Shown here piece by piece: positions 1-57,467 of a stretch of DNA of 57,467 nt. The notes below the pieces were generated by a model. That model searched no databases, was not told the DNA's origin, and saw only the letters and a list, made by a program, of their open reading frames with translations. This DNA comes from a bacterium. Lineage in GTDB: Bacteria; Margulisbacteria; Marinamargulisbacteria; GCA-2716485; GCA-002719695. Location: the NCBI GenBank assembly GCA_002719695.1, contig PBEQ01000016.1, forward strand, positions 1 through 57,467. The letters run 5' to 3'. How positions within the stretch are numbered: position 1 is the stretch's first letter; every line of letters starts with the position of its first letter. The position numbers and the translations under genes were made by a program.

Positions 1-67
1 TAAATATAAGCGATAGGGGACGTAATATAACTTTTAAATTCTTTTTTAAATAAGGTTATGATAATTT

Positions 68-1000
68 TCATGATTTTTCCTTTGTGAGTTCGATAAAAAT
101 ATCTTCTAAGGAGGTTTCTTCTATTCTTAATTCATTTAAAATCCATTTTTCTTTGACGGCTATATTAAATAATTGGGTTCTACAATCATCACTACTGGTT
201 ATTTTATAGCTTGTTAATGCTTCGTTGGTTCCGATTTCTTTGATTGAGGTGATGGTTATGTTATGGTTATTGAGAGCTTTTTCTAATATGTCTTTAGGTG
301 CTGATATAGATAGAAAGATATTTTTTTCTTTACTTCCTGTTGCTTGAAGTTCTTTGGGGGATCCATTGGCAATAATATTACCTTGTTTTAAGATAAAAAC
401 GCGAGAACACGTTGCGGATACTTCTGATAATATGTGAGAACATAATACAATGGTTGTTTCTTTTCCAAGTTCTTTGATTAGGTGACGAATCTCAATGATT
501 TGATTCGGATCAAGTCCTACGGTTGGTTCATCTAAGATTAGAATTTCAGGTTTATGCATTAAGGCTTGTGCTAAGCCCACCCGTTGTTTGAAACCTTTTG
601 AGCATTCTTCGATAGGTTTGGTTAATACTTGACCAAGTTCGCATAGATCTATAACACGTTTTATTTGGGATTGTTGGTGTGAGGGTTCAATTTTTCTAAT
701 ATGAGAGATAAATTTTAAATAATCAAGGACGGTCATATCTGGGTACAGAGGATTATTTTCTGGCAGATAACCAATCATACGTTTAATTTCAAATGCATCT
801 TCTGTGATTGATAACCCATTGATGGTTGCCTTACCGGAAGTAGGTGGCATAAAACATGTTAAAAGTTTCATGGTAGTGGTTTTGCCAGCACCATTAGGCC
901 CTAAAAACCCAATAATCTCTCCTTTGTTAATGTTAAAAGAGAGATTATTTATAGCTGTTATACTATCGTATTGTTTTGTTAACCCCTTTACATCAATCAT
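68..1000 (-). CDS. ABC transporter ATP-binding protein (ABC-2/CcmA-like exporter ATPase)
   Basis: 310-aa ORF. Walker A GPNGAGKTT, signature-like CSKGFKQRV, Walker B ILILDEPTVGLD, H-loop CSHIL. Starts 3 nt after the htpG stop, so probably co-transcribed. Confidence 0.9.
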   Translation of the reverse strand: MIDVKGLTKQYDSITAINNLSFNINKGEIIGFLGPNGAGKTTTMKLLTCFMPPTSGKATINGLSITEDAFEIKRMIGYLPENNPLYPDMTVLDYLKFISHIRKIEPSHQQSQIKRVIDLCELGQVLTKPIEECSKGFKQRVGLAQALMHKPEILILDEPTVGLDPNQIIEIRHLIKELGKETTIVLCSHILSEVSATCSRVFILKQGNIIANGSPKELQATGSKEKNIFLSISAPKDILEKALNNHNITITSIKEIGTNEALTSYKITSSDDCRTQLFNIAVKEKWILNELRIEETSLEDIFIELTKEKS

Positions 1001-1003
1001 ATT

Positions 1004-2878
1004 TTATTTTGTTTTAGCAGTTGTTAATTCTTTCATTAATTCATTGGATCGATTAATAAAGGATTGTGTTTCTTCTCCTGTTAACGGTTGTTTTGACATT
1101 TTAGCTAAATCATAAATATGATGACATAATTTGGTAACTAAAGGTTCTTTTTCAGAGCTTGTATTTAGTGCCATTAAATCTTTTACTAACTCATTATTAT
1201 TGTTGACTACTAATGTAAAATCATCAAAAATACCTGTTCCTTTATCTTGCATGAAATGACTCATGTTTTTCATTCGTTTTACATGTTCAGATTCTAAAAT
1301 CATTCCAGAAATTGTAGTAGATTTTAAGGCTTTAATATCTACTTTTATTTTATCATTATTAAGTGCTTTTTTGAAAATATCTGCTAATTTGTCATTGTTG
1401 GTTTTATTATCTTGGTCAACGACCTCTGTTTTTTTGTTTTCATCAACTAATAAATCTGATAATTCTGAATCAACAGAACAATATTTTGTTGTGCTATCTT
1501 TTGATTCTAAGAATTGTAGAAAATGAGTATCAATTAAGGCGTGGGTAAATAAGACTTCAACATCTTGATCTTTACACATATTAACATAGGTAGCCTGACC
1601 ATCTTTATCACTGCAATAAATAACTTTATCTTTTATTTTTTCTTTATTACGTTCTAAATATTCTGGGATACTAGTTTTATAGCCTAAGGAGGATTCGAAA
1701 ATAATAATATCTTTTACCTTTGTATAAAAATCATCGTTTTGCATCATTCCATATTTGATAAAAGGACTAATGTCATTCCAGATAGATTCAAAATGATTTT
1801 TATCTTTTTTAGCTAAATCATTTAATTTATCAGCTACTTTTTTGATTATATGTTTTGATATTTTTTGAACATAAGGATCATTTTGTAAATAACTTCGTGA
1901 AACGTTTAGAGGAATATCAGGACAATCAATGGCTCCTTGTAACAAGGTTAAAAATTCAGGGATAATGGCATTGGCATTATCTGATACAAAGACTTGTTTA
2001 CAAAATAATTTTACCTGACCTTTATTTGAATCAAGTTCATGCATTACTTTTGGAAAATATAATATTCCTTGTAAGTTAAATGGATAATCAACATTTAAGT
2101 GAATCCAAAATAATGGGTCTCCGTTATAAGGAAATAGTTTTTGGTAAAACTCTTTGTAGTCTTCTTCTTTTACATCTTTTGGAGTTTTAATCCATAATGG
2201 ATTTTTTTCGTTTGCTGTTACTCCATTTACTTGGATATTAATGGGTAAAAAGTTTGTATATTTTTTTACTAGATCTTTTATTTTTGTTTCATTTAAGTAT
2301 TCTTTGTTTTCATCGTTGATATGTAAAATAATGTCGGTACCAATCTCTTTTTTATCAGACTTTTTGATGGTGTAGTCGGTACTTCCTGTACATGACCAAA
2401 AAATAGCTTCAGCATCTTTTTTGTAAGATTTAGAATTTATTTCTACTAAGTCAGCTACCATGAAAGATGAATAAAATCCTAACCCAAAATGACCAATAAT
2501 CTCACTTTTATCTTTTGAATCATTTTCTTTTATTTTTTGAACAAATTCTTCTGCTCCTGAAAATGCAATTTGAGTAATATACTTTTCAACTTCCTCTGCA
2601 TCCATTCCAAGTCCTGTATCAGCAAATGTTATGGTTTTCTTTTTTTCATCAATAATGATGTTAATGTTAGGTTCTTTTAAATCTTTGATATCTTCAAGTG
2701 CTGCTAATTTTTGTAGTTTGGTTGTTGCATCAAAGGCGTTTGAGGCTAATTCTCTTAAAAATATTTCATGATCAGAGTATAACCATTTTTTAATTATTGG
2801 AAAAATGTTTTCAGTATGTATACTAATTTCGCCTTTTTTAATATCGTTTGTTTTTTTTGTAGTTTGTTCTTTAGGCAT
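1004..2878 (-). CDS. htpG: Molecular chaperone HtpG (Hsp90 family)
   Basis: 624-aa ORF. Hsp90/GHKL N-box ELASNAFDA, plus GLGMD and GHFGLGFYS motifs. Full-length HtpG architecture. Confidence 0.95.
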   Translation of the reverse strand: MPKEQTTKKTNDIKKGEISIHTENIFPIIKKWLYSDHEIFLRELASNAFDATTKLQKLAALEDIKDLKEPNINIIIDEKKKTITFADTGLGMDAEEVEKYITQIAFSGAEEFVQKIKENDSKDKSEIIGHFGLGFYSSFMVADLVEINSKSYKKDAEAIFWSCTGSTDYTIKKSDKKEIGTDIILHINDENKEYLNETKIKDLVKKYTNFLPINIQVNGVTANEKNPLWIKTPKDVKEEDYKEFYQKLFPYNGDPLFWIHLNVDYPFNLQGILYFPKVMHELDSNKGQVKLFCKQVFVSDNANAIIPEFLTLLQGAIDCPDIPLNVSRSYLQNDPYVQKISKHIIKKVADKLNDLAKKDKNHFESIWNDISPFIKYGMMQNDDFYTKVKDIIIFESSLGYKTSIPEYLERNKEKIKDKVIYCSDKDGQATYVNMCKDQDVEVLFTHALIDTHFLQFLESKDSTTKYCSVDSELSDLLVDENKKTEVVDQDNKTNNDKLADIFKKALNNDKIKVDIKALKSTTISGMILESEHVKRMKNMSHFMQDKGTGIFDDFTLVVNNNNELVKDLMALNTSSEKEPLVTKLCHHIYDLAKMSKQPLTGEETQSFINRSNELMKELTTAKTK

Positions 2879-3033
2879 ATATATTTATTCTCCTGTTTAA
2901 ATGTTCTAAAATTTTTGATGTATTTTACAATAGTTTAAATGGGTTTTAAATAGAAATATATTTTTTACTATGTTTGTGGTACTGTTAGATTGCTTGATTG
3001 TTTTTTGTTAGCCTATTACACTTTATATTAAAT

Positions 3034-4881
3034 ATGAAATTATTAAATCGTTTTTTTTATTACTTAAAAAATATAACGAGTCCTTATTTGTATTGGGTTA
3101 TATTTTTACACTTTTTATATTTGTTTCAAATACATTCTACAGAAAGTATGGGGGGGTTTTATTTTAATGTTAAAGGAGTTTTTTTAATTCTTATTAGTTT
3201 TTTACCTATTATTTGTTTGTTTTATTTTGTTAATATTGGTTTGAATCGATACCCTAAATTATTGGTTCTTGGTAATGTTGGATTATTACTTTTTTATGGT
3301 TTGTTTGCGGGATATCATTTTCATGCTAAAACACAGTTTATTTGGGATATGTTTAAGGATAATGTTGCTAATGCTTTTTATCTAGAATCAGTTATTTTTA
3401 TGTGGAATTCATTAAATAAAGATGTTTTGCTTTATTTTTGTGCTTTTCTTTTGATTATGTTGTTTATGCAATGGCGGTATCGTTCCCTTTCAAGGTATGC
3501 TAATCGTATCCAGTCTAAGCGACCTATATTAGTTGTTGTTGCGTTATATAGCTTTTGTTTGATTTCTAATGTTCCTTGTTATGATCCTATTAGTGGTTTT
3601 TTTAAGTCTATTTATGTTTATTATTTTAAATCGTCATTTAATGTTGCTTATGAGGAAGGTACTTATCCATTGATTAAATATGGAAATAAAGATTTTAATT
3701 TTTTCACATCAAATCAAACACAAAAACCAACTATTTTTTTAATTGTTGCTGAATCTTTAAATCAAAGTGTTATTCATAAAAAAACGAGTTATGGTGAGCC
3801 TATTACGCCATTTCTTAATAAATTAGAAAAAAGTAGTTTAGTTGTGAAAAATTTTTATGCAAATTCTATTCAGTCAGCAAAGGGTAGAGTCAGTATGTTT
3901 TTGTCTTTAATGCCTAGTATTTCTAATAAAATGACAACTCAATTTACTGATTTGAATGTTTTATCTATGGCTGATGTTATGGAGGAAAATGGGTATGGGA
4001 GTGTTTTATTTCATGCTTGTGATTTGAATGATTTTGATAATTCACAAGCTTTTTTTCGTGATCGAGGATTTATTATGGAGACAGTTAAATCATATCTGAA
4101 AGATGATGATTCTCCTTATATTTGGAGATCATGGGGTCCCGAAGATAATGTTTTTTTTAAGCGTTTTTTTGATTATTATGATCAGCAAAACTTTAAAGAT
4201 CAGCCTATGTTTTATTCACTTATTACGGTTGCTTCACATGTTCCGTTTAGTATTGTTCCAGAAGATCGTCGATTGTTGTATAAAAAACCGAAATCTATTC
4301 ATGAAGAGTATGCTAATAGTATGCATTTAGTTGATAAAGGGATTGCTGTTTTTTTTGACGAGTTAAAAAAGCGTGATTTATATGATTCTAGTATTGTTAT
4401 TATTACATCGGATCATACGATTCCTATGGGTGAGCATGGTATTTATCATCAAGAAGTAGGTTATTATGAAGAATCGTTTCGAATTCCATTTTATGTTCAT
4501 TGGCCGAATCAAATTAAGCCTCAGGTTATTACAAAACCTTTTTCTCAGCTTGATATTGCACCTACTATTTTGGATATGATTGATGCTGATGTTTCCAAAC
4601 ATTCGTTTATGGGTCGAAGTATTTTTTCGGATCGTATAGAACCGGTCTATTTAATTCAACCGTATGGTAAACATTTGGCTATAGTTGATTGGCCATATAA
4701 GTTTATTTGGCACTCTCGGTCTGGAACTGCTTCGGTGTATGATTTACAAAATGATCCAAATGAAACTAAAAATATTGTGTCTCGTATTGATGATGCGTTA
4801 CTAGCGGTTTTTCAGAAAGAATTAAATACTATTTATCTTAATCAATTATTGTATACTAATAATGCTGTTTATAAACCTTAA
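3034..4881 (+). CDS. Membrane-anchored sulfatase/LtaS/OpgB-family (alkaline-phosphatase superfamily) transferase
   Basis: ORF opens with TTG at 2998; the first ATG is at 3034 (MKLLNRF). Several N-terminal TM helices are followed by an AP-superfamily core (LIVAESL, ITSDHTIPMGEHG). A G7 run lies at 3150-3156. Confidence 0.7.
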   Translation: MKLLNRFFYYLKNITSPYLYWVIFLHFLYLFQIHSTESMGGFYFNVKGVFLILISFLPIICLFYFVNIGLNRYPKLLVLGNVGLLLFYGLFAGYHFHAKTQFIWDMFKDNVANAFYLESVIFMWNSLNKDVLLYFCAFLLIMLFMQWRYRSLSRYANRIQSKRPILVVVALYSFCLISNVPCYDPISGFFKSIYVYYFKSSFNVAYEEGTYPLIKYGNKDFNFFTSNQTQKPTIFLIVAESLNQSVIHKKTSYGEPITPFLNKLEKSSLVVKNFYANSIQSAKGRVSMFLSLMPSISNKMTTQFTDLNVLSMADVMEENGYGSVLFHACDLNDFDNSQAFFRDRGFIMETVKSYLKDDDSPYIWRSWGPEDNVFFKRFFDYYDQQNFKDQPMFYSLITVASHVPFSIVPEDRRLLYKKPKSIHEEYANSMHLVDKGIAVFFDELKKRDLYDSSIVIITSDHTIPMGEHGIYHQEVGYYEESFRIPFYVHWPNQIKPQVITKPFSQLDIAPTILDMIDADVSKHSFMGRSIFSDRIEPVYLIQPYGKHLAIVDWPYKFIWHSRSGTASVYDLQNDPNETKNIVSRIDDALLAVFQKELNTIYLNQLLYTNNAVYKP

Positions 4882-4997
4882 CTTAAGATTTAAAAAATCG
4901 TTTAAATAACAAATTAGTTTGAGTGGTTACACCTAATTAGCATTGCTTGATTAACTATTTTTTATGATATACTAATGAAAAAAAGGGTGATTTTTGG

Positions 4998-6506
4998 ATG
5001 TTAAATCGATATCTTTTTAGTCGTGTTGTTAACTGTTTGGTATTGTTTGTAATTGTGCTGTTGGTTGGTTGTGGTAATTCTGACATAGATAGTAGCGGGG
5101 AGCTAACTAATTTTAATGTTTCAGGATCTATTTCAGGCGCTGTTTCAGGTTTGCAATTGTTGCTGCAAAATCAAGATACAGAAGCTGTTTATTTGGCGAC
5201 GGTTGATGAGAACGGGAGTTTTTCTGTAGATGTTGGTACTCATGCTGAAAATGATGCTGGAAATGTGTTTTTTGTAAGTATTATTAGTAATAATCGTTAT
5301 GTTGGTGCTGTTGTTGATACTTATGAAACAGCGGATACAGAGGTTTCAACCGGCATTTCTATTGCTAGCTCTGAAACAGATTTGTCGATAGGTTTTGATG
5401 CTAATAAAGGGGTTGGGATTTTATCTGATAATGATAATACCATTACGTTTAATTCAACATTTAAAACACGTTTAAGTTCTGAAAAACCCGTTGGAATGGG
5501 CTCTGTTGGTAAGGGGGCCTTATCCAAAACAACTACGCTTGAGTTAGGCAATAAGCTAGACAAGGATCAAGATGGAGTTCCTAATCTTTTTGATGCTATG
5601 GATAATGGAGAGGATTTAGATAATACAAATATTACTACGAGTGTAGCTGCTATAGCTGGGTCGGCTGTTGTTTCACAAGCGACTATGTTTATGAATTATA
5701 AAATTGATGTTGGTGCAACCGATACCACAATGACGAACAATGCTAATATTACGATAGAGGTTAAAGCTAATGATGCTTCTAGAATTACGAGTATTGTAGC
5801 GGATTCTGTTCATGCTCATTATGCTTCATCAACAACAACGTTGTTGCCTATAGGGTTTACTGCTATTGATCCATTTCCGTCGCAAGGAACTCTATGGTCA
5901 GATACCGGTAATGCTTTATACCATGCTCAAAATATGGAAGGGGAGGATATTTGGACTGTTTTTTTAAAGCCGAATAATAATGATTTTGTAGCGGGAGATT
6001 TAATTCGATTAAAAGCGACATTAACGGATGGACGTGAGGAATATTATTGGGTTACGATTCACTTTAAATTTGAAGATAGCCAATTACCTGTTGATTTTGC
6101 ATCATGGATTCATGGAGGAAGTGGTACAACAACGGATCCCTATTGTATTTTAGATACGGGTGGTCGAGTGTTTAATTGGGATGCACCTCGTGATAGTAGT
6201 GGCGGATCCCTTTTAGGACTTGATTATGCGATAGAGTTATTTTACTTAGAAAATGCAAGTCCAGAATCTGTTGTGCATGAGGGTGTAGCTCATGTATATG
6301 ACCTTGGTGAAGATGTATATTATAGTAACGGAACGGGGGATAACCCGTTAACCCAAGCACATATTGATTTATATGAATCCGCGTCACCATCGCCAAATTT
6401 ATTACAAGTAGATATCAAAGCAAGTTATGAGTATGGTGATAATACAGCACTCAAAATATATCTAGCTCGTAAAAAATGGGGAGAGACCTCAGGTTGCCCT
6501 GAATGA
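4998..6506 (+). CDS. Lipoprotein of unknown function with thrombospondin-type-3-like Ca-binding motif
   Basis: Signal peptide with lipobox LLVGC. DKDQDGVPNLFDAMDNGEDLD resembles a TSP3 DxDxDG repeat. No catalytic motif recognised. Confidence 0.6.
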   Translation: MLNRYLFSRVVNCLVLFVIVLLVGCGNSDIDSSGELTNFNVSGSISGAVSGLQLLLQNQDTEAVYLATVDENGSFSVDVGTHAENDAGNVFFVSIISNNRYVGAVVDTYETADTEVSTGISIASSETDLSIGFDANKGVGILSDNDNTITFNSTFKTRLSSEKPVGMGSVGKGALSKTTTLELGNKLDKDQDGVPNLFDAMDNGEDLDNTNITTSVAAIAGSAVVSQATMFMNYKIDVGATDTTMTNNANITIEVKANDASRITSIVADSVHAHYASSTTTLLPIGFTAIDPFPSQGTLWSDTGNALYHAQNMEGEDIWTVFLKPNNNDFVAGDLIRLKATLTDGREEYYWVTIHFKFEDSQLPVDFASWIHGGSGTTTDPYCILDTGGRVFNWDAPRDSSGGSLLGLDYAIELFYLENASPESVVHEGVAHVYDLGEDVYYSNGTGDNPLTQAHIDLYESASPSPNLLQVDIKASYEYGDNTALKIYLARKKWGETSGCPE

Positions 6507-6626
6507 TATTTATGTAAATATTTTTAGATTTATCAGGTTTTAGAGACCAAAAAGTTTAATTAGTTGTTTGTTAGGAAGCTTTGTCTCATATACGATCGTT
6601 TGCTGCAGCGTAATGAACTGGGTTTC

Positions 6627-8630
6627 TTATGAATTATTTTTTAATTCATTAATCTGATCTCGTAAGACAGCGGCTAATTCAAATTCTAAATTGGCTGCAG
6701 CATCGTTCATTTGTTTTTCAAGAGTTTTAATAATAGTTAGTTGTTCTTTAGGAGAGTTTGTTTCTAAATTAGTTAGTGTTTGAGTAACATCTTTACGGGC
6801 ATTTGATCGAATATCTGTGATTTTCTTTCGGATAGACTGGGGTTTTATATTATGTTTTTTATTGTAAGCTTCTTGAATGGTTCGTCTTCTTTTGGTTTCT
6901 TTAATGGCGACTGTCATGGAATCAGAGAGTCTATCTGCGTATAATAAAACGGTTCCTTGTTCATGGCGAGCAGCTCTTCCGATGGTTTGAATAAGAGAGC
7001 GTTCCGTTCTTAAAAAGCCTTCTTTATCTGCATCTAAAATAATGACAAGGGATACCTCGGGTAAATCAAGACCTTCTCGTAGTAAATTAACACCTACTAG
7101 AACATCTATCTTTCCCGTTCTTAAATCGTGTAGAATATCAACTCGATCTAAGGTGCTAATTTCGGAGTGTAAATATTGTACTTTAATAGATTGTTGGCTT
7201 AAAAAGTCACTTAAATCTTCGGACATTTGTTTTGTTAAGGTTGTAACAAGTACTCGCTCTTCTTTTTTAATACGTTTTTTTATTTCAGCTAAAATATCAT
7301 CAATTTGACCTTTGGATGGTCGAACATCAATGATAGGATCTAATAATCCTGTTGGTCTAATAATTTGTTGAGCACAATCATAATGATCCCATTTGGTTGT
7401 ATTAGGTTCTGCTTTTACATTTTTTAAATAGGTTTTTTCAAGTTCATAGTCTCCTGGTGTTGCAGAAACATAAATACACGTCGGAATTTTGGTTTCGAAT
7501 TCAGAAAACGTTAAGGGGCGGTTATCTTTTGCGGATGGTAGTCGAAAACCGTAGTCTACTAAATTTTGTTTTCGACTTTGGTCTCCGTTATACATTCCTC
7601 TAACTTGAGGAACTGTTACATGAGATTCATCAATAAAGGTAATAAAATCAGCTGGAAAAAAGTCTAGTAAAACACCAGGAGGATCCCCTGCTCGGCGTTG
7701 TGAAAGATGGCGAGAATAATTTTCGATTCCTTTACAGTATCCCATTTCTTGAATCATATCTAAATCATAATTGGTTCGTTGTTTAATACGTTGTGCTTCT
7801 ACTAGTTTTTCTTCTTTTTCAAAATAGTTGATTTGTTCAATAAGCTCCGTTTTGATGTTTTGGATAGCAGATTCTTTATAATCATGAACAACGTAATGGG
7901 TAGCTGGGAAAATTTTAACACTGGTTTCTTCAGATAGCGTTCTTAAAGAGATAGGTTCCAGGATACTTAATTTTTCGCATTCATCTCCAAAAAATTCACA
8001 ACGATAAATAAGCTCATCCCATGAGGCATAAATATCAATAGTATCTCCTTTGATTCGATAACGACCTGCTGTTAATTCAATGTCATTGCGTTCATACTGA
8101 GAAGCTTCAAGTTGATTGAGTAGCTGGCGGCGATTATAAGATTTTCCTAATTCTATATCGATTACCGCTTTTAAATAATCTTCTGGTATACCAAGACCAT
8201 AAATACAGGATACAGATGCGATGATAATAACATCTCTTCGAGTTAATAATGAGCGAGTAGCGCTATGCCGTAATCGTTCAATTTCTTCATTAATATCAGC
8301 TTCTTTTTCAATATAGGCATCTCTACTGGGGATATACGCTTCAGGTTGATAATAGTCGTAGTAGGAAATAAAAAATTCAACAGCATTATCTGGAAAAAAT
8401 TCTTTAAATTCATTGCATAATTGTGCAGCAAGCGTTTTGTTATGGGCAATGATTAAGGTTGGGCGATTCATCTGTTGAATGATATTTGCCATCGTAAATG
8501 TTTTTCCAGATCCTGTAACACCTAGTAAAATTTGATCTTTTTTATTGGTTTTAATACCATTTACTAAGGTTTTAATGGCTTGTGGTTGATCCCCACTAGG
8601 TTCAAAATCGCTAGATAATTTAAATGACAT
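6627..8630 (-). CDS. uvrB: Excinuclease ABC subunit B
   Basis: 667 aa. Walker A GVTGSGKTF, DESH box (FIDESHVT), QTIGRAARH, C-terminal UVR motif ELAAVLRDQINELK. Confidence 0.97.
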   Translation of the reverse strand: MSFKLSSDFEPSGDQPQAIKTLVNGIKTNKKDQILLGVTGSGKTFTMANIIQQMNRPTLIIAHNKTLAAQLCNEFKEFFPDNAVEFFISYYDYYQPEAYIPSRDAYIEKEADINEEIERLRHSATRSLLTRRDVIIIASVSCIYGLGIPEDYLKAVIDIELGKSYNRRQLLNQLEASQYERNDIELTAGRYRIKGDTIDIYASWDELIYRCEFFGDECEKLSILEPISLRTLSEETSVKIFPATHYVVHDYKESAIQNIKTELIEQINYFEKEEKLVEAQRIKQRTNYDLDMIQEMGYCKGIENYSRHLSQRRAGDPPGVLLDFFPADFITFIDESHVTVPQVRGMYNGDQSRKQNLVDYGFRLPSAKDNRPLTFSEFETKIPTCIYVSATPGDYELEKTYLKNVKAEPNTTKWDHYDCAQQIIRPTGLLDPIIDVRPSKGQIDDILAEIKKRIKKEERVLVTTLTKQMSEDLSDFLSQQSIKVQYLHSEISTLDRVDILHDLRTGKIDVLVGVNLLREGLDLPEVSLVIILDADKEGFLRTERSLIQTIGRAARHEQGTVLLYADRLSDSMTVAIKETKRRRTIQEAYNKKHNIKPQSIRKKITDIRSNARKDVTQTLTNLETNSPKEQLTIIKTLEKQMNDAAANLEFELAAVLRDQINELKNNS

Positions 8631-8827
8631 GATAGTTGCTAAAGGTATTTAGATAAGTAGCCTTGTAGGGATTAAGTTAAGGCATAATATGTGCTTCATA
8701 ATTTAACTATAACAAAGCTCAAAGAAGTTTGGTACTATATAATCAAAAAAAATGAAATATATTGTGTTAAAAAGACGATAACTGTAATAGTTAAGGGTAT
8801 CTTTAAGAATTATTAACATGGAGATAT

Positions 8828-11800
8828 ATGAGATATTTTAGTTTGATTTTAACATTGTTATTATTTTCTATGTCGCTACATGCGTCTGATATTGTCGTAA
8901 ACATTGATCCTAATCCTGTACAGCTTGAATCTTATTTTCGAATTTCTGTTGTTTCTGAAAAGCCTATCAAGGAAGCAATCTTATTAGTTGGAGATGATAT
9001 GTTTCCACTTAAAAAAGTGTCAGATCAATTATTTAAAATAAAATTGAAAGCATTTAATGATCTGGATTCAAATAATGTGTTTGTGAATGTTGTTTTTACA
9101 TCTTCAAAAGTTCAAATGTTGCCTGTTCAAATTAATGTTTCGCAAGGAAATGTATATCAACCAGGTATCAATGTATCTATAGATTCAGATAATTTTAATT
9201 CTGTTAGTATTGATAATACAAAATTGGAAATAGAGTATCTTGAAGATAAATTAGACTTGTTGGACCAAAAAAATAAACGCTTAAATAACGAAATTGCCAA
9301 TTTAAATCAACGCTTAAAAAATCAGAATCAATTGGATCTTACAAAAAAAGAAATTGCTCAAGAACAAAAAAAATTAGATCAACTTACGGATTTGCTAAAA
9401 CAAGAAATGATTTCGAAGCAAAATTCGATTATGGAACTAAAAAAACAGATGGAACTTTTTAATCTTCGCCAAGATGAGTTTAATAAAAGGGAGCAAGAGT
9501 TAACAAGTTTAAGTGTGAATTTATCGAAACAGTCAGAAGAATTGTTAAATAAAGAACAAAAAATAGCACAAGAAAAATTACTAATTCAGCAAAAAGAAAC
9601 GGCTATTAATCAGCAAAGAAGTTTAGTAAAAACCTCTCAGCTAGAAGTGGTTAAGGATCGTAATATGGTTGATAAAATGAAAAATGAAATTTATGTTCAG
9701 AAAAAAGAGCTTGAGAAAAGAAACAAACAAATTCGTAAGAAAGAAAAAGATTTAGATACGGTTATTGCTAGTATTGAAACAAATAAATCAAATTTGAATT
9801 CAAAAGAAAAACAATTAAAAGGGCTTTCAATTAAAATTAATAGTGAACGTCAAAATTTGATGCGGGTTTCAGAAAAGTTAGATGTAAAAAAGAAACAACT
9901 TGATTTAGAAAAAAATAAGTTTTATCAAGAAAAGTCAGAAAAGGAAAAAAATCTTAAACAAGCACAAAAAAATGTTAATGAGTTTGAAAAGAAATTGCTT
10001 GGTACTGTTTCTGAATTATCGCGTTTAGAAAAAGATTATTTAGATCGGTCTTCTCAATTTCTGAAAGAAAAAGAACGTTTAGATAATGACCGATTAAATT
10101 ATGAAAAAGAAAAAAAAGCATTTGATTTGGAATATAGTAATTTGAAATTGATGGAATCAAAAATAGCTGTACGTGTTGAAATTCTTAATAATCTTGGTCA
10201 GCATATTGATTCACAGTTAAGCTTATTGCATAAACAAATAAGTGAATCAGAGCAAACTAAAAAATCCTATGAATTGGATATGTCTGGTAAAGTTGGTTAT
10301 TTAAATAATCTTACAAAACTTATTGAAAAACGTGCTAACAAAATGGAGTATCGAAATAAGCGATTGATTGTTAAAAATAAACAATTAAGCCAGCGATTAG
10401 CCTCTATTACAGCCCCGGATTATCGTTATTCATTCTCGCCTTATTTTGGTGTTCGTATTAGTGATGATTCCAAGTCTGAATATGATGAGTATGGAATAAA
10501 TTTTTCTGCATTTCTAGAAAAAGGTTACAGTGTTACGTTGGGCGTTGGAACAGCAAGTTATATGAAAAATTCTAATTCTAATCATCAAAATATAGTTAAT
10601 GAGTCGATGGGGTATATTTCGTTAGCTTATTTACTTAATCCAAAAGAACAGTTAGGGTTTTATATCAGATCATTGGTAAGTAGGCCTCTTAAAATGGCTG
10701 CTGCTGAAATAAATTTTGGGGCTGGTTTAGATCTTAAGTACCATCATAATGCTAAATTTTCATCTTTTTTTGGTGGTTATTTTCTTGAAGCGCCTTATTT
10801 TTCATTTGGTGTTGAAAAATATATTATTCCAACATTTAAAAAATCAATAGCATTTGATAATCAAAAAAATACACCAACTGTAGATGAGTTTGAAATAGAA
10901 AATCAGGCTACTTTTGATTCAAATAATGATGTTTTTCTTTCATTTAATTCGATTAGACCTTATTTTTGTTTTTTTCCAAAATCACAGCGTTTTGATGATG
11001 TATCAAGCTCTTGGTATGAAGCGTCTGTTAATAGAACCTCATCATTAGGGTTGTTTGATCTAAAGAATTCTACAGTATTTAATCCAAAAGGATATCTAAC
11101 ATTTAAAGATATATCCTATTCTTTGGTTTGGGCACGTTATATTGATCAAATGGTTAAACCAGCTCCTATTAAAGTTGAATTTTCAATTGTTTCGGATATA
11201 CAACAGTCTGTATTTTTATCATTTTATATTTTTGATAAAAATGGAAATAAGATTAAGCAGCTTGTAGATAAAAAAGAATTTTTTATTGGTGATCATTCGT
11301 TTACTTTTGATCCTCAGTTTTCTTCTCTACAAGAGGGTTCTTACACGTTAGTATGTGATGTTTTTGTTAATAAAATTTCAAAAGCTAAATCAGTAGGGTA
11401 TAATTTAGAGTCTATTTTGATTACAAGCTATAAAGAAGATTTTATTATTAATGGAGGTACATCATTAACAGACTTTCCAGAAATTAAAGCTAATTTTAAT
11501 GCTAAAGAAACGGTCCCATACATAAAACAAGCTATTGATTATAATTGGTTATCGTTTGATAAGAATGATATTGATTTGTTTAGTAATCAAGCGGTTACTC
11601 GTTTAGATTTTATTGAAATTGTAGGTCGCTTTCTTTTAGAGGAAGGGGCTCAAAATCGCAATATTGAGGTTGATTTAACGTATTATAAAGACTTATCTCT
11701 AATACCAAAAGAAAAGCAAAAATTCTTAAAGGAATATGTTATTGAGTTGGGTTATGGAGGCGATCAAAATCAAAAATTAAATCCTTATCAATATTTAACC

Positions 11801-11905
11801 CGTGCAGAATTTGCTGTAATTCTTGATAGACTCTTACTTTGGAAACAAAAAATGTTAGATGATAAAAATATTAATTTGAATTTTAGTGAACTAGTAGTTA
11901 ATTAA
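8828..11905 (+). CDS. Secreted giant coiled-coil protein with beta-rich middle region and C-terminal SLH-like repeats
   Basis: 1025 aa with a GGAG RBS and a signal peptide (LLFSMSLHA/SD). Residues ~130-530 are K/E/Q/L-rich and heptad-like. The middle is beta-strand-rich, with an FlgD-Ig-like segment (GDHSFTFDP...EGSYTLVCDV). Two SLH-like motifs sit at the C-terminus: AVTRLDFIEIVGRFLL and YLTRAEFAVILDRLLL. Confidence 0.75.
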   Translation: MRYFSLILTLLLFSMSLHASDIVVNIDPNPVQLESYFRISVVSEKPIKEAILLVGDDMFPLKKVSDQLFKIKLKAFNDLDSNNVFVNVVFTSSKVQMLPVQINVSQGNVYQPGINVSIDSDNFNSVSIDNTKLEIEYLEDKLDLLDQKNKRLNNEIANLNQRLKNQNQLDLTKKEIAQEQKKLDQLTDLLKQEMISKQNSIMELKKQMELFNLRQDEFNKREQELTSLSVNLSKQSEELLNKEQKIAQEKLLIQQKETAINQQRSLVKTSQLEVVKDRNMVDKMKNEIYVQKKELEKRNKQIRKKEKDLDTVIASIETNKSNLNSKEKQLKGLSIKINSERQNLMRVSEKLDVKKKQLDLEKNKFYQEKSEKEKNLKQAQKNVNEFEKKLLGTVSELSRLEKDYLDRSSQFLKEKERLDNDRLNYEKEKKAFDLEYSNLKLMESKIAVRVEILNNLGQHIDSQLSLLHKQISESEQTKKSYELDMSGKVGYLNNLTKLIEKRANKMEYRNKRLIVKNKQLSQRLASITAPDYRYSFSPYFGVRISDDSKSEYDEYGINFSAFLEKGYSVTLGVGTASYMKNSNSNHQNIVNESMGYISLAYLLNPKEQLGFYIRSLVSRPLKMAAAEINFGAGLDLKYHHNAKFSSFFGGYFLEAPYFSFGVEKYIIPTFKKSIAFDNQKNTPTVDEFEIENQATFDSNNDVFLSFNSIRPYFCFFPKSQRFDDVSSSWYEASVNRTSSLGLFDLKNSTVFNPKGYLTFKDISYSLVWARYIDQMVKPAPIKVEFSIVSDIQQSVFLSFYIFDKNGNKIKQLVDKKEFFIGDHSFTFDPQFSSLQEGSYTLVCDVFVNKISKAKSVGYNLESILITSYKEDFIINGGTSLTDFPEIKANFNAKETVPYIKQAIDYNWLSFDKNDIDLFSNQAVTRLDFIEIVGRFLLEEGAQNRNIEVDLTYYKDLSLIPKEKQKFLKEYVIELGYGGDQNQKLNPYQYLTRAEFAVILDRLLLWKQKMLDDKNINLNFSELVVN

Positions 11906-11984
11906 GATCTTTTAGATATGATACAATACTCTTAATTTACGTGTGATTTATGTTAAAATAAATTATTTTCTGGGAGAGAATTGT

Positions 11985-13346
11985 ATGACAGAAACATTGT
12001 TTAATAAAATTTTAATTGCTAATAGAGGCGAAATTGCGGTTCGAATCATTAGAGCTTGTAAGGAATTAGGTATTTCAACGGTTGCTATTTATTCAGAGGT
12101 TGATCAGAATTCGTTACATGTGAAACTTGCTGATGAAGCTATTTGTGTTGGACCTGCTACCCCGAGTAAAAGTTATTTAAATATTCCTTCTATAATTGCA
12201 GCATGTGAGGTAACTGGGGCAGAAGCTATTCATCCCGGGTATGGGTTTTTATCTGAAAATGCTGATTTTAGTGATGTTTGCGAAGCTAATAATATTGTTT
12301 TTATTGGCGCATCTGCTCGTTGTATTAATATGATGGGAAATAAGTCTGAAGCAAAAAAAACGATGAAGTCTTTAAGTGTTCCTATTGTCCCTGGTTCAGA
12401 GGGGGTTGTTTCGGATCTAGCTACTTTAAAAGAGATCGCAAAAGAAACGGGGTATCCTTTGCTTTTAAAAGCATCTGCTGGGGGTGGTGGCCGAGGTATG
12501 AGAATTGTTCATCAAGAATCGGAATTAGAAAGTGCTTATAATATGGCTCACAATGAAGCCATTTCTGCTTTTGGGAATGGCGATATTTATGTTGAAAAGT
12601 TTATTGAAAATCCTCGGCATATTGAGATACAGGTGTTATCTGATAAATCAGGGCACGCTATATATTTGGGTGAAAGAGAGTGCTCTATTCAACGTCGACA
12701 TCAAAAGTTAATTGAGGAAGCTCCATCTCCTATTATAACGGAAGAAATGAGAAAAAAAATGGGAGAGGCTGCTATTAAGGCCGCATCTGGTATTAACTAT
12801 GAAGGAGCTGGAACGGTTGAGTTTTTGGTTGATAACAAGTCTAATTTTTATTTTATGGAAATGAATACTAGAATTCAAGTTGAGCATCCTGTTACGGAAA
12901 TGATTACAGGAATTGATTTGGTAAAAGAACAGATTCGGATTGCTTATACTAAAAAACTAACGTTAACTCAGGATGATGTTAGTTTTAATGGGCATGCTAT
13001 GGAATTTAGAATTAATGCTGAGGATTATAAAAATAATTTTATGCCATCTCCAGGAACCGTAGATTTATTTTTACCTCCAGGAGGAAAAGGGGTTCGTACG
13101 GATAGTTTTATTTATCCAGGGTTTAAAATACCTACTAATTATGACTCTTTAATAGGTAAATTGATTGTTTGGGGAAAAGATAGATCGGAAACCATTCAGC
13201 GTGCTAATAGAGCATTAGAAGAATTTGTTATTGATGGGGTTATTACTGTAATACCGTTTCATCAAAAAGTATTAAAGCATGATGCGTTTATCAAAGGGGA
13301 GTTTGATACACATTTTGTTGATCAGTATATTGATGATTTAATCTAA
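11985..13346 (+). CDS. accC: Acetyl-CoA carboxylase biotin carboxylase subunit
   Basis: ORF opens at GTG 11943. A GGAGAG RBS plus ATG 11985 gives the canonical N-terminus MTETLFNKILIANRGEIAVR. ATP-grasp loop ASAGGGGRGMR; EMNTRIQVEHPVTE. Confidence 0.95.
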   Translation: MTETLFNKILIANRGEIAVRIIRACKELGISTVAIYSEVDQNSLHVKLADEAICVGPATPSKSYLNIPSIIAACEVTGAEAIHPGYGFLSENADFSDVCEANNIVFIGASARCINMMGNKSEAKKTMKSLSVPIVPGSEGVVSDLATLKEIAKETGYPLLLKASAGGGGRGMRIVHQESELESAYNMAHNEAISAFGNGDIYVEKFIENPRHIEIQVLSDKSGHAIYLGERECSIQRRHQKLIEEAPSPIITEEMRKKMGEAAIKAASGINYEGAGTVEFLVDNKSNFYFMEMNTRIQVEHPVTEMITGIDLVKEQIRIAYTKKLTLTQDDVSFNGHAMEFRINAEDYKNNFMPSPGTVDLFLPPGGKGVRTDSFIYPGFKIPTNYDSLIGKLIVWGKDRSETIQRANRALEEFVIDGVITVIPFHQKVLKHDAFIKGEFDTHFVDQYIDDLI

Positions 13347-13760
13347 ATGGGTACTAGGCATCTTGGTAGGAGGTTAGCAGTTCAAGCTTTATATCAGGCC
13401 TGTACTCGCAAAGATTTAAGTGTTGATGTATTAATAAGTTTTATTGATGCATCTGATAATGATTCACAAGCTAAATCATGGGGAAAAGATTTGGTTTTAG
13501 GAGCCTGGAAACAGCTTGCTAGTTCGGATTCTTTAATTGAAAAGTATTCTATTGGTTGGTCATTAGATAGGATTAATTTTATTGATTTAAGTATTTTAAG
13601 GTTAGCTTTTTATGAGTTGTCTGTAAGTGATTCTCCAGTCAACGTTATTTTAGATGAAGCTGTTGAATTAGCGAAGGAGTTTTCAACTGTAGAATCAGCA
13701 AAGTTTATTAATGGTATTTTGGGAAAATATGTAGCAGATCATGTTCACGGGAATCATTAA
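13347..13760 (+). CDS. nusB: Transcription antitermination factor NusB
   Basis: 137 aa, starting directly after the accC stop (TAAATG). NusB-like helical protein with C-terminal FINGILGK. Confidence 0.8.
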   Translation: MGTRHLGRRLAVQALYQACTRKDLSVDVLISFIDASDNDSQAKSWGKDLVLGAWKQLASSDSLIEKYSIGWSLDRINFIDLSILRLAFYELSVSDSPVNVILDEAVELAKEFSTVESAKFINGILGKYVADHVHGNH

Positions 13761-14358
13761 ATTAATTGGTAACATTAAATCTATAGCTACGCTCTCTGAT
13801 GGATTAGAGGTTGTGATATCCTGTAAAACAGATGATCTTGATATGAGCATTGGTGATAGTATTAGTGTTAATGGCGTTTGTTCTACGGTTGTTGCATTTA
13901 ATGATACTCAATTTACTGTCCATTATCTTCAGGAAACATTGCGAGTGACTACGTTTCATAAGATGGCTGTTGGTGATTATGTAAATTTAGAACCTAGTTT
14001 AACATTACAAACAAAATTAAGTGGTCATTATGTTTCAGGACATATTGATGCGGTAGGGTGTGTAATGATGCTTAAAAAAAATGATCCATGGGGTGTTTTA
14101 ACAATTAAATTTGATAATAAAATAGCTCCTTACTTTATATATAAAGGATCTATTGCAATTGATGGTATTAGCCTTACAATTGCTGAACTTACGGAAACAG
14201 AGTTAACGTGCCATATTATTCCTCATACATTTGAGCATACCATTTTGCAATATTATGATATTGGAAATAATGTTAATATAGAATGTGATATACTTGGTAA
14301 GTATATTTTAAAAGCTGTAAAGCATGGGGTTGTGGGAGCTAATAATGTCACACTTTAG
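13741..14358 (+). CDS. ribE: Riboflavin synthase (alpha chain)
   Basis: 205 aa. MFTGII N-terminus and two lumazine-binding repeats (GDSISVNGVCSTV, GSIAIDGISLTI). Overlaps nusB by 20 nt. Confidence 0.9.
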   Translation: MFTGIIKLIGNIKSIATLSDGLEVVISCKTDDLDMSIGDSISVNGVCSTVVAFNDTQFTVHYLQETLRVTTFHKMAVGDYVNLEPSLTLQTKLSGHYVSGHIDAVGCVMMLKKNDPWGVLTIKFDNKIAPYFIYKGSIAIDGISLTIAELTETELTCHIIPHTFEHTILQYYDIGNNVNIECDILGKYILKAVKHGVVGANNVTL

Positions 14359-15544
14359 TACGATTAAAAAAGCCATTCAAGATATTTCAAATGGAAAGAT
14401 GGTTATTGTTGTTGATGATGAAGATCGGGAAAATGAAGGTGATCTTATTATGGCTGCAGATTTCGCTACACCTGATGCAATTAATTTTATGATTAAACAA
14501 GCTCGCGGATTGGTTTGTGTTCCTGTTACCGATGATATTTTAGATCGTTTAGAAATAACGGAAATGGTTAAAGAGAATTCTGATCCTCATAAAACAGCAT
14601 TTACAGTTTCTTTTGATGCTCATTCAAAACATGGTATTTCGACGGGTATTTCTGCCTATGATAGGGCTAAAAGTGTTCGTATTCTTATTCACCCTAATTC
14701 AACAAAAGATGATATTATTTCGCCAGGTCATTTATTTCCGTTAAGAGCTAGAAGAATGGGTGTTTTAAAGCGAGCTGGGCATACAGAAGCTGCTGTTGAT
14801 CTTGCAAGGTTAGCTGGGTTACAACCGGCTGGTGTTATTTGTGAAATTATTAAGCAAGATGGTGATATGGCACGAATGCCAGATTTAGTTAAGTTTGCAA
14901 AGAAACATTCTTTATCGTTGATTACAATTAAGGATCTAATTCAATATAGAATTCAAAATGAATCATTTATTGAATTGGTTGAGACTATTTCATTGCCAAC
15001 AGATATAGCCAATTTTGATCTTCATTGTTATTTAGATAAATTAAATGATAAATATCATTATGCGTTAACTTATGGTAAATACAAAGTTAAACCCACATTA
15101 GTGCGTGTTCACTCAGAGTGTATTACAGGCGATGTATTTGGTTCTTTGCGTTGTGACTGTGCACCTCAATTACATACAGCAATGAAAATGGTTGCTGATA
15201 ATGGAAGTGGAATTGTTTTGTATATGAGTCAGGAGGGTAGGGGGATTGGAATAGCTAACAAATTAAAAGCCTATAAACTACAAGAAAATGGATTGGATAC
15301 TGTTGAGGCCAATGAGGAATTAGGTTTTTCAGATGATTTAAGAGACTATGGTGTGGGTGCTCAGATCTTGTTAGATCTTGGGGTAAAGGAAATGAATTTA
15401 ATTACTAATAATCCACGTAAAATAATTGGCTTAAAAGGATTTGGATTGTCTGTAAAAGAGAGAATTCCTATAAAAATAGAACCAGGAAAATTTAATCAAT
15501 CGTATTTAAAAACAAAACAAAAGAAAATGGGGCATATGTTATGA
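14345..15544 (+). CDS. ribBA: Bifunctional 3,4-dihydroxy-2-butanone-4-phosphate synthase / GTP cyclohydrolase II
   Basis: [11 protein letters not shown] (DHBP synthase) in the N-half; [17 protein letters not shown] (GCH II) in the C-half. ATG 14345 (MSHFST) is preferred over the ORF-track start 14324. Confidence 0.93.
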
Positions 15545-16026
15545 AACAAAATCATGTAAAAGGTTTAGAACAACAAGATACAATTAAAGGTGATTTAGAT
15601 GGGAAATCATTTTCAGTTTATATTGTTGTGGCTTCGTATAATGGAGATATTGCACAGGGACTATTAGATGGTGCCTTGAACGCATTAAATGAGTGTGGAA
15701 CGACATCTATTAAGATTATTGAAACTAATGGTGCTTTTGAACTTCCGTTGGTTGCAAAAAAATGTGCTCCATTATGTGATGCCGTCATTTGTTTAGGTGC
15801 CGTTATTAAAGGAGATACGGCTCATTTTGATCATGTTTCTAATGAATGTGCTCGAGGAATACAACAGGTTATGCTTGAAACAGGTAAGCCTGTAATATTT
15901 GGTGTTTTAACGACCTATACTGTTTTTCAGGCAAAAGAAAGATCATTACCAGATTCGTTTAATGAGGGGTATGATGCTGCAAATACTGCGATTAGTATGT
16001 GTTCATTAATGACTAAACTATCTTAG
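15541..16026 (+). CDS. ribH: 6,7-dimethyl-8-ribityllumazine synthase
   Basis: 161 aa. Motifs GAFELP and ICLGAVIKGDTAHFDHV. 4-nt overlap with ribBA. Confidence 0.9.
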   Translation: MKQNHVKGLEQQDTIKGDLDGKSFSVYIVVASYNGDIAQGLLDGALNALNECGTTSIKIIETNGAFELPLVAKKCAPLCDAVICLGAVIKGDTAHFDHVSNECARGIQQVMLETGKPVIFGVLTTYTVFQAKERSLPDSFNEGYDAANTAISMCSLMTKLS

Positions 16027-16027
16027 T

Positions 16028-16630
16028 TTAATAAGAACGGATTGTTCCTATACATTTTCCTAAGATTTTTAAATTGGAAGATTTATAAACAAAAATGGGT
16101 TTAAAGTTATTATTTTCAGCTTTTAACGTAATGTGATTTTTTTCTTTAATATATCGTTTTAATGTTGCTTCATTATCAATAAGAGCTGCTACAATATCTC
16201 CTGAGCGAATTGGTAAATCTTTCTCAATTATTGCAATATCTCCCTCTAGGATACCTGCATTAATCATACTATCTCCTTTAATAGTTAAGGCAAATTTGTT
16301 TTTTTTATGTTTTAACATAGTTAGAGATTCTACAGTTTTATCAAAATGTTCAATGGCTTCTGTTGGTGTTCCAGCATGGATATGACCTAAAATAGGTGTT
16401 GAAAATGGCTGTGCTAAGAGCGTTAATGCTCTTGCTTTAGAATGGCGTTTGATGTACTTTTTTCGTTCAAGAATTTCTAGATATGTTCTAACAGTACCAT
16501 CGGAATTAAACTTGAATTCTTTAGCGATTTCTTTATAAGATGGGTAATATTGTTTGTCTTGAAAAAAATCATAAATAAAGTTTAAGATTGCGGCTTGTTT
16601 TTTTGTGAGGGATTCTAAACTATTGCCCAT
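16028..16630 (-). CDS. lexA: LexA repressor (S24 self-cleaving transcriptional repressor)
   Basis: 200 aa. N-terminal winged HTH (LTKKQAAILNFI, YPSYKEIA), Ala-Gly site (HAGTP), catalytic Ser (GDSM) and Lys (ATLKR). The start overlaps the upstream gene by 11 nt. Confidence 0.9.
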   Translation of the reverse strand: MGNSLESLTKKQAAILNFIYDFFQDKQYYPSYKEIAKEFKFNSDGTVRTYLEILERKKYIKRHSKARALTLLAQPFSTPILGHIHAGTPTEAIEHFDKTVESLTMLKHKKNKFALTIKGDSMINAGILEGDIAIIEKDLPIRSGDIVAALIDNEATLKRYIKEKNHITLKAENNNFKPIFVYKSSNLKILGKCIGTIRSY

Positions 16631-17189
16631 GTTCTAGTCTTGTAATAATTTCTACAATGTTTAAATTAGTTTTATCAATAGGTGTAATTTTTGCACTTAT
16701 TGAGGTTTTAAAATTATGAATAATATTTAATAATCCAATTTCAGATTGTTCTTGATTGTACATTAAATTATTTTTCATGCGATTAATAATAAGTGACTCA
16801 ATATCTTTTGTTTGTAATTGGTTCAGGGTGTGTATTAGGTTGTTAGCCGTATCGTTTGTTGCAATATTTTCAGTGATAAAAATAATTTCCTTTTCGCAAT
16901 TTTTTAAAAATATATTAATTTCATTTTGATCTTGATAACTATGCTTCATTGCATTTTCTATTAATTCGTTAATTATAGTAGATAAAATAGATTTAATTTC
17001 TTTTTTCTTATAAAATGATGAGACGCAATAATCAGCAAAAAAATTGGATATTAAACTACATTTTTCCCAATCTTTAGAATGATCAATAGGCATTTTAAAA
17101 GACAAAGAAACTTTTTCTTTAAGTTTTTTAAGTTTAGATTCGTCTAAATTTCCTAAGAATGTTGTCACTGTGATTTTAGATAGATTCAA
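16620..17189 (-). CDS. GHKL-like (SpoIIAB/RsbW-type anti-sigma-factor-like) protein
   Basis: 189 aa. N-box INELIENAMKH and G2-like SEIGLLNII, but the G1 DxGxG position reads ENIATND. Overlaps the STAS gene by 14 nt and lexA by 11 nt. Confidence 0.55.
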   Translation of the reverse strand: MNLSKITVTTFLGNLDESKLKKLKEKVSLSFKMPIDHSKDWEKCSLISNFFADYCVSSFYKKKEIKSILSTIINELIENAMKHSYQDQNEINIFLKNCEKEIIFITENIATNDTANNLIHTLNQLQTKDIESLIINRMKNNLMYNQEQSEIGLLNIIHNFKTSISAKITPIDKTNLNIVEIITRLEHGQ

Positions 17190-17514
17190 TGTCTAATTTT
17201 TCCCAAAGTTGTTTTAATGATAATAAAGTTTTTTGTTGCCAAGGAATTGAATTATTAATAATTAATTTCATATCTTTATTATCTTTCCTTGCTTGAATGA
17301 TAATTCTTGCTAATGATGTTATTCCAGAACTATTTAAGTATTCTAATGAAGTTAAGTTTACAGTAAGCGTATCCGTACAATTTTCGAGACTTTTTTTTAT
17401 GAGTGAAAATGGTTGATCGTAAGATAATGGCGATGGTAACCTCATAGATCCAGATATAGAGACTTCATTTAAAATGCTTGAGTCAATAATATAATCATCT
17501 GTTTTAATAATCAT
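17176..17514 (-). CDS. STAS-domain protein (anti-sigma-factor-antagonist-like), copy 2
   Basis: 112 aa. STAS core LEYLNSSGITSLARIII with the conserved Ser. Roughly two thirds identical by eye to the 18131-18469 product. Confidence 0.7.
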   Translation of the reverse strand: MIIKTDDYIIDSSILNEVSISGSMRLPSPLSYDQPFSLIKKSLENCTDTLTVNLTSLEYLNSSGITSLARIIIQARKDNKDMKLIINNSIPWQQKTLLSLKQLWEKLDIESI

Positions 17515-18025
17515 TTTTTAAATCCTTACTGTTTAAATTTAATGTTATTTGTGTTTTTAAAATTGTGGTTACATTCCTTGGTTTTTTTTCATAATCTATT
17601 TTTATAGATCCATTGTAGTCCTCAATAAAACTATAGATGGCATATCCTAGTTCTGCAAAAGTTTTTGTAAATATAATAGATTCAAAATTGTTATTTTTTT
17701 TGATTAAATAAATTTTTTTTAAATAGCTTTTTAATAGAGATATTTGCTGAAATTGAAGAAAAAAGGATAGGGTTATTGTTGTAATATTATTGGTTTTATT
17801 ACAAGTTAATGTATAATTTTCAGTTTTTTTTGCTCCATATTTAACAACTAGCTCTAAACATTCATTGATTACCGTGGCGATAACATTACTCAGAAATACT
17901 TCTTTCTGTTGATTGTTACTAAATAAACTTGAACAAAATATCGACGACAAACTGGCTCGTTTCCATGTTGAAATTATATCAGTAGGCAAGAATTTCATTT
18001 GAAAATTTAAACTATTATTTTTCAT
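17504..18025 (-). CDS. Degenerate GHKL-like paralog of the 16620-17189 product
   Basis: 173 aa. Shares the W-x-x-x-SL-S-x-F and INE motifs with the 189-aa protein, but the N-box is degenerate (INECLELVVKY; Asn and His lost). G2-like AELGYAIYSFI. Confidence 0.45.
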   Translation of the reverse strand: MKNNSLNFQMKFLPTDIISTWKRASLSSIFCSSLFSNNQQKEVFLSNVIATVINECLELVVKYGAKKTENYTLTCNKTNNITTITLSFFLQFQQISLLKSYLKKIYLIKKNNNFESIIFTKTFAELGYAIYSFIEDYNGSIKIDYEKKPRNVTTILKTQITLNLNSKDLKNDY

Positions 18026-18130
18026 TTTATTTTTTTGATATTTAAGAAGATAACTTAATAGTAACGCAAATTTGGTTTGTTTAGTAGGTTATTTATTGTT
18101 AAATAAGAGTGAGTTTATTGATTTTTTTTG

Positions 18131-18469
18131 TTAATCTAATTCAAATGATAATTGATCCCATAATTTATTTAATGACAGTAGTGTTTTGGCTTGCCATGGA
18201 ATTGATTTGTTAATTATAATTTTTAGTGGTTTGTTGTTAGCTCTTGCTTCAATAATAATTCGTGCAAATGATGTTAAGCCAGAGCTATTAAGATATTCTA
18301 AATCTTTTAAATCAATTGTTAGTATATCGCTTGCTTCTTCTAGGCTATTTTTAATTATAGAGAATGGTTTTTCATAAGATAGTGGGGATGGTAATCTCAT
18401 TTTTCCTGAAATTAGAACATGGTTTAATTGCTGAGCGTTGATAGTGTAGTCTTCTGTTTTTACAATCAT
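18131..18469 (-). CDS. STAS-domain protein (anti-sigma-factor-antagonist-like), copy 1
   Basis: ORF extends to 18508. ATG 18469 gives MIVKTEDY, colinear with the paralog MIIKTDDY and the same 112-aa length. Core motif LEYLNSSGLTSFARIII. Confidence 0.7.
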   Translation of the reverse strand: MIVKTEDYTINAQQLNHVLISGKMRLPSPLSYEKPFSIIKNSLEEASDILTIDLKDLEYLNSSGLTSFARIIIEARANNKPLKIIINKSIPWQAKTLLSLNKLWDQLSFELD

Positions 18470-18601
18470 GATTTTTATTACCTTTATATATATTTTTTTA
18501 TTTATCATACACTTTTTTATTAAAAAATTTTATATCTTTTTTTAAAATATGTTTTTTAGAAGCTTATGTATCTTATTTTTAATTATTGATAGTAAACTAT
18601 G

Positions 18602-20740
18602 TTATTTATTTATAGAAGACGGGTTTGTTGTTACTATGTTATGTTTGATAATAATAAATGTTAAATCATCTAGATATATTTTATTTGTAAAGTCGTTTAA
18701 GGTGTTAATAAACGATTTTTTAATTAGTTCTGGAGATTCATGTGCAAATTTTTCTAAGAGTTTTGTTATTCTTGAATCATTAAATTGTTCTTTTTTGGGA
18801 TTTCCATCTTGATGTGCTTCTGTAAGACCATCTGTTGCTAAAAAGAGAATATCTCCTTCTGATAAAGTGAACGATGCAGATGCAAAGCAGTTACTTGGAA
18901 TTGAATCGGTTAAGCCAATCCCGAAAGGAAGGTGACTAATTGTATGATGAACCACTTTTTTTTCTTTATATTTGTAAATAAATAAGTTTTCATGATTTCC
19001 ATGGAATTTATATGTTTTTCCATCTTGAGTATTTAATGTTACTAAGGATATAGGCCTTAGTTCTGTTAATCGTTCAAAATTTTGACAGAGTATTTTATTT
19101 GCTTTTTTGTTAATTGAAGCGGGATCAGTAAGCTTGCTGGAATGAATTAAGCTAGAGAAAATACTCTGAATCATTAACATGACCATTCCAGATCCAATGC
19201 CATGACCAGCTACATCTCCTAATATAATCCAGTTATGATCATTTTTGCTATGAATATCAAAAAAATCTCCACCTACTTCATCAGACGATCTTAAAAAGGT
19301 TGACGTTGTGCAATTTGGGATTGAGTGATTTTGAGGAATGATTTCAGATTGAATTTTTTGAGCCATGTCCATTTCAGTTTGGACTCGTAATTGTTTTATT
19401 TTTGTTAAGGTAACTTTTATTTGATTACCTAATGTTCTATATAGTTGATAATCTTCTTGTGTATATTTACTTTCATTCATTTTCTTTCCTAATAGAATCA
19501 GACAAATTAGTTGATTCTTATCATCAAAGCAGGATAGTAATAATTTTTCGTAATCAAGATTTAATTTGTCTTGAGCGGGTTTTGATAATTCACTACTTAA
19601 AACAATGTGTTTTTTTTTATTTTCAATTTCTGAAACTAATAATGGGTTTAAAGGTTTCTTTTTTACATTATTCTCTTTGTTACTAGAAAAATAGCAAATA
19701 CGTTTACTTGTTTGTTTAAATTTATCATAATGCTCAGGAATATATATTTGCACATTGCTAATTTCTAACGTATCAGTAAGTAATTTATATAAATGACGAA
19801 TTAAGTTTGTTAAATTAGTACAATTACTTGAATAATCTGAAAAATTAAGCATTACTTTTCTGTAATTGTACTCTCCTCGAAGAAATAATTTCTCTGCAGT
19901 TGATTGTAACTTGGTTCTAACAGTTTGAAAGGTTAATGAGCAAAAAATTAGGTACGTTCCAATCAAAATTGTATAAACTCCTGAAATTGTATGTGCAACA
20001 TATAATTTGTATACCCACGATAGACTCATGTAACCAAAAATATAAATAAAAATACATATACCAGATGCAACTATTTTATTTATAAGAAGGTTAATGTTAA
20101 AAAAATTGTATTTTAACATTAAGTAAGCAACAGAAAAATTGAAAACACTAGCGACTAGGGGGCCTATTTTATAAAAATGTGTTTCATTAAATAATGACGG
20201 TAAAAGTAAGTTGCATAACGTTGCTAATGAAAGTGACAATATTAAGGCTAATAAATAAAAATTAATTTGTTTGCTTTTGTCAGGATACTTTCTTTTGTTT
20301 TGTTGGCATATTTTTACAATTGAAATTGTAAAGATAATTAAGTATGCAGTCCAAATATTATGTAAAGGACCAAATGTAATATCACGTGGGTTGTTCATAT
20401 ATTGTATGTGGTAAGGTGAAAAAGATGATGAAATTGCTAGTAATGTTGGTACTATGATTCGTATGTGTGTGGAGATAGATATTTTTTTTGAAGCTATAGG
20501 TAAATAAATAGAAAAGTATATTTGGGAGCTAATAAATAGTGATGCGCAAAAATAGGCTACTTGATTCCAAAATAAAAAGCTTTCGGAACTAAAAATAAGA
20601 AAATTGCTAAGGGACCAGCCTGTAAGAAAAAATACAGATATAGAAAAGCTAATGGACTTTTTATTAATGTGAGTTAATGTTAAAGGAATTAAGCCAATGA
20701 TAATATTGAGTATAAATAAGAAAGAATAGATTGCTAACAT
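18602..20740 (-). CDS. Polytopic membrane PP2C/SpoIIE-family protein phosphatase (RsbU-like sensor phosphatase)
   Basis: 712 aa. About nine hydrophobic helices in the first ~290 aa, a linker region, then PP2C motifs DEVGGDFFDI, GDVAGHGIGSGMVM, LATDGLTEA, DDLTFIIIK. Confidence 0.85.
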   Translation of the reverse strand: MLAIYSFLFILNIIIGLIPLTLTHINKKSISFSISVFFLTGWSLSNFLIFSSESFLFWNQVAYFCASLFISSQIYFSIYLPIASKKISISTHIRIIVPTLLAISSSFSPYHIQYMNNPRDITFGPLHNIWTAYLIIFTISIVKICQQNKRKYPDKSKQINFYLLALILSLSLATLCNLLLPSLFNETHFYKIGPLVASVFNFSVAYLMLKYNFFNINLLINKIVASGICIFIYIFGYMSLSWVYKLYVAHTISGVYTILIGTYLIFCSLTFQTVRTKLQSTAEKLFLRGEYNYRKVMLNFSDYSSNCTNLTNLIRHLYKLLTDTLEISNVQIYIPEHYDKFKQTSKRICYFSSNKENNVKKKPLNPLLVSEIENKKKHIVLSSELSKPAQDKLNLDYEKLLLSCFDDKNQLICLILLGKKMNESKYTQEDYQLYRTLGNQIKVTLTKIKQLRVQTEMDMAQKIQSEIIPQNHSIPNCTTSTFLRSSDEVGGDFFDIHSKNDHNWIILGDVAGHGIGSGMVMLMIQSIFSSLIHSSKLTDPASINKKANKILCQNFERLTELRPISLVTLNTQDGKTYKFHGNHENLFIYKYKEKKVVHHTISHLPFGIGLTDSIPSNCFASASFTLSEGDILFLATDGLTEAHQDGNPKKEQFNDSRITKLLEKFAHESPELIKKSFINTLNDFTNKIYLDDLTFIIIKHNIVTTNPSSINK

Positions 20741-20782
20741 TTTAGCGATACTATAATAAATAATGATGATGTGATCAAGTGA

Positions 20783-22027
20783 TTATAGCTTTATATCAGA
20801 TGGGATATTTTGTCCATTAATTCTTAATTTTGGAGCATGGAAGTTCATATTTATTAAGGTATTGTAATGTGTTTTTGCAATTTCATGTTTTGGAATGCCA
20901 GTTGATGCTTTGATGTTTGTATGGGTTGATGTTAATAATCCTGCAAGTACGCAGCTTGTCATTTCACAGTCTAATCTATTTAAAATAATTTTTGGTAAAT
21001 AAGATAGAAAAGGCTTTATTTCATTAGGTAGGTATCGATTTTCTTTTATTGGTTCTGGGGAATTTATCATTCCTGCTTCTATACAAATTATATCTTTTTG
21101 TGATTCCATTCTTTTATAGGCTTTGTTAGCATCAAAACAATGTGGTATTGAATCATCAATTAGGATTGTTCCAGGTTTAAGTTGGTTGATGTCCAGAATG
21201 TTGGCTTGATTTGTAGCTCCAATTATAATGCTTGCTTGATAAAACTCTTTAGGGGCTTGGTTTGATGATTCAATAAATTTTATTTTATTTTTAAACCCTA
21301 ACTGTCGAATTTCTGTTTTTAAGGTATCAAATAATACTTTTACAGCTGGTATATCACATAAAATCAATTCTTTTGGATGCGGGAGTGTTTTTAACATCAA
21401 TTTTAGTGAGGATTGACCAATTGAACCTATTCCTACAAATCCAATTACTTCATTTTGGATAGTTTTGTTTTGATTTTTTAATAATTCTTTTAGAGTAATG
21501 ATTACCGTTGCTGTTGTTGTTGCATGTCCTGTTGTGATTTCCATTGTTGATTTTTTTGGTATTAAAGAGATGATGTCAGAGCCGTATTGAGTGACAGATG
21601 GAATTAATCCAGCTAGAGATATTGATTTTGCTCCGATAAAATTAGCTAAATGAAGCCCTTTTTCTAATTGAGCTTTTAATAGCGATTTGTGATTAAATAA
21701 ATCATTTTCATCAATGGGTAATACAATGATTGCTGTAGATCCAAATGAAAATTCAAAAATATTGAATAAAATTGGTAATTGCTTAAAAATTGCTTTTATT
21801 TTTTCTGATATAGATTCATTTTGTAATGGTAAATATGCTAAAGTTGCTGCATTTACTTTTTGTAATTGTCCTGTAGCTATAAGATTAAGTAACGATCGGT
21901 GTTCATATTGGATTGTTTGTTTATTTAAGGATGTTATTTCAGATTTTTTTTTTTCTTGTTTCAGTTTTTGTATTAAAGCAAGTTTTTCTTGAGGTGTTAA
22001 AGATGTAATGTTGGTAGTATATGTCAT
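20783..22027 (-). CDS. NAD(P)-binding acyl-ACP-reductase-like protein (COG5322-type, tentative)
   Basis: 414 aa. Rossmann motif GFVGIGSIGQS preceded by ITTGHATTTA. Colinear by eye with my recollection of cyanobacterial acyl-ACP reductase (TTGN..TA, GATGDIGS, LID..YP, Cys region here CEMTSCVLAGLL). No search was run. Confidence 0.5.
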   Translation of the reverse strand: MTYTTNITSLTPQEKLALIQKLKQEKKKSEITSLNKQTIQYEHRSLLNLIATGQLQKVNAATLAYLPLQNESISEKIKAIFKQLPILFNIFEFSFGSTAIIVLPIDENDLFNHKSLLKAQLEKGLHLANFIGAKSISLAGLIPSVTQYGSDIISLIPKKSTMEITTGHATTTATVIITLKELLKNQNKTIQNEVIGFVGIGSIGQSSLKLMLKTLPHPKELILCDIPAVKVLFDTLKTEIRQLGFKNKIKFIESSNQAPKEFYQASIIIGATNQANILDINQLKPGTILIDDSIPHCFDANKAYKRMESQKDIICIEAGMINSPEPIKENRYLPNEIKPFLSYLPKIILNRLDCEMTSCVLAGLLTSTHTNIKASTGIPKHEIAKTHYNTLINMNFHAPKLRINGQNIPSDIKL

Positions 22028-22034
22028 ATCTAGA

Positions 22035-24227
22035 TTAGTATGTTAGTTCTAAAGATGATGTTTGCGTGTTCAGTAAGGTTAATTGTTTGATAAGTTCATC
22101 TTGTTTTTGGTCAATTCGTTGACATAGTCCTTTCATAGTTACGTTTTCTGAAAATAGCTCACTTGGGTTTAATTCAATTCCAAATTGATCTTGTATTTCA
22201 GCAATTATTTGCATCATGATTAAGGAGTTCCCTCCTAAATATTCTAATTTAGATGACAAAGATACAGCTGGTATATTTAGTAAATTTTTTAATATATTAC
22301 TGATAATTTCTTCTGTTGCAGTTAGAGGGATATGGTTGTTTTTTTTAGGAATTTTTTTTGTGATTTTGCTTGTTACAACGTTTAAGCTATTGTTTATAAA
22401 ATGCTGTTTGCATAACTGACGCTGTTTTTTACTACTAGATGTTTTTGGCAAGCTCATGGGTTTGATATAAATAATATCATTAATCGAAAATCCATATTCA
22501 TGAAAAATAGCTTGTATTATTTTTTGACTTAATTTTTCTTGATTAAAGGACTTAACATGAACCCTTTCTATTTCAATTGCAGTGGCTAATTTTTGTGTAC
22601 CATTGGATTGATATTCAAAAATAATACAACCCCCTAATTTTATTTCTTTTGCTATGCTTTCTATTTGATTTTCTATGTCATGAGGATAGATGTTTTTACC
22701 ATGAATTATTATCATATCTTTAATTCGGCCTGTTACAAATAAATCATTGTTGTCATTAAAAAATCCTAAATCTCCTGTTCTTAGAAAGTGACCATCTTCG
22801 TTCTTCAAGGTTGCTTTAAATGTGAGATCAGTTAAGGCAGGTTTGTTCCAATATCCTTTACAGACATTTGGACCTTGTACCCAAATTTCGCCAACTATAT
22901 TTTTTGGATTTTCAGTTAATGAATCAGGATTAACAATTTTTATTTTTTGTTGATTCCATGATTTTCCACATCCAACAAGAATGAGTTCATCTTTACTGTT
23001 TTTTGGAGGTTTAATGGTGTTAGTTGCTAACTCATGTTTATCAACAGGTAATAATACGGGTGATTGATCGCAAGGTGCGCTTGTAGCAAAACATGTTGTT
23101 TCCGCTAATCCAAATAAAGGACAAAATGCATCAAATGAAAAGTTGCACTCTTTAAATTTTTTTGAAAAGTTAGTTAGGGTTTCAGCTTTTATAGGTTCGG
23201 CGCCATTAAATGCTATTTTCCATGATGATAAATTTAATGTTTCAAGCTTTTCTTTTGCTATTTTGTTGGTACAAAGTTCATATGAAAAATTAGGGCCACC
23301 GCTGTAGTCAATTTGGTAATCACTAATTGTTTTTAGCCAAATAAAAGGATTTCGAATAAAGGCTGTTGGACTCATTAAAATAGAGAAGCCTCCTATGTAA
23401 ATAGGGTGTAAGATGTTTGCGATAATACCCATGTCATGATAGTGAGGTGCCCATCCGCAAATACGTGTTTTTCCGGATGTCTGACCAGCACACTTAATCA
23501 TATGTTGATTCGTTATGATATTATGATGACTATTAATAACACCTTTTGGATCTGATGTTGATCCAGATGTAAATTGTATAAATGCAGTATCACCTGCTGT
23601 TACATTAGGTTTTTTCCATTTTTTTTCAAGTTTAGGATCTAAATTTTGGACGGATAAAAGTTTGATTTCTTCTAATTCTGAATATAAACTACTATCTTTA
23701 TAGTGTTGGTTTTTTATTGACTCTGTTGTAAAGCCAATAATTGCATTTGTATCTTTAATAATTGTTTTGATTCGATTTTGTTTTGCGTTTTGTTTTGGAG
23801 GAAATAAAGGAACCGCAATAGCACCTCCATATATACAACCAAAAAAATCAATAATAAATTCAATGCCAGGTGGATGTAAGAGCAAAATAGGGACGTGATG
23901 GAAGTTGTTTTCTTGAATGTATGTACCTATTATTTTGGCTTTAGTATGAAGTTCTTTGTAAGTAAGTTTGCTCTGTTCTTCACCTTTTTCATTAAGAAAA
24001 ATAAATGCAGTTTTATTTGGTTTTGTTTTTGCATGAAAACTTAAAATATCAATTAAGGTTTTCTTTTCTTCAAGTTTATTAAAATTAAATGATTTAGGAA
24101 ATAATGGATATTTAAATAATGGCGGGCGTTTAGGAAAGATCGTTTGATTATCAAGTGATGAGACAACGAAGTTGTATTCATTTGATACCAGCATGGAATT
24201 TGATTTAACTTTTTTTGGTAAAACCAT
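22035..24227 (-). CDS. Fatty acyl-AMP ligase fused to an acyl carrier domain (FAAL-ACP)
   Basis: 730 aa. Adenylation motifs FTSGSTSDPKGV, GDLGF and TGRIKDMIIIHGKNIYPHDIE. The C-terminal ~80 aa form a carrier domain with phosphopantetheine Ser motif LGGNSL. Confidence 0.85.
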   Translation of the reverse strand: MVLPKKVKSNSMLVSNEYNFVVSSLDNQTIFPKRPPLFKYPLFPKSFNFNKLEEKKTLIDILSFHAKTKPNKTAFIFLNEKGEEQSKLTYKELHTKAKIIGTYIQENNFHHVPILLLHPPGIEFIIDFFGCIYGGAIAVPLFPPKQNAKQNRIKTIIKDTNAIIGFTTESIKNQHYKDSSLYSELEEIKLLSVQNLDPKLEKKWKKPNVTAGDTAFIQFTSGSTSDPKGVINSHHNIITNQHMIKCAGQTSGKTRICGWAPHYHDMGIIANILHPIYIGGFSILMSPTAFIRNPFIWLKTISDYQIDYSGGPNFSYELCTNKIAKEKLETLNLSSWKIAFNGAEPIKAETLTNFSKKFKECNFSFDAFCPLFGLAETTCFATSAPCDQSPVLLPVDKHELATNTIKPPKNSKDELILVGCGKSWNQQKIKIVNPDSLTENPKNIVGEIWVQGPNVCKGYWNKPALTDLTFKATLKNEDGHFLRTGDLGFFNDNNDLFVTGRIKDMIIIHGKNIYPHDIENQIESIAKEIKLGGCIIFEYQSNGTQKLATAIEIERVHVKSFNQEKLSQKIIQAIFHEYGFSINDIIYIKPMSLPKTSSSKKQRQLCKQHFINNSLNVVTSKITKKIPKKNNHIPLTATEEIISNILKNLLNIPAVSLSSKLEYLGGNSLIMMQIIAEIQDQFGIELNPSELFSENVTMKGLCQRIDQKQDELIKQLTLLNTQTSSLELTY

Positions 24228-24337
24228 GTTAAATTCCTATTTTTTTGACATTAAAGATAGTTATTAATGTGATACTATATATTGCATCATATTGTCAATG
24301 CTTTTGTTTTCAAAATTGTACTTATTTAGTGCTTTTT

Positions 24338-24346
24338 TGGTATAAT
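24338..24346 (+). promoter_or_regulatory. Extended -10 promoter element (TGGTATAAT) upstream of the 84-aa ORF/MFS pair
   Basis: Perfect TGnTATAAT about 147 nt upstream of ATG 24493. No good -35 element. AT-rich background makes chance matches likely. Confidence 0.3.
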
Positions 24347-24492
24347 AATGATTATTTTTTTGATTTATTTAAATACGGTTTTTTATAAATTTTTAGTGTA
24401 TAGTGGCTTTTTTAAATTGCAATTATTAAATGATTTTTAGTACGGTTTAACTATTTTTTGCAAATGTGGGATCTTTTAATTAAACTATAGTC

Positions 24493-24747
24493 ATGTCAAA
24501 ACGTATAAAAACAAGATCATCAAATCAAAAATCAAAATCAGGTTCAAAATCAGGTTATGGTAGCCCTAATGTTAATAAACGTACGATTACAAAAAAAGAT
24601 CTTAAATCTATTTTAAAGAAACCTTGGTCTAAAATAACTAGTATGGATCTTTATAAACTGTATCAATTTGGACATCAGTCTGAAGAGCTAGCTGCTAATT
24701 TTAAAACAACAACTATTCAGATTTTGAATCGTTTACGCTATCAATGA
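24493..24747 (+). CDS. Small basic protein, unknown function
   Basis: 84 aa. Lys/Ser-rich N-half containing a 12-nt tandem repeat (SKSGSKSG), and a helical C-half. ATGA overlap with the MFS gene. Confidence 0.5.
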   Translation: MSKRIKTRSSNQKSKSGSKSGYGSPNVNKRTITKKDLKSILKKPWSKITSMDLYKLYQFGHQSEELAANFKTTTIQILNRLRYQ

Positions 24748-25898
24748 GATTATTTAAATCACATTTATTTATTTTATTTTTAGTTGTATTTACAGAGTTA
24801 ATTGGATTTGGATTGATTATTCCTGTTTTACCTCAAATAGCGTCTGAGTATCATGTTTCTCATTTTATGTTAGGTGTTCTAATGGCTTCATTTTCGTTTG
24901 CTCAATTTTTTTCTGCGCCTTTGTTAGGACATTGGTCTGATAGGTTTGGTCGTAAGCCAATTTTGATAGTTAGTAAGTGTGGAACCGTTTTAGCTTATAT
25001 TGTTTTAGCATATGCAAATTCTTTTTATTTATTTTTATTAGCTAGATTAATAGATGGTTTCACAGGCGGGAATATTGCTGTTGCACGAGCTTATATTGCT
25101 GATGTAACAACAGAAGAGAATCGTGCTAAGGGGATGGCTGTAATTGGCATTTCATTTGGCTTAGGGTTTATTTTTGGCCCAGCATTAGGAGGTATTCTTT
25201 ATAGTTTGCCAAAGGGACAATTTATTGCTTTTTTTGTTGCGAGTGGACTATCTTTTCTAGCAGTGCTGTTAACAAGCTTGTTTTTAAAAGAACCAGAATC
25301 TAAAAAACAGGTTCAGACTGATAAACGATTTTTGAGTCAGTTACTTTCTATTAAGCAGTTAATAATACTTATTTTATGTTTGATATATTTTGTTTACATG
25401 GTTTCTTTTTCAGGTTTTGAAACAACGTTTGCTATTTTTACAAGTTCTACATTATCGCTTTCGATACAAGAAAATAGTATGTTATTTATGTATGCAGGTA
25501 TTGTTGGTTTAATTGTTCAGGTATTTTTAACCAAGAGGGCATCTACGCAATTTGTACATTTTATAATGATAGGATTTTTATGTTTGTCACTTGGTTTTTT
25601 AGGAATGGCTTATGTAACTAATATGGTGGTATTATTAATTTCCTTATCTGTTTTTTCAGTAGGAATTTCTTTTGTTAATACGTTTATGCCTGCTTTGGTA
25701 AGTACAAATACTCCTGATGAAAGTAAAGAGGTTGTGATGGGGGTTTATGAAAGCATTGGAAGTATGAGTCGAATTATTGGGCCACTTATTGCTTATAGTA
25801 TTGCTATTACATACATTCGCATAGAATATGCGGTTTTTGGTATGTTAATGTTACTGCTGATTCCAATAATGTATTACTTTTTTATTTATCGTAAATAA
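24744..25898 (+). CDS. MFS transporter (DHA1/TetA-like)
   Basis: 384 aa, about 12 TM helices. MFS motif A GHWSDRFGRKPIL. Confidence 0.85.
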   Translation: MRLFKSHLFILFLVVFTELIGFGLIIPVLPQIASEYHVSHFMLGVLMASFSFAQFFSAPLLGHWSDRFGRKPILIVSKCGTVLAYIVLAYANSFYLFLLARLIDGFTGGNIAVARAYIADVTTEENRAKGMAVIGISFGLGFIFGPALGGILYSLPKGQFIAFFVASGLSFLAVLLTSLFLKEPESKKQVQTDKRFLSQLLSIKQLIILILCLIYFVYMVSFSGFETTFAIFTSSTLSLSIQENSMLFMYAGIVGLIVQVFLTKRASTQFVHFIMIGFLCLSLGFLGMAYVTNMVVLLISLSVFSVGISFVNTFMPALVSTNTPDESKEVVMGVYESIGSMSRIIGPLIAYSIAITYIRIEYAVFGMLMLLLIPIMYYFFIYRK

Positions 25899-25903
25899 AA
25901 AGG

Positions 25904-26668
25904 TTACTTATCTTTGATAATTTTTTTTGCTAATTTAAGAAACGATTCTGCTTCATGAATTTTTTGTAGTAAATCATCCTTGCTTAAATGATCATAAGGG
26001 GTTGTTGTTATCGTTTCAAATAAAGACTGTTTAATTTCTTTTTCGCAGGATAATTCGCGTTTTGCAAGATACGCTAAAATATCATTTTTGGTAGATTTTT
26101 GTTCTAAATGATAACGCTTTTCGGTATCTGATAGTTTGTCAATCCTACTATATTGCTTAAGGCTATCAACATTTCTACCTAAAATTTTTGCTAATTTGGA
26201 TAATGTATAACCTGTTTGTTTTTTGATTCGCATCACTGCTTCAGCTAATTCGATGGGGTTTAAATTCATTCTGTGCATGTTTTCAGCTAATTGTAAGATT
26301 TCATTTTGAGCAGAATCATGATTATATTCTTTTACTATAGATGGTATCGTTTCCCAATTTAGATAGTGTGCAGCATTGAGCCGATTGCCTCCTATTAATA
26401 AAATATAGGATTCATTTTCATTTGGGTGTTTCATAATGGTGATCGGATGAATAAGTCCCTTTTGCTCGATATCTTCAGCTAGCTGTATAATTTTATCTTT
26501 ATCAAAATGTTTTCTAACTTGGGGAGGTGTTATAATTTGTATTAGCGGAATATCAACAATAATTTTATCGCCATGGTTATTAAGATGATTATTAATAATA
26601 TCTGTTTTGCTTGAAATTTTTTGAGGGTTTTTAAATAAGCTATGTTGTTTAAATGAGCGCGTTGTCAT
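25904..26668 (-). CDS. parB: ParB-like partition protein with degenerate arginine patch
   Basis: 254 aa. ParB N-domain (IQIITPPQVRKHF, GLIHPITIM) and HTH (YTLSKLAKILGRN). The canonical GERRxRA reads GGNRLNA. 4-nt overlap with parA. Confidence 0.7.
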   Translation of the reverse strand: MTTRSFKQHSLFKNPQKISSKTDIINNHLNNHGDKIIVDIPLIQIITPPQVRKHFDKDKIIQLAEDIEQKGLIHPITIMKHPNENESYILLIGGNRLNAAHYLNWETIPSIVKEYNHDSAQNEILQLAENMHRMNLNPIELAEAVMRIKKQTGYTLSKLAKILGRNVDSLKQYSRIDKLSDTEKRYHLEQKSTKNDILAYLAKRELSCEKEIKQSLFETITTTPYDHLSKDDLLQKIHEAESFLKLAKKIIKDK

Positions 26669-27447
26669 GATGCTTTTTTCATTAATTCAATTGTAAGATT
26701 TTGATAATCTTTTGCTGGTTTTGAACTAGGAGAAAGATGAATGACGCTTTGCCCAGTTGCATTAGCTTGATCAATGGTTTGTCCAGCAGAAATATAGGTG
26801 TTAAATAAATGATCAGGATATATTTCTGAGCAAAGATTATAAGCTTCTTGAAATAGCGGTTCTTTGTTATTAACTTGAGTAAAAAAGAAACCTAATATTG
26901 TTGTGTTGGCCTCGTAAATTATTTGAATTTTACTAATTGTTTTGGTTAATAACTCTAGTCCTGTTAATGAAAAAATATCAGCATGTAAGGGTACTATGAC
27001 ATAATTAGAGGCAATAATTGAATTTAATGTTAGTAAACCTAGTGATGGTTGGCAATCTAATAAAATATAATCATAGTCATCACAATGAACTTTATTTTCT
27101 TTTAAAATGTTTTTTAACGTACTTTCTCTATGTTTTTTATTAACTAATTCTAATTCGGCACTACTTAATAATACATTTGATGGCAGTAGATCGACATCAT
27201 TAATGTAAGTATTTTTTTTTAATGATTTAATAGTAATTTTTTCTGTTGGTTTTTTTAGTAGTAAGTTATATATGGAGTCGTCATCATCGGTTATATTGGA
27301 ATATACTTGTGTTGTGTTTCCTTGGGGATCCATGTCGATAATTAGCACGGATTTGTTTTTATTTGCTAAACAAGCAGCTACATTGATGACAGATGTGCTT
27401 TTTCCAACTCCGCCTTTTTGATTTACAAATGCAATTGTTTTTGTCAT
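26665..27447 (-). CDS. parA: ParA/Soj-family partition ATPase
   Basis: 260 aa. Deviant Walker A NQKGGVGKST. Confidence 0.9.
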   Translation of the reverse strand: MTKTIAFVNQKGGVGKSTSVINVAACLANKNKSVLIIDMDPQGNTTQVYSNITDDDDSIYNLLLKKPTEKITIKSLKKNTYINDVDLLPSNVLLSSAELELVNKKHRESTLKNILKENKVHCDDYDYILLDCQPSLGLLTLNSIIASNYVIVPLHADIFSLTGLELLTKTISKIQIIYEANTTILGFFFTQVNNKEPLFQEAYNLCSEIYPDHLFNTYISAGQTIDQANATGQSVIHLSPSSKPAKDYQNLTIELMKKAS

Positions 27448-27471
27448 ACGTGCCCTTTTTTAATTTGGCTC

Positions 27472-27545
27472 TGGAGGCGGCACCCAGATTCGAACTGGGG
27501 ATAAAGATGTTGCAGACATCTGCCTTACCACTTGGCCATGCCGCC
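27472..27545 (-). tRNA. tRNA-Cys (GCA)
   Basis: 74 nt with encoded CCA. Acceptor GGCGGCA/TGCCGCC, T-arm CCCAG-TTCGAAT-CTGGG, anticodon loop CTGCAAC, discriminator U. In the canonical register the anticodon stem has one U-C mismatch and two G-U pairs. Confidence 0.85.
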
Positions 27546-27608
27546 ATGAGCAATTAAGTACAGTGTATTCAAATTTTTGTTTACTGACAATAATTAAGAT
27601 GGGTGTTT

Positions 27609-27806
27609 TTACTCATAATCATCCCATTGTAATTGATTTCGTTTTTTATCATATTTTTTTAAGATAGTTAATACTTCTTGCAATCGTTTTGCTCGTTTAG
27701 CACAACTTTTTTTGTTTGTATGAGTAAATGCTTCATTAATTGCAATGATATGTTCTCTTGATATTTCAAGTTCATCTAGTGGGTTTAAGTTGTTATTTAT
27801 ACTCAT
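27609..27806 (-). CDS. Hypothetical small protein
   Basis: 65-aa ORF in an otherwise empty interval. No motif recognised. Confidence 0.35.
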   Translation of the reverse strand: MSINNNLNPLDELEISREHIIAINEAFTHTNKKSCAKRAKRLQEVLTILKKYDKKRNQLQWDDYE

Positions 27807-27864
27807 TTTCAGCTAAATTTTTTCATATATTCATGTGTTGGTCAAAGCTTATATTGGAAATATA

Positions 27865-27892
27865 TTGGTTATACCTATTAAGGTGTTATAAT
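27865..27892 (+). promoter_or_regulatory. Sigma70-like promoter for the PP2C/FdhD-like pair
   Basis: -35 TTGGTT (27865-27870), 16-nt spacer, extended -10 TGTTATAAT (TATAAT at 27887-27892). Lies about 50 nt upstream of ATG 27945. Confidence 0.4.
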
Positions 27893-27944
27893 AAAGTTTT
27901 TAAGTATGAATAAAAAATTTAATTTTTGGGTATAGATATAATCC

Positions 27945-28925
27945 ATGATTACACGATTTATAAGTTATTTTAGTGCAATTATTGTTTGCCAATTTGTGTT
28001 TGTCATTTTGTTGGCACCAACTTGGACGTTTTTAGTCAGTACGATTTTATTTTTATCGTTATTACTTGTTGAGATTATGCCATTAACAAAATATGCTACA
28101 TTTAAGTCTCTTTTTCATCAAAAACAACTCTATGATCCATCTATATATTTAGAATCAGCTAAACGTGTTCAAGAAGCGTTGCTATCCATTGATCCGCCTG
28201 AAACAGAGCGAATTAAAATAGTCAGGCGCTGTGTTCCTGCATCAACGTTGGGTGGTGACTTTTACACCTTTGTTAATAAATCTATGAGAAAATTAGATGA
28301 AAAAACGAAGACAAAGGGAATTGTTGAGTTAGTTGATAATAAAGAAGATTTAATTGGGGTTACTATTGGAGATGTTGCGGGTCATGGCGTATCATCGGCT
28401 TTGGTTATGGCTTTGGCTTCGGGTTTATTAGGACGAATTGGATTAAATAATCGGTCACCTGCTGTTATTTTACAACGAGCTAACCTTGATATCCAAAAGT
28501 TTATTTCTCATTCACAAATTAGTCATGTTACAGCCTTTTATTCAACGATTAATCTTGATCAAATGACCTTAACATTTGCTGGTGCTGGTCATCCAGCTGC
28601 CGTACTTTTACGCAAAGATTTAACATATCACTTATTAGAAGCTAATGGTATTTTTTTAGGAATGTATCCAGATGAAGTTTATGAAGAAAAAACAATTTCA
28701 TTAACTCCAGGTGATCGTTTGTTATTATTTACAGATGGCATTATTGAAACATCAAATGCTTATAATGAGGCATTTGGAACAAAACGGTTGGTTGATTTAG
28801 CTATTATGCATTCTGATAGAGAACCTGATGATTTGGTTGAAATTGTTTTTGAACAATTATATAAGTTTCGTGAAGGTGAAATTCAACGAGATGATCAAAC
28901 ATTAGTTGTGGTTGATATCAAATAA
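27945..28925 (+). CDS. Membrane-anchored PP2C/SpoIIE-family protein phosphatase
   Basis: 326 aa. Two N-terminal TM helices, then motifs TLGGDFYTF, GDVAGHGVSSALVMA, LFTDGIIE, DDQTLVVVD. Confidence 0.85.
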   Translation: MITRFISYFSAIIVCQFVFVILLAPTWTFLVSTILFLSLLLVEIMPLTKYATFKSLFHQKQLYDPSIYLESAKRVQEALLSIDPPETERIKIVRRCVPASTLGGDFYTFVNKSMRKLDEKTKTKGIVELVDNKEDLIGVTIGDVAGHGVSSALVMALASGLLGRIGLNNRSPAVILQRANLDIQKFISHSQISHVTAFYSTINLDQMTLTFAGAGHPAAVLLRKDLTYHLLEANGIFLGMYPDEVYEEKTISLTPGDRLLLFTDGIIETSNAYNEAFGTKRLVDLAIMHSDREPDDLVEIVFEQLYKFREGEIQRDDQTLVVVDIK

Positions 28926-28926
28926 A

Positions 28927-29592
28927 ATGTTAACCCAAGGAAAAACAATAAAAAAAGTGACTCAGTCAGGATCAAAGCGCCATATTGATCAGTTGGTTGT
29001 TGAAAAAGAAACGGCTATTTTTTTAAACAATGTTTTTATGTTATCACTTAATCATACATCTCAATTAGAAAAGGAGATGGCTGTTGGTTGTTTGATTGCT
29101 AATAATAAAATAGGGTTTAAAGTTGATTCGGTTTCATATGCTAATCATGAGGTACATATTGAGGCTAATGAATTATGTTTAAATCCCATAAAACAAGCTG
29201 GGTTTATGAAACCTATTGCTAGTAACATTTTTCAATTAACGGCTTATTTTCAAGAAGCTGCAATTTTATATAAAAAAACAGCTATAACTGAAAGTGCTGC
29301 AATCGGATCTGAAAATAATTTACTCTTTTCTGCTGAAGATATGGATCAAAAAACAGCGTTATTTAAGGTAATAGGAGCCTATTTGATTAAGCATCAAACA
29401 GCTATGAAAGGAAAGTCCTTATTATTATCATCACGGGTTACGGCAGAGTTAATGGCTGTTATTATTCGGTGTGGTTTTTCTTTAGTAATTACAAGAACAG
29501 CACCAACAAATCAAGCTCTTGAGATTGCTCAAGCCCATAATGTATCTCTTGTTGGATTTGCGCGTGGTCGTAAATTTAACTGGTATTACTAG
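28927..29592 (+). CDS. FdhD-like protein lacking the catalytic cysteine loop
   Basis: ATG 28927 follows the PP2C stop directly. Colinear with FdhD: VVEKETAIFLNN at the N-terminus and SSRVTAELMAVIIRCGF...APTNQALEIAQAHNVSLVGFARGRKFNWY at the C-terminus. No CxxC loop is present. Confidence 0.6.
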   Translation: MLTQGKTIKKVTQSGSKRHIDQLVVEKETAIFLNNVFMLSLNHTSQLEKEMAVGCLIANNKIGFKVDSVSYANHEVHIEANELCLNPIKQAGFMKPIASNIFQLTAYFQEAAILYKKTAITESAAIGSENNLLFSAEDMDQKTALFKVIGAYLIKHQTAMKGKSLLLSSRVTAELMAVIIRCGFSLVITRTAPTNQALEIAQAHNVSLVGFARGRKFNWYY

Positions 29593-29653
29593 TTATATAG
29601 TAAAAATTGTTTTTTATTTACAAATATTTTTTTTAAGTGTTATATTTCACGCT

Positions 29654-30136
29654 ATGAAAAAATTACTATTAATTTTATGTATTTTAATAAACTCAACCTA
29701 TGCTGATATTCAGCTAAGATCTAATTTGCTGGGTGTTTTTCTAGGTCTTCCAAATGTAGGTATTGAAATTCTTGATAAATCCAATACGTATTCTCTGGAA
29801 GTTTCATACTGGCAAATAGCAGATTATGGTGTTGCTTCAATGCTAAAAATAATTGATATGGAATCATCTCGGTATGGAATTTTAGCTCGAAAATATTTTG
29901 GTTTATCAGATGAGGCTATAAGATTTTATTCTGGAATAGGGTATGGACTAATATCTGAATCAGCATTTTTTTCTTTAATTGAAAACCGATCATCAACTAT
30001 CGAAGCTCGAATAGGTGCTGATTTGGCTGTAATTGAACATTTTAATTTTGGATTCTCGTTAGGGTATCTCTATATTTTTGATGGTTTGATTTCTGATACA
30101 CTTACTTTTGGAGCTAATTGTAAGTATAAATTTTAA
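29654..30136 (+). CDS. Small outer-membrane beta-barrel-like protein
   Basis: ATG 29654 gives the signal peptide MKKLLLILCILINSTYA/D. Alternating hydrophobic pattern, ending ...NCKYKF with a terminal Phe. Confidence 0.5.
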   Translation: MKKLLLILCILINSTYADIQLRSNLLGVFLGLPNVGIEILDKSNTYSLEVSYWQIADYGVASMLKIIDMESSRYGILARKYFGLSDEAIRFYSGIGYGLISESAFFSLIENRSSTIEARIGADLAVIEHFNFGFSLGYLYIFDGLISDTLTFGANCKYKF

Positions 30137-30343
30137 CGGTTTTATTAGCTAGTTTTAATGAATTATTTCTGAATATATTTTAAGTAATTTAACATATATT
30201 AATTTATTATTAGGAAGTATCCTTTTTTGTTTTTTAAATTTAGGCTAATGATAGTTTTAAAAAGATAACATTATAGTTACGTTCTTAAAATTTCTTTTTA
30301 GCTTTTTTCAAAATTGATTTATGTTATAGTTGGTAACTTAGTT

Positions 30344-31672
30344 ATGATCGTATTTTCTAAATTAAAGCGTATTTTATTATTAAGTATTCCTATTATTGGT
30401 GGGATGATGTCTCAGAATATTTTAAATTTAGTTGATACGCTTATGATAGGCCAATTGGGGCACATGGCATTAGCCGGAACTGGAGTAGGTGCTTTTTTGT
30501 TTTTTGTAAGTTTTTCAGGGTTTACAGGCATTGCAAGTGGTGTTCAAACGATGGTAGCTCGCTATGTGGGACAGTCTCAGAAAGATCTTATTTCAATGGC
30601 CTTATTGTTAGGAATTATTTTATCATATATTGGAAGCATTGTTATTTTAATTGGCCAATGGCTTTGGTTAGATAATTTGATTGGTTTGTTTTCTTCAGAA
30701 AAAGAGGTTTTAATAGTTGCTGAGGATTATTACCGTTTCCGATTGTTAGGATTACCTTTTTTGACATTTTGTTTGGTTATTAGAGGGTTTTGGAATGGGC
30801 TTAGTGATCCAAAACGTTATTTGGCTGTTATTGTTCTGATTCATAGTTTAAATGTCATATTTAATTACTGTTTCATTTTTGGTAAATTTGGATTTCCTGC
30901 AATGCAGGCAGCTGGAGCAGGATTAGCATCAACGCTATCTTTGATTATTGGAGCTATGATTTATGGCTTTGATTGCAGAGCTTATTTAAACTTAAGTTCA
31001 TTTTTAAACTTATCTAAGGATATACTTAAGAAAGCTCTAAAATGGTTACTTGATTTAGGAATTCCAACATCTATTCAACAGTTCTTTTTTGCATTAGGCG
31101 TTGCTGTTTTTTATTGGTTATTGGGTCAATTAGGTACGGTTGAGATGGCAATTGGGAATGTTTTGGTTAATATTGTACTAGTTGGAATTTTACCAGGTGT
31201 TGGTTTGGCTATGGCTACTATGACATTGGTTTCTCAATCCTTAGGTGAAAAGAAATTAGTAGATATGTTTTATTGGCCGTTTTATGTTAGTTTACTGGCG
31301 GTTTTTGGAATAGGAGCAATGGTTCTTGTGGCACTTTTTTTTCCAACAATTGTGTTACGTCCGTTTATTTTAGATGATAGTGTTTTGCAGCGTGCTATTT
31401 TACCATTGCGTTTAGATGCCGTTGGTGTTTTTTTTGAGGTTTTGGCTTTAATTTTTATGCATGCATTAAATGGAATTGATCGTACTCGTTTTGTTATGGT
31501 GGTATCTATTGTTTGCCAATGGCTTTTTTTGCTGCCAGTAGCATATTGCCTAGCGGTTGTACTTGGGTATGGCTTAGAGGGTGCTTGGCTGAGTTGGTTA
31601 TTTTTTCAAGTTATTCAGTTGTTAGTGTTTTTTGTAACGTGGTTTCGATTCAGACGTCAGTTTTTTATTTAG
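30344..31672 (+). CDS. MATE-family efflux transporter
   Basis: ATG 30344; about 12 TM helices. MATE-like N-terminus LLLSIPIIGGMMSQNILNLVDTLMIGQLG. Confidence 0.85.
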   Translation: MIVFSKLKRILLLSIPIIGGMMSQNILNLVDTLMIGQLGHMALAGTGVGAFLFFVSFSGFTGIASGVQTMVARYVGQSQKDLISMALLLGIILSYIGSIVILIGQWLWLDNLIGLFSSEKEVLIVAEDYYRFRLLGLPFLTFCLVIRGFWNGLSDPKRYLAVIVLIHSLNVIFNYCFIFGKFGFPAMQAAGAGLASTLSLIIGAMIYGFDCRAYLNLSSFLNLSKDILKKALKWLLDLGIPTSIQQFFFALGVAVFYWLLGQLGTVEMAIGNVLVNIVLVGILPGVGLAMATMTLVSQSLGEKKLVDMFYWPFYVSLLAVFGIGAMVLVALFFPTIVLRPFILDDSVLQRAILPLRLDAVGVFFEVLALIFMHALNGIDRTRFVMVVSIVCQWLFLLPVAYCLAVVLGYGLEGAWLSWLFFQVIQLLVFFVTWFRFRRQFFI

Positions 31673-32961
31673 GTGTAAATACGATTATAAATGGTATCTG
31701 TATTTTGAGTATATTGATCAAAGCTAAATAAACTATCGAGTTCGTCATTACTAAACTTTTCGGTAATATCGTTATCTTCTTTAATTTTAATATCAAAACT
31801 AATTTTTTCATCAAAGGCAGCATGAGCATTACGTTGAACCAATCGGTAAGCATTTTCTCTACTCATTCCTTTTTCAACTAATTTAAGTAGTAATTTTTGT
31901 GAAAAGAAGACGTTATATGATTTAGCAATATTTTCTTTCATTTGATCTTTGTTAACCACAAGTCCAGATATAATTTTTGTCATTAATGAGAGCATGTAAT
32001 CTAAGGCAATTGTTGCATCAGGAAAAATAACACGTTCGGTTGATGAATGAGAGATATCTCTTTCATGCCATAACGCTTGATTTTCAAGAGATGTTACTGC
32101 GTATCCACGAATCACACGAGCAAGACCTGTAACACGTTCGGAGATAATAGGGTTTCTTTTATGAGGCATCGCTGAAGATCCTTTTTGTTTACTAGAAAAA
32201 GGTTCTTGTACTTCATTAAATTCTGTTTTTTGTAAGGAACGTATTTCTACAGCCATTTTTTCTAGTGTACCGGCTGTTATAGCAATTGCTGTCATAAATT
32301 CGGCATGTCTATCACGTTGTAGTGTTTGTGTTGAGACGGGTGCAATATTTATGTTTAAGTTTTTGCAAACAAGTTCTTCTAATTGTGGTGGCATGTGAGC
32401 ATAATTACCAACTGCGCCAGAAATTTTTCCCACATTACAGGTTTCTAATGCTGCTGTAAGTCTTTTTTTGTTACGTTTTAGCTCTTCATACCAGATAGTA
32501 AGTTTTAGACCCATTGTTGTTGGTTCTGCATGAACACCATGGGTTCTACCCATCATTAATGTGTTTTTATGATCAAAAGCTTTTGTTTTAAGAGCGGCAA
32601 GAAGTGTATCAATTTCATTTAGTAATAGAGTGCCTGCATCTTGGATTTGGAGGCTAAAACCAGTATCAACGACATCTGATGACGTTAAGCCAAGATGAAC
32701 AAATCGTGATTTTTCACCTACAAATTCAGCAACTGATGTTAAGAATGCAATAACGTCATGATGAATTTCAGCTTCAATTTCATCAATACGTTTAATGTCA
32801 AAATTTGCTTTTTCTTTAATTTCTTTAACATCATCTGCTTTTAAATTTCCAAGTACAACGTGTGCATCACAGGTAGCAATTTCAATATCCAACCATTTTT
32901 GAAATTTATTTTCTAAACTCCAAATAGCTTCCATTTGTTTTCTTGTGTAGCGTTTAATCAT
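31669..32961 (-). CDS. purB: Adenylosuccinate lyase
   Basis: 430 aa. Fumarate-lyase signature SSAMPHKRNP. The stop overlaps the convergent MATE gene by 4 nt. Confidence 0.95.
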   Translation of the reverse strand: MIKRYTRKQMEAIWSLENKFQKWLDIEIATCDAHVVLGNLKADDVKEIKEKANFDIKRIDEIEAEIHHDVIAFLTSVAEFVGEKSRFVHLGLTSSDVVDTGFSLQIQDAGTLLLNEIDTLLAALKTKAFDHKNTLMMGRTHGVHAEPTTMGLKLTIWYEELKRNKKRLTAALETCNVGKISGAVGNYAHMPPQLEELVCKNLNINIAPVSTQTLQRDRHAEFMTAIAITAGTLEKMAVEIRSLQKTEFNEVQEPFSSKQKGSSAMPHKRNPIISERVTGLARVIRGYAVTSLENQALWHERDISHSSTERVIFPDATIALDYMLSLMTKIISGLVVNKDQMKENIAKSYNVFFSQKLLLKLVEKGMSRENAYRLVQRNAHAAFDEKISFDIKIKEDNDITEKFSNDELDSLFSFDQYTQNTDTIYNRIYT

Positions 32962-33093
32962 TGTATCAGCAGTTTAACAAACTCTAGATTTTGTCTCAAT
33001 GGTTAACGTTATTTTAGGATTTTTGTTTAGTGAAAAATAGAGTTATCAAAACATTTCAAATAAATGTTATTACTGCTATTTATATCTTGTTCT

Positions 33094-33486
33094 TTAACTT
33101 TCTTCTATGTCTGAAAGTAAAATTGTAAGAGCGCGGGTTGATAGTATGATTTCAATTAATGAACTAAGAATGGACCCTAAAAAAAATATTAAGCTGCTAA
33201 TAAAAAATAGTAATCCTAAATTTTTGTTATTAATAAGGAGTGACATAATACTTAAAACACAGAAGATAATAGCTGTAGCGCCTAATGCTTGCATAAGACG
33301 AATTAAAAATAATCTAAAACGTAGGTGTTTGATTTGTTCAATAATTTTTCGAGTATTAATAGTTTGGTAATCTTGATGTAACGATCGAATTAATTGAGAT
33401 AGCGCTAAAAACCGATTGGTGTATGCTAGCATGAGTAATGTAATAGCTGGAAATAAAATAGCTGGTGTTTCAATTGATACAATCAT
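33094..33486 (-). CDS. Small three-TM membrane protein (DUF2721-like, tentative)
   Basis: 130 aa with three hydrophobic helices. The family assignment rests only on size and topology. Confidence 0.5.
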   Translation of the reverse strand: MIVSIETPAILFPAITLLMLAYTNRFLALSQLIRSLHQDYQTINTRKIIEQIKHLRFRLFLIRLMQALGATAIIFCVLSIMSLLINNKNLGLLFFISSLIFFLGSILSSLIEIILSTRALTILLSDIEES

Positions 33487-33706
33487 CTCTAAAGTATACC
33501 GTTTTTTTTAGTGAAGTACTAATATAACTCTTTCATTTAAATTAAATACGTTTAGTTACTATTTTTAGGGCTGTTATTATAAAAATAGTACCGTTTGGAT
33601 CGATAGTGATCTAGTTATTATTGCTATCTTAAATTTTTTGCTTAAAATTGGTGTTTTATAAAAAAGACAGTAGGGTATATAATAGGCTATCTAAAAGGAG
33701 ATAATT

Positions 33707-33970
33707 GTGGCAAAAAGAAGAAAAAAAACAAATACGAAAGATCATTCTGGTAGTGAAAAAGAAGAAACCCTTGTACTCAATGGTGTTGTAACAGAATGTT
33801 TGCCTCAGACTAAGTTTCGTGTTGAGTTAGAAACCGGTCAAGAAATTATTGCTTATAACGCAGGGCGTTTAAATAAATTCCGTATAAAAATTACTTTAGG
33901 AGATAAAGTTCAGGTTGAATTATCTCTTTATGATCTAACTCAGGGCCGAATTATTCGTAGAGATAAATAA
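33707..33970 (+). CDS. infA: Translation initiation factor IF-1
   Basis: GTG start with AAGGAG RBS. S1-like core VVTECLPQTKFRVELETGQEIIAYNAGRLNKFRIKITLGDKVQVELSLYDLTQGRIIRR. Carries a ~15-aa basic N-terminal extension. Confidence 0.9.
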   Translation: MAKRRKKTNTKDHSGSEKEETLVLNGVVTECLPQTKFRVELETGQEIIAYNAGRLNKFRIKITLGDKVQVELSLYDLTQGRIIRRDK

Positions 33971-33978
33971 GTTTTTAC

Positions 33979-34245
33979 TTAATTAGCAAATAATTTGATT
34001 TTAAATGATGATTCAGTATGCTTTAGAGATTCTAAAAATACATGGCCATCTAAAATCTGTACCTTAGTTCCATCTGAAAAATGTAGTTTGTAATTACCCC
34101 CATACCGTGATGATGATAAGGTGAAATTACGATTATCAGCTAAAAAACCACCTGTTTTAACATCCATATGTAGACCAATTTTTTTAAATACAGCTAATAA
34201 ATCGGTTAGATTATAAAATTCTAATTGTTGTTTTGATAGCGCCAT
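33979..34245 (-). CDS. Hypothetical protein
   Basis: 88 aa with a strong RBS (AGGGAGGA). No motif recognised. Confidence 0.5.
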   Translation of the reverse strand: MALSKQQLEFYNLTDLLAVFKKIGLHMDVKTGGFLADNRNFTLSSSRYGGNYKLHFSDGTKVQILDGHVFLESLKHTESSFKIKLFAN

Positions 34246-34320
34246 TATGAGTCCTCCCTAATTATTTTCTATTATATGTAGTTATCGGGTTAATAACTAA
34301 AAAAATTTCATTTATTTTTT

Positions 34321-34456
34321 GGATCTGTCTCGAAATGCCTAATTTTACAATTTTCGCCTTTGTTATGGAGCTCTGCTACACCGCTTCAGGCGATAAACTG
34401 CAAATCTTAGATCTTTGGCGATATTACATCGAATGTTGCTATTTAGTGACAGGCTC
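34321..34456. repeat. Copy 1 of a ~140-nt non-coding element with terminal inverted repeats (structured RNA or MITE)
   Basis: Aligns with 53979-54121. The first ~105 nt show 13 substitutions and one 1-nt indel by hand count. Ends are CTGTCTCGAAAT / ATTTAGTGACAG. Flanked by TTTT on both sides. Confidence 0.8.
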
Positions 34457-34473
34457 TTTTCTAAACTTATAAT
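34446..34473 (+). promoter_or_regulatory. Sigma70-like promoter facing aroE, straddling the right end of the repeat
   Basis: -35 GTGACA (34446-34451, inside the terminal inverted repeat), 16-nt spacer, perfect -10 TATAAT (34468-34473). Lies about 70 nt upstream of aroE. Confidence 0.4.
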
Positions 34474-34545
34474 ATTAAATCGTTTACTAACTATTTCTTA
34501 AAATGTGATGACATAATTGTTTTGTTAATGCTATATTTTTGTAAC

Positions 34546-35403
34546 ATGATTTCTGGAGAAACAATTATTTTAGGCGTGTTTGGGGATCCTATTACTCATT
34601 CTTACTCTCCTCAACTTCACAATAGTGTTGCTAAATCATTAGGTTTGGACTGTTGTTATGTTGCTTTTCCAGTTAAAGCTAATTGTTTGCAAGCTGCTGT
34701 GCAAGGTTTAGATGCTTTAGGCATTAGAGGAATTAACGTTACTGTTCCTCACAAAGAGACGATTATGTCTTTTTTAGATTGTTGTGATGAAGATGCTTTA
34801 GCAATGGGTGCTGTCAATACAATTGTGAATCGAGATGGGCTTTTACATGGATATAATACAGATGGAAAGGGGTTTATTTATTCGCTATGTGAGTATCATC
34901 AACAGTCTGTTAAAGGAAAGAATATTGTTTTTTTAGGTGCGGGAGGTACGGCTAAAGCATTAAGTTATACATGTTTAAATCAAGAGGTTGCTTCTCTAAC
35001 TATAATTAATCGAACGGTGGAAAAGGCAGCCTCTATTAAAGATGAGTTATTACAGAGTAACTCGTCAATTCCTGTACAAACATTTGCAACAGCTGATACA
35101 GCTTGTTTAGAGGTTTTAAATCAAGCCGATATTATTGTTAATGTTACATCTTTGGGGTTAGCTAATCAGGATCCTCTGCCTATTCAAACGCTTGATTGGA
35201 TGCATGCAAAGCAATGTCTGATTGATGTTATTTATAATCCAAGAGAAACTCGTTTTTTAGCAGCTGGAAAGCAAAAAGGGTTAACGGTAATTAATGGCCT
35301 TGCAATGTTAATTGCGCAAGCCGCCTATTCTTTTTCCTTGTTTATGGATGTTGATCCTCCTTTTGAGCATTTTTTTTCTCAGTTAAATAGTTTTGAGGGG
35401 TAA
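34546..35403 (+). CDS. aroE: Shikimate dehydrogenase
   Basis: Motifs SYSPQLHN, NVTVPHK, GAGGTAKA. ATG 34546 is preferred; alternatives are 34528 and 34522. Confidence 0.9.
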   Translation: MISGETIILGVFGDPITHSYSPQLHNSVAKSLGLDCCYVAFPVKANCLQAAVQGLDALGIRGINVTVPHKETIMSFLDCCDEDALAMGAVNTIVNRDGLLHGYNTDGKGFIYSLCEYHQQSVKGKNIVFLGAGGTAKALSYTCLNQEVASLTIINRTVEKAASIKDELLQSNSSIPVQTFATADTACLEVLNQADIIVNVTSLGLANQDPLPIQTLDWMHAKQCLIDVIYNPRETRFLAAGKQKGLTVINGLAMLIAQAAYSFSLFMDVDPPFEHFFSQLNSFEG

Positions 35404-35404
35404 C

Positions 35405-36226
35405 ATGTCAATTTTAGAGTGTTTAAGGCTAAGTTTTAAAAAAATAAAACAAGATTATATTGTTATGGGGCCTTATTTGGCGTTTACCTTGCTTAATATT
35501 TTATATTCAAGGCAATTTTTAGTTGTAGCTGAGCCAGCATCTCTTTTTTATATGGCTCAATTAGTTGGACAACATGTTGTTCAAACGTTGTTTGGTTTTT
35601 TTGTAATTATTATGGTTGTTAATTTGCGAAATCATGAAGTTAATATGCCGTTAGTAGTTTCGTTATTTATGAATCGTATTCGGCATTTTATTTTCATGGC
35701 TATTTTGGTTAATATTCCTTTTGCGATGTTAATATATGGAGGCCTTTCATTTTCTGCTACAGAAGCATCGGCTGCTGGTGTAACATTATTATCTTTTTTT
35801 ACATTATTTTTTGTAGGAATAGGTATTTATATTATGATTCCCATAACGGCTTTTGGATATTTTGCTTGTATTCAATTTACGTTAACATCAAAGCCTGTTG
35901 TAGATGTTTTGGGAGACATATTGGTTTTTTGTTTTAAACAGTATCGATTGTGTCTTCGTTGGTTTTGGGTAATGCTAAGTCTTAATATGCTTCAGATTTT
36001 TGTGTTGCCACTTTCTCTGACAAATTTTGTTTTAAAAGATGTTTTTTTAGCACTGATTCAGGCTTTTATCTTAACGATAGTCATGATTTTTTCAATAACT
36101 TACTATAAACACTATGTATCTCCTGCTATGCGTGATGCTAGTAATTTTCAAGTGGAAACTCAGAAGGACTTAGATGCAGATGATAAGGATACGTTATTAG
36201 AACAGGGTGACGGAAAGGAGTCGTGA
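35405..36226 (+). CDS. Polytopic membrane protein, unknown function
   Basis: ATG 35405 lies 1 nt after the aroE stop. About six TM helices and an acidic C-terminal tail. The 3' end overlaps convergent nadB by 67 nt. Confidence 0.55.
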   Translation: MSILECLRLSFKKIKQDYIVMGPYLAFTLLNILYSRQFLVVAEPASLFYMAQLVGQHVVQTLFGFFVIIMVVNLRNHEVNMPLVVSLFMNRIRHFIFMAILVNIPFAMLIYGGLSFSATEASAAGVTLLSFFTLFFVGIGIYIMIPITAFGYFACIQFTLTSKPVVDVLGDILVFCFKQYRLCLRWFWVMLSLNMLQIFVLPLSLTNFVLKDVFLALIQAFILTIVMIFSITYYKHYVSPAMRDASNFQVETQKDLDADDKDTLLEQGDGKES

Positions 36227-37764
36227 TAGAGTAGTGGGCTATTTTTTTGTTGTGTAATCCAATAGGGATATTTTCTTTGGTTATTAGTAGGATTAATAAA
36301 ATGACTTCCCAGTGATTCGGTTCGATGAAGTGATGCTGTAATAATTAATTGTGCTAATTGAGCATATTGAAAGGATCTCATTGGTTGTGACTTAGTTTGA
36401 AGCGACTCTAAATAGTGTTCAATTGACTGCAGGCTCTTTGTTAATGTTGATGTGTTTCTAATAATTCCACAGGTTGACCATAGTAGTGATTGAACCATTG
36501 TTAATGTTTCTTCAGCATTTTTATTATAGTGAGTGTATGGCACTGGCATTATGGTTGAAGAGGGCGATTCATATGTATGGTGATTGTCTTTGATATGATC
36601 TGCTGCGCGCTTTGCAAATACAAGTCCATCTAATAACGAGTTAGAGGCTAGTCGATTGGCTCCATGAACGCCATTGCAAGCAACTTCTCCAATTGCGTAA
36701 AGTTGCTTGACGGATGTTAGGCTATCTTTATTGGTTAATATACCACCCATCATGTAATGAGCTGTTGGAGATACTGGAATTAGGTCATTTGATAACGATA
36801 GGTTTTGTAACGAAATAATGGTTTCGATAGTTGGAAATTTTTCTTTGATCATGGCTCCTAAATGTCGGCAATCTAGGAAAACTTCATTTCCTTTTTGGAG
36901 TTGATCGAAAATACCTCGTGAGACAATATCTCTCGGAGCAAGTTCTTTTTCAGGATGGTAGTGATGCATGAATTCATCACCGTGATGATTTTTGAGCTTA
37001 GCGCCTTCTCCTCGAATCGCTTCTGAAAGTAAAAAATAGGTGGTCAGGTTATGATTAGTGCAGATACTTGTAGGGTGAAATTGCATAAATTCAATATCAA
37101 TTAGTTGACACCCTGCATCATAGCCTAGCAATAAACCATCACCTGTTGCAATTTGAGGGTTTGATGTATGTTTAAATAACTGACCAATCCCTCCTGTAGT
37201 AAGACAGGTGACGATACTTTTAATGGATATAACAGACTTTTTTTCGGATAATGCAACACAGCCATAACAGGTGTTATCAAGCGTGTTTAACTTAATCACC
37301 TGGCTGTTTTCAAGCAAGGTGATGTTTTTAGCTTCTCGTACTTTTTTACTCAGGTAGGTGATGATATGATTGCCTGTTTGGTCTTTGTTGTGAAGAACTC
37401 GTGGAATAGAGTGAGCTGCTTCTTGAACAAAATCTAGGAGATGATACTTTTTATCAAATTCTAATCCTTCATCAAGCAGTTCTTGGAGGATAGCTGGTCC
37501 TTCTTTTGTTAGTAACTCCACAATAGCTGGGTTGTTATGAAAACACCCTGCTTTCATGGTATCTTCGAAATGTTTTTTGGGGCTGTCTTCTTTATTTAAC
37601 GCCACTGCAATACCCCCTTGAGCATAGCGAGTGTTACTTTCTGTGAGTAATGCTTTTGTTATAATAGTAACGTTAGCAAAATGACTGCATTTTAATGCAG
37701 TCACTAATCCTGCAATTCCTGAACCAATGATTAAAATATCGGTGGTGTATTCTTGTTGAGCCAT
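36160..37764 (-). CDS. nadB: L-aspartate oxidase
   Basis: 534 aa. FAD motif IIGSGIAGL and GANRLASNSLLDG; succinate dehydrogenase/fumarate reductase flavoprotein-like layout. Confidence 0.92.
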   Translation of the reverse strand: MAQQEYTTDILIIGSGIAGLVTALKCSHFANVTIITKALLTESNTRYAQGGIAVALNKEDSPKKHFEDTMKAGCFHNNPAIVELLTKEGPAILQELLDEGLEFDKKYHLLDFVQEAAHSIPRVLHNKDQTGNHIITYLSKKVREAKNITLLENSQVIKLNTLDNTCYGCVALSEKKSVISIKSIVTCLTTGGIGQLFKHTSNPQIATGDGLLLGYDAGCQLIDIEFMQFHPTSICTNHNLTTYFLLSEAIRGEGAKLKNHHGDEFMHHYHPEKELAPRDIVSRGIFDQLQKGNEVFLDCRHLGAMIKEKFPTIETIISLQNLSLSNDLIPVSPTAHYMMGGILTNKDSLTSVKQLYAIGEVACNGVHGANRLASNSLLDGLVFAKRAADHIKDNHHTYESPSSTIMPVPYTHYNKNAEETLTMVQSLLWSTCGIIRNTSTLTKSLQSIEHYLESLQTKSQPMRSFQYAQLAQLIITASLHRTESLGSHFINPTNNQRKYPYWITQQKNSPLLYHDSFPSPCSNNVSLSSASKSF

Positions 37765-37864
37765 ACCTAATAGTAAAAAGCTTTGGTGTCTAAATCAAGA
37801 TTTTAGTTGTAGATCTTATTGATTATTATTCACAATTAAATATTATTTTTGTACAATTTTTGTC

Positions 37865-38170
37865 GTGAAACTTTTTTTATTAAAAAATAGTAACTATATA
37901 ATTACCCTGTTTTTTTTAGCTATTTTTCTTTTTATTTTAGTTGGAGTAGCGTTTCATCATCATGATGAACATGAAGCTGATTTTCATACATCAGCTGCTT
38001 GTGAGTTATGTTTGAATCAAGGTAATAGTTTTGCGATTTTTCCAATAATTTATGTTGGTATTCTTTTTTTTCTGTTAGCAATTCGACTTTGTGATGCTAT
38101 TTCTTTGTTACGATTTTGGGTATCATTTTTTCGAAGCTCTCGATCGCCTCCTTGTTTTATTTTAGATTAG
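37865..38170 (+). CDS. Small membrane protein with His/acid-rich and CxxC motifs (putative metal-related)
   Basis: GTG start, 101 aa, 2-3 TM helices. Motifs FHHHDEHEADFH and CELC. First gene of the metal-uptake cluster. Confidence 0.45.
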   Translation: MKLFLLKNSNYIITLFFLAIFLFILVGVAFHHHDEHEADFHTSAACELCLNQGNSFAIFPIIYVGILFFLLAIRLCDAISLLRFWVSFFRSSRSPPCFILD

Positions 38171-38219
38171 CTATAGTATCGATCTAAGTAATTTAGATCA
38201 AAAAATTAAGGAGATTATT

Positions 38220-39287
38220 ATGAAAAAATTAATGTTAGTTAGTACGCTGTTATTAACGTTATCAGCTAGTATTGTTGCACAATCAGATGCACCTACTAAT
38301 TTACCTAATTTTTCCGTTATCGGTAATTTTTTAGGGACACATACAGAAACAAGTTCTTCATTTGATGTTAAAGAACTTGAAATATCGTATCAACATTATC
38401 TATATCCTTCTGTGAAAGTAGATGTTTTTACTGCGTTTCATAAAGAAGATTCAGGTGAGGTTGCTATTGGTTTAGAAGAAGCTTACGCAACCTTTTCTGA
38501 TGTTTTAGGCGTTGCTTTTCCTAATTATATGTCCCAAATAGGTTTAGGTGCTATTGTTGGTAAAAAGCGGGTTGGATTTGGAAAGTTAAATACCTTGCAT
38601 CCAGAGCAATGGTTATATGTTGATAGACCTCTGGCAACGCAATATTTAGTTGGTGGTTCAGAAGGTTTAGCTGCTGAAGGTGGCCAATTAAATTATTTAC
38701 TGCCATTACCATTTTTTTCTCAACTCGAAGCCGGTTTATGGACTGTCGCAGCTCATCATGATGAGGCTGGTGGTCACTCTCATTTTGGTGTTGAGTATGA
38801 AAATCGTTTGTTTAATACACGGTTATGGAATGGATTTGGATTATCAGATCAGCAAGAACTTGAGTTTGGTTTAAATTATCTTATTGGAAATGTAACAGCA
38901 GATGAAGCAAATGATAAAGTAGATATTTTAGGAATAGATTTCACGTATAGTACAGATTTACTACTTGATAGATTTTTGTTATTAAAAGCTGAAGCGTATC
39001 AAGCAACTTATGGAGACGAAGGATCCGAACGTGAAAATCAATTAGGAGGCTTTTTATTAGCAAACTATAAGTTAAATAGTTACTATCAAACAGGTTTTCG
39101 TTATAGTTTATTAGGAAAGCATGGTGATGAAGGATCATCTCAATCTCAATTATCATTTATGATAACAAGACAGTTAACAGAAACATCTAAATTTAGATTA
39201 CAATATAATTCTAATGAGAATTCTGATGATATGATTGCTGCACAATTTGTTTTTGGAATAGGACCTCATTCTCATGTTTTACAATAA
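38220..39287 (+). CDS. Outer-membrane beta-barrel-like protein with His-rich loop
   Basis: 355 aa with an AAGGAG RBS. Signal peptide, beta-strand-rich, loop AAHHDEAGGHSHFG, C-terminus AAQFVFGIGPHSHVLQ. Confidence 0.6.
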   Translation: MKKLMLVSTLLLTLSASIVAQSDAPTNLPNFSVIGNFLGTHTETSSSFDVKELEISYQHYLYPSVKVDVFTAFHKEDSGEVAIGLEEAYATFSDVLGVAFPNYMSQIGLGAIVGKKRVGFGKLNTLHPEQWLYVDRPLATQYLVGGSEGLAAEGGQLNYLLPLPFFSQLEAGLWTVAAHHDEAGGHSHFGVEYENRLFNTRLWNGFGLSDQQELEFGLNYLIGNVTADEANDKVDILGIDFTYSTDLLLDRFLLLKAEAYQATYGDEGSERENQLGGFLLANYKLNSYYQTGFRYSLLGKHGDEGSSQSQLSFMITRQLTETSKFRLQYNSNENSDDMIAAQFVFGIGPHSHVLQ

Positions 39288-40173
39288 TCTCATAACATTT
39301 GTAGCATTATTATTATTTTTTACAGGAGCTTTAAATGCAGCTCCTGTAAAGGTTGTTGCTATTTCTGAAGACTTTGCTTCTATTGCAAAGTCTATTGGAA
39401 AAGAACATGTTGCAGTTAAATCTTTGGTGTTAGGAAGTCGTAATTTGCATAGTATTAATCCTAAGCCTTCGATGGTTATGATGTTAAAAAGTGCTGATTT
39501 ATTGATTCGTTTAGGTATGTCTCAGGATAAATGGATTGATGGGCTTATTTATGTGGCTAGAAATCCAAATTTATTTCCTGGCAAGCAAGGTTATCTAGAT
39601 GCATCTGATAATATCGAAAAGTTAGAAGTTCCCCAAGGGAATATCGACGGAAGTATGGGTGATGTACATCTTCACGGAAATCCACATTATTGGTTAAATC
39701 CTAAAAATGGAATCGTTATTGCAGAGCAAATAAAGCAAGCATTAACGACTCTTGATCCAGAGAATGCTAGCGATTATGAAGCAAATTTCTTTGAATTTTC
39801 TGAGACGTTAGGCGAGAAGATTAAGGTTTGGAAACAAGCTTTGCAGGGCTATCAAAATCATAATTTTGTTACGTATCATAAGGCATGGTCTTATTTTTTT
39901 GATGGGTTTAATTTGAATATGGCTGGAGAGTTAGAGCCACTTCCAGGAATAGCGCCTACTACGAGACACCTTGTAAATTTAGGTCGAAAATTAAAAGAAT
40001 CTAATTCGCCAACAGTGGTCATGTCAACTATCTTTTATCCTAAAAATGTGAGTCAATCATTTGCTAAAAAACAAAATGCAAAATTTGTTTTTGTTTCAAC
40101 CAGTGTCGGTTCTGATGGTGTAACATCGTATATGGGATTATTTGATTATTTAGTTAAGGAAGTCACTCAGTGA
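39274..40173 (+). CDS. Periplasmic metal-binding protein, cluster-9 (ZnuA/TroA family)
   Basis: 299 aa with a signal peptide. Motifs DVHLHGNPHYWLNP and VTYHKAWSYF. No long His-rich loop. Confidence 0.85.
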   Translation: MFYNNLITFVALLLFFTGALNAAPVKVVAISEDFASIAKSIGKEHVAVKSLVLGSRNLHSINPKPSMVMMLKSADLLIRLGMSQDKWIDGLIYVARNPNLFPGKQGYLDASDNIEKLEVPQGNIDGSMGDVHLHGNPHYWLNPKNGIVIAEQIKQALTTLDPENASDYEANFFEFSETLGEKIKVWKQALQGYQNHNFVTYHKAWSYFFDGFNLNMAGELEPLPGIAPTTRHLVNLGRKLKESNSPTVVMSTIFYPKNVSQSFAKKQNAKFVFVSTSVGSDGVTSYMGLFDYLVKEVTQ

Positions 40174-40964
40174 TATCAATTTTATTAATTCCACTAGCTT
40201 TGTGTTTGATATTAGTGCTCATTCATGTTTTTTTTGGTGTGCATATTTTAAGGCGTGGAATTTTATTTATTGATTTAGCTTTGGCACAATGGGCTGCTTT
40301 TGGCTATTTAGTTGGATATGCTTATCATGTTGAAAACCCACTAATGCTACTGTTATGTGGGTTTTCAGCAACTATTGTTGCTGCTTTAATCTTGGCTATT
40401 ATTAAGCCTTTATTTGCTGCTATTAATTTACAGGAAGCTATAATTGGGGTTATGTATATTTTAGCAGCGGCAGCCGCTATGGCGTTTATATCCAGTATGG
40501 GTTTAGAGGTTCATCATTTAAAATCAATGTTTACAGGGCATTTGTTATTTGTTCAATTAAATGATTTATTACTAACCATGTTTTTATATACTGGTGTTGG
40601 CTTTATTTGCTTTATTTTTTACAATCGCTTATTTAGAAGCCAATCACAATTATCTGATTTTTTATTTTATACTTTATTTGGGTTAGTTGTAACGTCATCT
40701 GTTAAATTAGTGGGTCTGCTTCTTGTATTTTCTTTTTTAGTGATACCTGTTTTAAGTGTTTTTTTATTTGTTAAATCAATAAAAATGCAAACCTTATTAG
40801 GGTGGGGAATTGGTGTTATTGCTTCATGTTTGGGATTGTTGTTGTCTATTGTTTTCGATATTCCGCCTAGTCTTTGTGTTATTTTGGTATTGTGCGGAAT
40901 GCTTGTTTTAGGGATTTGTGCTTTTTTGAGTTTGAAACGCCTTGGAAAATTAACTGAAATTTAA
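40170..40964 (+). CDS. ABC-3 family metal transporter permease (ZnuB/MntB-like)
   Basis: 264 aa. GTG start in a GTGA overlap with the binding-protein gene. 8-9 TM helices. Confidence 0.85.
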   Translation: MISILLIPLALCLILVLIHVFFGVHILRRGILFIDLALAQWAAFGYLVGYAYHVENPLMLLLCGFSATIVAALILAIIKPLFAAINLQEAIIGVMYILAAAAAMAFISSMGLEVHHLKSMFTGHLLFVQLNDLLLTMFLYTGVGFICFIFYNRLFRSQSQLSDFLFYTLFGLVVTSSVKLVGLLLVFSFLVIPVLSVFLFVKSIKMQTLLGWGIGVIASCLGLLLSIVFDIPPSLCVILVLCGMLVLGICAFLSLKRLGKLTEI

Positions 40965-40990
40965 ATAGTGTTTGAAACTATTTTTATTAA
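40963..40990 (+). terminator. Weak intrinsic-terminator-like hairpin after the permease gene
   Basis: AAATAGT-gtttgaa-ACTATTT followed by a T-rich stretch. The stem is almost entirely A-T. Confidence 0.3.
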
Positions 40991-41046
40991 AATTTTAATG
41001 GTTTAAAAAAGGGTAATATTAAATTTGTTTGTCTTGTTTGATCGGT

Positions 41047-41601
41047 TTATGTGGCGGATTGTGATAAAGCCAGTAAAGTATAAGCAGTTTCTATTTTTGT
41101 TTGTTTATTAATGTTTTTTGCTAAATCTTTAATTATACAAAAGTGGTAAAGCGCTTTTAATTCCTCAGAATTAAGCATAATTTTTAAATTTTCTGGGGGA
41201 TTAGGATGTTGATTTGTAAATAATTCAAACAAATTTTTTAGTTTATTTATTTCATCTCGTGTGTATAAAGAAAGGTATTTTTGACAAAATAGTCTATAGG
41301 TGAGTGTTTCTTTTTTATTACTTGTATTTTGTATTACACTCTGAAATTCAGGGGTGATTTTACGAAGTAATGCTACTATTTTAACTTCTAAATTTGTTTC
41401 AAAGAGATTGGGATACTTCTCTTTATTCATTTTTAAAATCTTTAACAAATTGCATAAGGCATCATCTTTAAAAAGTTCTTCTGCGATGGCTACTGGATCT
41501 TTTTTAAGCAGCGTTGCAAGCTTGTTACTGACAGAATTGTCATAATAGCTTTCTGACGGATTTGATATTTGTGGGGGGGGTGGGGATGGTTGTGGAGACA
41601 T
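41047..41601 (-). CDS. Hypothetical protein with Pro-rich N-terminus
   Basis: 184 aa. MSPQPSPPPPQ is encoded by a C4-A-C8 run. No motif recognised. Confidence 0.5.
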   Translation of the reverse strand: MSPQPSPPPPQISNPSESYYDNSVSNKLATLLKKDPVAIAEELFKDDALCNLLKILKMNKEKYPNLFETNLEVKIVALLRKITPEFQSVIQNTSNKKETLTYRLFCQKYLSLYTRDEINKLKNLFELFTNQHPNPPENLKIMLNSEELKALYHFCIIKDLAKNINKQTKIETAYTLLALSQSAT

Positions 41602-41890
41602 TGCTATACATGTAATGGTCCTTGATAATTTTATAAGTCTTTATATTTAAAAAAAATATAAAGATTTTTTGATTAAGACATTAATATTTTTCTAATAAAA
41701 AGTATTATATTAAGTCTTTTTTTGTTAATTATCAATTAATATTATTTTTTATTTTCTTTAAAATCAATGTTTTTTTATGGTTTTTGCTAATGTTAGATTA
41801 TTAGAGAAATAGTATACTTAAAAGTACTAGGGTTTTATTTTAAATCTAAGGTTTATTATGGTCTATTTTGAAATCCTTGTTTAAACTATA

Positions 41891-44311
41891 ATGTCTATGG
41901 AATATAAACCATTATCATTTGAAGAGTCATTAGTTAATCAGTGGGATACAGAGTTACTTTATGCTTGTGATGATAATTCTGAAAAAGACCCTTATTATGT
42001 ATTGGAGATGTTTCCCTATCCTTCGGGACACTTACATATGGGGCATGTGCGAAATTATGTGATAGGAGATGCCTTAGCTCGGTTTAAACGGATGCAGGGA
42101 TTTAATGTGTTGTATCCTATGGGATTTGATAGTTTTGGATTGCCAGCAGAAAATGCGGCTATTAAACATGGTATTAACCCCAAAGAATGGACACAAAAAA
42201 ATGTTGAGCACATGATTATCCAGTTAAAACGTTTGGGTTTGGGCTATGATTGGTCACGAACATTATCTACGTTTAATGATGATTATTATCGTTGGAATCA
42301 ATGGTTATTTTTAACATTTTATGAAAAGGGGTTGGTATATCGTAAAAAAGGGTGGGTAAATTGGGATCCGGTAGATCAAACGGTATTAGCGAATGAACAA
42401 GTTATAGATGGTAAGGGCTGGCGCTCCGGTGCTGTCGTTGAAAAGAAAGAAATTGATCAATGGTATCTTAAAATTACGGACTATGCTCAGGAATTATTAG
42501 ATGATTTGGATTCGTTAACAGATTGGCCGGATCGCGTTAAGTTAATGCAAAAAAATTGGATTGGTAAAAGTGTTGGTACTGAAATTGATTTTGAGTTGGT
42601 TGATGATTCTGGAAATCATCTTGAAACCGTTACTGTATTTACGACACGCCCTGATACATTATATGGGGCAACCTATGTATCCATTGCTTGTGAGCATCCC
42701 TTAGTTTCAACCTTACTTAAGCAGGCATCTGATCCTGATGAAATTAAATCATTTATTGCTAAAACTATGGCATCTAATCAAGTAGATCGCTCGGATGCAA
42801 CCAAGCCTAAAACAGGGAAATGGCTTGGTGTTTATGCGGTTAATCCGGTAAATCAAGATAAAATTCCGTTGTATATAGCTGATTATGTATTAATGGATTA
42901 TGGTACGGGCGTTGTAATGGCTGTTCCGGCGCATGATAGCCGAGATTATGATTTTGCTACCGCACATAATTTACCGATTCGTGTTGTTATTACCCAAGAT
43001 AATTCTCAAGATGTTGAGCCAATTACAGCCGCATTTACAGGGCAGGGGAGATTAATTGATTCTCAGCAATTTACAGGGTTACATAGTGAAAAAGCTAAGG
43101 ATGCGATTACAGATTATCTTATTTCATTAAGTAAAGGACGTCGAAAAGAACAATTTCGGTTACGAGACTGGTTAATTTCAAGGCAACGTTATTGGGGGAC
43201 GCCAATTCCAATGATGTATGATGATGAAAATAATCCTGTGCCTGTATCTAAAGAGCAGTTACCAGTACGATTGCCAGAAGATGTTCAGTTTGATGGTAAG
43301 GGTAACCCTTTAGCATATTCAGAGACCTTTATGAATGTTACAGAAAATGGAAAAAACTATCGTCGTGAAACGGATACCATGGACACCTTTTTTGATTCTT
43401 CTTGGTATTTTTTACGTTATTGCGATGCTACTAATACCATAAAACCGTTCGATGCTGAAAAAATTTCGTATTGGATGAATGTGGATCAGTATATTGGTGG
43501 GATAGAACATGCCGTTTTACATTTGTTGTATGCGCGATTTTTTGTTAAAGCATGTAGAGATTGTGGTTTATTAACCATCAATGAACCCTTTAAACGTTTG
43601 TTATGCCAAGGAATGGTTTTAAAAGATGGTGCAAAAATGTCAAAGTCTTTAGGTAATACGGTAGATCCAAGTGCTATTATTAATCAGTATGGTGCTGATA
43701 CTGCGCGTATTTTTATTTTATTTGGAGCACCGGTTGAACGAGATTTAGAATATACAGAAACAGGTGTTGAGGGAGCGTTTCGTTTTTTAAAGCGTTTATT
43801 TTCTATGACTATTGATTATGGGTCATATTCAGTTCATCCTGATAAAGTAGCTGAGTTAAATAAAGTCTGTCATAAAACCATTAAGGCGGTTACGGATGAT
43901 TTAGCGCGCTTTAGTTTTAATACTGCCATTAGTCGTATTATGGAATTACTTAATACAATGTATTCTATAGGGACAACAAAAGAGGTTGTATTAATTTGTC
44001 TGAAATTATTAGCTCCTCTTGCTCCATTTATGACTGATTATGTGTGGCAACGTTTAGATCAAAATGGCTCTATTCATGCTCAAGCTTGGCCTGTGTGTGA
44101 TGAATCAGTGATTCAGGATGATGAAATTACGGTTGTTTGTCAGATTAATGGAAAAGTAAGAGATAAATTATTAATTGCTATTAATTCAGATCAAGCAACG
44201 GTAGAATCGGTAGCAAAGTCTTCTGAAAAAATTCAATTATATTTAGATTCAGGTACCTTACGTAAAACAATTTTTGTACCTAATAAATTAATTAATTTTG
44301 TCGTAACATAA
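41891..44311 (+). CDS. leuS: Leucine--tRNA ligase
   Basis: 806 aa. HIGH-type motif [17 protein letters not shown]1 editing insertion. Confidence 0.97.
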
Positions 44312-44373
44312 TAAAAATGTCACGTAAAACAATTTTTGTGACTAGTAAATTAATTAATTTTGTAGTGACATAG
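44261..44373 (+). repeat. Tandem duplication (62-nt period) of the last 51 nt of leuS
   Basis: 44261-44311 and 44323-44373 align without gaps. Copy 2 is preceded by an ATG (44317), giving an 18-codon mini-[21 protein letters not shown] that mirrors the LeuS C-terminus [16 protein letters not shown]. Confidence 0.85.
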
Positions 44374-44384
44374 TAAAGTATTTT

Positions 44385-44414
44385 TTATGAAATTTTTTTT
44401 AAAAAATTTCATAA
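44385..44414. repeat. Perfect 14-bp inverted repeat (possible bidirectional terminator)
   Basis: TTATGAAATTTTTT-tt-AAAAAATTTCATAA. Nearly all A-T. Lies downstream of leuS. Confidence 0.4.
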
Positions 44415-44783
44415 TTAATGTAGATGTTATTTGTAGCATATAGTAATATTTAGGAAATAGTAAATAATTTTTTTCAAATTTTTATAGGTATTTTAAGTAT
44501 TGTAATTCTTGTCGGTTGTTCTTCTTTTCAAGATGACCAAGAAGATTCAGTTGTAGCTGTTGTAACATCATCTTCTGGTTCTAGTAATGTCCAGGAAGAA
44601 ACCCCATCAGCTAGTATGACGGAAGAAACCCCATAAGCTAGTTTTACGCAAGATTAATTTGAAGATTGGTAAAGCAATAATCATTAAAATCTAGTAAAAG
44701 AGAGATAACTGTACATGGAGTTTAGTATTTAGAATCTTTTTTCTAGGATACTATTTTTTGTGTCCTATAGAGATATTAGCTAA

Positions 44784-47015
44784 TTATTTCGTTTCTTTTG
44801 GTTTAACTATAATATCTAAGATTTTGTTTTTGATTCCAATTTTAGCACTTCCTCCTTTATTCAGGGAACCAAATAGTAGTTCATTTGATAAAGGTTGTTT
44901 GATTTCTTGTTCTACAAGACGTTTGATAGGGCGAGCCCCAAATTTTTTATCATAGCCCTTATTAGCTAAATAATTAGCAACATCTTTTGAATAGGTTAGC
45001 GTTATATTTTTTTCGCTTAATAATGTTTTACATTCTTCTAAACATTTAGTTGCAATATTGCAAATTATGTCTGTTTGTAAGGGGTTAAATTGAATAATTT
45101 TAGTTAATCGATTTCTAAATTCTGGTGTAAATTCTTTTTCAATTGATTTGATACTTTTATCTAAATAATCGGTTTGTTTAAAGCCTATAGGTGTTTGACT
45201 GCTTTCTCTTGCACCTGTATTGGTCGTCATGATTAACATAATGTGACTGAAATTAACATCTCTTCCTGATGAATCTGTTAGTGTTGCATGATCCATTACT
45301 TGTAATAATATTGTAATGAGATCGGGATGGGCTTTTTCAATTTCATCAAGTAATACAATCGCATGTGGATGTTTATTTACGGCTTCTGTAAGTTGGCCAC
45401 CTTGATCAAAACCAATATAGCCAGGGGGTGATCCAATTAAACGAGATATACTATGTTTTTCCATATATTCACTCATATCAAAACGAAGAAATTCTACGCT
45501 TAACTCTTGTGCAAGTTGCTTTGCTAGTTCTGTTTTTCCTACGCCTGTTGGTCCAGCAAATAAAAAGGAACCAATTGTTTTATCTTTTTCATTTAAGCCA
45601 GATCGTTGAAGGTGGATTGCTTTTGTAATAGCTTCAATAGCATGATCTTGACCAAATATTTTTTCTTTTAAATGGTTTTCTAAGTTTTGAAGTAAGTCTG
45701 ATTCTCCTTTATGAATATTAATAGCTGGAATACGTGCAATTTTTGAAATTATAGTTTCAATATGAGATGGCAAAATCGTTGTTTCTTTATTTTCTAGCTT
45801 AAGTAATGCACCTGCTTCATCTAGAATATCAATCGCTTTATCTGGTAAAAACCGATCTTTTATATAATGATAACTTAATGTAACACAGGTTGTTATCGCT
45901 TCATCACTATACGTAATTTTATGATAGTCTTCATAATGTTGTTTTAAACCATGTAGGATAGCAATACTTTCATCTATTGATGGTTCTGAGATTGTAATGC
46001 TTTCAAATTGTCTAGCAACAGCGGTTTCTTTTTGAATTTTTGAACGATATTCTTTATTTGTTGATGCTCCAATACAACGACATTTCTCCGATGAAAATAA
46101 TGGTTTTAAAATACCAGCTGCATCTGTAGAGTTGCCGGATTGTGATCCAGAAGTAAGCATCATATGAATATCATCAATAAATAAAATAATATTACTGTGA
46201 TTTGATAGTGCTTCGATAATAGCTTCTAAACGATCTTCAAATTCTCCTCGAAATTTGGTGCCAGCTATCAGTTTATTAAGTTGTAAAGAAAAAATATTTG
46301 TATCTTTAAGATGTTCAGGGCATTTCTCTGAAACAATGAGTTGAGCTAATCCTTCAATAACACAGGTTTTTCCAACGCCTGTTTCTCCAATCAAAAGGGG
46401 ATTGTTTTTTCGTCGTCTAGCTAAAATATGATTAAGTCTTTCGAGTTCATCATGTCTTCCAATTAATGGGTCGAGCTCATTTTTTTCAGCTTTTTCAGTT
46501 AAATTAATACAGAATTTTTTTAATAATGAATTTGATTTTTTAGGGTTCTTTTCTTTAGAGTCTTCTTTTGATTTTAAGGGGGCCTGTTTTTGGTCTGTTA
46601 TGTAACGAACAAGTTTAAAGCGGTCGATACCTTGTTTTTGTAAAAAATATACGGCGTGTGACTCTTCAATATCAAATAGTGCAATTAAGACATGGGATGT
46701 TTCCATTTCTTGTTGCGCAGACGATTGGGTATGATCGTATGCAATTTGTAAGGCAAGTTTGGTTCCTTCTGTTAATTGGGGATCTGTATTTTCAGGTAAG
46801 GTTTCTACATTTGGAAGTTCATTTAGAAAGTTCGTGACATCTGCTTTAATAGGACTAATATTTGAGCCACAGGCAACTAACATGTTGGTTATAGAATCAT
46901 CATTTAAAAATGAAAATAGTAAGTGCTCAGGTGTAAGGTATTCATGTTTTTTAACCTTAGCTAATTGATACGCTTTGTTTATGGCTGTTTGTAGTGTTTG
47001 GCTGATGTTATACAT
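44784..47015 (-). CDS. clpA: ATP-dependent Clp protease ATP-binding subunit ClpA
   Basis: 743 aa. Clp N-domain and two AAA+ modules (GETGVGKT, GPTGVGKTE), with no long ClpB middle domain. Directly follows clpS. Confidence 0.95.
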   Translation of the reverse strand: MYNISQTLQTAINKAYQLAKVKKHEYLTPEHLLFSFLNDDSITNMLVACGSNISPIKADVTNFLNELPNVETLPENTDPQLTEGTKLALQIAYDHTQSSAQQEMETSHVLIALFDIEESHAVYFLQKQGIDRFKLVRYITDQKQAPLKSKEDSKEKNPKKSNSLLKKFCINLTEKAEKNELDPLIGRHDELERLNHILARRRKNNPLLIGETGVGKTCVIEGLAQLIVSEKCPEHLKDTNIFSLQLNKLIAGTKFRGEFEDRLEAIIEALSNHSNIILFIDDIHMMLTSGSQSGNSTDAAGILKPLFSSEKCRCIGASTNKEYRSKIQKETAVARQFESITISEPSIDESIAILHGLKQHYEDYHKITYSDEAITTCVTLSYHYIKDRFLPDKAIDILDEAGALLKLENKETTILPSHIETIISKIARIPAINIHKGESDLLQNLENHLKEKIFGQDHAIEAITKAIHLQRSGLNEKDKTIGSFLFAGPTGVGKTELAKQLAQELSVEFLRFDMSEYMEKHSISRLIGSPPGYIGFDQGGQLTEAVNKHPHAIVLLDEIEKAHPDLITILLQVMDHATLTDSSGRDVNFSHIMLIMTTNTGARESSQTPIGFKQTDYLDKSIKSIEKEFTPEFRNRLTKIIQFNPLQTDIICNIATKCLEECKTLLSEKNITLTYSKDVANYLANKGYDKKFGARPIKRLVEQEIKQPLSNELLFGSLNKGGSAKIGIKNKILDIIVKPKETK

Positions 47016-47362
47016 TATTCGTCATCGCTTTCTGCTGGATTAAGTTTGCATTGCAACGGGTGACCTTCTTTTTGTGCTGCTTCCTTAACTTCCAAGATTT
47101 TTGTATTAGCTACATCAAATGAGTATGTTCCACAATGTCCTTGACCTTCAGTATGAATTGTCATCATGAGTTGCTGGCTATCAAATTCGCTTAAATGAAA
47201 AATAGTTTGTAAAATTTTTGTAACAAAATCCATGGGTGTATAATCATCATTTAACATAATAACATCATACAACGATGGCTTTTTACTCACACTTTCAGGT
47301 GATTCATCTAAGGTTGTATTTGGTGTAAAATGCGGTGAACGATCAAGATCAGTTGATGACAT
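47015..47362 (-). CDS. clpS: ATP-dependent Clp protease adaptor ClpS
   Basis: 115 aa. Core YDVIMLNDDYTPMDFV. 1-nt TAATG overlap with clpA. Confidence 0.9.
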   Translation of the reverse strand: MSSTDLDRSPHFTPNTTLDESPESVSKKPSLYDVIMLNDDYTPMDFVTKILQTIFHLSEFDSQQLMMTIHTEGQGHCGTYSFDVANTKILEVKEAAQKEGHPLQCKLNPAESDDE

Positions 47363-47434
47363 ACTATTATTTTAAGTGATAAATGACGTAGATAAAAGAT
47401 AAATTTTATAGCTAAGAATTCTAGCTGGTATATC

Positions 47435-48697
47435 ATGTATACTATTATTATGATTAAATTGGTTTTGTATTACTTGGTTTGTATTGGTTTAGTAAGTGTT
47501 GCTGCCACTTGTTTTGCTGAAAAACCACCCTTATTAGCACTTTCTATTGATTCAGATATGATTATTCAGCCTTATACTAATCGTAGTATAGGGGCGTTTT
47601 CTTTACAGGGGTATGATGTTTTTTCTTATTTATATTGGGTTACAGATCAGAAGCTCTCATTATTTTATAGACCGGCAGGAATTACTTTTCGAGCGTTTCT
47701 AACAGGATTATTACAATATAACTATCATTTGGGACTACTTCTCGGTCTTGGTTATCATGAATTAGGCCATGGAACGCGTGCTAGTGCGTTTGGTTATGAT
47801 GTTAGCTATTCAACAGAAGTATCAGAGCGACATTATTTTTCGGAATCCTATTACGAGTTACTAAAAGATTTATTTAATTATTCATCTACTGTAACGGGGG
47901 CATATACGCATTATGGTAAAGGTCCAGCTGTGCACCCGTCTATTTCTTTGGCTGATTCTAATCTCATTATTTCTGCAGGGGGTGTTAATAATGAAATGTA
48001 TTTAGCAACATTAATAGAAGATCGTTTTTATTCTCGAGGTATTACATCGGTATATGATTTTTTTCATTATTTATATCCAAAGTTAGGTGTTTATCATTAT
48101 GCATCCTATGAAAAGAAAGACCCTCAGTTTCAAGGAGATTTATTTAACGTACAGTCATTTTATAAGAGTAAGTATAATTTTATACTTTCTTATGATGATT
48201 TTAAACGATTTAATGGGTATGCAATTTTATTATCGTCATCATTTTGGGCCTTTATAGATGGTTGGTCTCGATATGTTGTTAAGGGGTTTGATTATATTCA
48301 TAGTTATGAAGCATTTAATTTTAGGTTACCTGATGTTAATTTATTTTTAACCTCTCATGGCCCTTCTTATCATGTTCAATCTGGCTATCGCTTTTCTAAT
48401 AGGCTATTACTGCCATTTGCAATTGAATATGTATTTTTGGGGGATAAGCAATTGGAATATACGTTTGGATTAGAACGATCATGGATGAATCGGTTTAAAA
48501 CTTATTCGGAACTTCGTTTAGGCTATGCTGTTGGATTATCTCAGTCTTTGGAGTACGCTATTTCATCTCGTTGTCGTATTGCTTTAGGCGTTGCTTTCCA
48601 TCACTTTAATAATTTATATGGTGAACGTCATATTAAAACATTAGCTAACGGACCCTATGATAGTGATAGCTGGTTTAATCTTCAGTATCGATTATAA
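47435..48697 (+). CDS. Secreted HExxH-motif protein with beta-rich C-terminal half
   Basis: 420 aa with a signal peptide. Single HELGH motif (GLGYHELGHGTRA). The C-terminal half has beta-barrel-like alternation and ends WFNLQYRL. Confidence 0.5.
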   Translation: MYTIIMIKLVLYYLVCIGLVSVAATCFAEKPPLLALSIDSDMIIQPYTNRSIGAFSLQGYDVFSYLYWVTDQKLSLFYRPAGITFRAFLTGLLQYNYHLGLLLGLGYHELGHGTRASAFGYDVSYSTEVSERHYFSESYYELLKDLFNYSSTVTGAYTHYGKGPAVHPSISLADSNLIISAGGVNNEMYLATLIEDRFYSRGITSVYDFFHYLYPKLGVYHYASYEKKDPQFQGDLFNVQSFYKSKYNFILSYDDFKRFNGYAILLSSSFWAFIDGWSRYVVKGFDYIHSYEAFNFRLPDVNLFLTSHGPSYHVQSGYRFSNRLLLPFAIEYVFLGDKQLEYTFGLERSWMNRFKTYSELRLGYAVGLSQSLEYAISSRCRIALGVAFHHFNNLYGERHIKTLANGPYDSDSWFNLQYRL

Positions 48698-48724
48698 GGG
48701 TTTTAATTCTAAGTTTTTACTCTG

Positions 48725-49636
48725 TTAGTTTGTTGTTGTCCAGATAATGGCTTTTAAAACAGCTTCATGAAATAACAAGTCATCATGTTTGGCATTTGTA
48801 AAAAGTCTATAGCCAAAATGGGGGGTATTTAGAGATGGTATATTAGGTTGTTTAATAGCAGCTTGCCATTCTCCGAAAGGTATAGATGATGAAATAGGAA
48901 TATAGCCTGGTCCACCAGAATCTGTTGAAGATGCTTTGATAGATGCGGTTGATGATGTTTTTTTTATGTTAACGGCACCAATAACCCCCCATTGTTTATA
49001 ACCTTTATTTAAGGGGGCTTGCCAGTGATTGTTAAGGTTTTTTATAAAGATGCTTTTTGGATGTAAATCTCGCAAATGATTGATGATTGGTGGTGCAATA
49101 GGGACGCCTTCATGGGGCGTACCAACGGTTAAAATTTTATAAACAGAGTTCCATGATGCTTTAGTATGGCTCATATAGGATCTCGCAACTAGGCCACCCA
49201 TGCTGTGGGCGATGATAATGACTTTATTTTGTTGAGATTCTTGTTTAATTAATGCAATTATAGCATCTAAGCGTAGTGAGTAGCGTTTGAGATCTCCAAT
49301 AAGCATTTCTTTTACTAAATTTGGTTCATAGTAACAAATATTCCATATCGTGCAGTGAGTATTTCCTCGTTTATTAATTTTAATAGTATCCTTTTTATGA
49401 TAGGTTACGGTGCAGTAAGTGTCATTGGATAGTAATGACGCGGTTTTTTCCCAATCAGATAATCTAGCATTGATTCCATGAACAAAAACAACGGGATAGT
49501 TAAGGGTGTCTTTGTTTTGAAAATGCTTTTGCCAAAACTGTGTTGTAGTAACATCATGAGGTGTTGAGTTTGCTATTAGTAATGGCGTTAGACAATGAAC
49601 TAACACGACTACAAGCCATAATTGATGGACTTTCAT
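48725..49636 (-). CDS. Secreted alpha/beta hydrolase (lipase/esterase-like)
   Basis: 303 aa with a signal peptide. Motifs VVFVHG, nucleophile elbow AHSMGG, GTPHEG. Confidence 0.75.
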   Translation of the reverse strand: MKVHQLWLVVVLVHCLTPLLIANSTPHDVTTTQFWQKHFQNKDTLNYPVVFVHGINARLSDWEKTASLLSNDTYCTVTYHKKDTIKINKRGNTHCTIWNICYYEPNLVKEMLIGDLKRYSLRLDAIIALIKQESQQNKVIIIAHSMGGLVARSYMSHTKASWNSVYKILTVGTPHEGVPIAPPIINHLRDLHPKSIFIKNLNNHWQAPLNKGYKQWGVIGAVNIKKTSSTASIKASSTDSGGPGYIPISSSIPFGEWQAAIKQPNIPSLNTPHFGYRLFTNAKHDDLLFHEAVLKAIIWTTTN

Positions 49637-49666
49637 AAGATATCTATGAACTATTATGTTTTATTT

Positions 49667-50527
49667 TTAGGGGTTTGTAATTAATTCTTTTTTTATTTTA
49701 TTAATTAAACCAGTTAATACTTTTCCTTGTCCAATTTCAATAAACTCAGATTCGTTTTGATTAAGAATATAATGAATACTGTCTACCCATTTAACAGAAC
49801 TGGTAATTTGCTCTGCTAGGAGTGTTTTTACATCATGATCTGTATAAGGGGTTGCTGTGACATTAGCAATCACAGAAATAGTAGCTGGTTTAAACTCAAA
49901 TGACTCTAAATATAATGTAAATTCTTTTTTTGCTGCTTCCATATAACGAGAATGAAAAGCACCACTAACAGCTAGTGGAATATAGCGTCTGACACCAGCT
50001 TCCTCAAATATTGCTTGAGCATTTGTGATACTAGCTGATTTTCCAGAAATAACGGTTTGATTGGGTTCATTAAAGTTAGCAATATCAATATCGGTTAGGT
50101 TTTTTTCAGTTAGTATTTCTTTGATGGTTGTAGCCGGCATTCCAACAATAGCAGCCATGGCACCACCTGTGGCTTTTGACATTAATTGGCCACGTTTTTG
50201 AACTAATTTAATTCCTGATTCAAAGTCTATGACATTGGCTGCAAATAAGGCATTATACTCGCCTAAACTATGACCTGCTAGAAAGGATGGTGCTTGGTTA
50301 TTTTCTTTTTGATAGGCTAAATAACTTAGTGCAGAGATAATGAATAAAGCCGGTTGCGTAAATTGTGTTTGATTAAGTTTGTTATCAGAATCTTCTAAAC
50401 ATAGGTCTTTAATATTATACCCTAAAATTGAATTTGCAGTTTTAATTTCATTTGGAAATTGATCAAATAAGTCTTGTCCCATTCCAACTTTTTGGGATCC
50501 TTGTCCTGGAAATACGTAACATGTCAT
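49667..50527 (-). CDS. fabD: Malonyl-CoA-ACP transacylase
   Basis: 286 aa. Motifs GQGSQ, GHSLGEY, SGAFHS. Confidence 0.93.
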   Translation of the reverse strand: MTCYVFPGQGSQKVGMGQDLFDQFPNEIKTANSILGYNIKDLCLEDSDNKLNQTQFTQPALFIISALSYLAYQKENNQAPSFLAGHSLGEYNALFAANVIDFESGIKLVQKRGQLMSKATGGAMAAIVGMPATTIKEILTEKNLTDIDIANFNEPNQTVISGKSASITNAQAIFEEAGVRRYIPLAVSGAFHSRYMEAAKKEFTLYLESFEFKPATISVIANVTATPYTDHDVKTLLAEQITSSVKWVDSIHYILNQNESEFIEIGQGKVLTGLINKIKKELITNP

Positions 50528-50610
50528 GTCATAACCTCGTTTTATATGATAGTGTTACAAGTTTACAAAATATTTATTTTTTTAGCTATCAAAAATCAGT
50601 CTTGTTAATT

Positions 50611-50964
50611 CTAAAGTGTGATATGGGTTACAATGAGTTCATATTTTTTTATACTATATTTTAAATCAGCTGATTTTATGTCCTTTATGATTATTTTTCC
50701 TGTAATATGCAGGGTTTTTCCTAAATTATTTTTTATTATGGTTTTTAGGCTATCATGTTCTGTTTTTAGGATTATACTATAATGATGCTTTGTAACGGTT
50801 AGTGCATATTTTGTAAATGGAATATTGCCGATTAAGTTAATTTTTCCTGAAAGAGTTACGATATCATTATGCTTTAAATCACTTAATTTGCTAGACTTAC
50901 AACTTAGTAAGAGTGTTGTTATTATTATGATGTATACTAGGATAACATGTTTTTTTTTAAGCAT
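50611..50964 (-). CDS. Small lipoprotein, unknown function
   Basis: 117 aa with lipobox LLLSC. Starts immediately after the stop of the upstream peptidase-like gene. Confidence 0.5.
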   Translation of the reverse strand: MLKKKHVILVYIIIITTLLLSCKSSKLSDLKHNDIVTLSGKINLIGNIPFTKYALTVTKHHYSIILKTEHDSLKTIIKNNLGKTLHITGKIIIKDIKSADLKYSIKKYELIVTHITL

Positions 50965-52512
50965 TTATTCTAAGGGTGTTATTCTAAAGAATTTTATATT
51001 TTCATCGGTGTTACTAGGAATAAAGGTGTCGATTGCTGATTCTGAATACGTATTTCCTGAAATATAATAGATAGATCCACTTGCTTCTAAAGATGGTAAA
51101 AGTGTTGAGGGGGGCTCTAATGTTGGAATAAAGGTGCTATAGATATGATTTTTATAACCATATTTGTTACTTGGGTGTTTTACAAAGTTTGCTATTTTAT
51201 ATGATATGAGGGCATCTTCAAAGTTTAGAATGGCAGATTTGTCCTTTTCTGGGTTATGCTCTAAGATCATATTATCTAAGACAACATAGTCATTTATTCC
51301 TGATAAACCGTAATTTGTTTTTCCTGATTCTCCAGAATGCGTTATTAAATCTTTATAAAAGCTTGCTTGTTGATTCAGTTGTAATCGGCAGTATTCTAAA
51401 AATGTATAGGATAATTGGTAAGTAAAGGCTGGTATGGATTTTCCTGTTTTTAAAAATCCATCTCCATCTTTAGCTTCATTTAGGGATGTAAAGCTTTTTT
51501 TGAGTATGGTTTCCTTAGCTGATAATATAGGTGTTAGACCTTCTGCGATTCCTTCTTCGATCCATGTATGATATGAAAAATTATAATTGTGTTTTTTATA
51601 GCGATAACTTTGACCTAATAGATGGGCATATTCATGGGCAATAACATGTTTATACGACTCTGTATCGATTTTTTCTAAATTGATTATGTTCTTGTTAATA
51701 AATAAGATTTCTTTGTGGTTTGATTTTTCGGCATCTGTTCTTGTGGGAGAAAATAAGTTTATGGACCACACATAACCAGCGAAGTTTTCTGATGGCATTG
51801 ATGTAAAAAAGAGGATAACTTTATTATTATTATCTACGTCTGTTACGCTGCCTATTGTATCTCCTAATGCTGTTTTTGCATTTGGCACAATCTGATCTTG
51901 AAAGTATGCTAGAATACTGTCTCGTGTTGTTGAAAATATAGTATGTGATGCTAATTCTTCTGATTCATACCATGATTTTTCTACATAAATAACGCAAGTA
52001 TCATTGCTTCCAACCTTTACGGCAGTAATATATTCATCTTGACCTGTTGCTTGACTTAATGCTTCGTCATAAAATCTTACTTCGTCGGGATCTACTGTTA
52101 ATTGTGACGGTTGGGATTGGTGCTTTGCAAAGGATTTATTAAAAGGGGGTATGATTGGTTGAGATAAATTTGTTGCACAAAAATGTGTTGCGTTTTCTTT
52201 TTTATGGCTAATATGGGTATGCTGAAACGGTGATCCAGAGGTTTTTAAGGGTGAGTTTCCGGCACTTTCTTGTGATCCATAGTTTGTTGAGGTATTGATT
52301 GCAATGATTGCTTTTGTGCTTCCTTCAATTTTCAGATCGGTTATTTTATCGGGATAATAGTCAATAGAATCGTTTTGTAATGTACTTGTGTTATAGATGC
52401 TACTACAGCCAGCTACCAATATAAAACATAGCAAAAAGAAACTGATTTTTTTAATGGTTGACGTTATCATACTTATATTATTATACAAAAGTAATCTAGA
52501 TTTGATAGTCAT
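50965..52512 (-). CDS. Lipoprotein, putative MA-clan (gluzincin-like) zinc metallopeptidase
   Basis: 515 aa with lipobox LVAGC. HEYAH, with EEGIAE 24 residues downstream of the motif (candidate third ligand). Paralog of the 52512-53933 product. Confidence 0.65.
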   Translation of the reverse strand: MTIKSRLLLYNNISMITSTIKKISFFLLCFILVAGCSSIYNTSTLQNDSIDYYPDKITDLKIEGSTKAIIAINTSTNYGSQESAGNSPLKTSGSPFQHTHISHKKENATHFCATNLSQPIIPPFNKSFAKHQSQPSQLTVDPDEVRFYDEALSQATGQDEYITAVKVGSNDTCVIYVEKSWYESEELASHTIFSTTRDSILAYFQDQIVPNAKTALGDTIGSVTDVDNNNKVILFFTSMPSENFAGYVWSINLFSPTRTDAEKSNHKEILFINKNIINLEKIDTESYKHVIAHEYAHLLGQSYRYKKHNYNFSYHTWIEEGIAEGLTPILSAKETILKKSFTSLNEAKDGDGFLKTGKSIPAFTYQLSYTFLEYCRLQLNQQASFYKDLITHSGESGKTNYGLSGINDYVVLDNMILEHNPEKDKSAILNFEDALISYKIANFVKHPSNKYGYKNHIYSTFIPTLEPPSTLLPSLEASGSIYYISGNTYSESAIDTFIPSNTDENIKFFRITPLE

Positions 52513-53933
52513 TATTGTTCCTCTGGAGATATTCTATAAAATTTTATGTTTGGTCCATGTTCTTCAGGTGAAAATTCTTCAATATCTGTGGTTGAAAAAT
52601 TACCCTGAATTAAATAGATAGCGCCTCCTGGTTCGATACTTAAATTATTCTCAGTTGGTGTTTTCATAAACGGAATCAAATCAGTAATAGCTTGACCTTT
52701 ATAGCCATATTTATTGCTTGGGTGTTTGACATGATTGGCTATTCTGTATGAAATTAAGGCATCTTGAAATTCTAAAATTTGTTCAGGATCATTTTGCTCA
52801 TTATTCATTTTTATGAGTTCGTTTAATTGATTATGATTGGATGTATTATTTTGAACCATCATTTCAATTAGGTCTTTATAAAAATTACTGCCTAACTCCA
52901 TTTGTATTCGACAATAATCAAGAAATGTATAACCAGTAATATAATGTTCGAATCGTGTTATATCTGGAGCGCTAAAAAAGGGGCCGCTTCCTTTAACCAA
53001 GGTGGAATAATTAAGATAGGTATAACGATCAGATACTAAGTTAGCCCTATTTGCTAAAAAGACGGCTAAGCCATCGGCTATACCTTCTGATAACCATGTT
53101 TCAAAAATTATATTTTTACCATGCTTAAGTGCATAGCTGGTTACTAATAAATGAACATATTCACGTGCAATTACAGCCTGATAACTTCCATTAATAATAA
53201 ATGGTTTATTAATATAGATTAGTTTGCGTTGATTTGAGAGTTCGTTACTTACTGATAAGTTTCCAGCCCAATGAAATCCTGCCATATTAGGTTGTTCTTC
53301 ACCGTCTTTATTTTTTATGGTTGTTATAAATAAAATTGTTTTATTATTTTTTTCAAAATCTATTGGGATTCCTAGCTCAGGGCCTAAAAGTTCAATAGCA
53401 TTTTTTGAAACAGACGATTCAAAATATGCCATGGCACTATTTAGATTGTAATTAAAATTATTTAATGCTTCCAAATCATCTTTTGAGTCTGTTTCAACAT
53501 AAACTATACAGCTAGGATTTTCTTGTAATTTAGTTGCATGAATATTTTTTTCTTGATACGGGTCATAAAATTCAATCACATCAGGATTTTCTTCTAGTTT
53601 ATTAAGTTGTAATAGGGGTGTTTTTGGATTTAAAGATGATTTTGATGGCGTTAATAGTGGTGTATGAAACATCTGATGATTTAATGGACTAATCGTTAAG
53701 TTTGTTGTTTCAGGTTCTGATGGAAGTAATCCTAAATTTTCTCTATTGGAAGTGTTATCAGTGGCAGTATTTATGGCAATAATTGCTTTTTTAAAATTCC
53801 CTTCAATAGTGAGATCGACTAGTGTCGCTGGGCTGTCTGTTTTGGATGTTAAACCACAGGATACGCATAGATATGAAAGTGTTACACATATTAGAGGTAA
53901 CCCTATTTTTTTTTGTATATATTTTTTTAGCAT
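52512..53933 (-). CDS. Lipoprotein, paralog of the adjacent peptidase-like protein with a degenerate zinc site
   Basis: 473 aa. Colinear with the 515-aa protein (IEG..KAIIAINT, HPSNKYGYK, NIKF.RI.P). The site reads REYVH / SEGIAD instead of HEYAH / EEGIAE. TAATG overlap with the downstream gene. Confidence 0.6.
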   Translation of the reverse strand: MLKKYIQKKIGLPLICVTLSYLCVSCGLTSKTDSPATLVDLTIEGNFKKAIIAINTATDNTSNRENLGLLPSEPETTNLTISPLNHQMFHTPLLTPSKSSLNPKTPLLQLNKLEENPDVIEFYDPYQEKNIHATKLQENPSCIVYVETDSKDDLEALNNFNYNLNSAMAYFESSVSKNAIELLGPELGIPIDFEKNNKTILFITTIKNKDGEEQPNMAGFHWAGNLSVSNELSNQRKLIYINKPFIINGSYQAVIAREYVHLLVTSYALKHGKNIIFETWLSEGIADGLAVFLANRANLVSDRYTYLNYSTLVKGSGPFFSAPDITRFEHYITGYTFLDYCRIQMELGSNFYKDLIEMMVQNNTSNHNQLNELIKMNNEQNDPEQILEFQDALISYRIANHVKHPSNKYGYKGQAITDLIPFMKTPTENNLSIEPGGAIYLIQGNFSTTDIEEFSPEEHGPNIKFYRISPEEQ

Positions 53934-53978
53934 TACTACCTTAATATAGTACCCTTTTATATATGATTTTAATCATAT

Positions 53979-54121
53979 GGCTCTGTCGTGAAATGCCTAA
54001 TCTTCACAATTTTCACCTTTGTTATGTAGCTCCGCTACACCGCCTCAGGCGATAAATTGCAAATCTTAAACCTTTAGCGACATTGTAATCGATCGAATTT
54101 TTCTATTTTGCGACAGTCCCC
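53979..54121. repeat. Copy 2 of the ~140-nt non-coding element
   Basis: Aligns with 34321-34456. Terminal arms CTGTCGTGAAAT / ATTTTGCGACAG. Flanked by ATAT on both sides. Lies between the gcvP stop and the start of the lipoprotein operon. Confidence 0.8.
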
Positions 54122-54176
54122 ATATATCAAGTACTATGATAGGCGAATTAAGATAGCTTGCTAAAATTTAAATTAA

Positions 54177-57008
54177 TTATACGTTTGTTGACATTAATGT
54201 TGTGCAGGTACAAATAAGTTGTCGATCTCCATGTGCTTGGTTAACACGTGATATCGTTGGCCAAAATTTATTATGTTTTAGTGATTCAACAGGAAATGCT
54301 GCTTTTTCTCTAGTATAGGGGTAGGGCCAATGATCAGAACATAGTTCTTGTTGAGTATGTGGTGCATTTTTTAAAACATTATTTTCTTTGTCGGCTACTT
54401 GGTTACTAATTTCTTGAATTTCATGAAAAATAGCGATCATAGCATCACAAAAGCGATTAATTTCAGTTAGTGATTCTGATTCTGTTGGTTCGATCATTAA
54501 GGTACCATTAACTGGCCATGATAGTGTGGGTGCATGAAATGAATAATCAATAAGGCGTTTTGCAATATCTTCAACGGTTATATTGGCTTGTGGTTTAAAC
54601 TGTCTGCAATCAATAATTAATTCATGAGCAACATGATTTGTATTTCCAGTGAATAAAATGGGGTAATAAGGTTCTAATTTTGCTTTAATGTAGTTTGCCT
54701 TTAAAATAGCGTATTTACTGGCCAGTGAAAGGCCTTCATGACCCATTAGTCCGATGTAGGCATAGGATATTAATAAAATACTTGCAGAGCTAAATGGAGC
54801 GGCAGCAACACTGTTAGAATTGCTTTTTGTAAGTGAAAATGATGGTAAGAATTTAGCAAGATGTTTTTTAACACAAATTGGACCCATTCCTGGACCACCA
54901 CCTCCGTGAGGGATCGCAAAGGTTTTGTGTAAATTAATATGACAGACATCGGCATTGATAATACCTGGACTTGTAAGGCCAACTTGTGCATTGAGATTTG
55001 CACCATCTAAATAGACCTGTCCTCCATGATCATGAACAATGGAGCATATCTGCTTAACATTTTCTTCAAATACACCGTGAGTTGAGGGGTAGGTAATCAT
55101 TAATAATGCAATTTGCTTAGAAAATTGATCACATTTTTTTTGTAAATCAGCGATATCAATATCTCCTTTTTCATTACACTTAATAGGAACAACCTCTAGA
55201 CCTGCCATAACAGCACTCGCAGGATTTGTTCCGTGAGCAGACGTAGGGATTAAGGCAATATTACGGTTAAATTGATTATTTGATTCATGGTAGCGTTTAA
55301 TCGCTATAATACCAGCATATTCTCCTTGAGCTCCTGAATTTGGCTGAAATGAGACATCATCAAAATCTGTAATGTCACATAGCCATTGTCCTAATTGATT
55401 AATTATTTCAGTGTAGCCCTTGTAGTTTTTTTTATCCGTAAAGGGATGAATATGAGCAATTTTTGGGAAACTTAAAGGCATCATTTCAATGGCTGCGTTA
55501 AGTTTCATTGTGCATGATCCTAAGGGGATCATACCTGTAGCAAGTGAATAATCTTTATTTTCTAACTGTTTCATATAACGCATTAAATCTGTTTCATTAT
55601 GATAATTATTAAAAATGGGTTGAGTCATAAATGTTAGCGGTCTTAGGTCTACTTTAATTGGTATTGTATTAGAAAATGTATATGTTTTACCTAAGGATTT
55701 ACTAATGCTATCACAAATAGTTCTACAGTGATTTTCTGAATGAGTTTCATCAAAAGCAATGGAAATATACTTGGGATGATATAGATTAAGTTCAATATTA
55801 CGATTTTCACATTCTTTTTTAATAGCTAACCGTAGAGTTTTATCAGAACATTCAAATGTTACGGTATCAAAAAAATTAGTTGATTTTACTGTTAAACCGA
55901 GCTCTAATAACTGTTTTTCACATAATCGGGCAAGCTGGTGAATCGTATTGGCAATGGATTGTAATCCTTTTGACCCATGATAAACGGCATACATGCCTGC
56001 CATAATTGCTAATAGTGCTTGTGATGTACAGATGTTAGAAGTCGCTTTTTCTTTTCTGATATGCTGTTCTCGGGTTTGTAGTGCCATTCGAAGTGCTTTG
56101 TTATTAAATTTATCGATACTTTCTCCAATAATTCTTCCTGGAATTTGACGACTGTATGATTCGGTTGTTGCAAAAAAAGCAGCGTGAGGTCCCCCAAATC
56201 CTAGAGGGATTCCAAACCGTTGAGAGGACCCAATACAAATATCAGCGGTGTATTGGGGTTGGTTAAAACATAAATAGAGTAAATCGGTTGCATGGATTGT
56301 TGGAATTTGTTGTTCTTTTGCTTTCTGAATAAGCGTTGAATAGCAATTGCTTTCACCAAAACGATTTGGAGACTGATAAAGTAGTCCAAAAAGTGTTGTA
56401 TCTAATGTTTCAACATTAGGATCAATTTCTTTAATGATTATTCCTAAATGTGTTGCTCGTGTTTTTAAAACAGCTAATGTTTGGGGGTAAATATCAGGCG
56501 TGATACCAAAGGTGTTTTTTGCTGTTTGGTTTTTTGCTTGGGTACGATATAGCATTTGCATGGCTTCTGCAGCTGCGGTTGCCTCATCAAGCAGGGATGC
56601 GTTTGCTATGGGTAATGATGTTAGTTCACAAATCATGGTTTGAAAGTTTAATAATGCTTCTAGGCGACCTTGAGAAATTTCAGCTTGATAGGGGGTGTAC
56701 TGGGTATACCATCCTGGATTTTCAAAAATATTTCGTTGGATTACCGGTGGGGTTATGGATTTAAAATAGCCTAGTCCAATATGAGAAATACAGGGCTTAT
56801 TTTTTTTTGCTAAGGATGTAATGTGCTGTAAAAATGTATAATCTGATTCAAAGGCATTAATTGCTAAAGGAGTTTCTTTACGGATTGATGATGGAATGGT
56901 TTCCTTAATAAGTGTATCAACAGAATCGACTCCGATAGCAGTACACATTGTAGTGATGTCTTCCTGAGAATCAGGAAGATGATTTTTAATGAATTTAGCT
57001 TGCTTCAT
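54177..57008 (-). CDS. gcvP: Glycine dehydrogenase (decarboxylating), single-chain P-protein
   Basis: 943 aa. PLP-lysine motif NLHKTFAIPHGGGGPG. Confidence 0.96.
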   Translation of the reverse strand: MKQAKFIKNHLPDSQEDITTMCTAIGVDSVDTLIKETIPSSIRKETPLAINAFESDYTFLQHITSLAKKNKPCISHIGLGYFKSITPPVIQRNIFENPGWYTQYTPYQAEISQGRLEALLNFQTMICELTSLPIANASLLDEATAAAEAMQMLYRTQAKNQTAKNTFGITPDIYPQTLAVLKTRATHLGIIIKEIDPNVETLDTTLFGLLYQSPNRFGESNCYSTLIQKAKEQQIPTIHATDLLYLCFNQPQYTADICIGSSQRFGIPLGFGGPHAAFFATTESYSRQIPGRIIGESIDKFNNKALRMALQTREQHIRKEKATSNICTSQALLAIMAGMYAVYHGSKGLQSIANTIHQLARLCEKQLLELGLTVKSTNFFDTVTFECSDKTLRLAIKKECENRNIELNLYHPKYISIAFDETHSENHCRTICDSISKSLGKTYTFSNTIPIKVDLRPLTFMTQPIFNNYHNETDLMRYMKQLENKDYSLATGMIPLGSCTMKLNAAIEMMPLSFPKIAHIHPFTDKKNYKGYTEIINQLGQWLCDITDFDDVSFQPNSGAQGEYAGIIAIKRYHESNNQFNRNIALIPTSAHGTNPASAVMAGLEVVPIKCNEKGDIDIADLQKKCDQFSKQIALLMITYPSTHGVFEENVKQICSIVHDHGGQVYLDGANLNAQVGLTSPGIINADVCHINLHKTFAIPHGGGGPGMGPICVKKHLAKFLPSFSLTKSNSNSVAAAPFSSASILLISYAYIGLMGHEGLSLASKYAILKANYIKAKLEPYYPILFTGNTNHVAHELIIDCRQFKPQANITVEDIAKRLIDYSFHAPTLSWPVNGTLMIEPTESESLTEINRFCDAMIAIFHEIQEISNQVADKENNVLKNAPHTQQELCSDHWPYPYTREKAAFPVESLKHNKFWPTISRVNQAHGDRQLICTCTTLMSTNV

Positions 57009-57207
57009 TGTTGTCTCCTTGTAGTTTTAAAATTATACCATTATCTACCACAATGGGGATGTTATGAGGGGCTTTTTTTTGAACAAATACCGCATTGATT
57101 TTTTTTCCAATTTCTATAGGAGTTGGCGCTAGTTTAAAAACAGTTTTACTAGCATCATTAAATAATAGTGACATTATATTTTGGTAGGTTTCAGGAAAGT
57201 GTTTCAT
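56995..57207 (-). CDS. Questionable small ORF upstream of gcvP
   Basis: 70 aa, overlapping the gcvP start by 14 nt. No motif recognised. The same frame continues upstream without a start codon and is then broken by stops. Confidence 0.2.
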   Translation of the reverse strand: MKHFPETYQNIMSLLFNDASKTVFKLAPTPIEIGKKINAVFVQKKAPHNIPIVVDNGIILKLQGDNNEAS

Positions 57208-57467
57208 AATTAAAGAGCATAACGCAAATGATTGTTTACATGATACGCTGGTGATCGTTTTGTTTAAAATTAAATGTTCTATTGTTGTTAAGTAGTTTGA
57301 TTGTTCATCAGTAAGATAGATTCCAAGAGATAGACAGTCTGGAAGTTTAATTGATGATAGAATTGTACAGGTTTCTTCATCTAAGTATTCTAAAATAAGA
57401 TGGCAATGAGATTTTAGCGGCTTTTTTGTTACTTCTTGAAGAATAAATAAACATTCAGATACTTGAA

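Follow-up and report, generated by a model that had tools for sequence, protein, structure and literature searches.

Eight open reading frames on the minus strand of a chromosomal fragment from an uncultured, Marinamargulisbacteria-like marine bacterium (positions 16028-24227 of the 57,467-nt stretch analysed here, called the window) combine a fatty-acid activation pair, a membrane phosphatase with partner-switching proteins and the SOS repressor. The question is whether such an array works as one system or is a set of neighbours. We conclude that the locus is genuine and a variant, so far undescribed, among partner-switching systems. We hold with about even confidence that it is an operon of three layers, that is, a swappable small-molecule cassette, a PP2C phosphatase with a cassette-matched sensor and a phospho-partner switch of the slr1658/slr1659 type. 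The features are as follows.

22035..24227, minus strand: fatty acyl-AMP ligase fused to an acyl carrier protein (FAAL-ACP), 730 aa (profile matches)
20783..22027, minus strand: stand-alone homolog of the terminal amidation domain (TAD) of NRPS enzymes, with an AAR-like fold, 414 aa (phmmer against the PDB)
18602..20740, minus strand: PP2C phosphatase, with the next two features as its domains
19871..20740, minus strand: N-terminal polytopic sensor domain, residues ~1-290 (hydropathy scan)
18602..19300, minus strand: PP2C/SpoIIE-type catalytic domain, residues ~481-712 (SpoIIE PF07228)
18131..18508 (probable start 18469), minus strand: STAS1, slr1659-family STAS-like protein, species-specific duplicate (slr1659_superfam)
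17504..18025, minus strand: GHKL1, degenerate slr1658-family paralog, 173 aa (slr1658_superfam)
17176..17514, minus strand: STAS2, predicted STAS-like phosphoprotein of the slr1659 family, 112 aa (slr1659_superfam)
16620..17189, minus strand: GHKL2, canonical slr1658-family SiaB/RsbW-like GHKL protein, 189 aa (slr1658_superfam, AF2/Foldseek)
16028..16630, minus strand: LexA, 200 aa, overlapping GHKL2 by 11 nt (TIGR00498)
24270..24298, minus strand: promoter-like element TTGACA-N17-GTATCA, upstream of the first gene (FAAL)
18049..18087, minus strand: conserved non-coding element in the spacer upstream of GHKL1
24493..25898, plus strand: divergent pair of a ~84-aa basic protein (24493-24747) and an MFS transporter (24744-25898) (position, profile)

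The junctions, from FAAL to lexA, are gaps of 7, 42, 93 and 105 nt followed by overlaps of 11, 14 and 11 nt. The earlier note had described the same eight co-directional genes and the same spacings, all of which were reproduced except for the gap between PP2C and STAS1. Its value of 132 nt stands if STAS1 starts at MIVKT (18469), which matches the beginning of the slr1659 model and of the paralogous STAS2, and becomes 93 nt for the longer ORF. Coding sequence fills ~92% of the window, co-directional neighbours are separated by a median of -0.5 nt, the gap does not exceed 10 nt at 19 of 30 such junctions, and other same-strand runs reach up to 6 genes. Since close spacing and a long strand run are thus usual in the window, the case for a functional unit rests on comparative evidence.

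The domain identities proposed in the earlier note from the letters alone were for the most part upheld. The first protein matches AMP-binding (E 1.9e-56), the DIP2-like C-terminal domain (6.6e-13) and PP-binding (9.6e-11) in Pfam, its translation shows the carrier serine motif GGNSL, and its best NCBIfam matches, below their curated cut-offs, are FAAL models (PRK05850, 393 bits, E 1.6e-117). The second had been called acyl-ACP-reductase-like, of which the AAR-like fold is retained and the activity as a reductase is no longer assigned. It has no Pfam family match, and residues 23-405 align with PDB 9e4s_A (E 1.6e-78) and 9e4x_A (E 3.5e-77), chains that are most likely the TAD structures of CarI from the preprint. 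Its TTG motif (ITTGH), the Cys in DDSIPHCF and LCD align with motifs which the CarI TAD paper gives as invariant, so that a discrete TAD homolog, a proposed amidating or offloading enzyme, is the better description. The chemistry of the characterised TADs is itself unproven, as the assays in that paper gave no product, amide or aldehyde.

The call of a polytopic PP2C is supported by the SpoIIE match (PF07228, E 2.5e-29, residues 501-700), with GGDFFD, GDVAGHG, ATDG and DDLT in the translation, and by nine hydrophobic segments within residues 2-271, whose positions are similar in all orthologs. The window's own sensor domain has no match in Pfam, and orthologous sensors match HisKA_7TM (PF16927; L011 56 bits, L012 48, L089 36).

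The small proteins are placed by profile and structure searches in the slr1659 (STAS-like) and slr1658 (GHKL-like) families. STAS1 (E 6.8e-24, 84.3 bits) and STAS2 (E 9.2e-25, 87.1 bits) fall below the slr1659_superfam cut-off of 100. The LNSSGI motif of STAS2 is conserved among 86 family members (N61 86/86, S62 85/86, S63 82/86, G64 86/86). GHKL2 exceeds the slr1658_superfam cut-off of 100 with 109 bits and has all the family-conserved residues (W41, N74, E75, E78, N79, A80, K82, N108, G150 and G152). Its AF2 model (pLDDT 86.3) finds SiaB (6kko_A, E 8.3e-5), UsfX, RsbW and SpoIIAB as top Foldseek matches in the PDB. The slr1658 family carries Asn in place of the adenine-binding Asp of GHKL kinases and has no DxGxG box, and kinase activity is therefore not assured. 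GHKL1 scores just 30.4 bits (E 2.3e-7); in the window, L001, L007, L008, L012 and L013 its N-box Asn is changed to L, F or Y, and the N108 and SGLG motifs of the family are gone. STAS1, 65% identical to STAS2, occurs only in the window and L088 (95-99% identical) and is absent from L001, L007, L008, L013 and L093. The two STAS/GHKL pairs of the earlier description are thus replaced by an ancestral triad GHKL1-STAS-GHKL2, with STAS1 a duplicate in one species and GHKL1 degenerate.

The last gene encodes LexA as proposed, and a cleavable one, judging from its profiles (TIGR00498 170.7 bits, cut-off 110.95; Peptidase_S24 E 2.3e-30; LexA_DNA_bind E 1.1e-13) and from the Ala86-Gly87 cleavage site, Ser121 (GDSM) and Lys158 (LKRY) in its translation.

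A survey of gene neighbourhoods, as suggested in the earlier note, showed that the STAS/GHKL core recurs widely. The slr1658+slr1659 pair is found in 82 of 85 loci, from Cyanobacteria, Myxococcota, Spirochaetota, Proteobacteria and Margulisbacteria, and at 51 of the pair's loci a PP2C lies within the ±10-kb flanks, mostly right beside the pair. The core trio of polytopic PP2C, slr1658 and slr1659 is widespread, and FAAL/TAD and LexA are added in Marinamargulisbacteria-like genomes only. For instance, the Marinamargulisbacteria SAG AG-343-D04 has the order MFS <> FAAL, TAD, PP2C, GHKL1, STAS, GHKL2, LexA, ribH, with 33-64% protein identity to the window and an extra Sfp-type PPTase. Other small-molecule enzymes lie beside the membrane PP2C in distant lineages, namely a FAAL with a reductase-aminotransferase (L011) and ThiF-like with GNAT proteins (L010, L015, L017); two further contigs have ThiF, an ELFV dehydrogenase and a nitroreductase. 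The view of the three modules as one obligate unit does not survive this comparison, as FAAL/TAD is one of several interchangeable cassettes and LexA is missing in L012 and in the non-Margulis loci.

The close relatives, whose flanks are 75-84% identical, show how the cassettes are exchanged. The swap takes place as a block that starts after codon ~45 in the first gene and reaches into the PP2C linker, and both breakpoints are intragenic. The N-terminal extension of FAAL-ACP (~45 aa) is 49-62% identical to that of unrelated first-gene enzymes of sister lineages. Each cassette type has its own 9-helix sensor: FAAL-ACP and TAD (the window, L001), an AfsA-type hotdog gene (PF03756, E 4.9e-24) with a HAD-like gene (L007), and a 420-aa protein of no assigned family with a SAM methyltransferase (L089/L008). 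AfsA is the canonical gamma-butyrolactone signal synthase family. In L001, L007 and L089/L008 the flanking genes are 80-84% identical to one another and the PP2C catalytic domains mostly 62-97% identical per 40-residue window, and the sensor domains are only 18-28% identical. Across all the close cassette types the sensors share 18-30% identity and the catalytic domain 71-80%, with STAS (STAS2 76-81%), GHKLs and LexA also conserved. FAAL-type lineages with more distant flanks (75-76%) still have sensors 61-74% identical. The trees of the flanks interleave the cassette types, which is an indication of at least two independent replacements, in a small sample (some 7 lineages with 4 types of cassette) drawn entirely from MAGs, SAGs and metagenome contigs. 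A third replacement is possible in L012, whose cassette is of the ACP-thioesterase type and whose sensor shares 24-31% identity with those of the other types.

The promoter-like element upstream of the first gene is kept in the window, L001, L007 and L008, and in L013 as TTGACA-N17-TATTTA. It is found whichever cassette comes after, and such conservation is seen before the first gene only. It is a putative promoter, and the eight genes are predicted to be co-transcribed. Promoter and terminator scans were at or below shuffle expectation. The 18049..18087 element (ACTACTAAACAA...TTAAGTTAC-like), common to the window, L007 and L008 and partly to L001, is possibly an internal promoter or operator, and the AT-rich gaps of 93/132 and 105 nt could hold internal promoters. 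The divergent ~84-aa protein (no match to any family or PDB entry) and the MFS transporter (Tet(A/B/C)-family efflux match, E 7.6e-56, below cut-off) adjoin the operon in every cassette type, including L013, and from this position may be part of the system.

The block swap of cassette and sensor suggests that a self-made small molecule is sensed by the phosphatase as its receptor. FAAL-ACP would activate a fatty acid and load its own carrier domain, from which the TAD/AAR-like enzyme would offload a fatty amide or aldehyde, and the MFS transporter may export the product. The 9-segment HisKA_7TM-type sensor, inherited with the cassette, most likely binds this lipid-like signal. In the predicted switch, the invariant STAS serine receives a phosphate from GHKL2 and loses it to PP2C when the sensor is occupied (or unoccupied), after which the STAS protein would switch between GHKL2, the degenerate GHKL1 and some further effector. 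The lexA gene, translationally coupled to the last switch gene, would be made in step with it. The earlier idea of a lipid-derived signal acting through PP2C thus gains from the joint replacement of cassette and sensor with the rest conserved, and the ligand-receptor relation keeps the rank of a prediction from sequence. A partner switch with an output other than a sigma factor, also proposed there, is likewise consistent with the data, because no sigma-70-family domain was found by domain searches in any window ORF of at least 100 aa, in line with what had been noted, and SiaB, from the sigma-independent SiaABCD system, has the nearest fold among solved structures; how the switch would operate we infer.

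It is unlikely that the locus reflects synteny only, with two or three unrelated transcription units (a lipid pair, a generic PP2C switch and an SOS repressor) kept together by a compact genome of conservative gene order. The dense packing of the window would fit this, as would the gaps with room for promoters, the lack of FAAL/TAD in sister lineages and that of LexA in L012 and all other phyla. Moreover, the neighbourhood from parAB to uvrB is wholly syntenic in relatives, and conserved gene order alone is therefore weak evidence. However, synteny leaves unexplained that the cassette is always swapped with the PP2C sensor through breakpoints inside both genes, that the first gene alone has a conserved promoter-like element in front of it, and that distant lineages, too, have unrelated small-molecule cassettes next to their membrane PP2C-slr1658/9 modules; the last four genes also overlap by 11-14 nt. 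The co-replacement could, on the other hand, reflect a physical or metabolic link of the sensor to cassette enzymes or substrates and not ligand sensing. An envelope or lipid homeostasis loop, in which the cassette is the output (a structural or protective lipid, or an antibiotic-like lipid exported via the MFS pump) and PP2C senses the membrane state or a pathway intermediate, seems to us improbable. A sensor touching substrate, product or enzymes of the pathway would co-evolve with them just as well, and the adjoining efflux-type transporter is conserved. The functional data for the family, which are genetic only, also point to stress recovery and redox and not to signalling, as the Synechocystis slr1658 mutant has a defect in recovery from iron starvation and over-expresses pgr5. 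Nevertheless, neither the MFS gene nor the small ORF changes along with the cassette, a single structural role is hard to reconcile with cassettes of unrelated chemistry (fatty amide/aldehyde, butenolide-type, methylated product), and one type has an AfsA-family enzyme, a family known to us only from the biosynthesis of diffusible signals.

The position of lexA raises the possibility that LexA is the output of the switch, with GHKL2 or GHKL1 as a LexA-binding anti-repressor released or captured via PP2C-dephosphorylated STAS. If so, an SOS-type regulon would answer a membrane or lipid signal independently of DNA damage. In Bacillus, the orders spoIIAA-spoIIAB-sigF and rsbV-rsbW-sigB run STAS, GHKL, sigma factor. 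The overlapping STAS2-GHKL2-lexA order mirrors them in a window devoid of sigma factors. LexA follows the module in at least 7 Margulis-like lineages, including L009 and L013 (GHKL2 identity 32-39%) and L010, where the local context is different and the rib genes are absent. Against this, the same triad abuts ribH directly in L012, the module lacks lexA in L011, L017, L019, L031, L042 and two further contigs, and the pair lacks it at all loci outside the Margulis group. No LexA-type operator was found in the non-coding regions of the operon, and the protein resembles an ordinary self-cleaving repressor. We consider this output very improbable; that LexA, in the place of the sigma factor of rsbV-rsbW-sigB, has a role in the switch is a proposal. 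The three-layer operon remains the preferred reading.

Among known systems, SiaABCD of Pseudomonas aeruginosa (membrane PP2C SiaA, kinase SiaB, STAS-like SiaC, diguanylate cyclase SiaD) combines, as the locus is predicted to do from sequence, a membrane-anchored PP2C with a GHKL-type kinase and a STAS-like phosphoprotein, both small, and uses no sigma factor; SiaB is the best structural match to GHKL2. However, GHKL2 fails the SiaB family (17 bits, cut-off 85) and PP2C the SiaA one (41.7, cut-off 700), and the operon of the window lacks a diguanylate cyclase and adds a degenerate second GHKL, the HisKA_7TM-type sensor, the biosynthetic cassette and lexA. The slr1658/slr1659 pair of Synechocystis sp. 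PCC 6803 (NF047703 / NF047705; DUF6272) is related to the locus in that GHKL2 passes the slr1658 cut-off, the STAS proteins are clear slr1659 relatives and the pair often neighbours PP2C across phyla. The order is GHKL-STAS in most phyla and GHKL-STAS-GHKL here, and the cyanobacterial loci have no attached FAAL/TAD cassette or lexA. The switches RsbU-RsbV-RsbW-SigB and SpoIIE-SpoIIAA-SpoIIAB-SigF of Bacillus have the same logic of PP2C, STAS and GHKL, the (D/N)SSG serine motif and coupled genes in which STAS and GHKL precede a transcription regulator, with RsbW and SpoIIAB among the top fold matches. They differ in that the window has a LexA repressor in the sigma-factor position, GHKL proteins devoid of DxGxG ATP-lid motifs and a polytopic membrane phosphatase.

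As for the cassettes, the 414-aa protein aligns over its full length with the two PDB chains that are most likely the CarI TAD, has the TTG motif, catalytic Cys and NAD-site Asp described for TAD, and directly follows a carrier-protein domain. The TADs of CarI, VatR and HcaD form the C-terminus of an NRPS module, whereas here a discrete protein is partnered with FAAL-ACP. It has no detectable sequence match to cyanobacterial acyl-ACP reductase (AAR) itself. The sister cassette of L007/L094, absent from the window, recalls AfsA/ScbA of Streptomyces, with an AfsA hotdog (PF03756 85 bits, GA 24; ScbA/BarX match) and a HAD-like protein after it. The hotdog domain is single (244 aa), where a tandem pair is usual, and no TetR/ArpA-type receptor lies near the cassette, the adjoining candidate receptor being the membrane PP2C.

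The arrangement as a whole resembles the pherotype loci agrBDCA of Staphylococcus and comQXPA of Bacillus. There too, a hypervariable block of signal-making genes and the receptor's membrane sensor borders on conserved sequence that encodes the catalytic portion of the receptor and a downstream regulator, with intragenic breakpoints and types interleaved in the species tree. These systems signal from histidine kinase to response regulator and encode a peptide precursor with a processing enzyme, whereas the predicted route here is from PP2C to a partner switch and the block encodes small-molecule enzymes. In bacterial cell-to-cell signalling, pairs of signal-maker and receptor are exchanged jointly, as are the lipid genes and the PP2C sensor of this locus.

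ORF calling and translation recovered all eight minus-strand genes of the cluster (16028–24227) where the earlier note had placed them, and the junction sizes agree with those that it gave. The gap between PP2C and STAS1 is the only apparent exception: the longest ORF gives 93 nt, and a start at MIVKT (18469), corresponding to the beginning of the slr1659 model and of the paralog STAS2, gives 132 nt. The features are given below in gene order; handles of the type L001 refer to related loci, L013 being that of the Marinamargulisbacteria SAG AG-343-D04.

Before the first gene, minus strand: promoter-like element, TTGACA-N17-GTATCA in the window, L001, L007, and L008, and TTGACA-N17-TATTTA in L013
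22035–24227, minus strand: FAAL-type adenylation enzyme, with DIP2-like C-terminal subdomain, fused to a carrier domain (FAAL-ACP)
20783–22027, minus strand: 414-aa homolog of the terminal amidation domain (TAD) of NRPS
18602–20740, minus strand: polytopic PP2C phosphatase
18131–18508, minus strand (probable start 18469, MIVKT): STAS1, 125 aa as the longest ORF
18049–18087, minus strand: conserved non-coding element, ACTACTAAACAA...TTAAGTTAC, in the spacer before GHKL1, common to L007 and L008 and partly to L001; it fits a sigma-70 promoter poorly
17504–18025, minus strand: GHKL1, 173 aa
17176–17514, minus strand, between GHKL1 and GHKL2: STAS2, 112 aa
16620–17189, minus strand: GHKL2, 189 aa
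16028–16630, minus strand: LexA, overlapping GHKL2 by 11 nt

The window is a compact chromosome segment (27–35% GC, ~92% coding), in which co-directional neighbors are a median of −0.5 nt apart, 19 of the 30 gaps of this kind do not exceed 10 nt, and other same-strand runs reach up to six genes. Promoter-like and terminator-like matches in the window were at or below shuffle expectation, so the scans are uninformative in this DNA of 27–30% GC. Tight spacing and shared orientation thus carry no weight on their own, and the eight genes may be co-transcribed. The flanks consist of housekeeping genes: accC, nusB, ribE, ribBA, and ribH converge on lexA, and parB, parA, and tRNA-Cys (the sole match of an Rfam search of the window) lie on the other side, beyond a divergent MFS gene. 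A defence island or mobile element was ruled out, since the housekeeping flanks (accC, nusB, rib operon, parAB, and uvrB) are in conserved order and the composition is uniform.

Several other features of the region were observed. The convergent lexA and ribH have a single base between their stop codons (16026–16028) without a terminator-like hairpin, so that the transcripts of the lexA-side and ribH-side operons must overlap or end within each other's genes. About 1 kb (33487–34521) is free of ORFs of at least 100 aa and gave nothing in Rfam at gathering thresholds; it has two near-matches to the cyanobacterial LexA-box pattern (33764 and 34058), at chance frequency. A 1025-aa protein (8828–11905, plus strand) with an SLH domain and a long SMC-like coiled coil, probably a cell-envelope protein, is divergent from uvrB and kept in relatives. 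A second, soluble PP2C/SpoIIE phosphatase of 326 aa (27945–28925, plus strand; E 2.5e-44) is located 3.7 kb upstream of the operon, beyond parAB, in the same place in the related loci L005, L007, and L008, and might act on the STAS proteins of the operon. Finally, a basic protein of ~80 aa (24493–24747, plus strand), overlapping the start of the MFS gene by 4 nt, adjoins the operon whichever cassette is present, and also in the distant L013. By eye alone, its C-terminus, DLYKLYQxGxKTEDLAxKFxTTxxxILNRLR, resembles a helix-turn-helix; searches of Pfam, NCBIfam, and PDB, a six-sequence profile included, gave no match. The protein may count as a second candidate for regulating the locus.

The small-molecule genes upstream of PP2C (hereafter the cassette) vary among the relatives, and the FAAL and TAD pair is not always present in the closest of them. 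The other cassette types are as follows.

L005, L008, and L089: 420-aa protein and SAM methyltransferase
L007 and L094: 244-aa AfsA-hotdog protein (PF03756, 85 bits; ScbA/BarX match) and a weakly HAD-like protein
L012: single protein composed of an adenylation C-terminus, an ACP, and a thioesterase

The 420-aa protein has no match in Pfam, NCBIfam, or PDB; it was considered as a relative of the TAD or of the FAAL body and is related to neither, having only its N-terminal ~43 aa in common.

The cassette is replaced together with the N-terminal, nine-segment membrane part of PP2C (the sensor). In detail, the flanking genes of L001, L007, and L008 are alike in their identity to the window (parA 75–78%, MFS 70–73%, STAS2 77–81%, LexA 65–68%, and RibBA 84–87%), and the catalytic domain of PP2C ranges from 73% to 78% in these loci and from 71% to 80% over all close lineages. 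The membrane domain is 62% identical to that of the window in L001 but only 23–28% in L007 and L008. Metagenome loci show the same pattern, among them a further FAAL-type lineage, L093, with a sensor 61% identical to that of the window. In the all-against-all comparison, L001, L007, and L089 are 80–84% identical in both flanks and 18–28% in the sensor; L001, L093, and the window are 75–76% identical in the downstream flank (69–74% in the upstream genes), yet 61–74% in the sensor. Overall, sensor identity is 18–30% between cassette types and 61–74% within the FAAL type. In the flank trees the types interleave, with the FAAL-type L001 placed inside a group of AfsA-type and methyltransferase-type lineages, which indicates at least two joint replacements of cassette and sensor and, with L012, possibly a third. 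The relatives are all MAGs, SAGs, or metagenome contigs and represent few independent lineages.

Both breakpoints are located inside genes. Sliding windows place the downstream one in the PP2C linker, at residues ~290–450 depending on the pair, beyond which identity is mostly 62–97% per 40-residue window. The upstream one follows codon ~45 of the first gene, after an N-terminal peptide (MVFPKK..SEEYQAIL..GIxPPEKTxFSYS; 49–62% identity) that is fused in frame to FAAL, to the AfsA protein, and to the 420-aa protein.

Window, 22035–24227, minus strand: common N-terminal peptide in the first ~45 codons
L007, 5580–5715: the same peptide
L089, 6501–6630: the same peptide

The peptide may be a functional tag that is portable, or else it marks no more than where the recombination block ends.

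The enzymes of the cassette in the window were characterized by profile and structure matches. FAAL-ACP matches AMP-binding (E 1.9e-56) and PP-binding (E 9.6e-11) and carries a GGNSL motif; its top NCBIfam matches are all FAAL models (E 1e-117 to 1e-83), all under their curated cut-offs (393 vs. 775). The 414-aa protein has no Pfam family, and a single-sequence AlphaFold model of it was unusable (pLDDT 41), thus the sequence match to PDB was used instead. Residues 23–405 align with 9e4s_A (E 1.6e-78) and 9e4x_A (E 3.5e-77), both named "amino acid adenylation domain protein" in PDB. Judging from chain length, molecule name, number of entries, and the preprint, these would be the crystal structures of the CarI TAD. 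As described by Rankin et al. (bioRxiv 10.1101/2024.10.28.620694), this domain binds NAD, resembles cyanobacterial acyl-ACP reductase in fold, and carries a catalytic Cys as well as a TTG motif that is invariant. The homology of the 414-aa protein is full length, and its ITTGH, DDSIPHCF, and LCD align with the TTG, the catalytic Cys, and the NAD-site Asp, respectively. The description "acyl-ACP-reductase-like" was therefore close as to the fold, but a free-standing TAD homolog is the better name, given the PDB match and the motifs. The putative product of this protein and FAAL-ACP would be a fatty amide or aldehyde, and a free-standing TAD with a FAAL-ACP partner offers a genomic context and a simple system to settle what TADs make. 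In L013, an Sfp-type 4′-phosphopantetheinyl transferase (8396–9088) is placed between PP2C and GHKL1, and its predicted function fits activation of the FAAL carrier domain; the cluster of the window has no such PPTase gene.

The downstream genes encode the putative components of a partner switch. The C-terminal part of PP2C matches SpoIIE (PF07228, 103 bits vs. GA 25; E 2.5e-29) behind nine hydrophobic segments, which are found at similar positions in all sensor types, and its metal-binding motifs GGDFFD, GDVAGHG, ATDG, and DDLT are intact in translation. The N-terminal region matches HisKA_7TM in orthologs. STAS1 and STAS2 are by sequence clear homologs of slr1659, with full-length alignments just under the trusted score of the superfamily (NF047705, cut-off 100 bits; STAS2 87.1, E 9.2e-25; STAS1 84.3, E 6.8e-24); their Pfam STAS match is under GA (E 0.0016–0.0025). 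Both copies have LNSSGI, whose residues are nearly invariant in 86 family members (N61 86/86, S62 85/86, S63 82/86, and G64 86/86). We take this motif of slr1659-type STAS proteins to be the equivalent of the phosphorylated DSSG serine in SpoIIAA, and the (D/N)SSG motif in both proteins predicts a phosphorylatable Ser.

GHKL2 belongs to the slr1658 superfamily (NF047703/DUF6272; 109 bits vs. cut-off 100, E 1.7e-31) and has all of the family residues W41, N-box NExxENAxK, N108, and SGLG. GHKL1 scores 30.4 bits, below the cut-off; like its orthologs it has lost the N-box Asn, N108, and SGLG, which makes it a degenerate slr1658 paralog. An AlphaFold (AF2) model of GHKL2 from 106 homologs (pLDDT 86.3, pTM 0.84) predicts a Bergerat fold like that of SpoIIAB, RsbW, and SiaB, the Foldseek ranks 1–15 against PDB being SiaB, UsfX, RsbW, and SpoIIAB (TM 0.5–0.66 on target length). 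Regarding the ATP site, the N-box E/N and a GxG-type S-E/G-I/L-G-L are present, and G1 is a nearly invariant Asn, not Asp, without DxGxG. STAS1 is found only in the window and in L088, a locus of the same species (95–99% protein identity over the cluster); it is 65% identical to STAS2 and lies between PP2C and the spacer element conserved in relatives. These three features point to a recent duplication and to an ancestral order GHKL1-STAS-GHKL2. Consequently, of the two STAS/GHKL-like pairs proposed in the earlier note, the families hold by profile and fold, and the pairing does not reflect the ancestral arrangement.

In a scan of GTDB species representatives at least 475 relatives of slr1658 were detected, and the best 80 loci were examined; neighbors were marked by searching simply called ORFs with the window's own proteins, by which very divergent homologs may be missed. 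The slr1658-slr1659 pair is present in 82 of the 85 loci examined among the best of these relatives, from Cyanobacteria, Myxococcota, Spirochaetota, Proteobacteria, Chloroflexota, and Margulisbacteria. PP2C is found within the ±10-kb flanks in 51 of them and usually adjoins the pair. Among named genomes, the nearest to share this layout are the Candidatus Marinamargulisbacteria single-cell genomes L009 (GHKL-STAS-GHKL-LexA-ribH) and L013 (MFS divergent from FAAL, TAD, PP2C, PPTase, GHKL1, STAS, GHKL2, LexA, and ribH; 33–64% protein identity to the window). Closer relatives are marine MAGs and Tara/JGI contigs, some doubtfully labelled. For instance, L008 (NZWE01000013.1) is labelled Actinomycetota and L012 (JAYOLY010000034.1) Rickettsiales, and both share the full gene order and 46–89% protein identity with the window and Marinamargulisbacteria; these labels are probably wrong or the contigs mis-binned. 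In more distant relatives, too, enzymes of small-molecule metabolism are found beside polytopic PP2C and slr1658/9 genes: FAAL with a thioester-reductase/aminotransferase fusion in L011, ThiF-like and GNAT-like genes in L010, L015, and L017, ThiF, an ELFV dehydrogenase, and a nitroreductase-like gene in two JGI contigs, and a methyltransferase in L087.

Pherotype loci such as agr and comQXP have a recognizable signature, in which variable synthesis genes and receptor sensor are flanked by a conserved receptor catalytic part and downstream regulator, with breakpoints inside genes. The locus shows the same: synthesis genes and sensor co-vary, and the catalytic part and the downstream regulator are conserved. 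AfsA-family enzymes are the classic butyrolactone signal synthases. This block pattern and the AfsA-family enzyme among the interchangeable cassettes favor, as the most likely model from our analysis, that the cassette product is read by the co-inherited PP2C sensor, acting through the slr1658/slr1659 switch. The cassette would make a small lipid-like molecule, here the fatty amide or aldehyde, the sensor would detect it, and PP2C would set the phosphorylation state of the STAS protein. The main mechanistic rival is a feedback loop whose sensor responds to the pathway or the membrane and not to an extracellular signal; the same co-replacement data fit it. A cassette product read by PP2C would also give one slr1658/slr1659 branch a concrete, testable input, namely the product of the adjacent cassette, detected by the co-inherited 7TM-type sensor. 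If this holds, phosphatases would join the known kinds of receptor for bacterial chemical signals, and pherotype-like diversification would be present in Margulisbacteria, which are uncultured and a sister group of Cyanobacteria. A far-reaching version, which we regard as a long shot, is a new cell-to-cell or autocrine signalling system with lineage-specific molecules (fatty amide/aldehyde, butenolide, or methylated product), matching sensors, and a polytopic PP2C as receptor, unlike a histidine kinase or a cytoplasmic transcription factor, in which GHKL would sequester or release LexA, so that a lipid signal and not DNA damage would set an SOS-type regulon.

The last gene encodes a standard LexA (TIGR00498, 170.7 bits vs. 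cut-off 110.95), in which LexA_DNA_bind and Peptidase_S24 both match and the Ala86-Gly87 cleavage site and the Ser121/Lys158 dyad are present; operator binding and self-cleavage are predicted. The STAS-GHKL-lexA order resembles spoIIAA-spoIIAB-sigF and rsbV-rsbW-sigB with LexA in the position of the sigma factor, and raises the possibility of DNA-damage-independent control of the LexA regulon. That LexA is the direct output of the switch is nevertheless improbable in our estimation. Within Marinamargulisbacteria the linkage has outlasted deep divergence, and L010 shows it rearranged (LexA 1.9 kb downstream, in a different context), but its weight is lessened by the general synteny of the region. 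Among the loci examined, taken from the best of at least 475 relatives, LexA is nearby only in the Margulis-like group (window clade, L009, L013, and L010), and an obligate link is contradicted by L012, where LexA is missing at the same position and GHKL2 abuts ribH; it is also missing in L011, L017, L019, L031, L042, and three further contigs. No candidate LexA operator was found in the operon by consensus patterns, inverted repeats, or palindromes. The cyanobacterial (RGTACNNNDGTWCB) and Gram-positive (GAACN4GTTC) patterns, consensus from other groups, occur at chance frequency and not in the non-coding regions of the operon; the only perfect inverted repeats common to orthologous intergenic regions are tRNA stems; and neither the promoter regions nor the stretch upstream of uvrB holds a conserved palindrome, a 7+7 one that spans the −10 region being confined to L007.

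Modules of PP2C, STAS, and GHKL proteins for partner switching are very common; to our knowledge, what they sense and what they control is established for few besides those of sigma-B, sigma-F, and SiaABCD, and we know of no mechanism for the widespread, catalogued slr1658/slr1659 family. For the latter, the functional data found come solely from genetics: a Synechocystis slr1658 mutant is reported, with attribution to Zer et al. (2018), to show poor recovery from iron limitation and pgr5 over-expression. The full-text literature searched contains no description of this operon, in agreement with the earlier statement that none of this composition was known; nor does it mention a PP2C partner switch linked to cassettes that resemble signal synthases, or LexA in a setting of this kind. 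The interest of the locus lies less in the union of three modules, as stressed in the earlier note, than in the co-replacement of cassette and sensor. A sigma-factor partner-switching operon of the rsbVW-sigB type was not found, and the absence of a sigma factor noted earlier holds: among the ORFs of 100 aa or more in the 57-kb window, none has a sigma-70-family domain. The locus also differs from SiaABCD, failing its family tests (SiaB_fam_kinase 17.1 vs. 85, SiaA 41.7 vs. 700, and Pfam SiaC E 0.051) and having, in the cluster searched, no GGDEF protein or diguanylate cyclase, as well as no sigma factor. In fold and logic its switch is like SiaABC and RsbU/V/W, and the co-replacement makes an input testable for a widespread signalling family that is otherwise opaque.

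What the first reader, a model, noticed from the sequence alone, without database searches (positions are those of the whole stretch)
16028..18508. lexA sits in the sigma-factor slot of a duplicated STAS / anti-sigma-like module
Canonical partner-switching operons run STAS antagonist, then GHKL anti-sigma kinase, then sigma factor (spoIIAA-AB-AC, rsbV-rsbW-sigB). Here the order is STAS-1, GHKL-like, STAS-2, GHKL-like, lexA. The last three junctions overlap (11, 14, 11 nt), which implies translational coupling. LexA itself looks functional, with the HTH, Ala-Gly site, Ser in GDSM and Lys in ATLKR all present. The two 112-aa STAS proteins are about two thirds identical and both keep the phosphorylatable Ser (LNSSG). 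This raises the hypothesis that the 189-aa GHKL-like protein binds LexA, or another non-sigma target, under STAS control.
Basis: partly seen in the sequence, partly recalled or inferred. Interest (0 to 1): 0.7.

Follow-up and report, generated by a model that had tools for sequence, protein, structure and literature searches.

The report
lexA fused to a phospho-switch operon
In an uncultured marine bacterium related to Marinamargulisbacteria, the SOS repressor gene lexA is the last, overlapping gene of an operon encoding a membrane phosphatase, two kinase-like proteins and two small phosphoproteins, which hints, without proving it, that a membrane signal could act on LexA.

Summary
On the minus strand, 18508 to 16028, lie STAS-1, a 173-aa GHKL-like protein, STAS-2, a 189-aa GHKL-like protein and lexA, with 11/14/11-nt overlaps. 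LexA is canonical.

It also missed the family: this is a slr1658/slr1659-superfamily cassette, closest in fold and gene order to Pseudomonas SiaA-SiaB-SiaC.

It is not a duplicated two-gene module. The two GHKL paralogues are ancient, and the 173-aa one has lost its ATP-binding residues. Only STAS-1 is an addition found solely in this species.

Elsewhere the family's cassette is phosphatase, GHKL, STAS, often followed by a cyclase, GGDEF or kinase output with a conserved N-terminal helix motif. It never carries a sigma factor.

lexA follows the second GHKL gene only in one marine lineage (Marinamargulisbacteria and relatives, 4 of 80 genome loci). There the junction stays overlapped or abutting in all but one lineage. 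One syntenic relative lacks lexA, and unrelated neighbouring genes overlap too.

Verdict: a new operon variant of a known kind of switch. Co-expression is well supported. LexA as the direct target is unproven (about 0.3).

The parts
18602..20740 (-). Sensor phosphatase (712 aa). The N-terminal part is a multi-pass membrane domain and the C-terminal part is a SpoIIE/PP2C domain (residues about 500-700, with a GGDFFD motif).
   Evidence: Pfam SpoIIE E=2.5e-29. Orthologues carry a weak HisKA_7TM hit. A hydrophobicity scan finds several membrane segments. It is conserved upstream of the module in all close relatives.
20750..20778 (-). Promoter-like element TTGATC-N17-TATAGT, about 10 nt upstream of the phosphatase ATG.
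   Evidence: Found by the consensus scan. Its TTG and TATAGT parts are conserved in L091, L097 and L099, although the flanking sequence diverges. Function is not shown.
18131..18469 (-). STAS-1, an extra slr1659-like phosphoprotein (112 aa) found only in this species. The ORF extends to 18508, but the likely start is Met14.
   Evidence: NCBIfam slr1659_superfam E=6.8e-24, 84 bits (cut-off 100), with the alignment starting at residue 14. It is 65% identical to STAS-2 and 63-64% identical to every orthologue of STAS-2 in the closest relatives. It is absent from L001, L005, L011, L012, L017 and L094, and present in L091.
18026..18130 (-). Intergenic spacer before G1. It carries a sequence (AATAAAnnCTACTAAACAA, then TTnnGTTA) that is conserved in the phosphatase-G1 spacers of relatives.
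   Evidence: Spacers compared. Its role (internal promoter, operator or RNA element) is unknown.
17504..18025 (-). G1, a degenerate GHKL-like paralogue (173 aa) and probable pseudokinase or binding protein.
   Evidence: NCBIfam slr1658_superfam E=2.3e-7. A family HMM built without G1 gives E=1.5e-15. The N-box Asn is replaced by Leu, the conserved Asn108 equivalent is lost and the lid region is deleted, as in all G1 orthologues of the clade. The AF2 model has pLDDT 64, and Foldseek's top hits are SpoIIAB, UsfX and SiaB.
17176..17514 (-). STAS-2, a slr1659-like phosphoprotein (112 aa). It is the orthologue of the single STAS protein of relatives. The candidate phosphosite is Ser62 in LNSSG.
   Evidence: NCBIfam slr1659_superfam E=9.2e-25, 87 bits. 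There are weak hits to anti-sigma antagonist TIGR00377, Pfam STAS and SiaC. It is 76-80% identical to the orthologues in L011, L001 and L005. Asn61 and Gly64 are invariant and Ser62 is present in 83 of 84 family members.
16620..17189 (-). G2, a slr1658-superfamily GHKL-like protein (189 aa) and candidate Ser kinase of the STAS proteins.
   Evidence: NCBIfam slr1658_superfam 109 bits (cut-off 100), E=1.7e-31. The N-box NELIENAMK and Asn108 are kept; it has SEIG where the family has SGLG. The AF2 model has pLDDT 82, and the Foldseek top hit is SiaB (6KKO_A), followed by SpoIIAB, UsfX and RsbW.
16028..16630 (-). lexA (200 aa), the last cistron. Its start overlaps the G2 stop by 11 nt, and it is convergent with ribH.
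   Evidence: TIGR00498 170.7 bits. Pfam LexA_DNA_bind and Peptidase_S24 both match. The cleavage site and the catalytic Ser and Lys are conserved. lexA is linked to G2 in L001-L006, L011-L013, L017, L091 and L094-L099.
20783..24227 (-). Upstream co-directional genes, possibly in the same transcript. They are a fatty acyl-AMP ligase fused to a carrier-protein domain (22035-24227, 730 aa) and a 414-aa protein (20783-22027).
   Evidence: Pfam AMP-binding and PP-binding. NCBIfam fatty acyl-AMP ligase models. The 414-aa protein matches PDB 9E4S/9E4X at E=1.6e-78. Both are conserved upstream in L001, L017 and L094 to L099, but replaced by other genes in L005, L011 and L012.
24269..24298 (-). Promoter-like element TTGACA-N17/18-TATCA(C/A) upstream of the ligase gene.
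   Evidence: Conserved in the window, L097 and L099. Function is not shown.

Best explanation
The region is the 3' part of a conserved operon of an uncultured, low-GC marine bacterium related to Candidatus Marinamargulisbacteria. It encodes a serine phospho-switch of the slr1658/slr1659 superfamily, built like Pseudomonas SiaA-SiaB-SiaC.

Proposed working:
1. The 189-aa GHKL protein (G2) phosphorylates Ser62 of the STAS-like proteins.
2. The multi-pass membrane PP2C phosphatase removes the phosphate when it senses a membrane or envelope cue.
3. The unphosphorylated STAS protein then changes binding partners. The 173-aa paralogue (G1) has lost its ATP-binding residues and can only act as a non-catalytic partner.

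lexA was recruited in this lineage as the terminal cistron, with its start overlapping the G2 stop. The safest reading is coupling at the level of expression: LexA is made together with the switch, and if LexA represses the operon promoter the switch belongs to the LexA regulon. LexA keeps its full self-cleavage machinery, so RecA-type control is presumably intact. The direct protein target of the switch is not fixed by the family and is not shown here. LexA is the leading single candidate (about 0.3); otherwise the target is encoded elsewhere.

Shown: gene content, families, motifs, folds, and conservation of the linkage.
Inferred: kinase activity, partner switching, the signal, co-transcription and any effect on LexA.
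For: - Family assignment and PP2C.
- Folds: G2 matches SiaB first, then SpoIIAB, UsfX and RsbW. G1 matches the same set.
- Motifs: the N-box and other family residues are invariant in G2 and lost in G1. Ser62 is present in 83 of 84 STAS-like relatives.
- Cassette architecture: in 80 genome loci the module is G-S or P-G-S in most. P-G-S-G occurs in Margulisbacteria-like MAGs without lexA (L021, L023, L036). lexA is adjacent in only 4 of the 80, all from one marine lineage.
- Family outputs elsewhere are GGDEF, cyclase or kinase proteins. Natural fusions are PP2C-G, GGDEF-G and G-STAS, never LexA or a helix-turn-helix domain.
- L016 keeps the module and the rib/nusB/accC synteny but lacks lexA.
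- Twenty kilobases of synteny are conserved in close relatives, so background synteny is high.
- The unrelated genes accC, nusB, ribE, ribBA and ribH in this window also abut or overlap.
- LexA is canonical.
- A conserved promoter-like element lies just upstream of the phosphatase, and there is no room for one between G2 and lexA.
Against: - The G2-lexA junction stays overlapped or abutting (11, 8 and 1 nt) across lineages with only 39-71% G2 identity. lexA also follows a different-looking G2 in L013 and lies 1.9 kb from a third module type in L014. That is more persistent than simple passenger status predicts.
- The upstream genes vary among relatives, while P-G1-S-G2-lexA is constant in the lexA-linked lineages.
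- The usual motif-bearing output gene is absent from the whole window and from the clade's loci, so the switch has no other visible output.
- No LexA operator could be found at either promoter-like element, so autoregulation of the operon is unsupported.
Confidence: 0.5

Rival explanations
1. Anti-LexA partner switch. LexA is the direct output. One of the GHKL-like proteins holds LexA, or protects it from cleavage. The degenerate G1 is the most plausible binder; the first reader proposed G2. Dephosphorylated STAS competes for that protein, so a membrane signal sensed by the PP2C changes LexA activity independently of DNA damage.
For: - The order STAS-2, G2, lexA mirrors spoIIAA-spoIIAB-sigF, and the G2-lexA junction overlaps.
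- The linkage is conserved down to 32-39% G2 identity and 46-53% LexA identity in Marinamargulisbacteria single-cell genomes (L013, L017), and in several metagenomic lineages.
- lexA lies near a further module type in L014.
- A pseudokinase paralogue whose only possible role is binding accompanies the module in this clade.
- No sigma factor and no motif-bearing family output is encoded in the window.
- For the family founder Slr1658, the transcription factor downstream is explicitly unknown (PMC6525291).
Against: - The evidence is context only.
- L016 has the same module, the same degenerate G1 and the same synteny without lexA.
- There is no LexA or helix-turn-helix fusion or adjacency in the other roughly 75 genome loci or among the 150 best family representatives.
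- Overlaps between unrelated genes are common in this genome.
- LexA shows no unusual feature and keeps its RecA-type cleavage residues.
- There is no precedent in the searched literature.
Confidence: 0.3
2. Classical or SiaD-like output encoded elsewhere. The switch controls an alternative sigma factor, a cyclase, or another enzyme located outside this window. lexA sits next to it only because of genome compaction next to the rib operon.
For: - The module is self-contained in most of the family, and P-G-S-G cassettes end without any output gene in L021, L023, L036 and the P0035 contig.
- L016 lacks lexA.
- The lexA-ribH convergent adjacency is itself conserved, and module-rib proximity extends to L015 and L049 without lexA.
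- A second, stand-alone PP2C in the window (27945-28925) shows that more such signalling parts exist in this genome.
Against: - No candidate target is visible in 57 kb.
- The persistence of the G2-lexA junction across deep divergence is not explained.
Confidence: 0.15
3. The switch regulates the upstream lipid-type pathway. That pathway consists of the fatty acyl-AMP ligase with its carrier domain and the 414-aa enzyme, plus a phosphopantetheinyl transferase in L017. Control would be post-translational, much as SiaC activates SiaD.
For: These genes are co-directional and tightly packed with the phosphatase in the window, L001, L017 and L094 to L099.
Against: - They are replaced by unrelated genes in L005, L011 and L012, while the module and lexA remain.
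- A conserved promoter-like element separates them from the phosphatase.
- None of them carries the family output motif.
Confidence: 0.05

Closest known systems
SiaA-SiaB-SiaC-SiaD of Pseudomonas aeruginosa (threonine phospho-switch controlling a diguanylate cyclase)
   Same: - It has a membrane PP2C phosphatase, a small GHKL-type kinase and a STAS-like phosphoprotein, in the same phosphatase-kinase-phosphoprotein gene order as the family's cassette.
- SiaB (6KKO_A) is the best structural match of G2.
- Relatives of this family are often followed by or fused to GGDEF cyclases.
- The mechanism was taken from PMC7278518.
   Different: - It is a different sequence family. SiaB_fam_kinase scores 17 bits against a cut-off of 85, Pfam SiaC gives E=0.05, and SiaA scores 42 bits against 700.
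- The phosphosite motif is NSSG (Ser), not Thr68 of SiaC.
- This locus has a second, degenerate GHKL paralogue and a second STAS protein.
- It has no cyclase; lexA follows instead.
slr1658/slr1659 superfamily regulators (NCBIfam NF047703/NF047705; Pfam DUF6272), founder Slr1658 of Synechocystis sp. PCC 6803
   Same: G2 passes the NF047703 cut-off. The STAS proteins match NF047705 best. The invariant family residues are kept. A PP2C lies upstream, as in Nostoc, Agrobacterium and others.
   Different: - The usual cassette has one GHKL and one STAS protein, often followed by an output protein with the DLEILLETTTEH helix motif. This locus has two of each, no such output, and lexA.
- Only genetics is known for Slr1658: an iron-starvation recovery phenotype and about 1000-fold pgr5 de-repression, with the signalling chain unknown (PMC7555055, PMC6525291).
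SpoIIAA-SpoIIAB-sigma F and RsbV-RsbW-sigma B partner switches with SpoIIE/RsbU PP2C phosphatases
   Same: - It has a STAS protein with a phosphorylatable Ser in a (D/N)SSG motif, a GHKL anti-sigma-type fold and a PP2C of the SpoIIE family.
- The order is STAS, GHKL, transcription regulator, with overlapping genes.
   Different: - There is no sigma factor in the operon or the window.
- The regulator is a repressor with its own proteolytic switch.
- The GHKL proteins lack the DxGxG box; a conserved Asn sits there instead.
- Sequence similarity to anti-sigma F or RsbW models is negligible (TIGR01925 E=0.068).
Partner-switch systems with extra antagonists or kinase-like paralogues (Mycobacterium smegmatis RsbW1 with RsfA, RsfB and RsbW3)
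   Same: They have more than one STAS protein and a GHKL paralogue that acts by binding rather than catalysis (abstract of PMC10950880).
   Different: Those systems converge on sigma F. They are unrelated in sequence and are not linked to lexA.
Canonical LexA/RecA SOS circuit
   Same: This LexA is an equivalog-level match with the cleavage site and catalytic dyad intact. uvrB is present in the window.
   Different: - lexA is the last gene of a signalling operon rather than a self-standing or leading autoregulated gene.
- No known SOS-box consensus is present in the window.

Membership tests
slr1658 superfamily regulator (NF047703 / DUF6272) | Score above the curated cut-off of the family model | tested here: met
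   G2 scores 109 bits against a cut-off of 100, E=1.7e-31. Pfam DUF6272 is below its cut-off (22.4 against 26.6). G1 scores only 30 bits, so it is a divergent relative rather than a member by cut-off, but a family HMM gives E=1.5e-15.
slr1658 superfamily regulator (NF047703 / DUF6272) | Conserved N-box NELxENAxK, a conserved Asn after strand 2, and an SGxGL lid motif | tested here: inconclusive
   G2 keeps the N-box and Asn108 but has SEIGL. G1 has lost the N-box Asn, Asn108 and the lid.
slr1659 superfamily regulator (NF047705) | Score above the curated cut-off | tested here: not met
   STAS-2 scores 87 bits and STAS-1 scores 84 bits against a cut-off of 100. This is still by far the best family (E about 1e-24), and the checked conserved family residues are present in both, including Gly22, Leu26, Asn61, Ser62, Gly64, Trp92 and Gln93.
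Partner-switching system (RsbV/RsbW/RsbU, SpoIIAA/AB/E type) | STAS-fold antagonist with a phosphorylatable Ser/Thr | tested here: met
   There are weak but consistent STAS and anti-sigma-antagonist hits. Ser62 in LNSSG is conserved in 83 of 84 relatives. The STAS fold itself was not modelled.
Partner-switching system (RsbV/RsbW/RsbU, SpoIIAA/AB/E type) | GHKL-fold protein that is both a Ser kinase and an anti-factor | tested here: inconclusive
   The fold is matched for G2 (pLDDT 82) and G1 (pLDDT 64). ATP binding and kinase activity are not testable here. The DxGxG box is absent.
Partner-switching system (RsbV/RsbW/RsbU, SpoIIAA/AB/E type) | PP2C phosphatase input | tested here: met
   A SpoIIE domain (E=2.5e-29) is in the gene directly upstream.
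Partner-switching system (RsbV/RsbW/RsbU, SpoIIAA/AB/E type) | Cognate sigma factor as the sequestered target | tested here: not met
   No sigma factor is present in the operon or anywhere in the 57-kb window. The rest of the genome is not available.
SiaABCD system | Membership of the SiaA, SiaB and SiaC protein families | tested here: not met
   SiaB_fam_kinase scores 17 bits (cut-off 85), SiaA scores 42 bits (cut-off 700), and Pfam SiaC gives E=0.05. The resemblance is in fold and architecture only.
SiaABCD system | Diguanylate cyclase output activated by the unphosphorylated phosphoprotein | tested here: not met
   There is no GGDEF gene in the operon or window. GGDEF outputs do occur in other members of the slr1658/1659 family.
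LexA (TIGR00498) | Winged-helix DNA-binding domain plus S24 peptidase domain, with an Ala-Gly site and a Ser/Lys dyad | tested here: met
   It scores 170.7 bits against a cut-off of 110.95. Pfam LexA_DNA_bind and Peptidase_S24 both match. Ala86-Gly87, Ser121 and Lys158 align to E. coli LexA.
LexA (TIGR00498) | Autoregulation through an SOS box at its own promoter | tested here: inconclusive
   No E. coli-type, Gram-positive-type or cyanobacterial-type box was found, and no shared palindrome occurs in the candidate promoters. The operator of this lineage is unknown.

The most novel reading that the evidence does not exclude
A RecA-independent input into the SOS/LexA regulon. A partner-switching module acts as an anti-LexA system. 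It consists of a membrane PP2C, a GHKL kinase, a GHKL pseudokinase and STAS phosphoprotein(s). A GHKL-like protein or the unphosphorylated STAS protein binds LexA and changes its DNA binding or self-cleavage in response to a membrane or envelope cue. By extension, LexA could be the missing transcription factor downstream of Slr1658/Slr1659 in cyanobacteria, where LexA is a non-SOS global regulator.
Probability: 0.3. Interest if true: 0.85.

Novelty: new variant of a known kind. Interest (0 to 1): 0.55.

Why it matters
Partner-switching modules are known to control sigma factors, diguanylate cyclases and secretion. None is known to control LexA, whose activity is classically set by RecA-stimulated self-cleavage.

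A conserved operon that couples lexA to such a module gives a concrete, cheaply testable hypothesis for a DNA-damage-independent input to LexA.

It also touches two open questions in the sister phylum Cyanobacteria. One is what transmits the Slr1658 signal to transcription; PMC6525291 states that no details of the signalling chain or response regulator are known. The other is how the non-SOS LexA of Synechocystis is regulated.

Independently of LexA, the survey clarifies a barely described superfamily. It behaves as a SiaABC-like cassette with modular outputs that share an N-terminal helix motif.

If LexA is only a passenger, the finding reduces to an operon rearrangement in a streamlined marine lineage.

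Tried and rejected
1. SOS-box searches. The Gram-positive (GAACN4GTTC), E. coli (CTGTN8ACAG) and cyanobacterial (RGTACNNNDGTWCB) consensus patterns give zero exact matches. With one mismatch, the cyanobacterial pattern gives 11 matches against 8.2 expected, one of them upstream of uvrB, which is not significant.

2. Palindrome and shared-motif searches. I searched the intergenic spacers, the two promoter-like regions and the uvrB upstream region of the window, L097 and L099. No recurrent inverted repeat was found.

3. Nucleotide alignment of the 3' end of G2 across five lineages, looking for an embedded operator or promoter for lexA. Conservation is explained by the amino-acid sequence.

4. 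A metagenome scan with LexA, to view the association from the LexA side. It gave only three loci: one from the same species, and two distant LexA-like genes without the module.

5. A search for natural domain fusions of the slr1658 domain with LexA, helix-turn-helix or S24 domains. Only PP2C, GGDEF and STAS fusions were found.

6. Defence-system libraries. There were no meaningful PADLOC hits.

7. Sequence search of G2 against PDB. It found only N-box similarity to histidine kinases. The fold search was needed.

8. Multimer modelling was not attempted.

9. The idea that the locus is a tandem duplication of a STAS-GHKL pair was rejected. G1 and G2 are old paralogues present in all relatives, and only STAS-1 is extra.

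10. The G1 model is of modest confidence (pLDDT 64), so its fold match is supportive only.

Full report
**What is in the sequence**

The minus strand between 20740 and 16028 carries six tightly packed genes:

| Gene | Coordinates | Size |
|---|---|---|
| Membrane phosphatase | 18602-20740 | 712 aa |
| STAS-1 | 18131-18469 (ORF to 18508) | 112 aa |
| GHKL-like protein G1 | 17504-18025 | 173 aa |
| STAS-2 | 17176-17514 | 112 aa |
| GHKL-like protein G2 | 16620-17189 | 189 aa |
| lexA | 16028-16630 | 200 aa |

- The family models align to STAS-1 from Met14, which sets the start at 18469.
- The 14-nt overlap relies on a TTG start for G2. Orthologues have ATG at the aligned position with the same 14-nt overlap.
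- STAS-1 and G1 are separated by 105 nt.
- lexA ends one base from the stop of the convergent ribH gene.
- The two STAS proteins are 65% identical.
- G1 and G2 are barely alike: 32% over 56 residues, E=5e-5.

**What the proteins are**

*LexA* is a textbook LexA.
- It scores 170.7 bits on TIGR00498 (cut-off 111) and matches both Pfam domains.
- Ala86-Gly87, Ser121 and Lys158 align with E. coli and Thermotoga LexA.
- These residues are invariant in nine orthologues of the clade.

*The upstream 712-aa protein* has a SpoIIE/PP2C domain (E=2.5e-29) behind a multi-pass membrane domain.

*G2* belongs to the slr1658 superfamily.
- It passes the NCBIfam cut-off (109 bits against 100). Pfam DUF6272 is weak.
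- The two STAS proteins match the partner model, slr1659 superfamily, at 84-87 bits. That is below the cut-off of 100 but gives E about 1e-24.
- The STAS proteins also give weak hits to anti-sigma antagonist, STAS and SiaC models.
- An AlphaFold model of G2 (pLDDT 82) matches SiaB of the Pseudomonas SiaB-SiaC complex best. SpoIIAB, UsfX and RsbW follow.

*G1* is a degenerate paralogue of G2.
- A family HMM built without it finds it at E=1.5e-15.
- Its lower-confidence model (pLDDT 64) hits the same structures as G2.
- In the family alignment the N-box NELxENAxK, an Asn after the second strand and an SGxGL motif are conserved.
- G2 keeps the first two and has SEIGL in place of the third.
- G1 has Leu in place of the N-box Asn, has lost the second Asn and lacks the lid segment. 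So does every G1 orthologue in the clade.
- G1 is therefore best read as a pseudokinase.

*The STAS-like family*: Asn61 and Gly64 are invariant and Ser62 is present in 83 of 84 sequences. Both window copies keep them.

**How wide the family is and what its cassette looks like**

- An exhaustive profile search finds 1216 representatives at 50% clustering.
- They occur in cyanobacteria, Leptospira, rhizobia, Myxococcota, Chloroflexota and Margulisbacteria-like MAGs.
- In Nostoc, Agrobacterium and an unnamed MAG the cassette is sensor PP2C, slr1658-like, slr1659-like. The operon then ends or an output gene follows.
- Across 80 genome loci, most have the architecture G-S or P-G-S.
- That is the gene order of siaA-siaB-siaC, not of spoIIAA-spoIIAB-sigF.
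- In 34 loci a neighbouring gene encodes a protein whose N-terminus has one or two copies of a helical motif, (E/Q)KxDLEILLETTTEHxDxxExxL.
- This motif is followed by GGDEF, class III cyclase, histidine kinase or PAS-GAF-ATPase domains.
- Natural fusions of the slr1658 domain are with PP2C, GGDEF or STAS.
- The family therefore behaves as a SiaABCD-like switch with modular enzyme outputs.
- No sigma factor or DNA-binding protein turned up as a partner outside the lineage discussed next.

**The lexA linkage**

- Close relatives from marine metagenomes carry phosphatase, G1, one STAS, G2 and lexA. G2 identity to the window is 52-71% for L001, L005, L011 and L012; L094's G1 (P0041) is 54% identical to the window's G1.
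- The neighbours are identical as well: ribH, ribBA, ribE, nusB and accC.
- The same arrangement occurs in Candidatus Marinamargulisbacteria AG-343-D04 (L017). There G2 is 39% and LexA 53% identical, with a TAATG junction.
- It also occurs in AAA071-K20 (L013). There G2 is 32% identical, and lexA follows after a short gap.
- In L014, lexA lies 1.9 kb from a third module type.
- The window's organism is thus a relative of Marinamargulisbacteria. This is an inference from these matches, the SLH-domain protein and about 30% GC.
- From the module's side, lexA is adjacent in only 4 of 80 genome loci.
- P-G-S-G cassettes also exist without lexA (L021, L023, L036 and the P0035 contig).
- L016 keeps the phosphatase, the degenerate G1, STAS, G2 and the rib synteny, yet has no lexA.

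STAS-1 is found only in this species. It is absent from all those relatives but present in an independent assembly of a 97%-identical strain (L091). STAS-2 is the orthologue of the single STAS of L011, L001 and L005 (76-80% identical). STAS-1 is equidistant from them at 63-64%.

In favour:
- The local order STAS, GHKL, regulator.
- A junction that stays overlapped or abutting over deep divergence.
- Upstream genes that vary, while P-G1-S-G2-lexA stays constant in the lexA-linked lineages.
- A pseudokinase that can only bind something.
- No sigma factor and no motif-bearing family output anywhere in the 57-kb window.
- The transcription factor downstream of the founder protein Slr1658 is unknown. 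Its mutant de-represses pgr5 about 1000-fold (PMC7555055, PMC6525291).

Against:
- The evidence is context only.
- Background synteny is very high. Twenty kilobases are collinear among the window, L097 and L099.
- In this same window the unrelated genes accC, nusB, ribE, ribBA and ribH abut or overlap by 0, 20, 35 and 4 nt. Overlap is therefore a property of this compact genome, not a mark of interaction.
- L016 shows the module can persist without lexA at this position.
- No fusion or adjacency to LexA exists elsewhere in the family.
- LexA looks entirely ordinary.

I could not find a LexA operator. Autoregulation of the operon is therefore also unproven.

Two promoter-like elements are conserved. 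One lies about 10 nt upstream of the phosphatase start (20750-20778). The other lies upstream of the fatty acyl-AMP ligase gene (24269-24298). There is no space for a promoter between G2 and lexA, although one inside G2 cannot be excluded.

**Conclusion**

The unit is a membrane PP2C, a GHKL kinase, a GHKL pseudokinase and STAS phosphoprotein(s). It belongs to the slr1658/slr1659 superfamily and is closest in logic to SiaABC. lexA has been recruited to it as the terminal cistron in one marine lineage.

| Reading | Probability |
|---|---|
| Linkage is operonic; the switch's direct target is not defined by the locus | about 0.5 |
| LexA is the direct target of a partner switch | about 0.3 |
| Target encoded elsewhere | about 0.15 |
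| Switch regulates the upstream lipid-type enzymes | about 0.05 |

The LexA-target reading would be new and important. It is directly testable with four small proteins.

Noticed in passing
L009 6106-8556; L048 7010-8386; L056 4121-4981; L084 2264-3370; L027 6554-7690 (34 loci in all): Genes next to slr1658/slr1659 pairs in cyanobacteria, Myxococcota and others encode proteins with one or two N-terminal copies of a roughly 25-residue helix motif, (E/Q)KxDLEILLETTTEHxDxxExxL. GGDEF, class III cyclase, HisKA-HATPase or PAS-GAF-AAA domains follow. No Pfam or NCBIfam model covers the motif. It looks like a shared docking site for the STAS-like protein, by analogy with SiaC binding SiaD. It is absent from the window and from the lexA-linked loci.
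   Followed up: partly
window 27945-28925 (+): A second, stand-alone SpoIIE/PP2C phosphatase (326 aa, Pfam E=2.5e-44). It has no adjacent STAS or GHKL gene and is followed by an FdhD-like gene.
   Followed up: no
window 20783-24227 (-); L017 4396-5088: Upstream of the phosphatase lie a fatty acyl-AMP ligase fused to a carrier-protein domain and a 414-aa protein. The 414-aa protein is strongly similar (E=1.6e-78) to PDB chains 9E4S/9E4X, deposited as 'amino acid adenylation domain protein'. In L017 a phosphopantetheinyl transferase sits between the phosphatase and G1. This suggests a small lipid or secondary-metabolite pathway in the same operon in some lineages but not others.
   Followed up: partly
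window 11943-16026 (+): accC, nusB, ribE, ribBA and ribH form an unbroken chain with 0, 20, 35 and 4-nt junction overlaps, although accC and nusB are unrelated to riboflavin synthesis. Gene overlap is a general feature of this compact genome.
   Followed up: yes
window 6627-8630 (-) and 8631-8827: uvrB is present. Its upstream region carries a one-mismatch match to the cyanobacterial LexA box (AGTACCAAACTTCT, 8723-8736). Such matches are not enriched in the window (11 observed, 8.2 expected), and the site is not conserved in L097 or L099.
   Followed up: yes
window 24493-24747 (+): A small, basic, Ser/Lys-rich ORF (84 aa) lies divergent from the ligase gene and overlaps the start of the MFS transporter gene by 4 nt. 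It is conserved in size and position (77-80 aa) in L097 to L099. A strongly conserved sequence (TAGTTTAATGAAAAGATCnnACAATTGCAAAA on the operon strand) lies just upstream of its start.
   Followed up: no
L012 (NZWE01000013.1) and L016 (JAYOLY010000034.1): These MAG records are labelled Actinomycetota and Rickettsiales, yet they share gene content and synteny with Marinamargulisbacteria-type loci. The labels look like binning or classification errors.
   Followed up: no
P0215, P0221, P0228, P0233; P0217, P0244; P0080: Natural fusion proteins of the slr1658 domain exist: PP2C-slr1658, GGDEF-slr1658 and slr1658-STAS. They independently tie the three cassette parts and c-di-GMP outputs together.
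   Followed up: partly
window 8828-11905 (+): A 1025-aa protein with an S-layer-homology domain is conserved next to accC in all relatives. It is consistent with a diderm envelope of the cyanobacteria/Margulisbacteria type.
   Followed up: no
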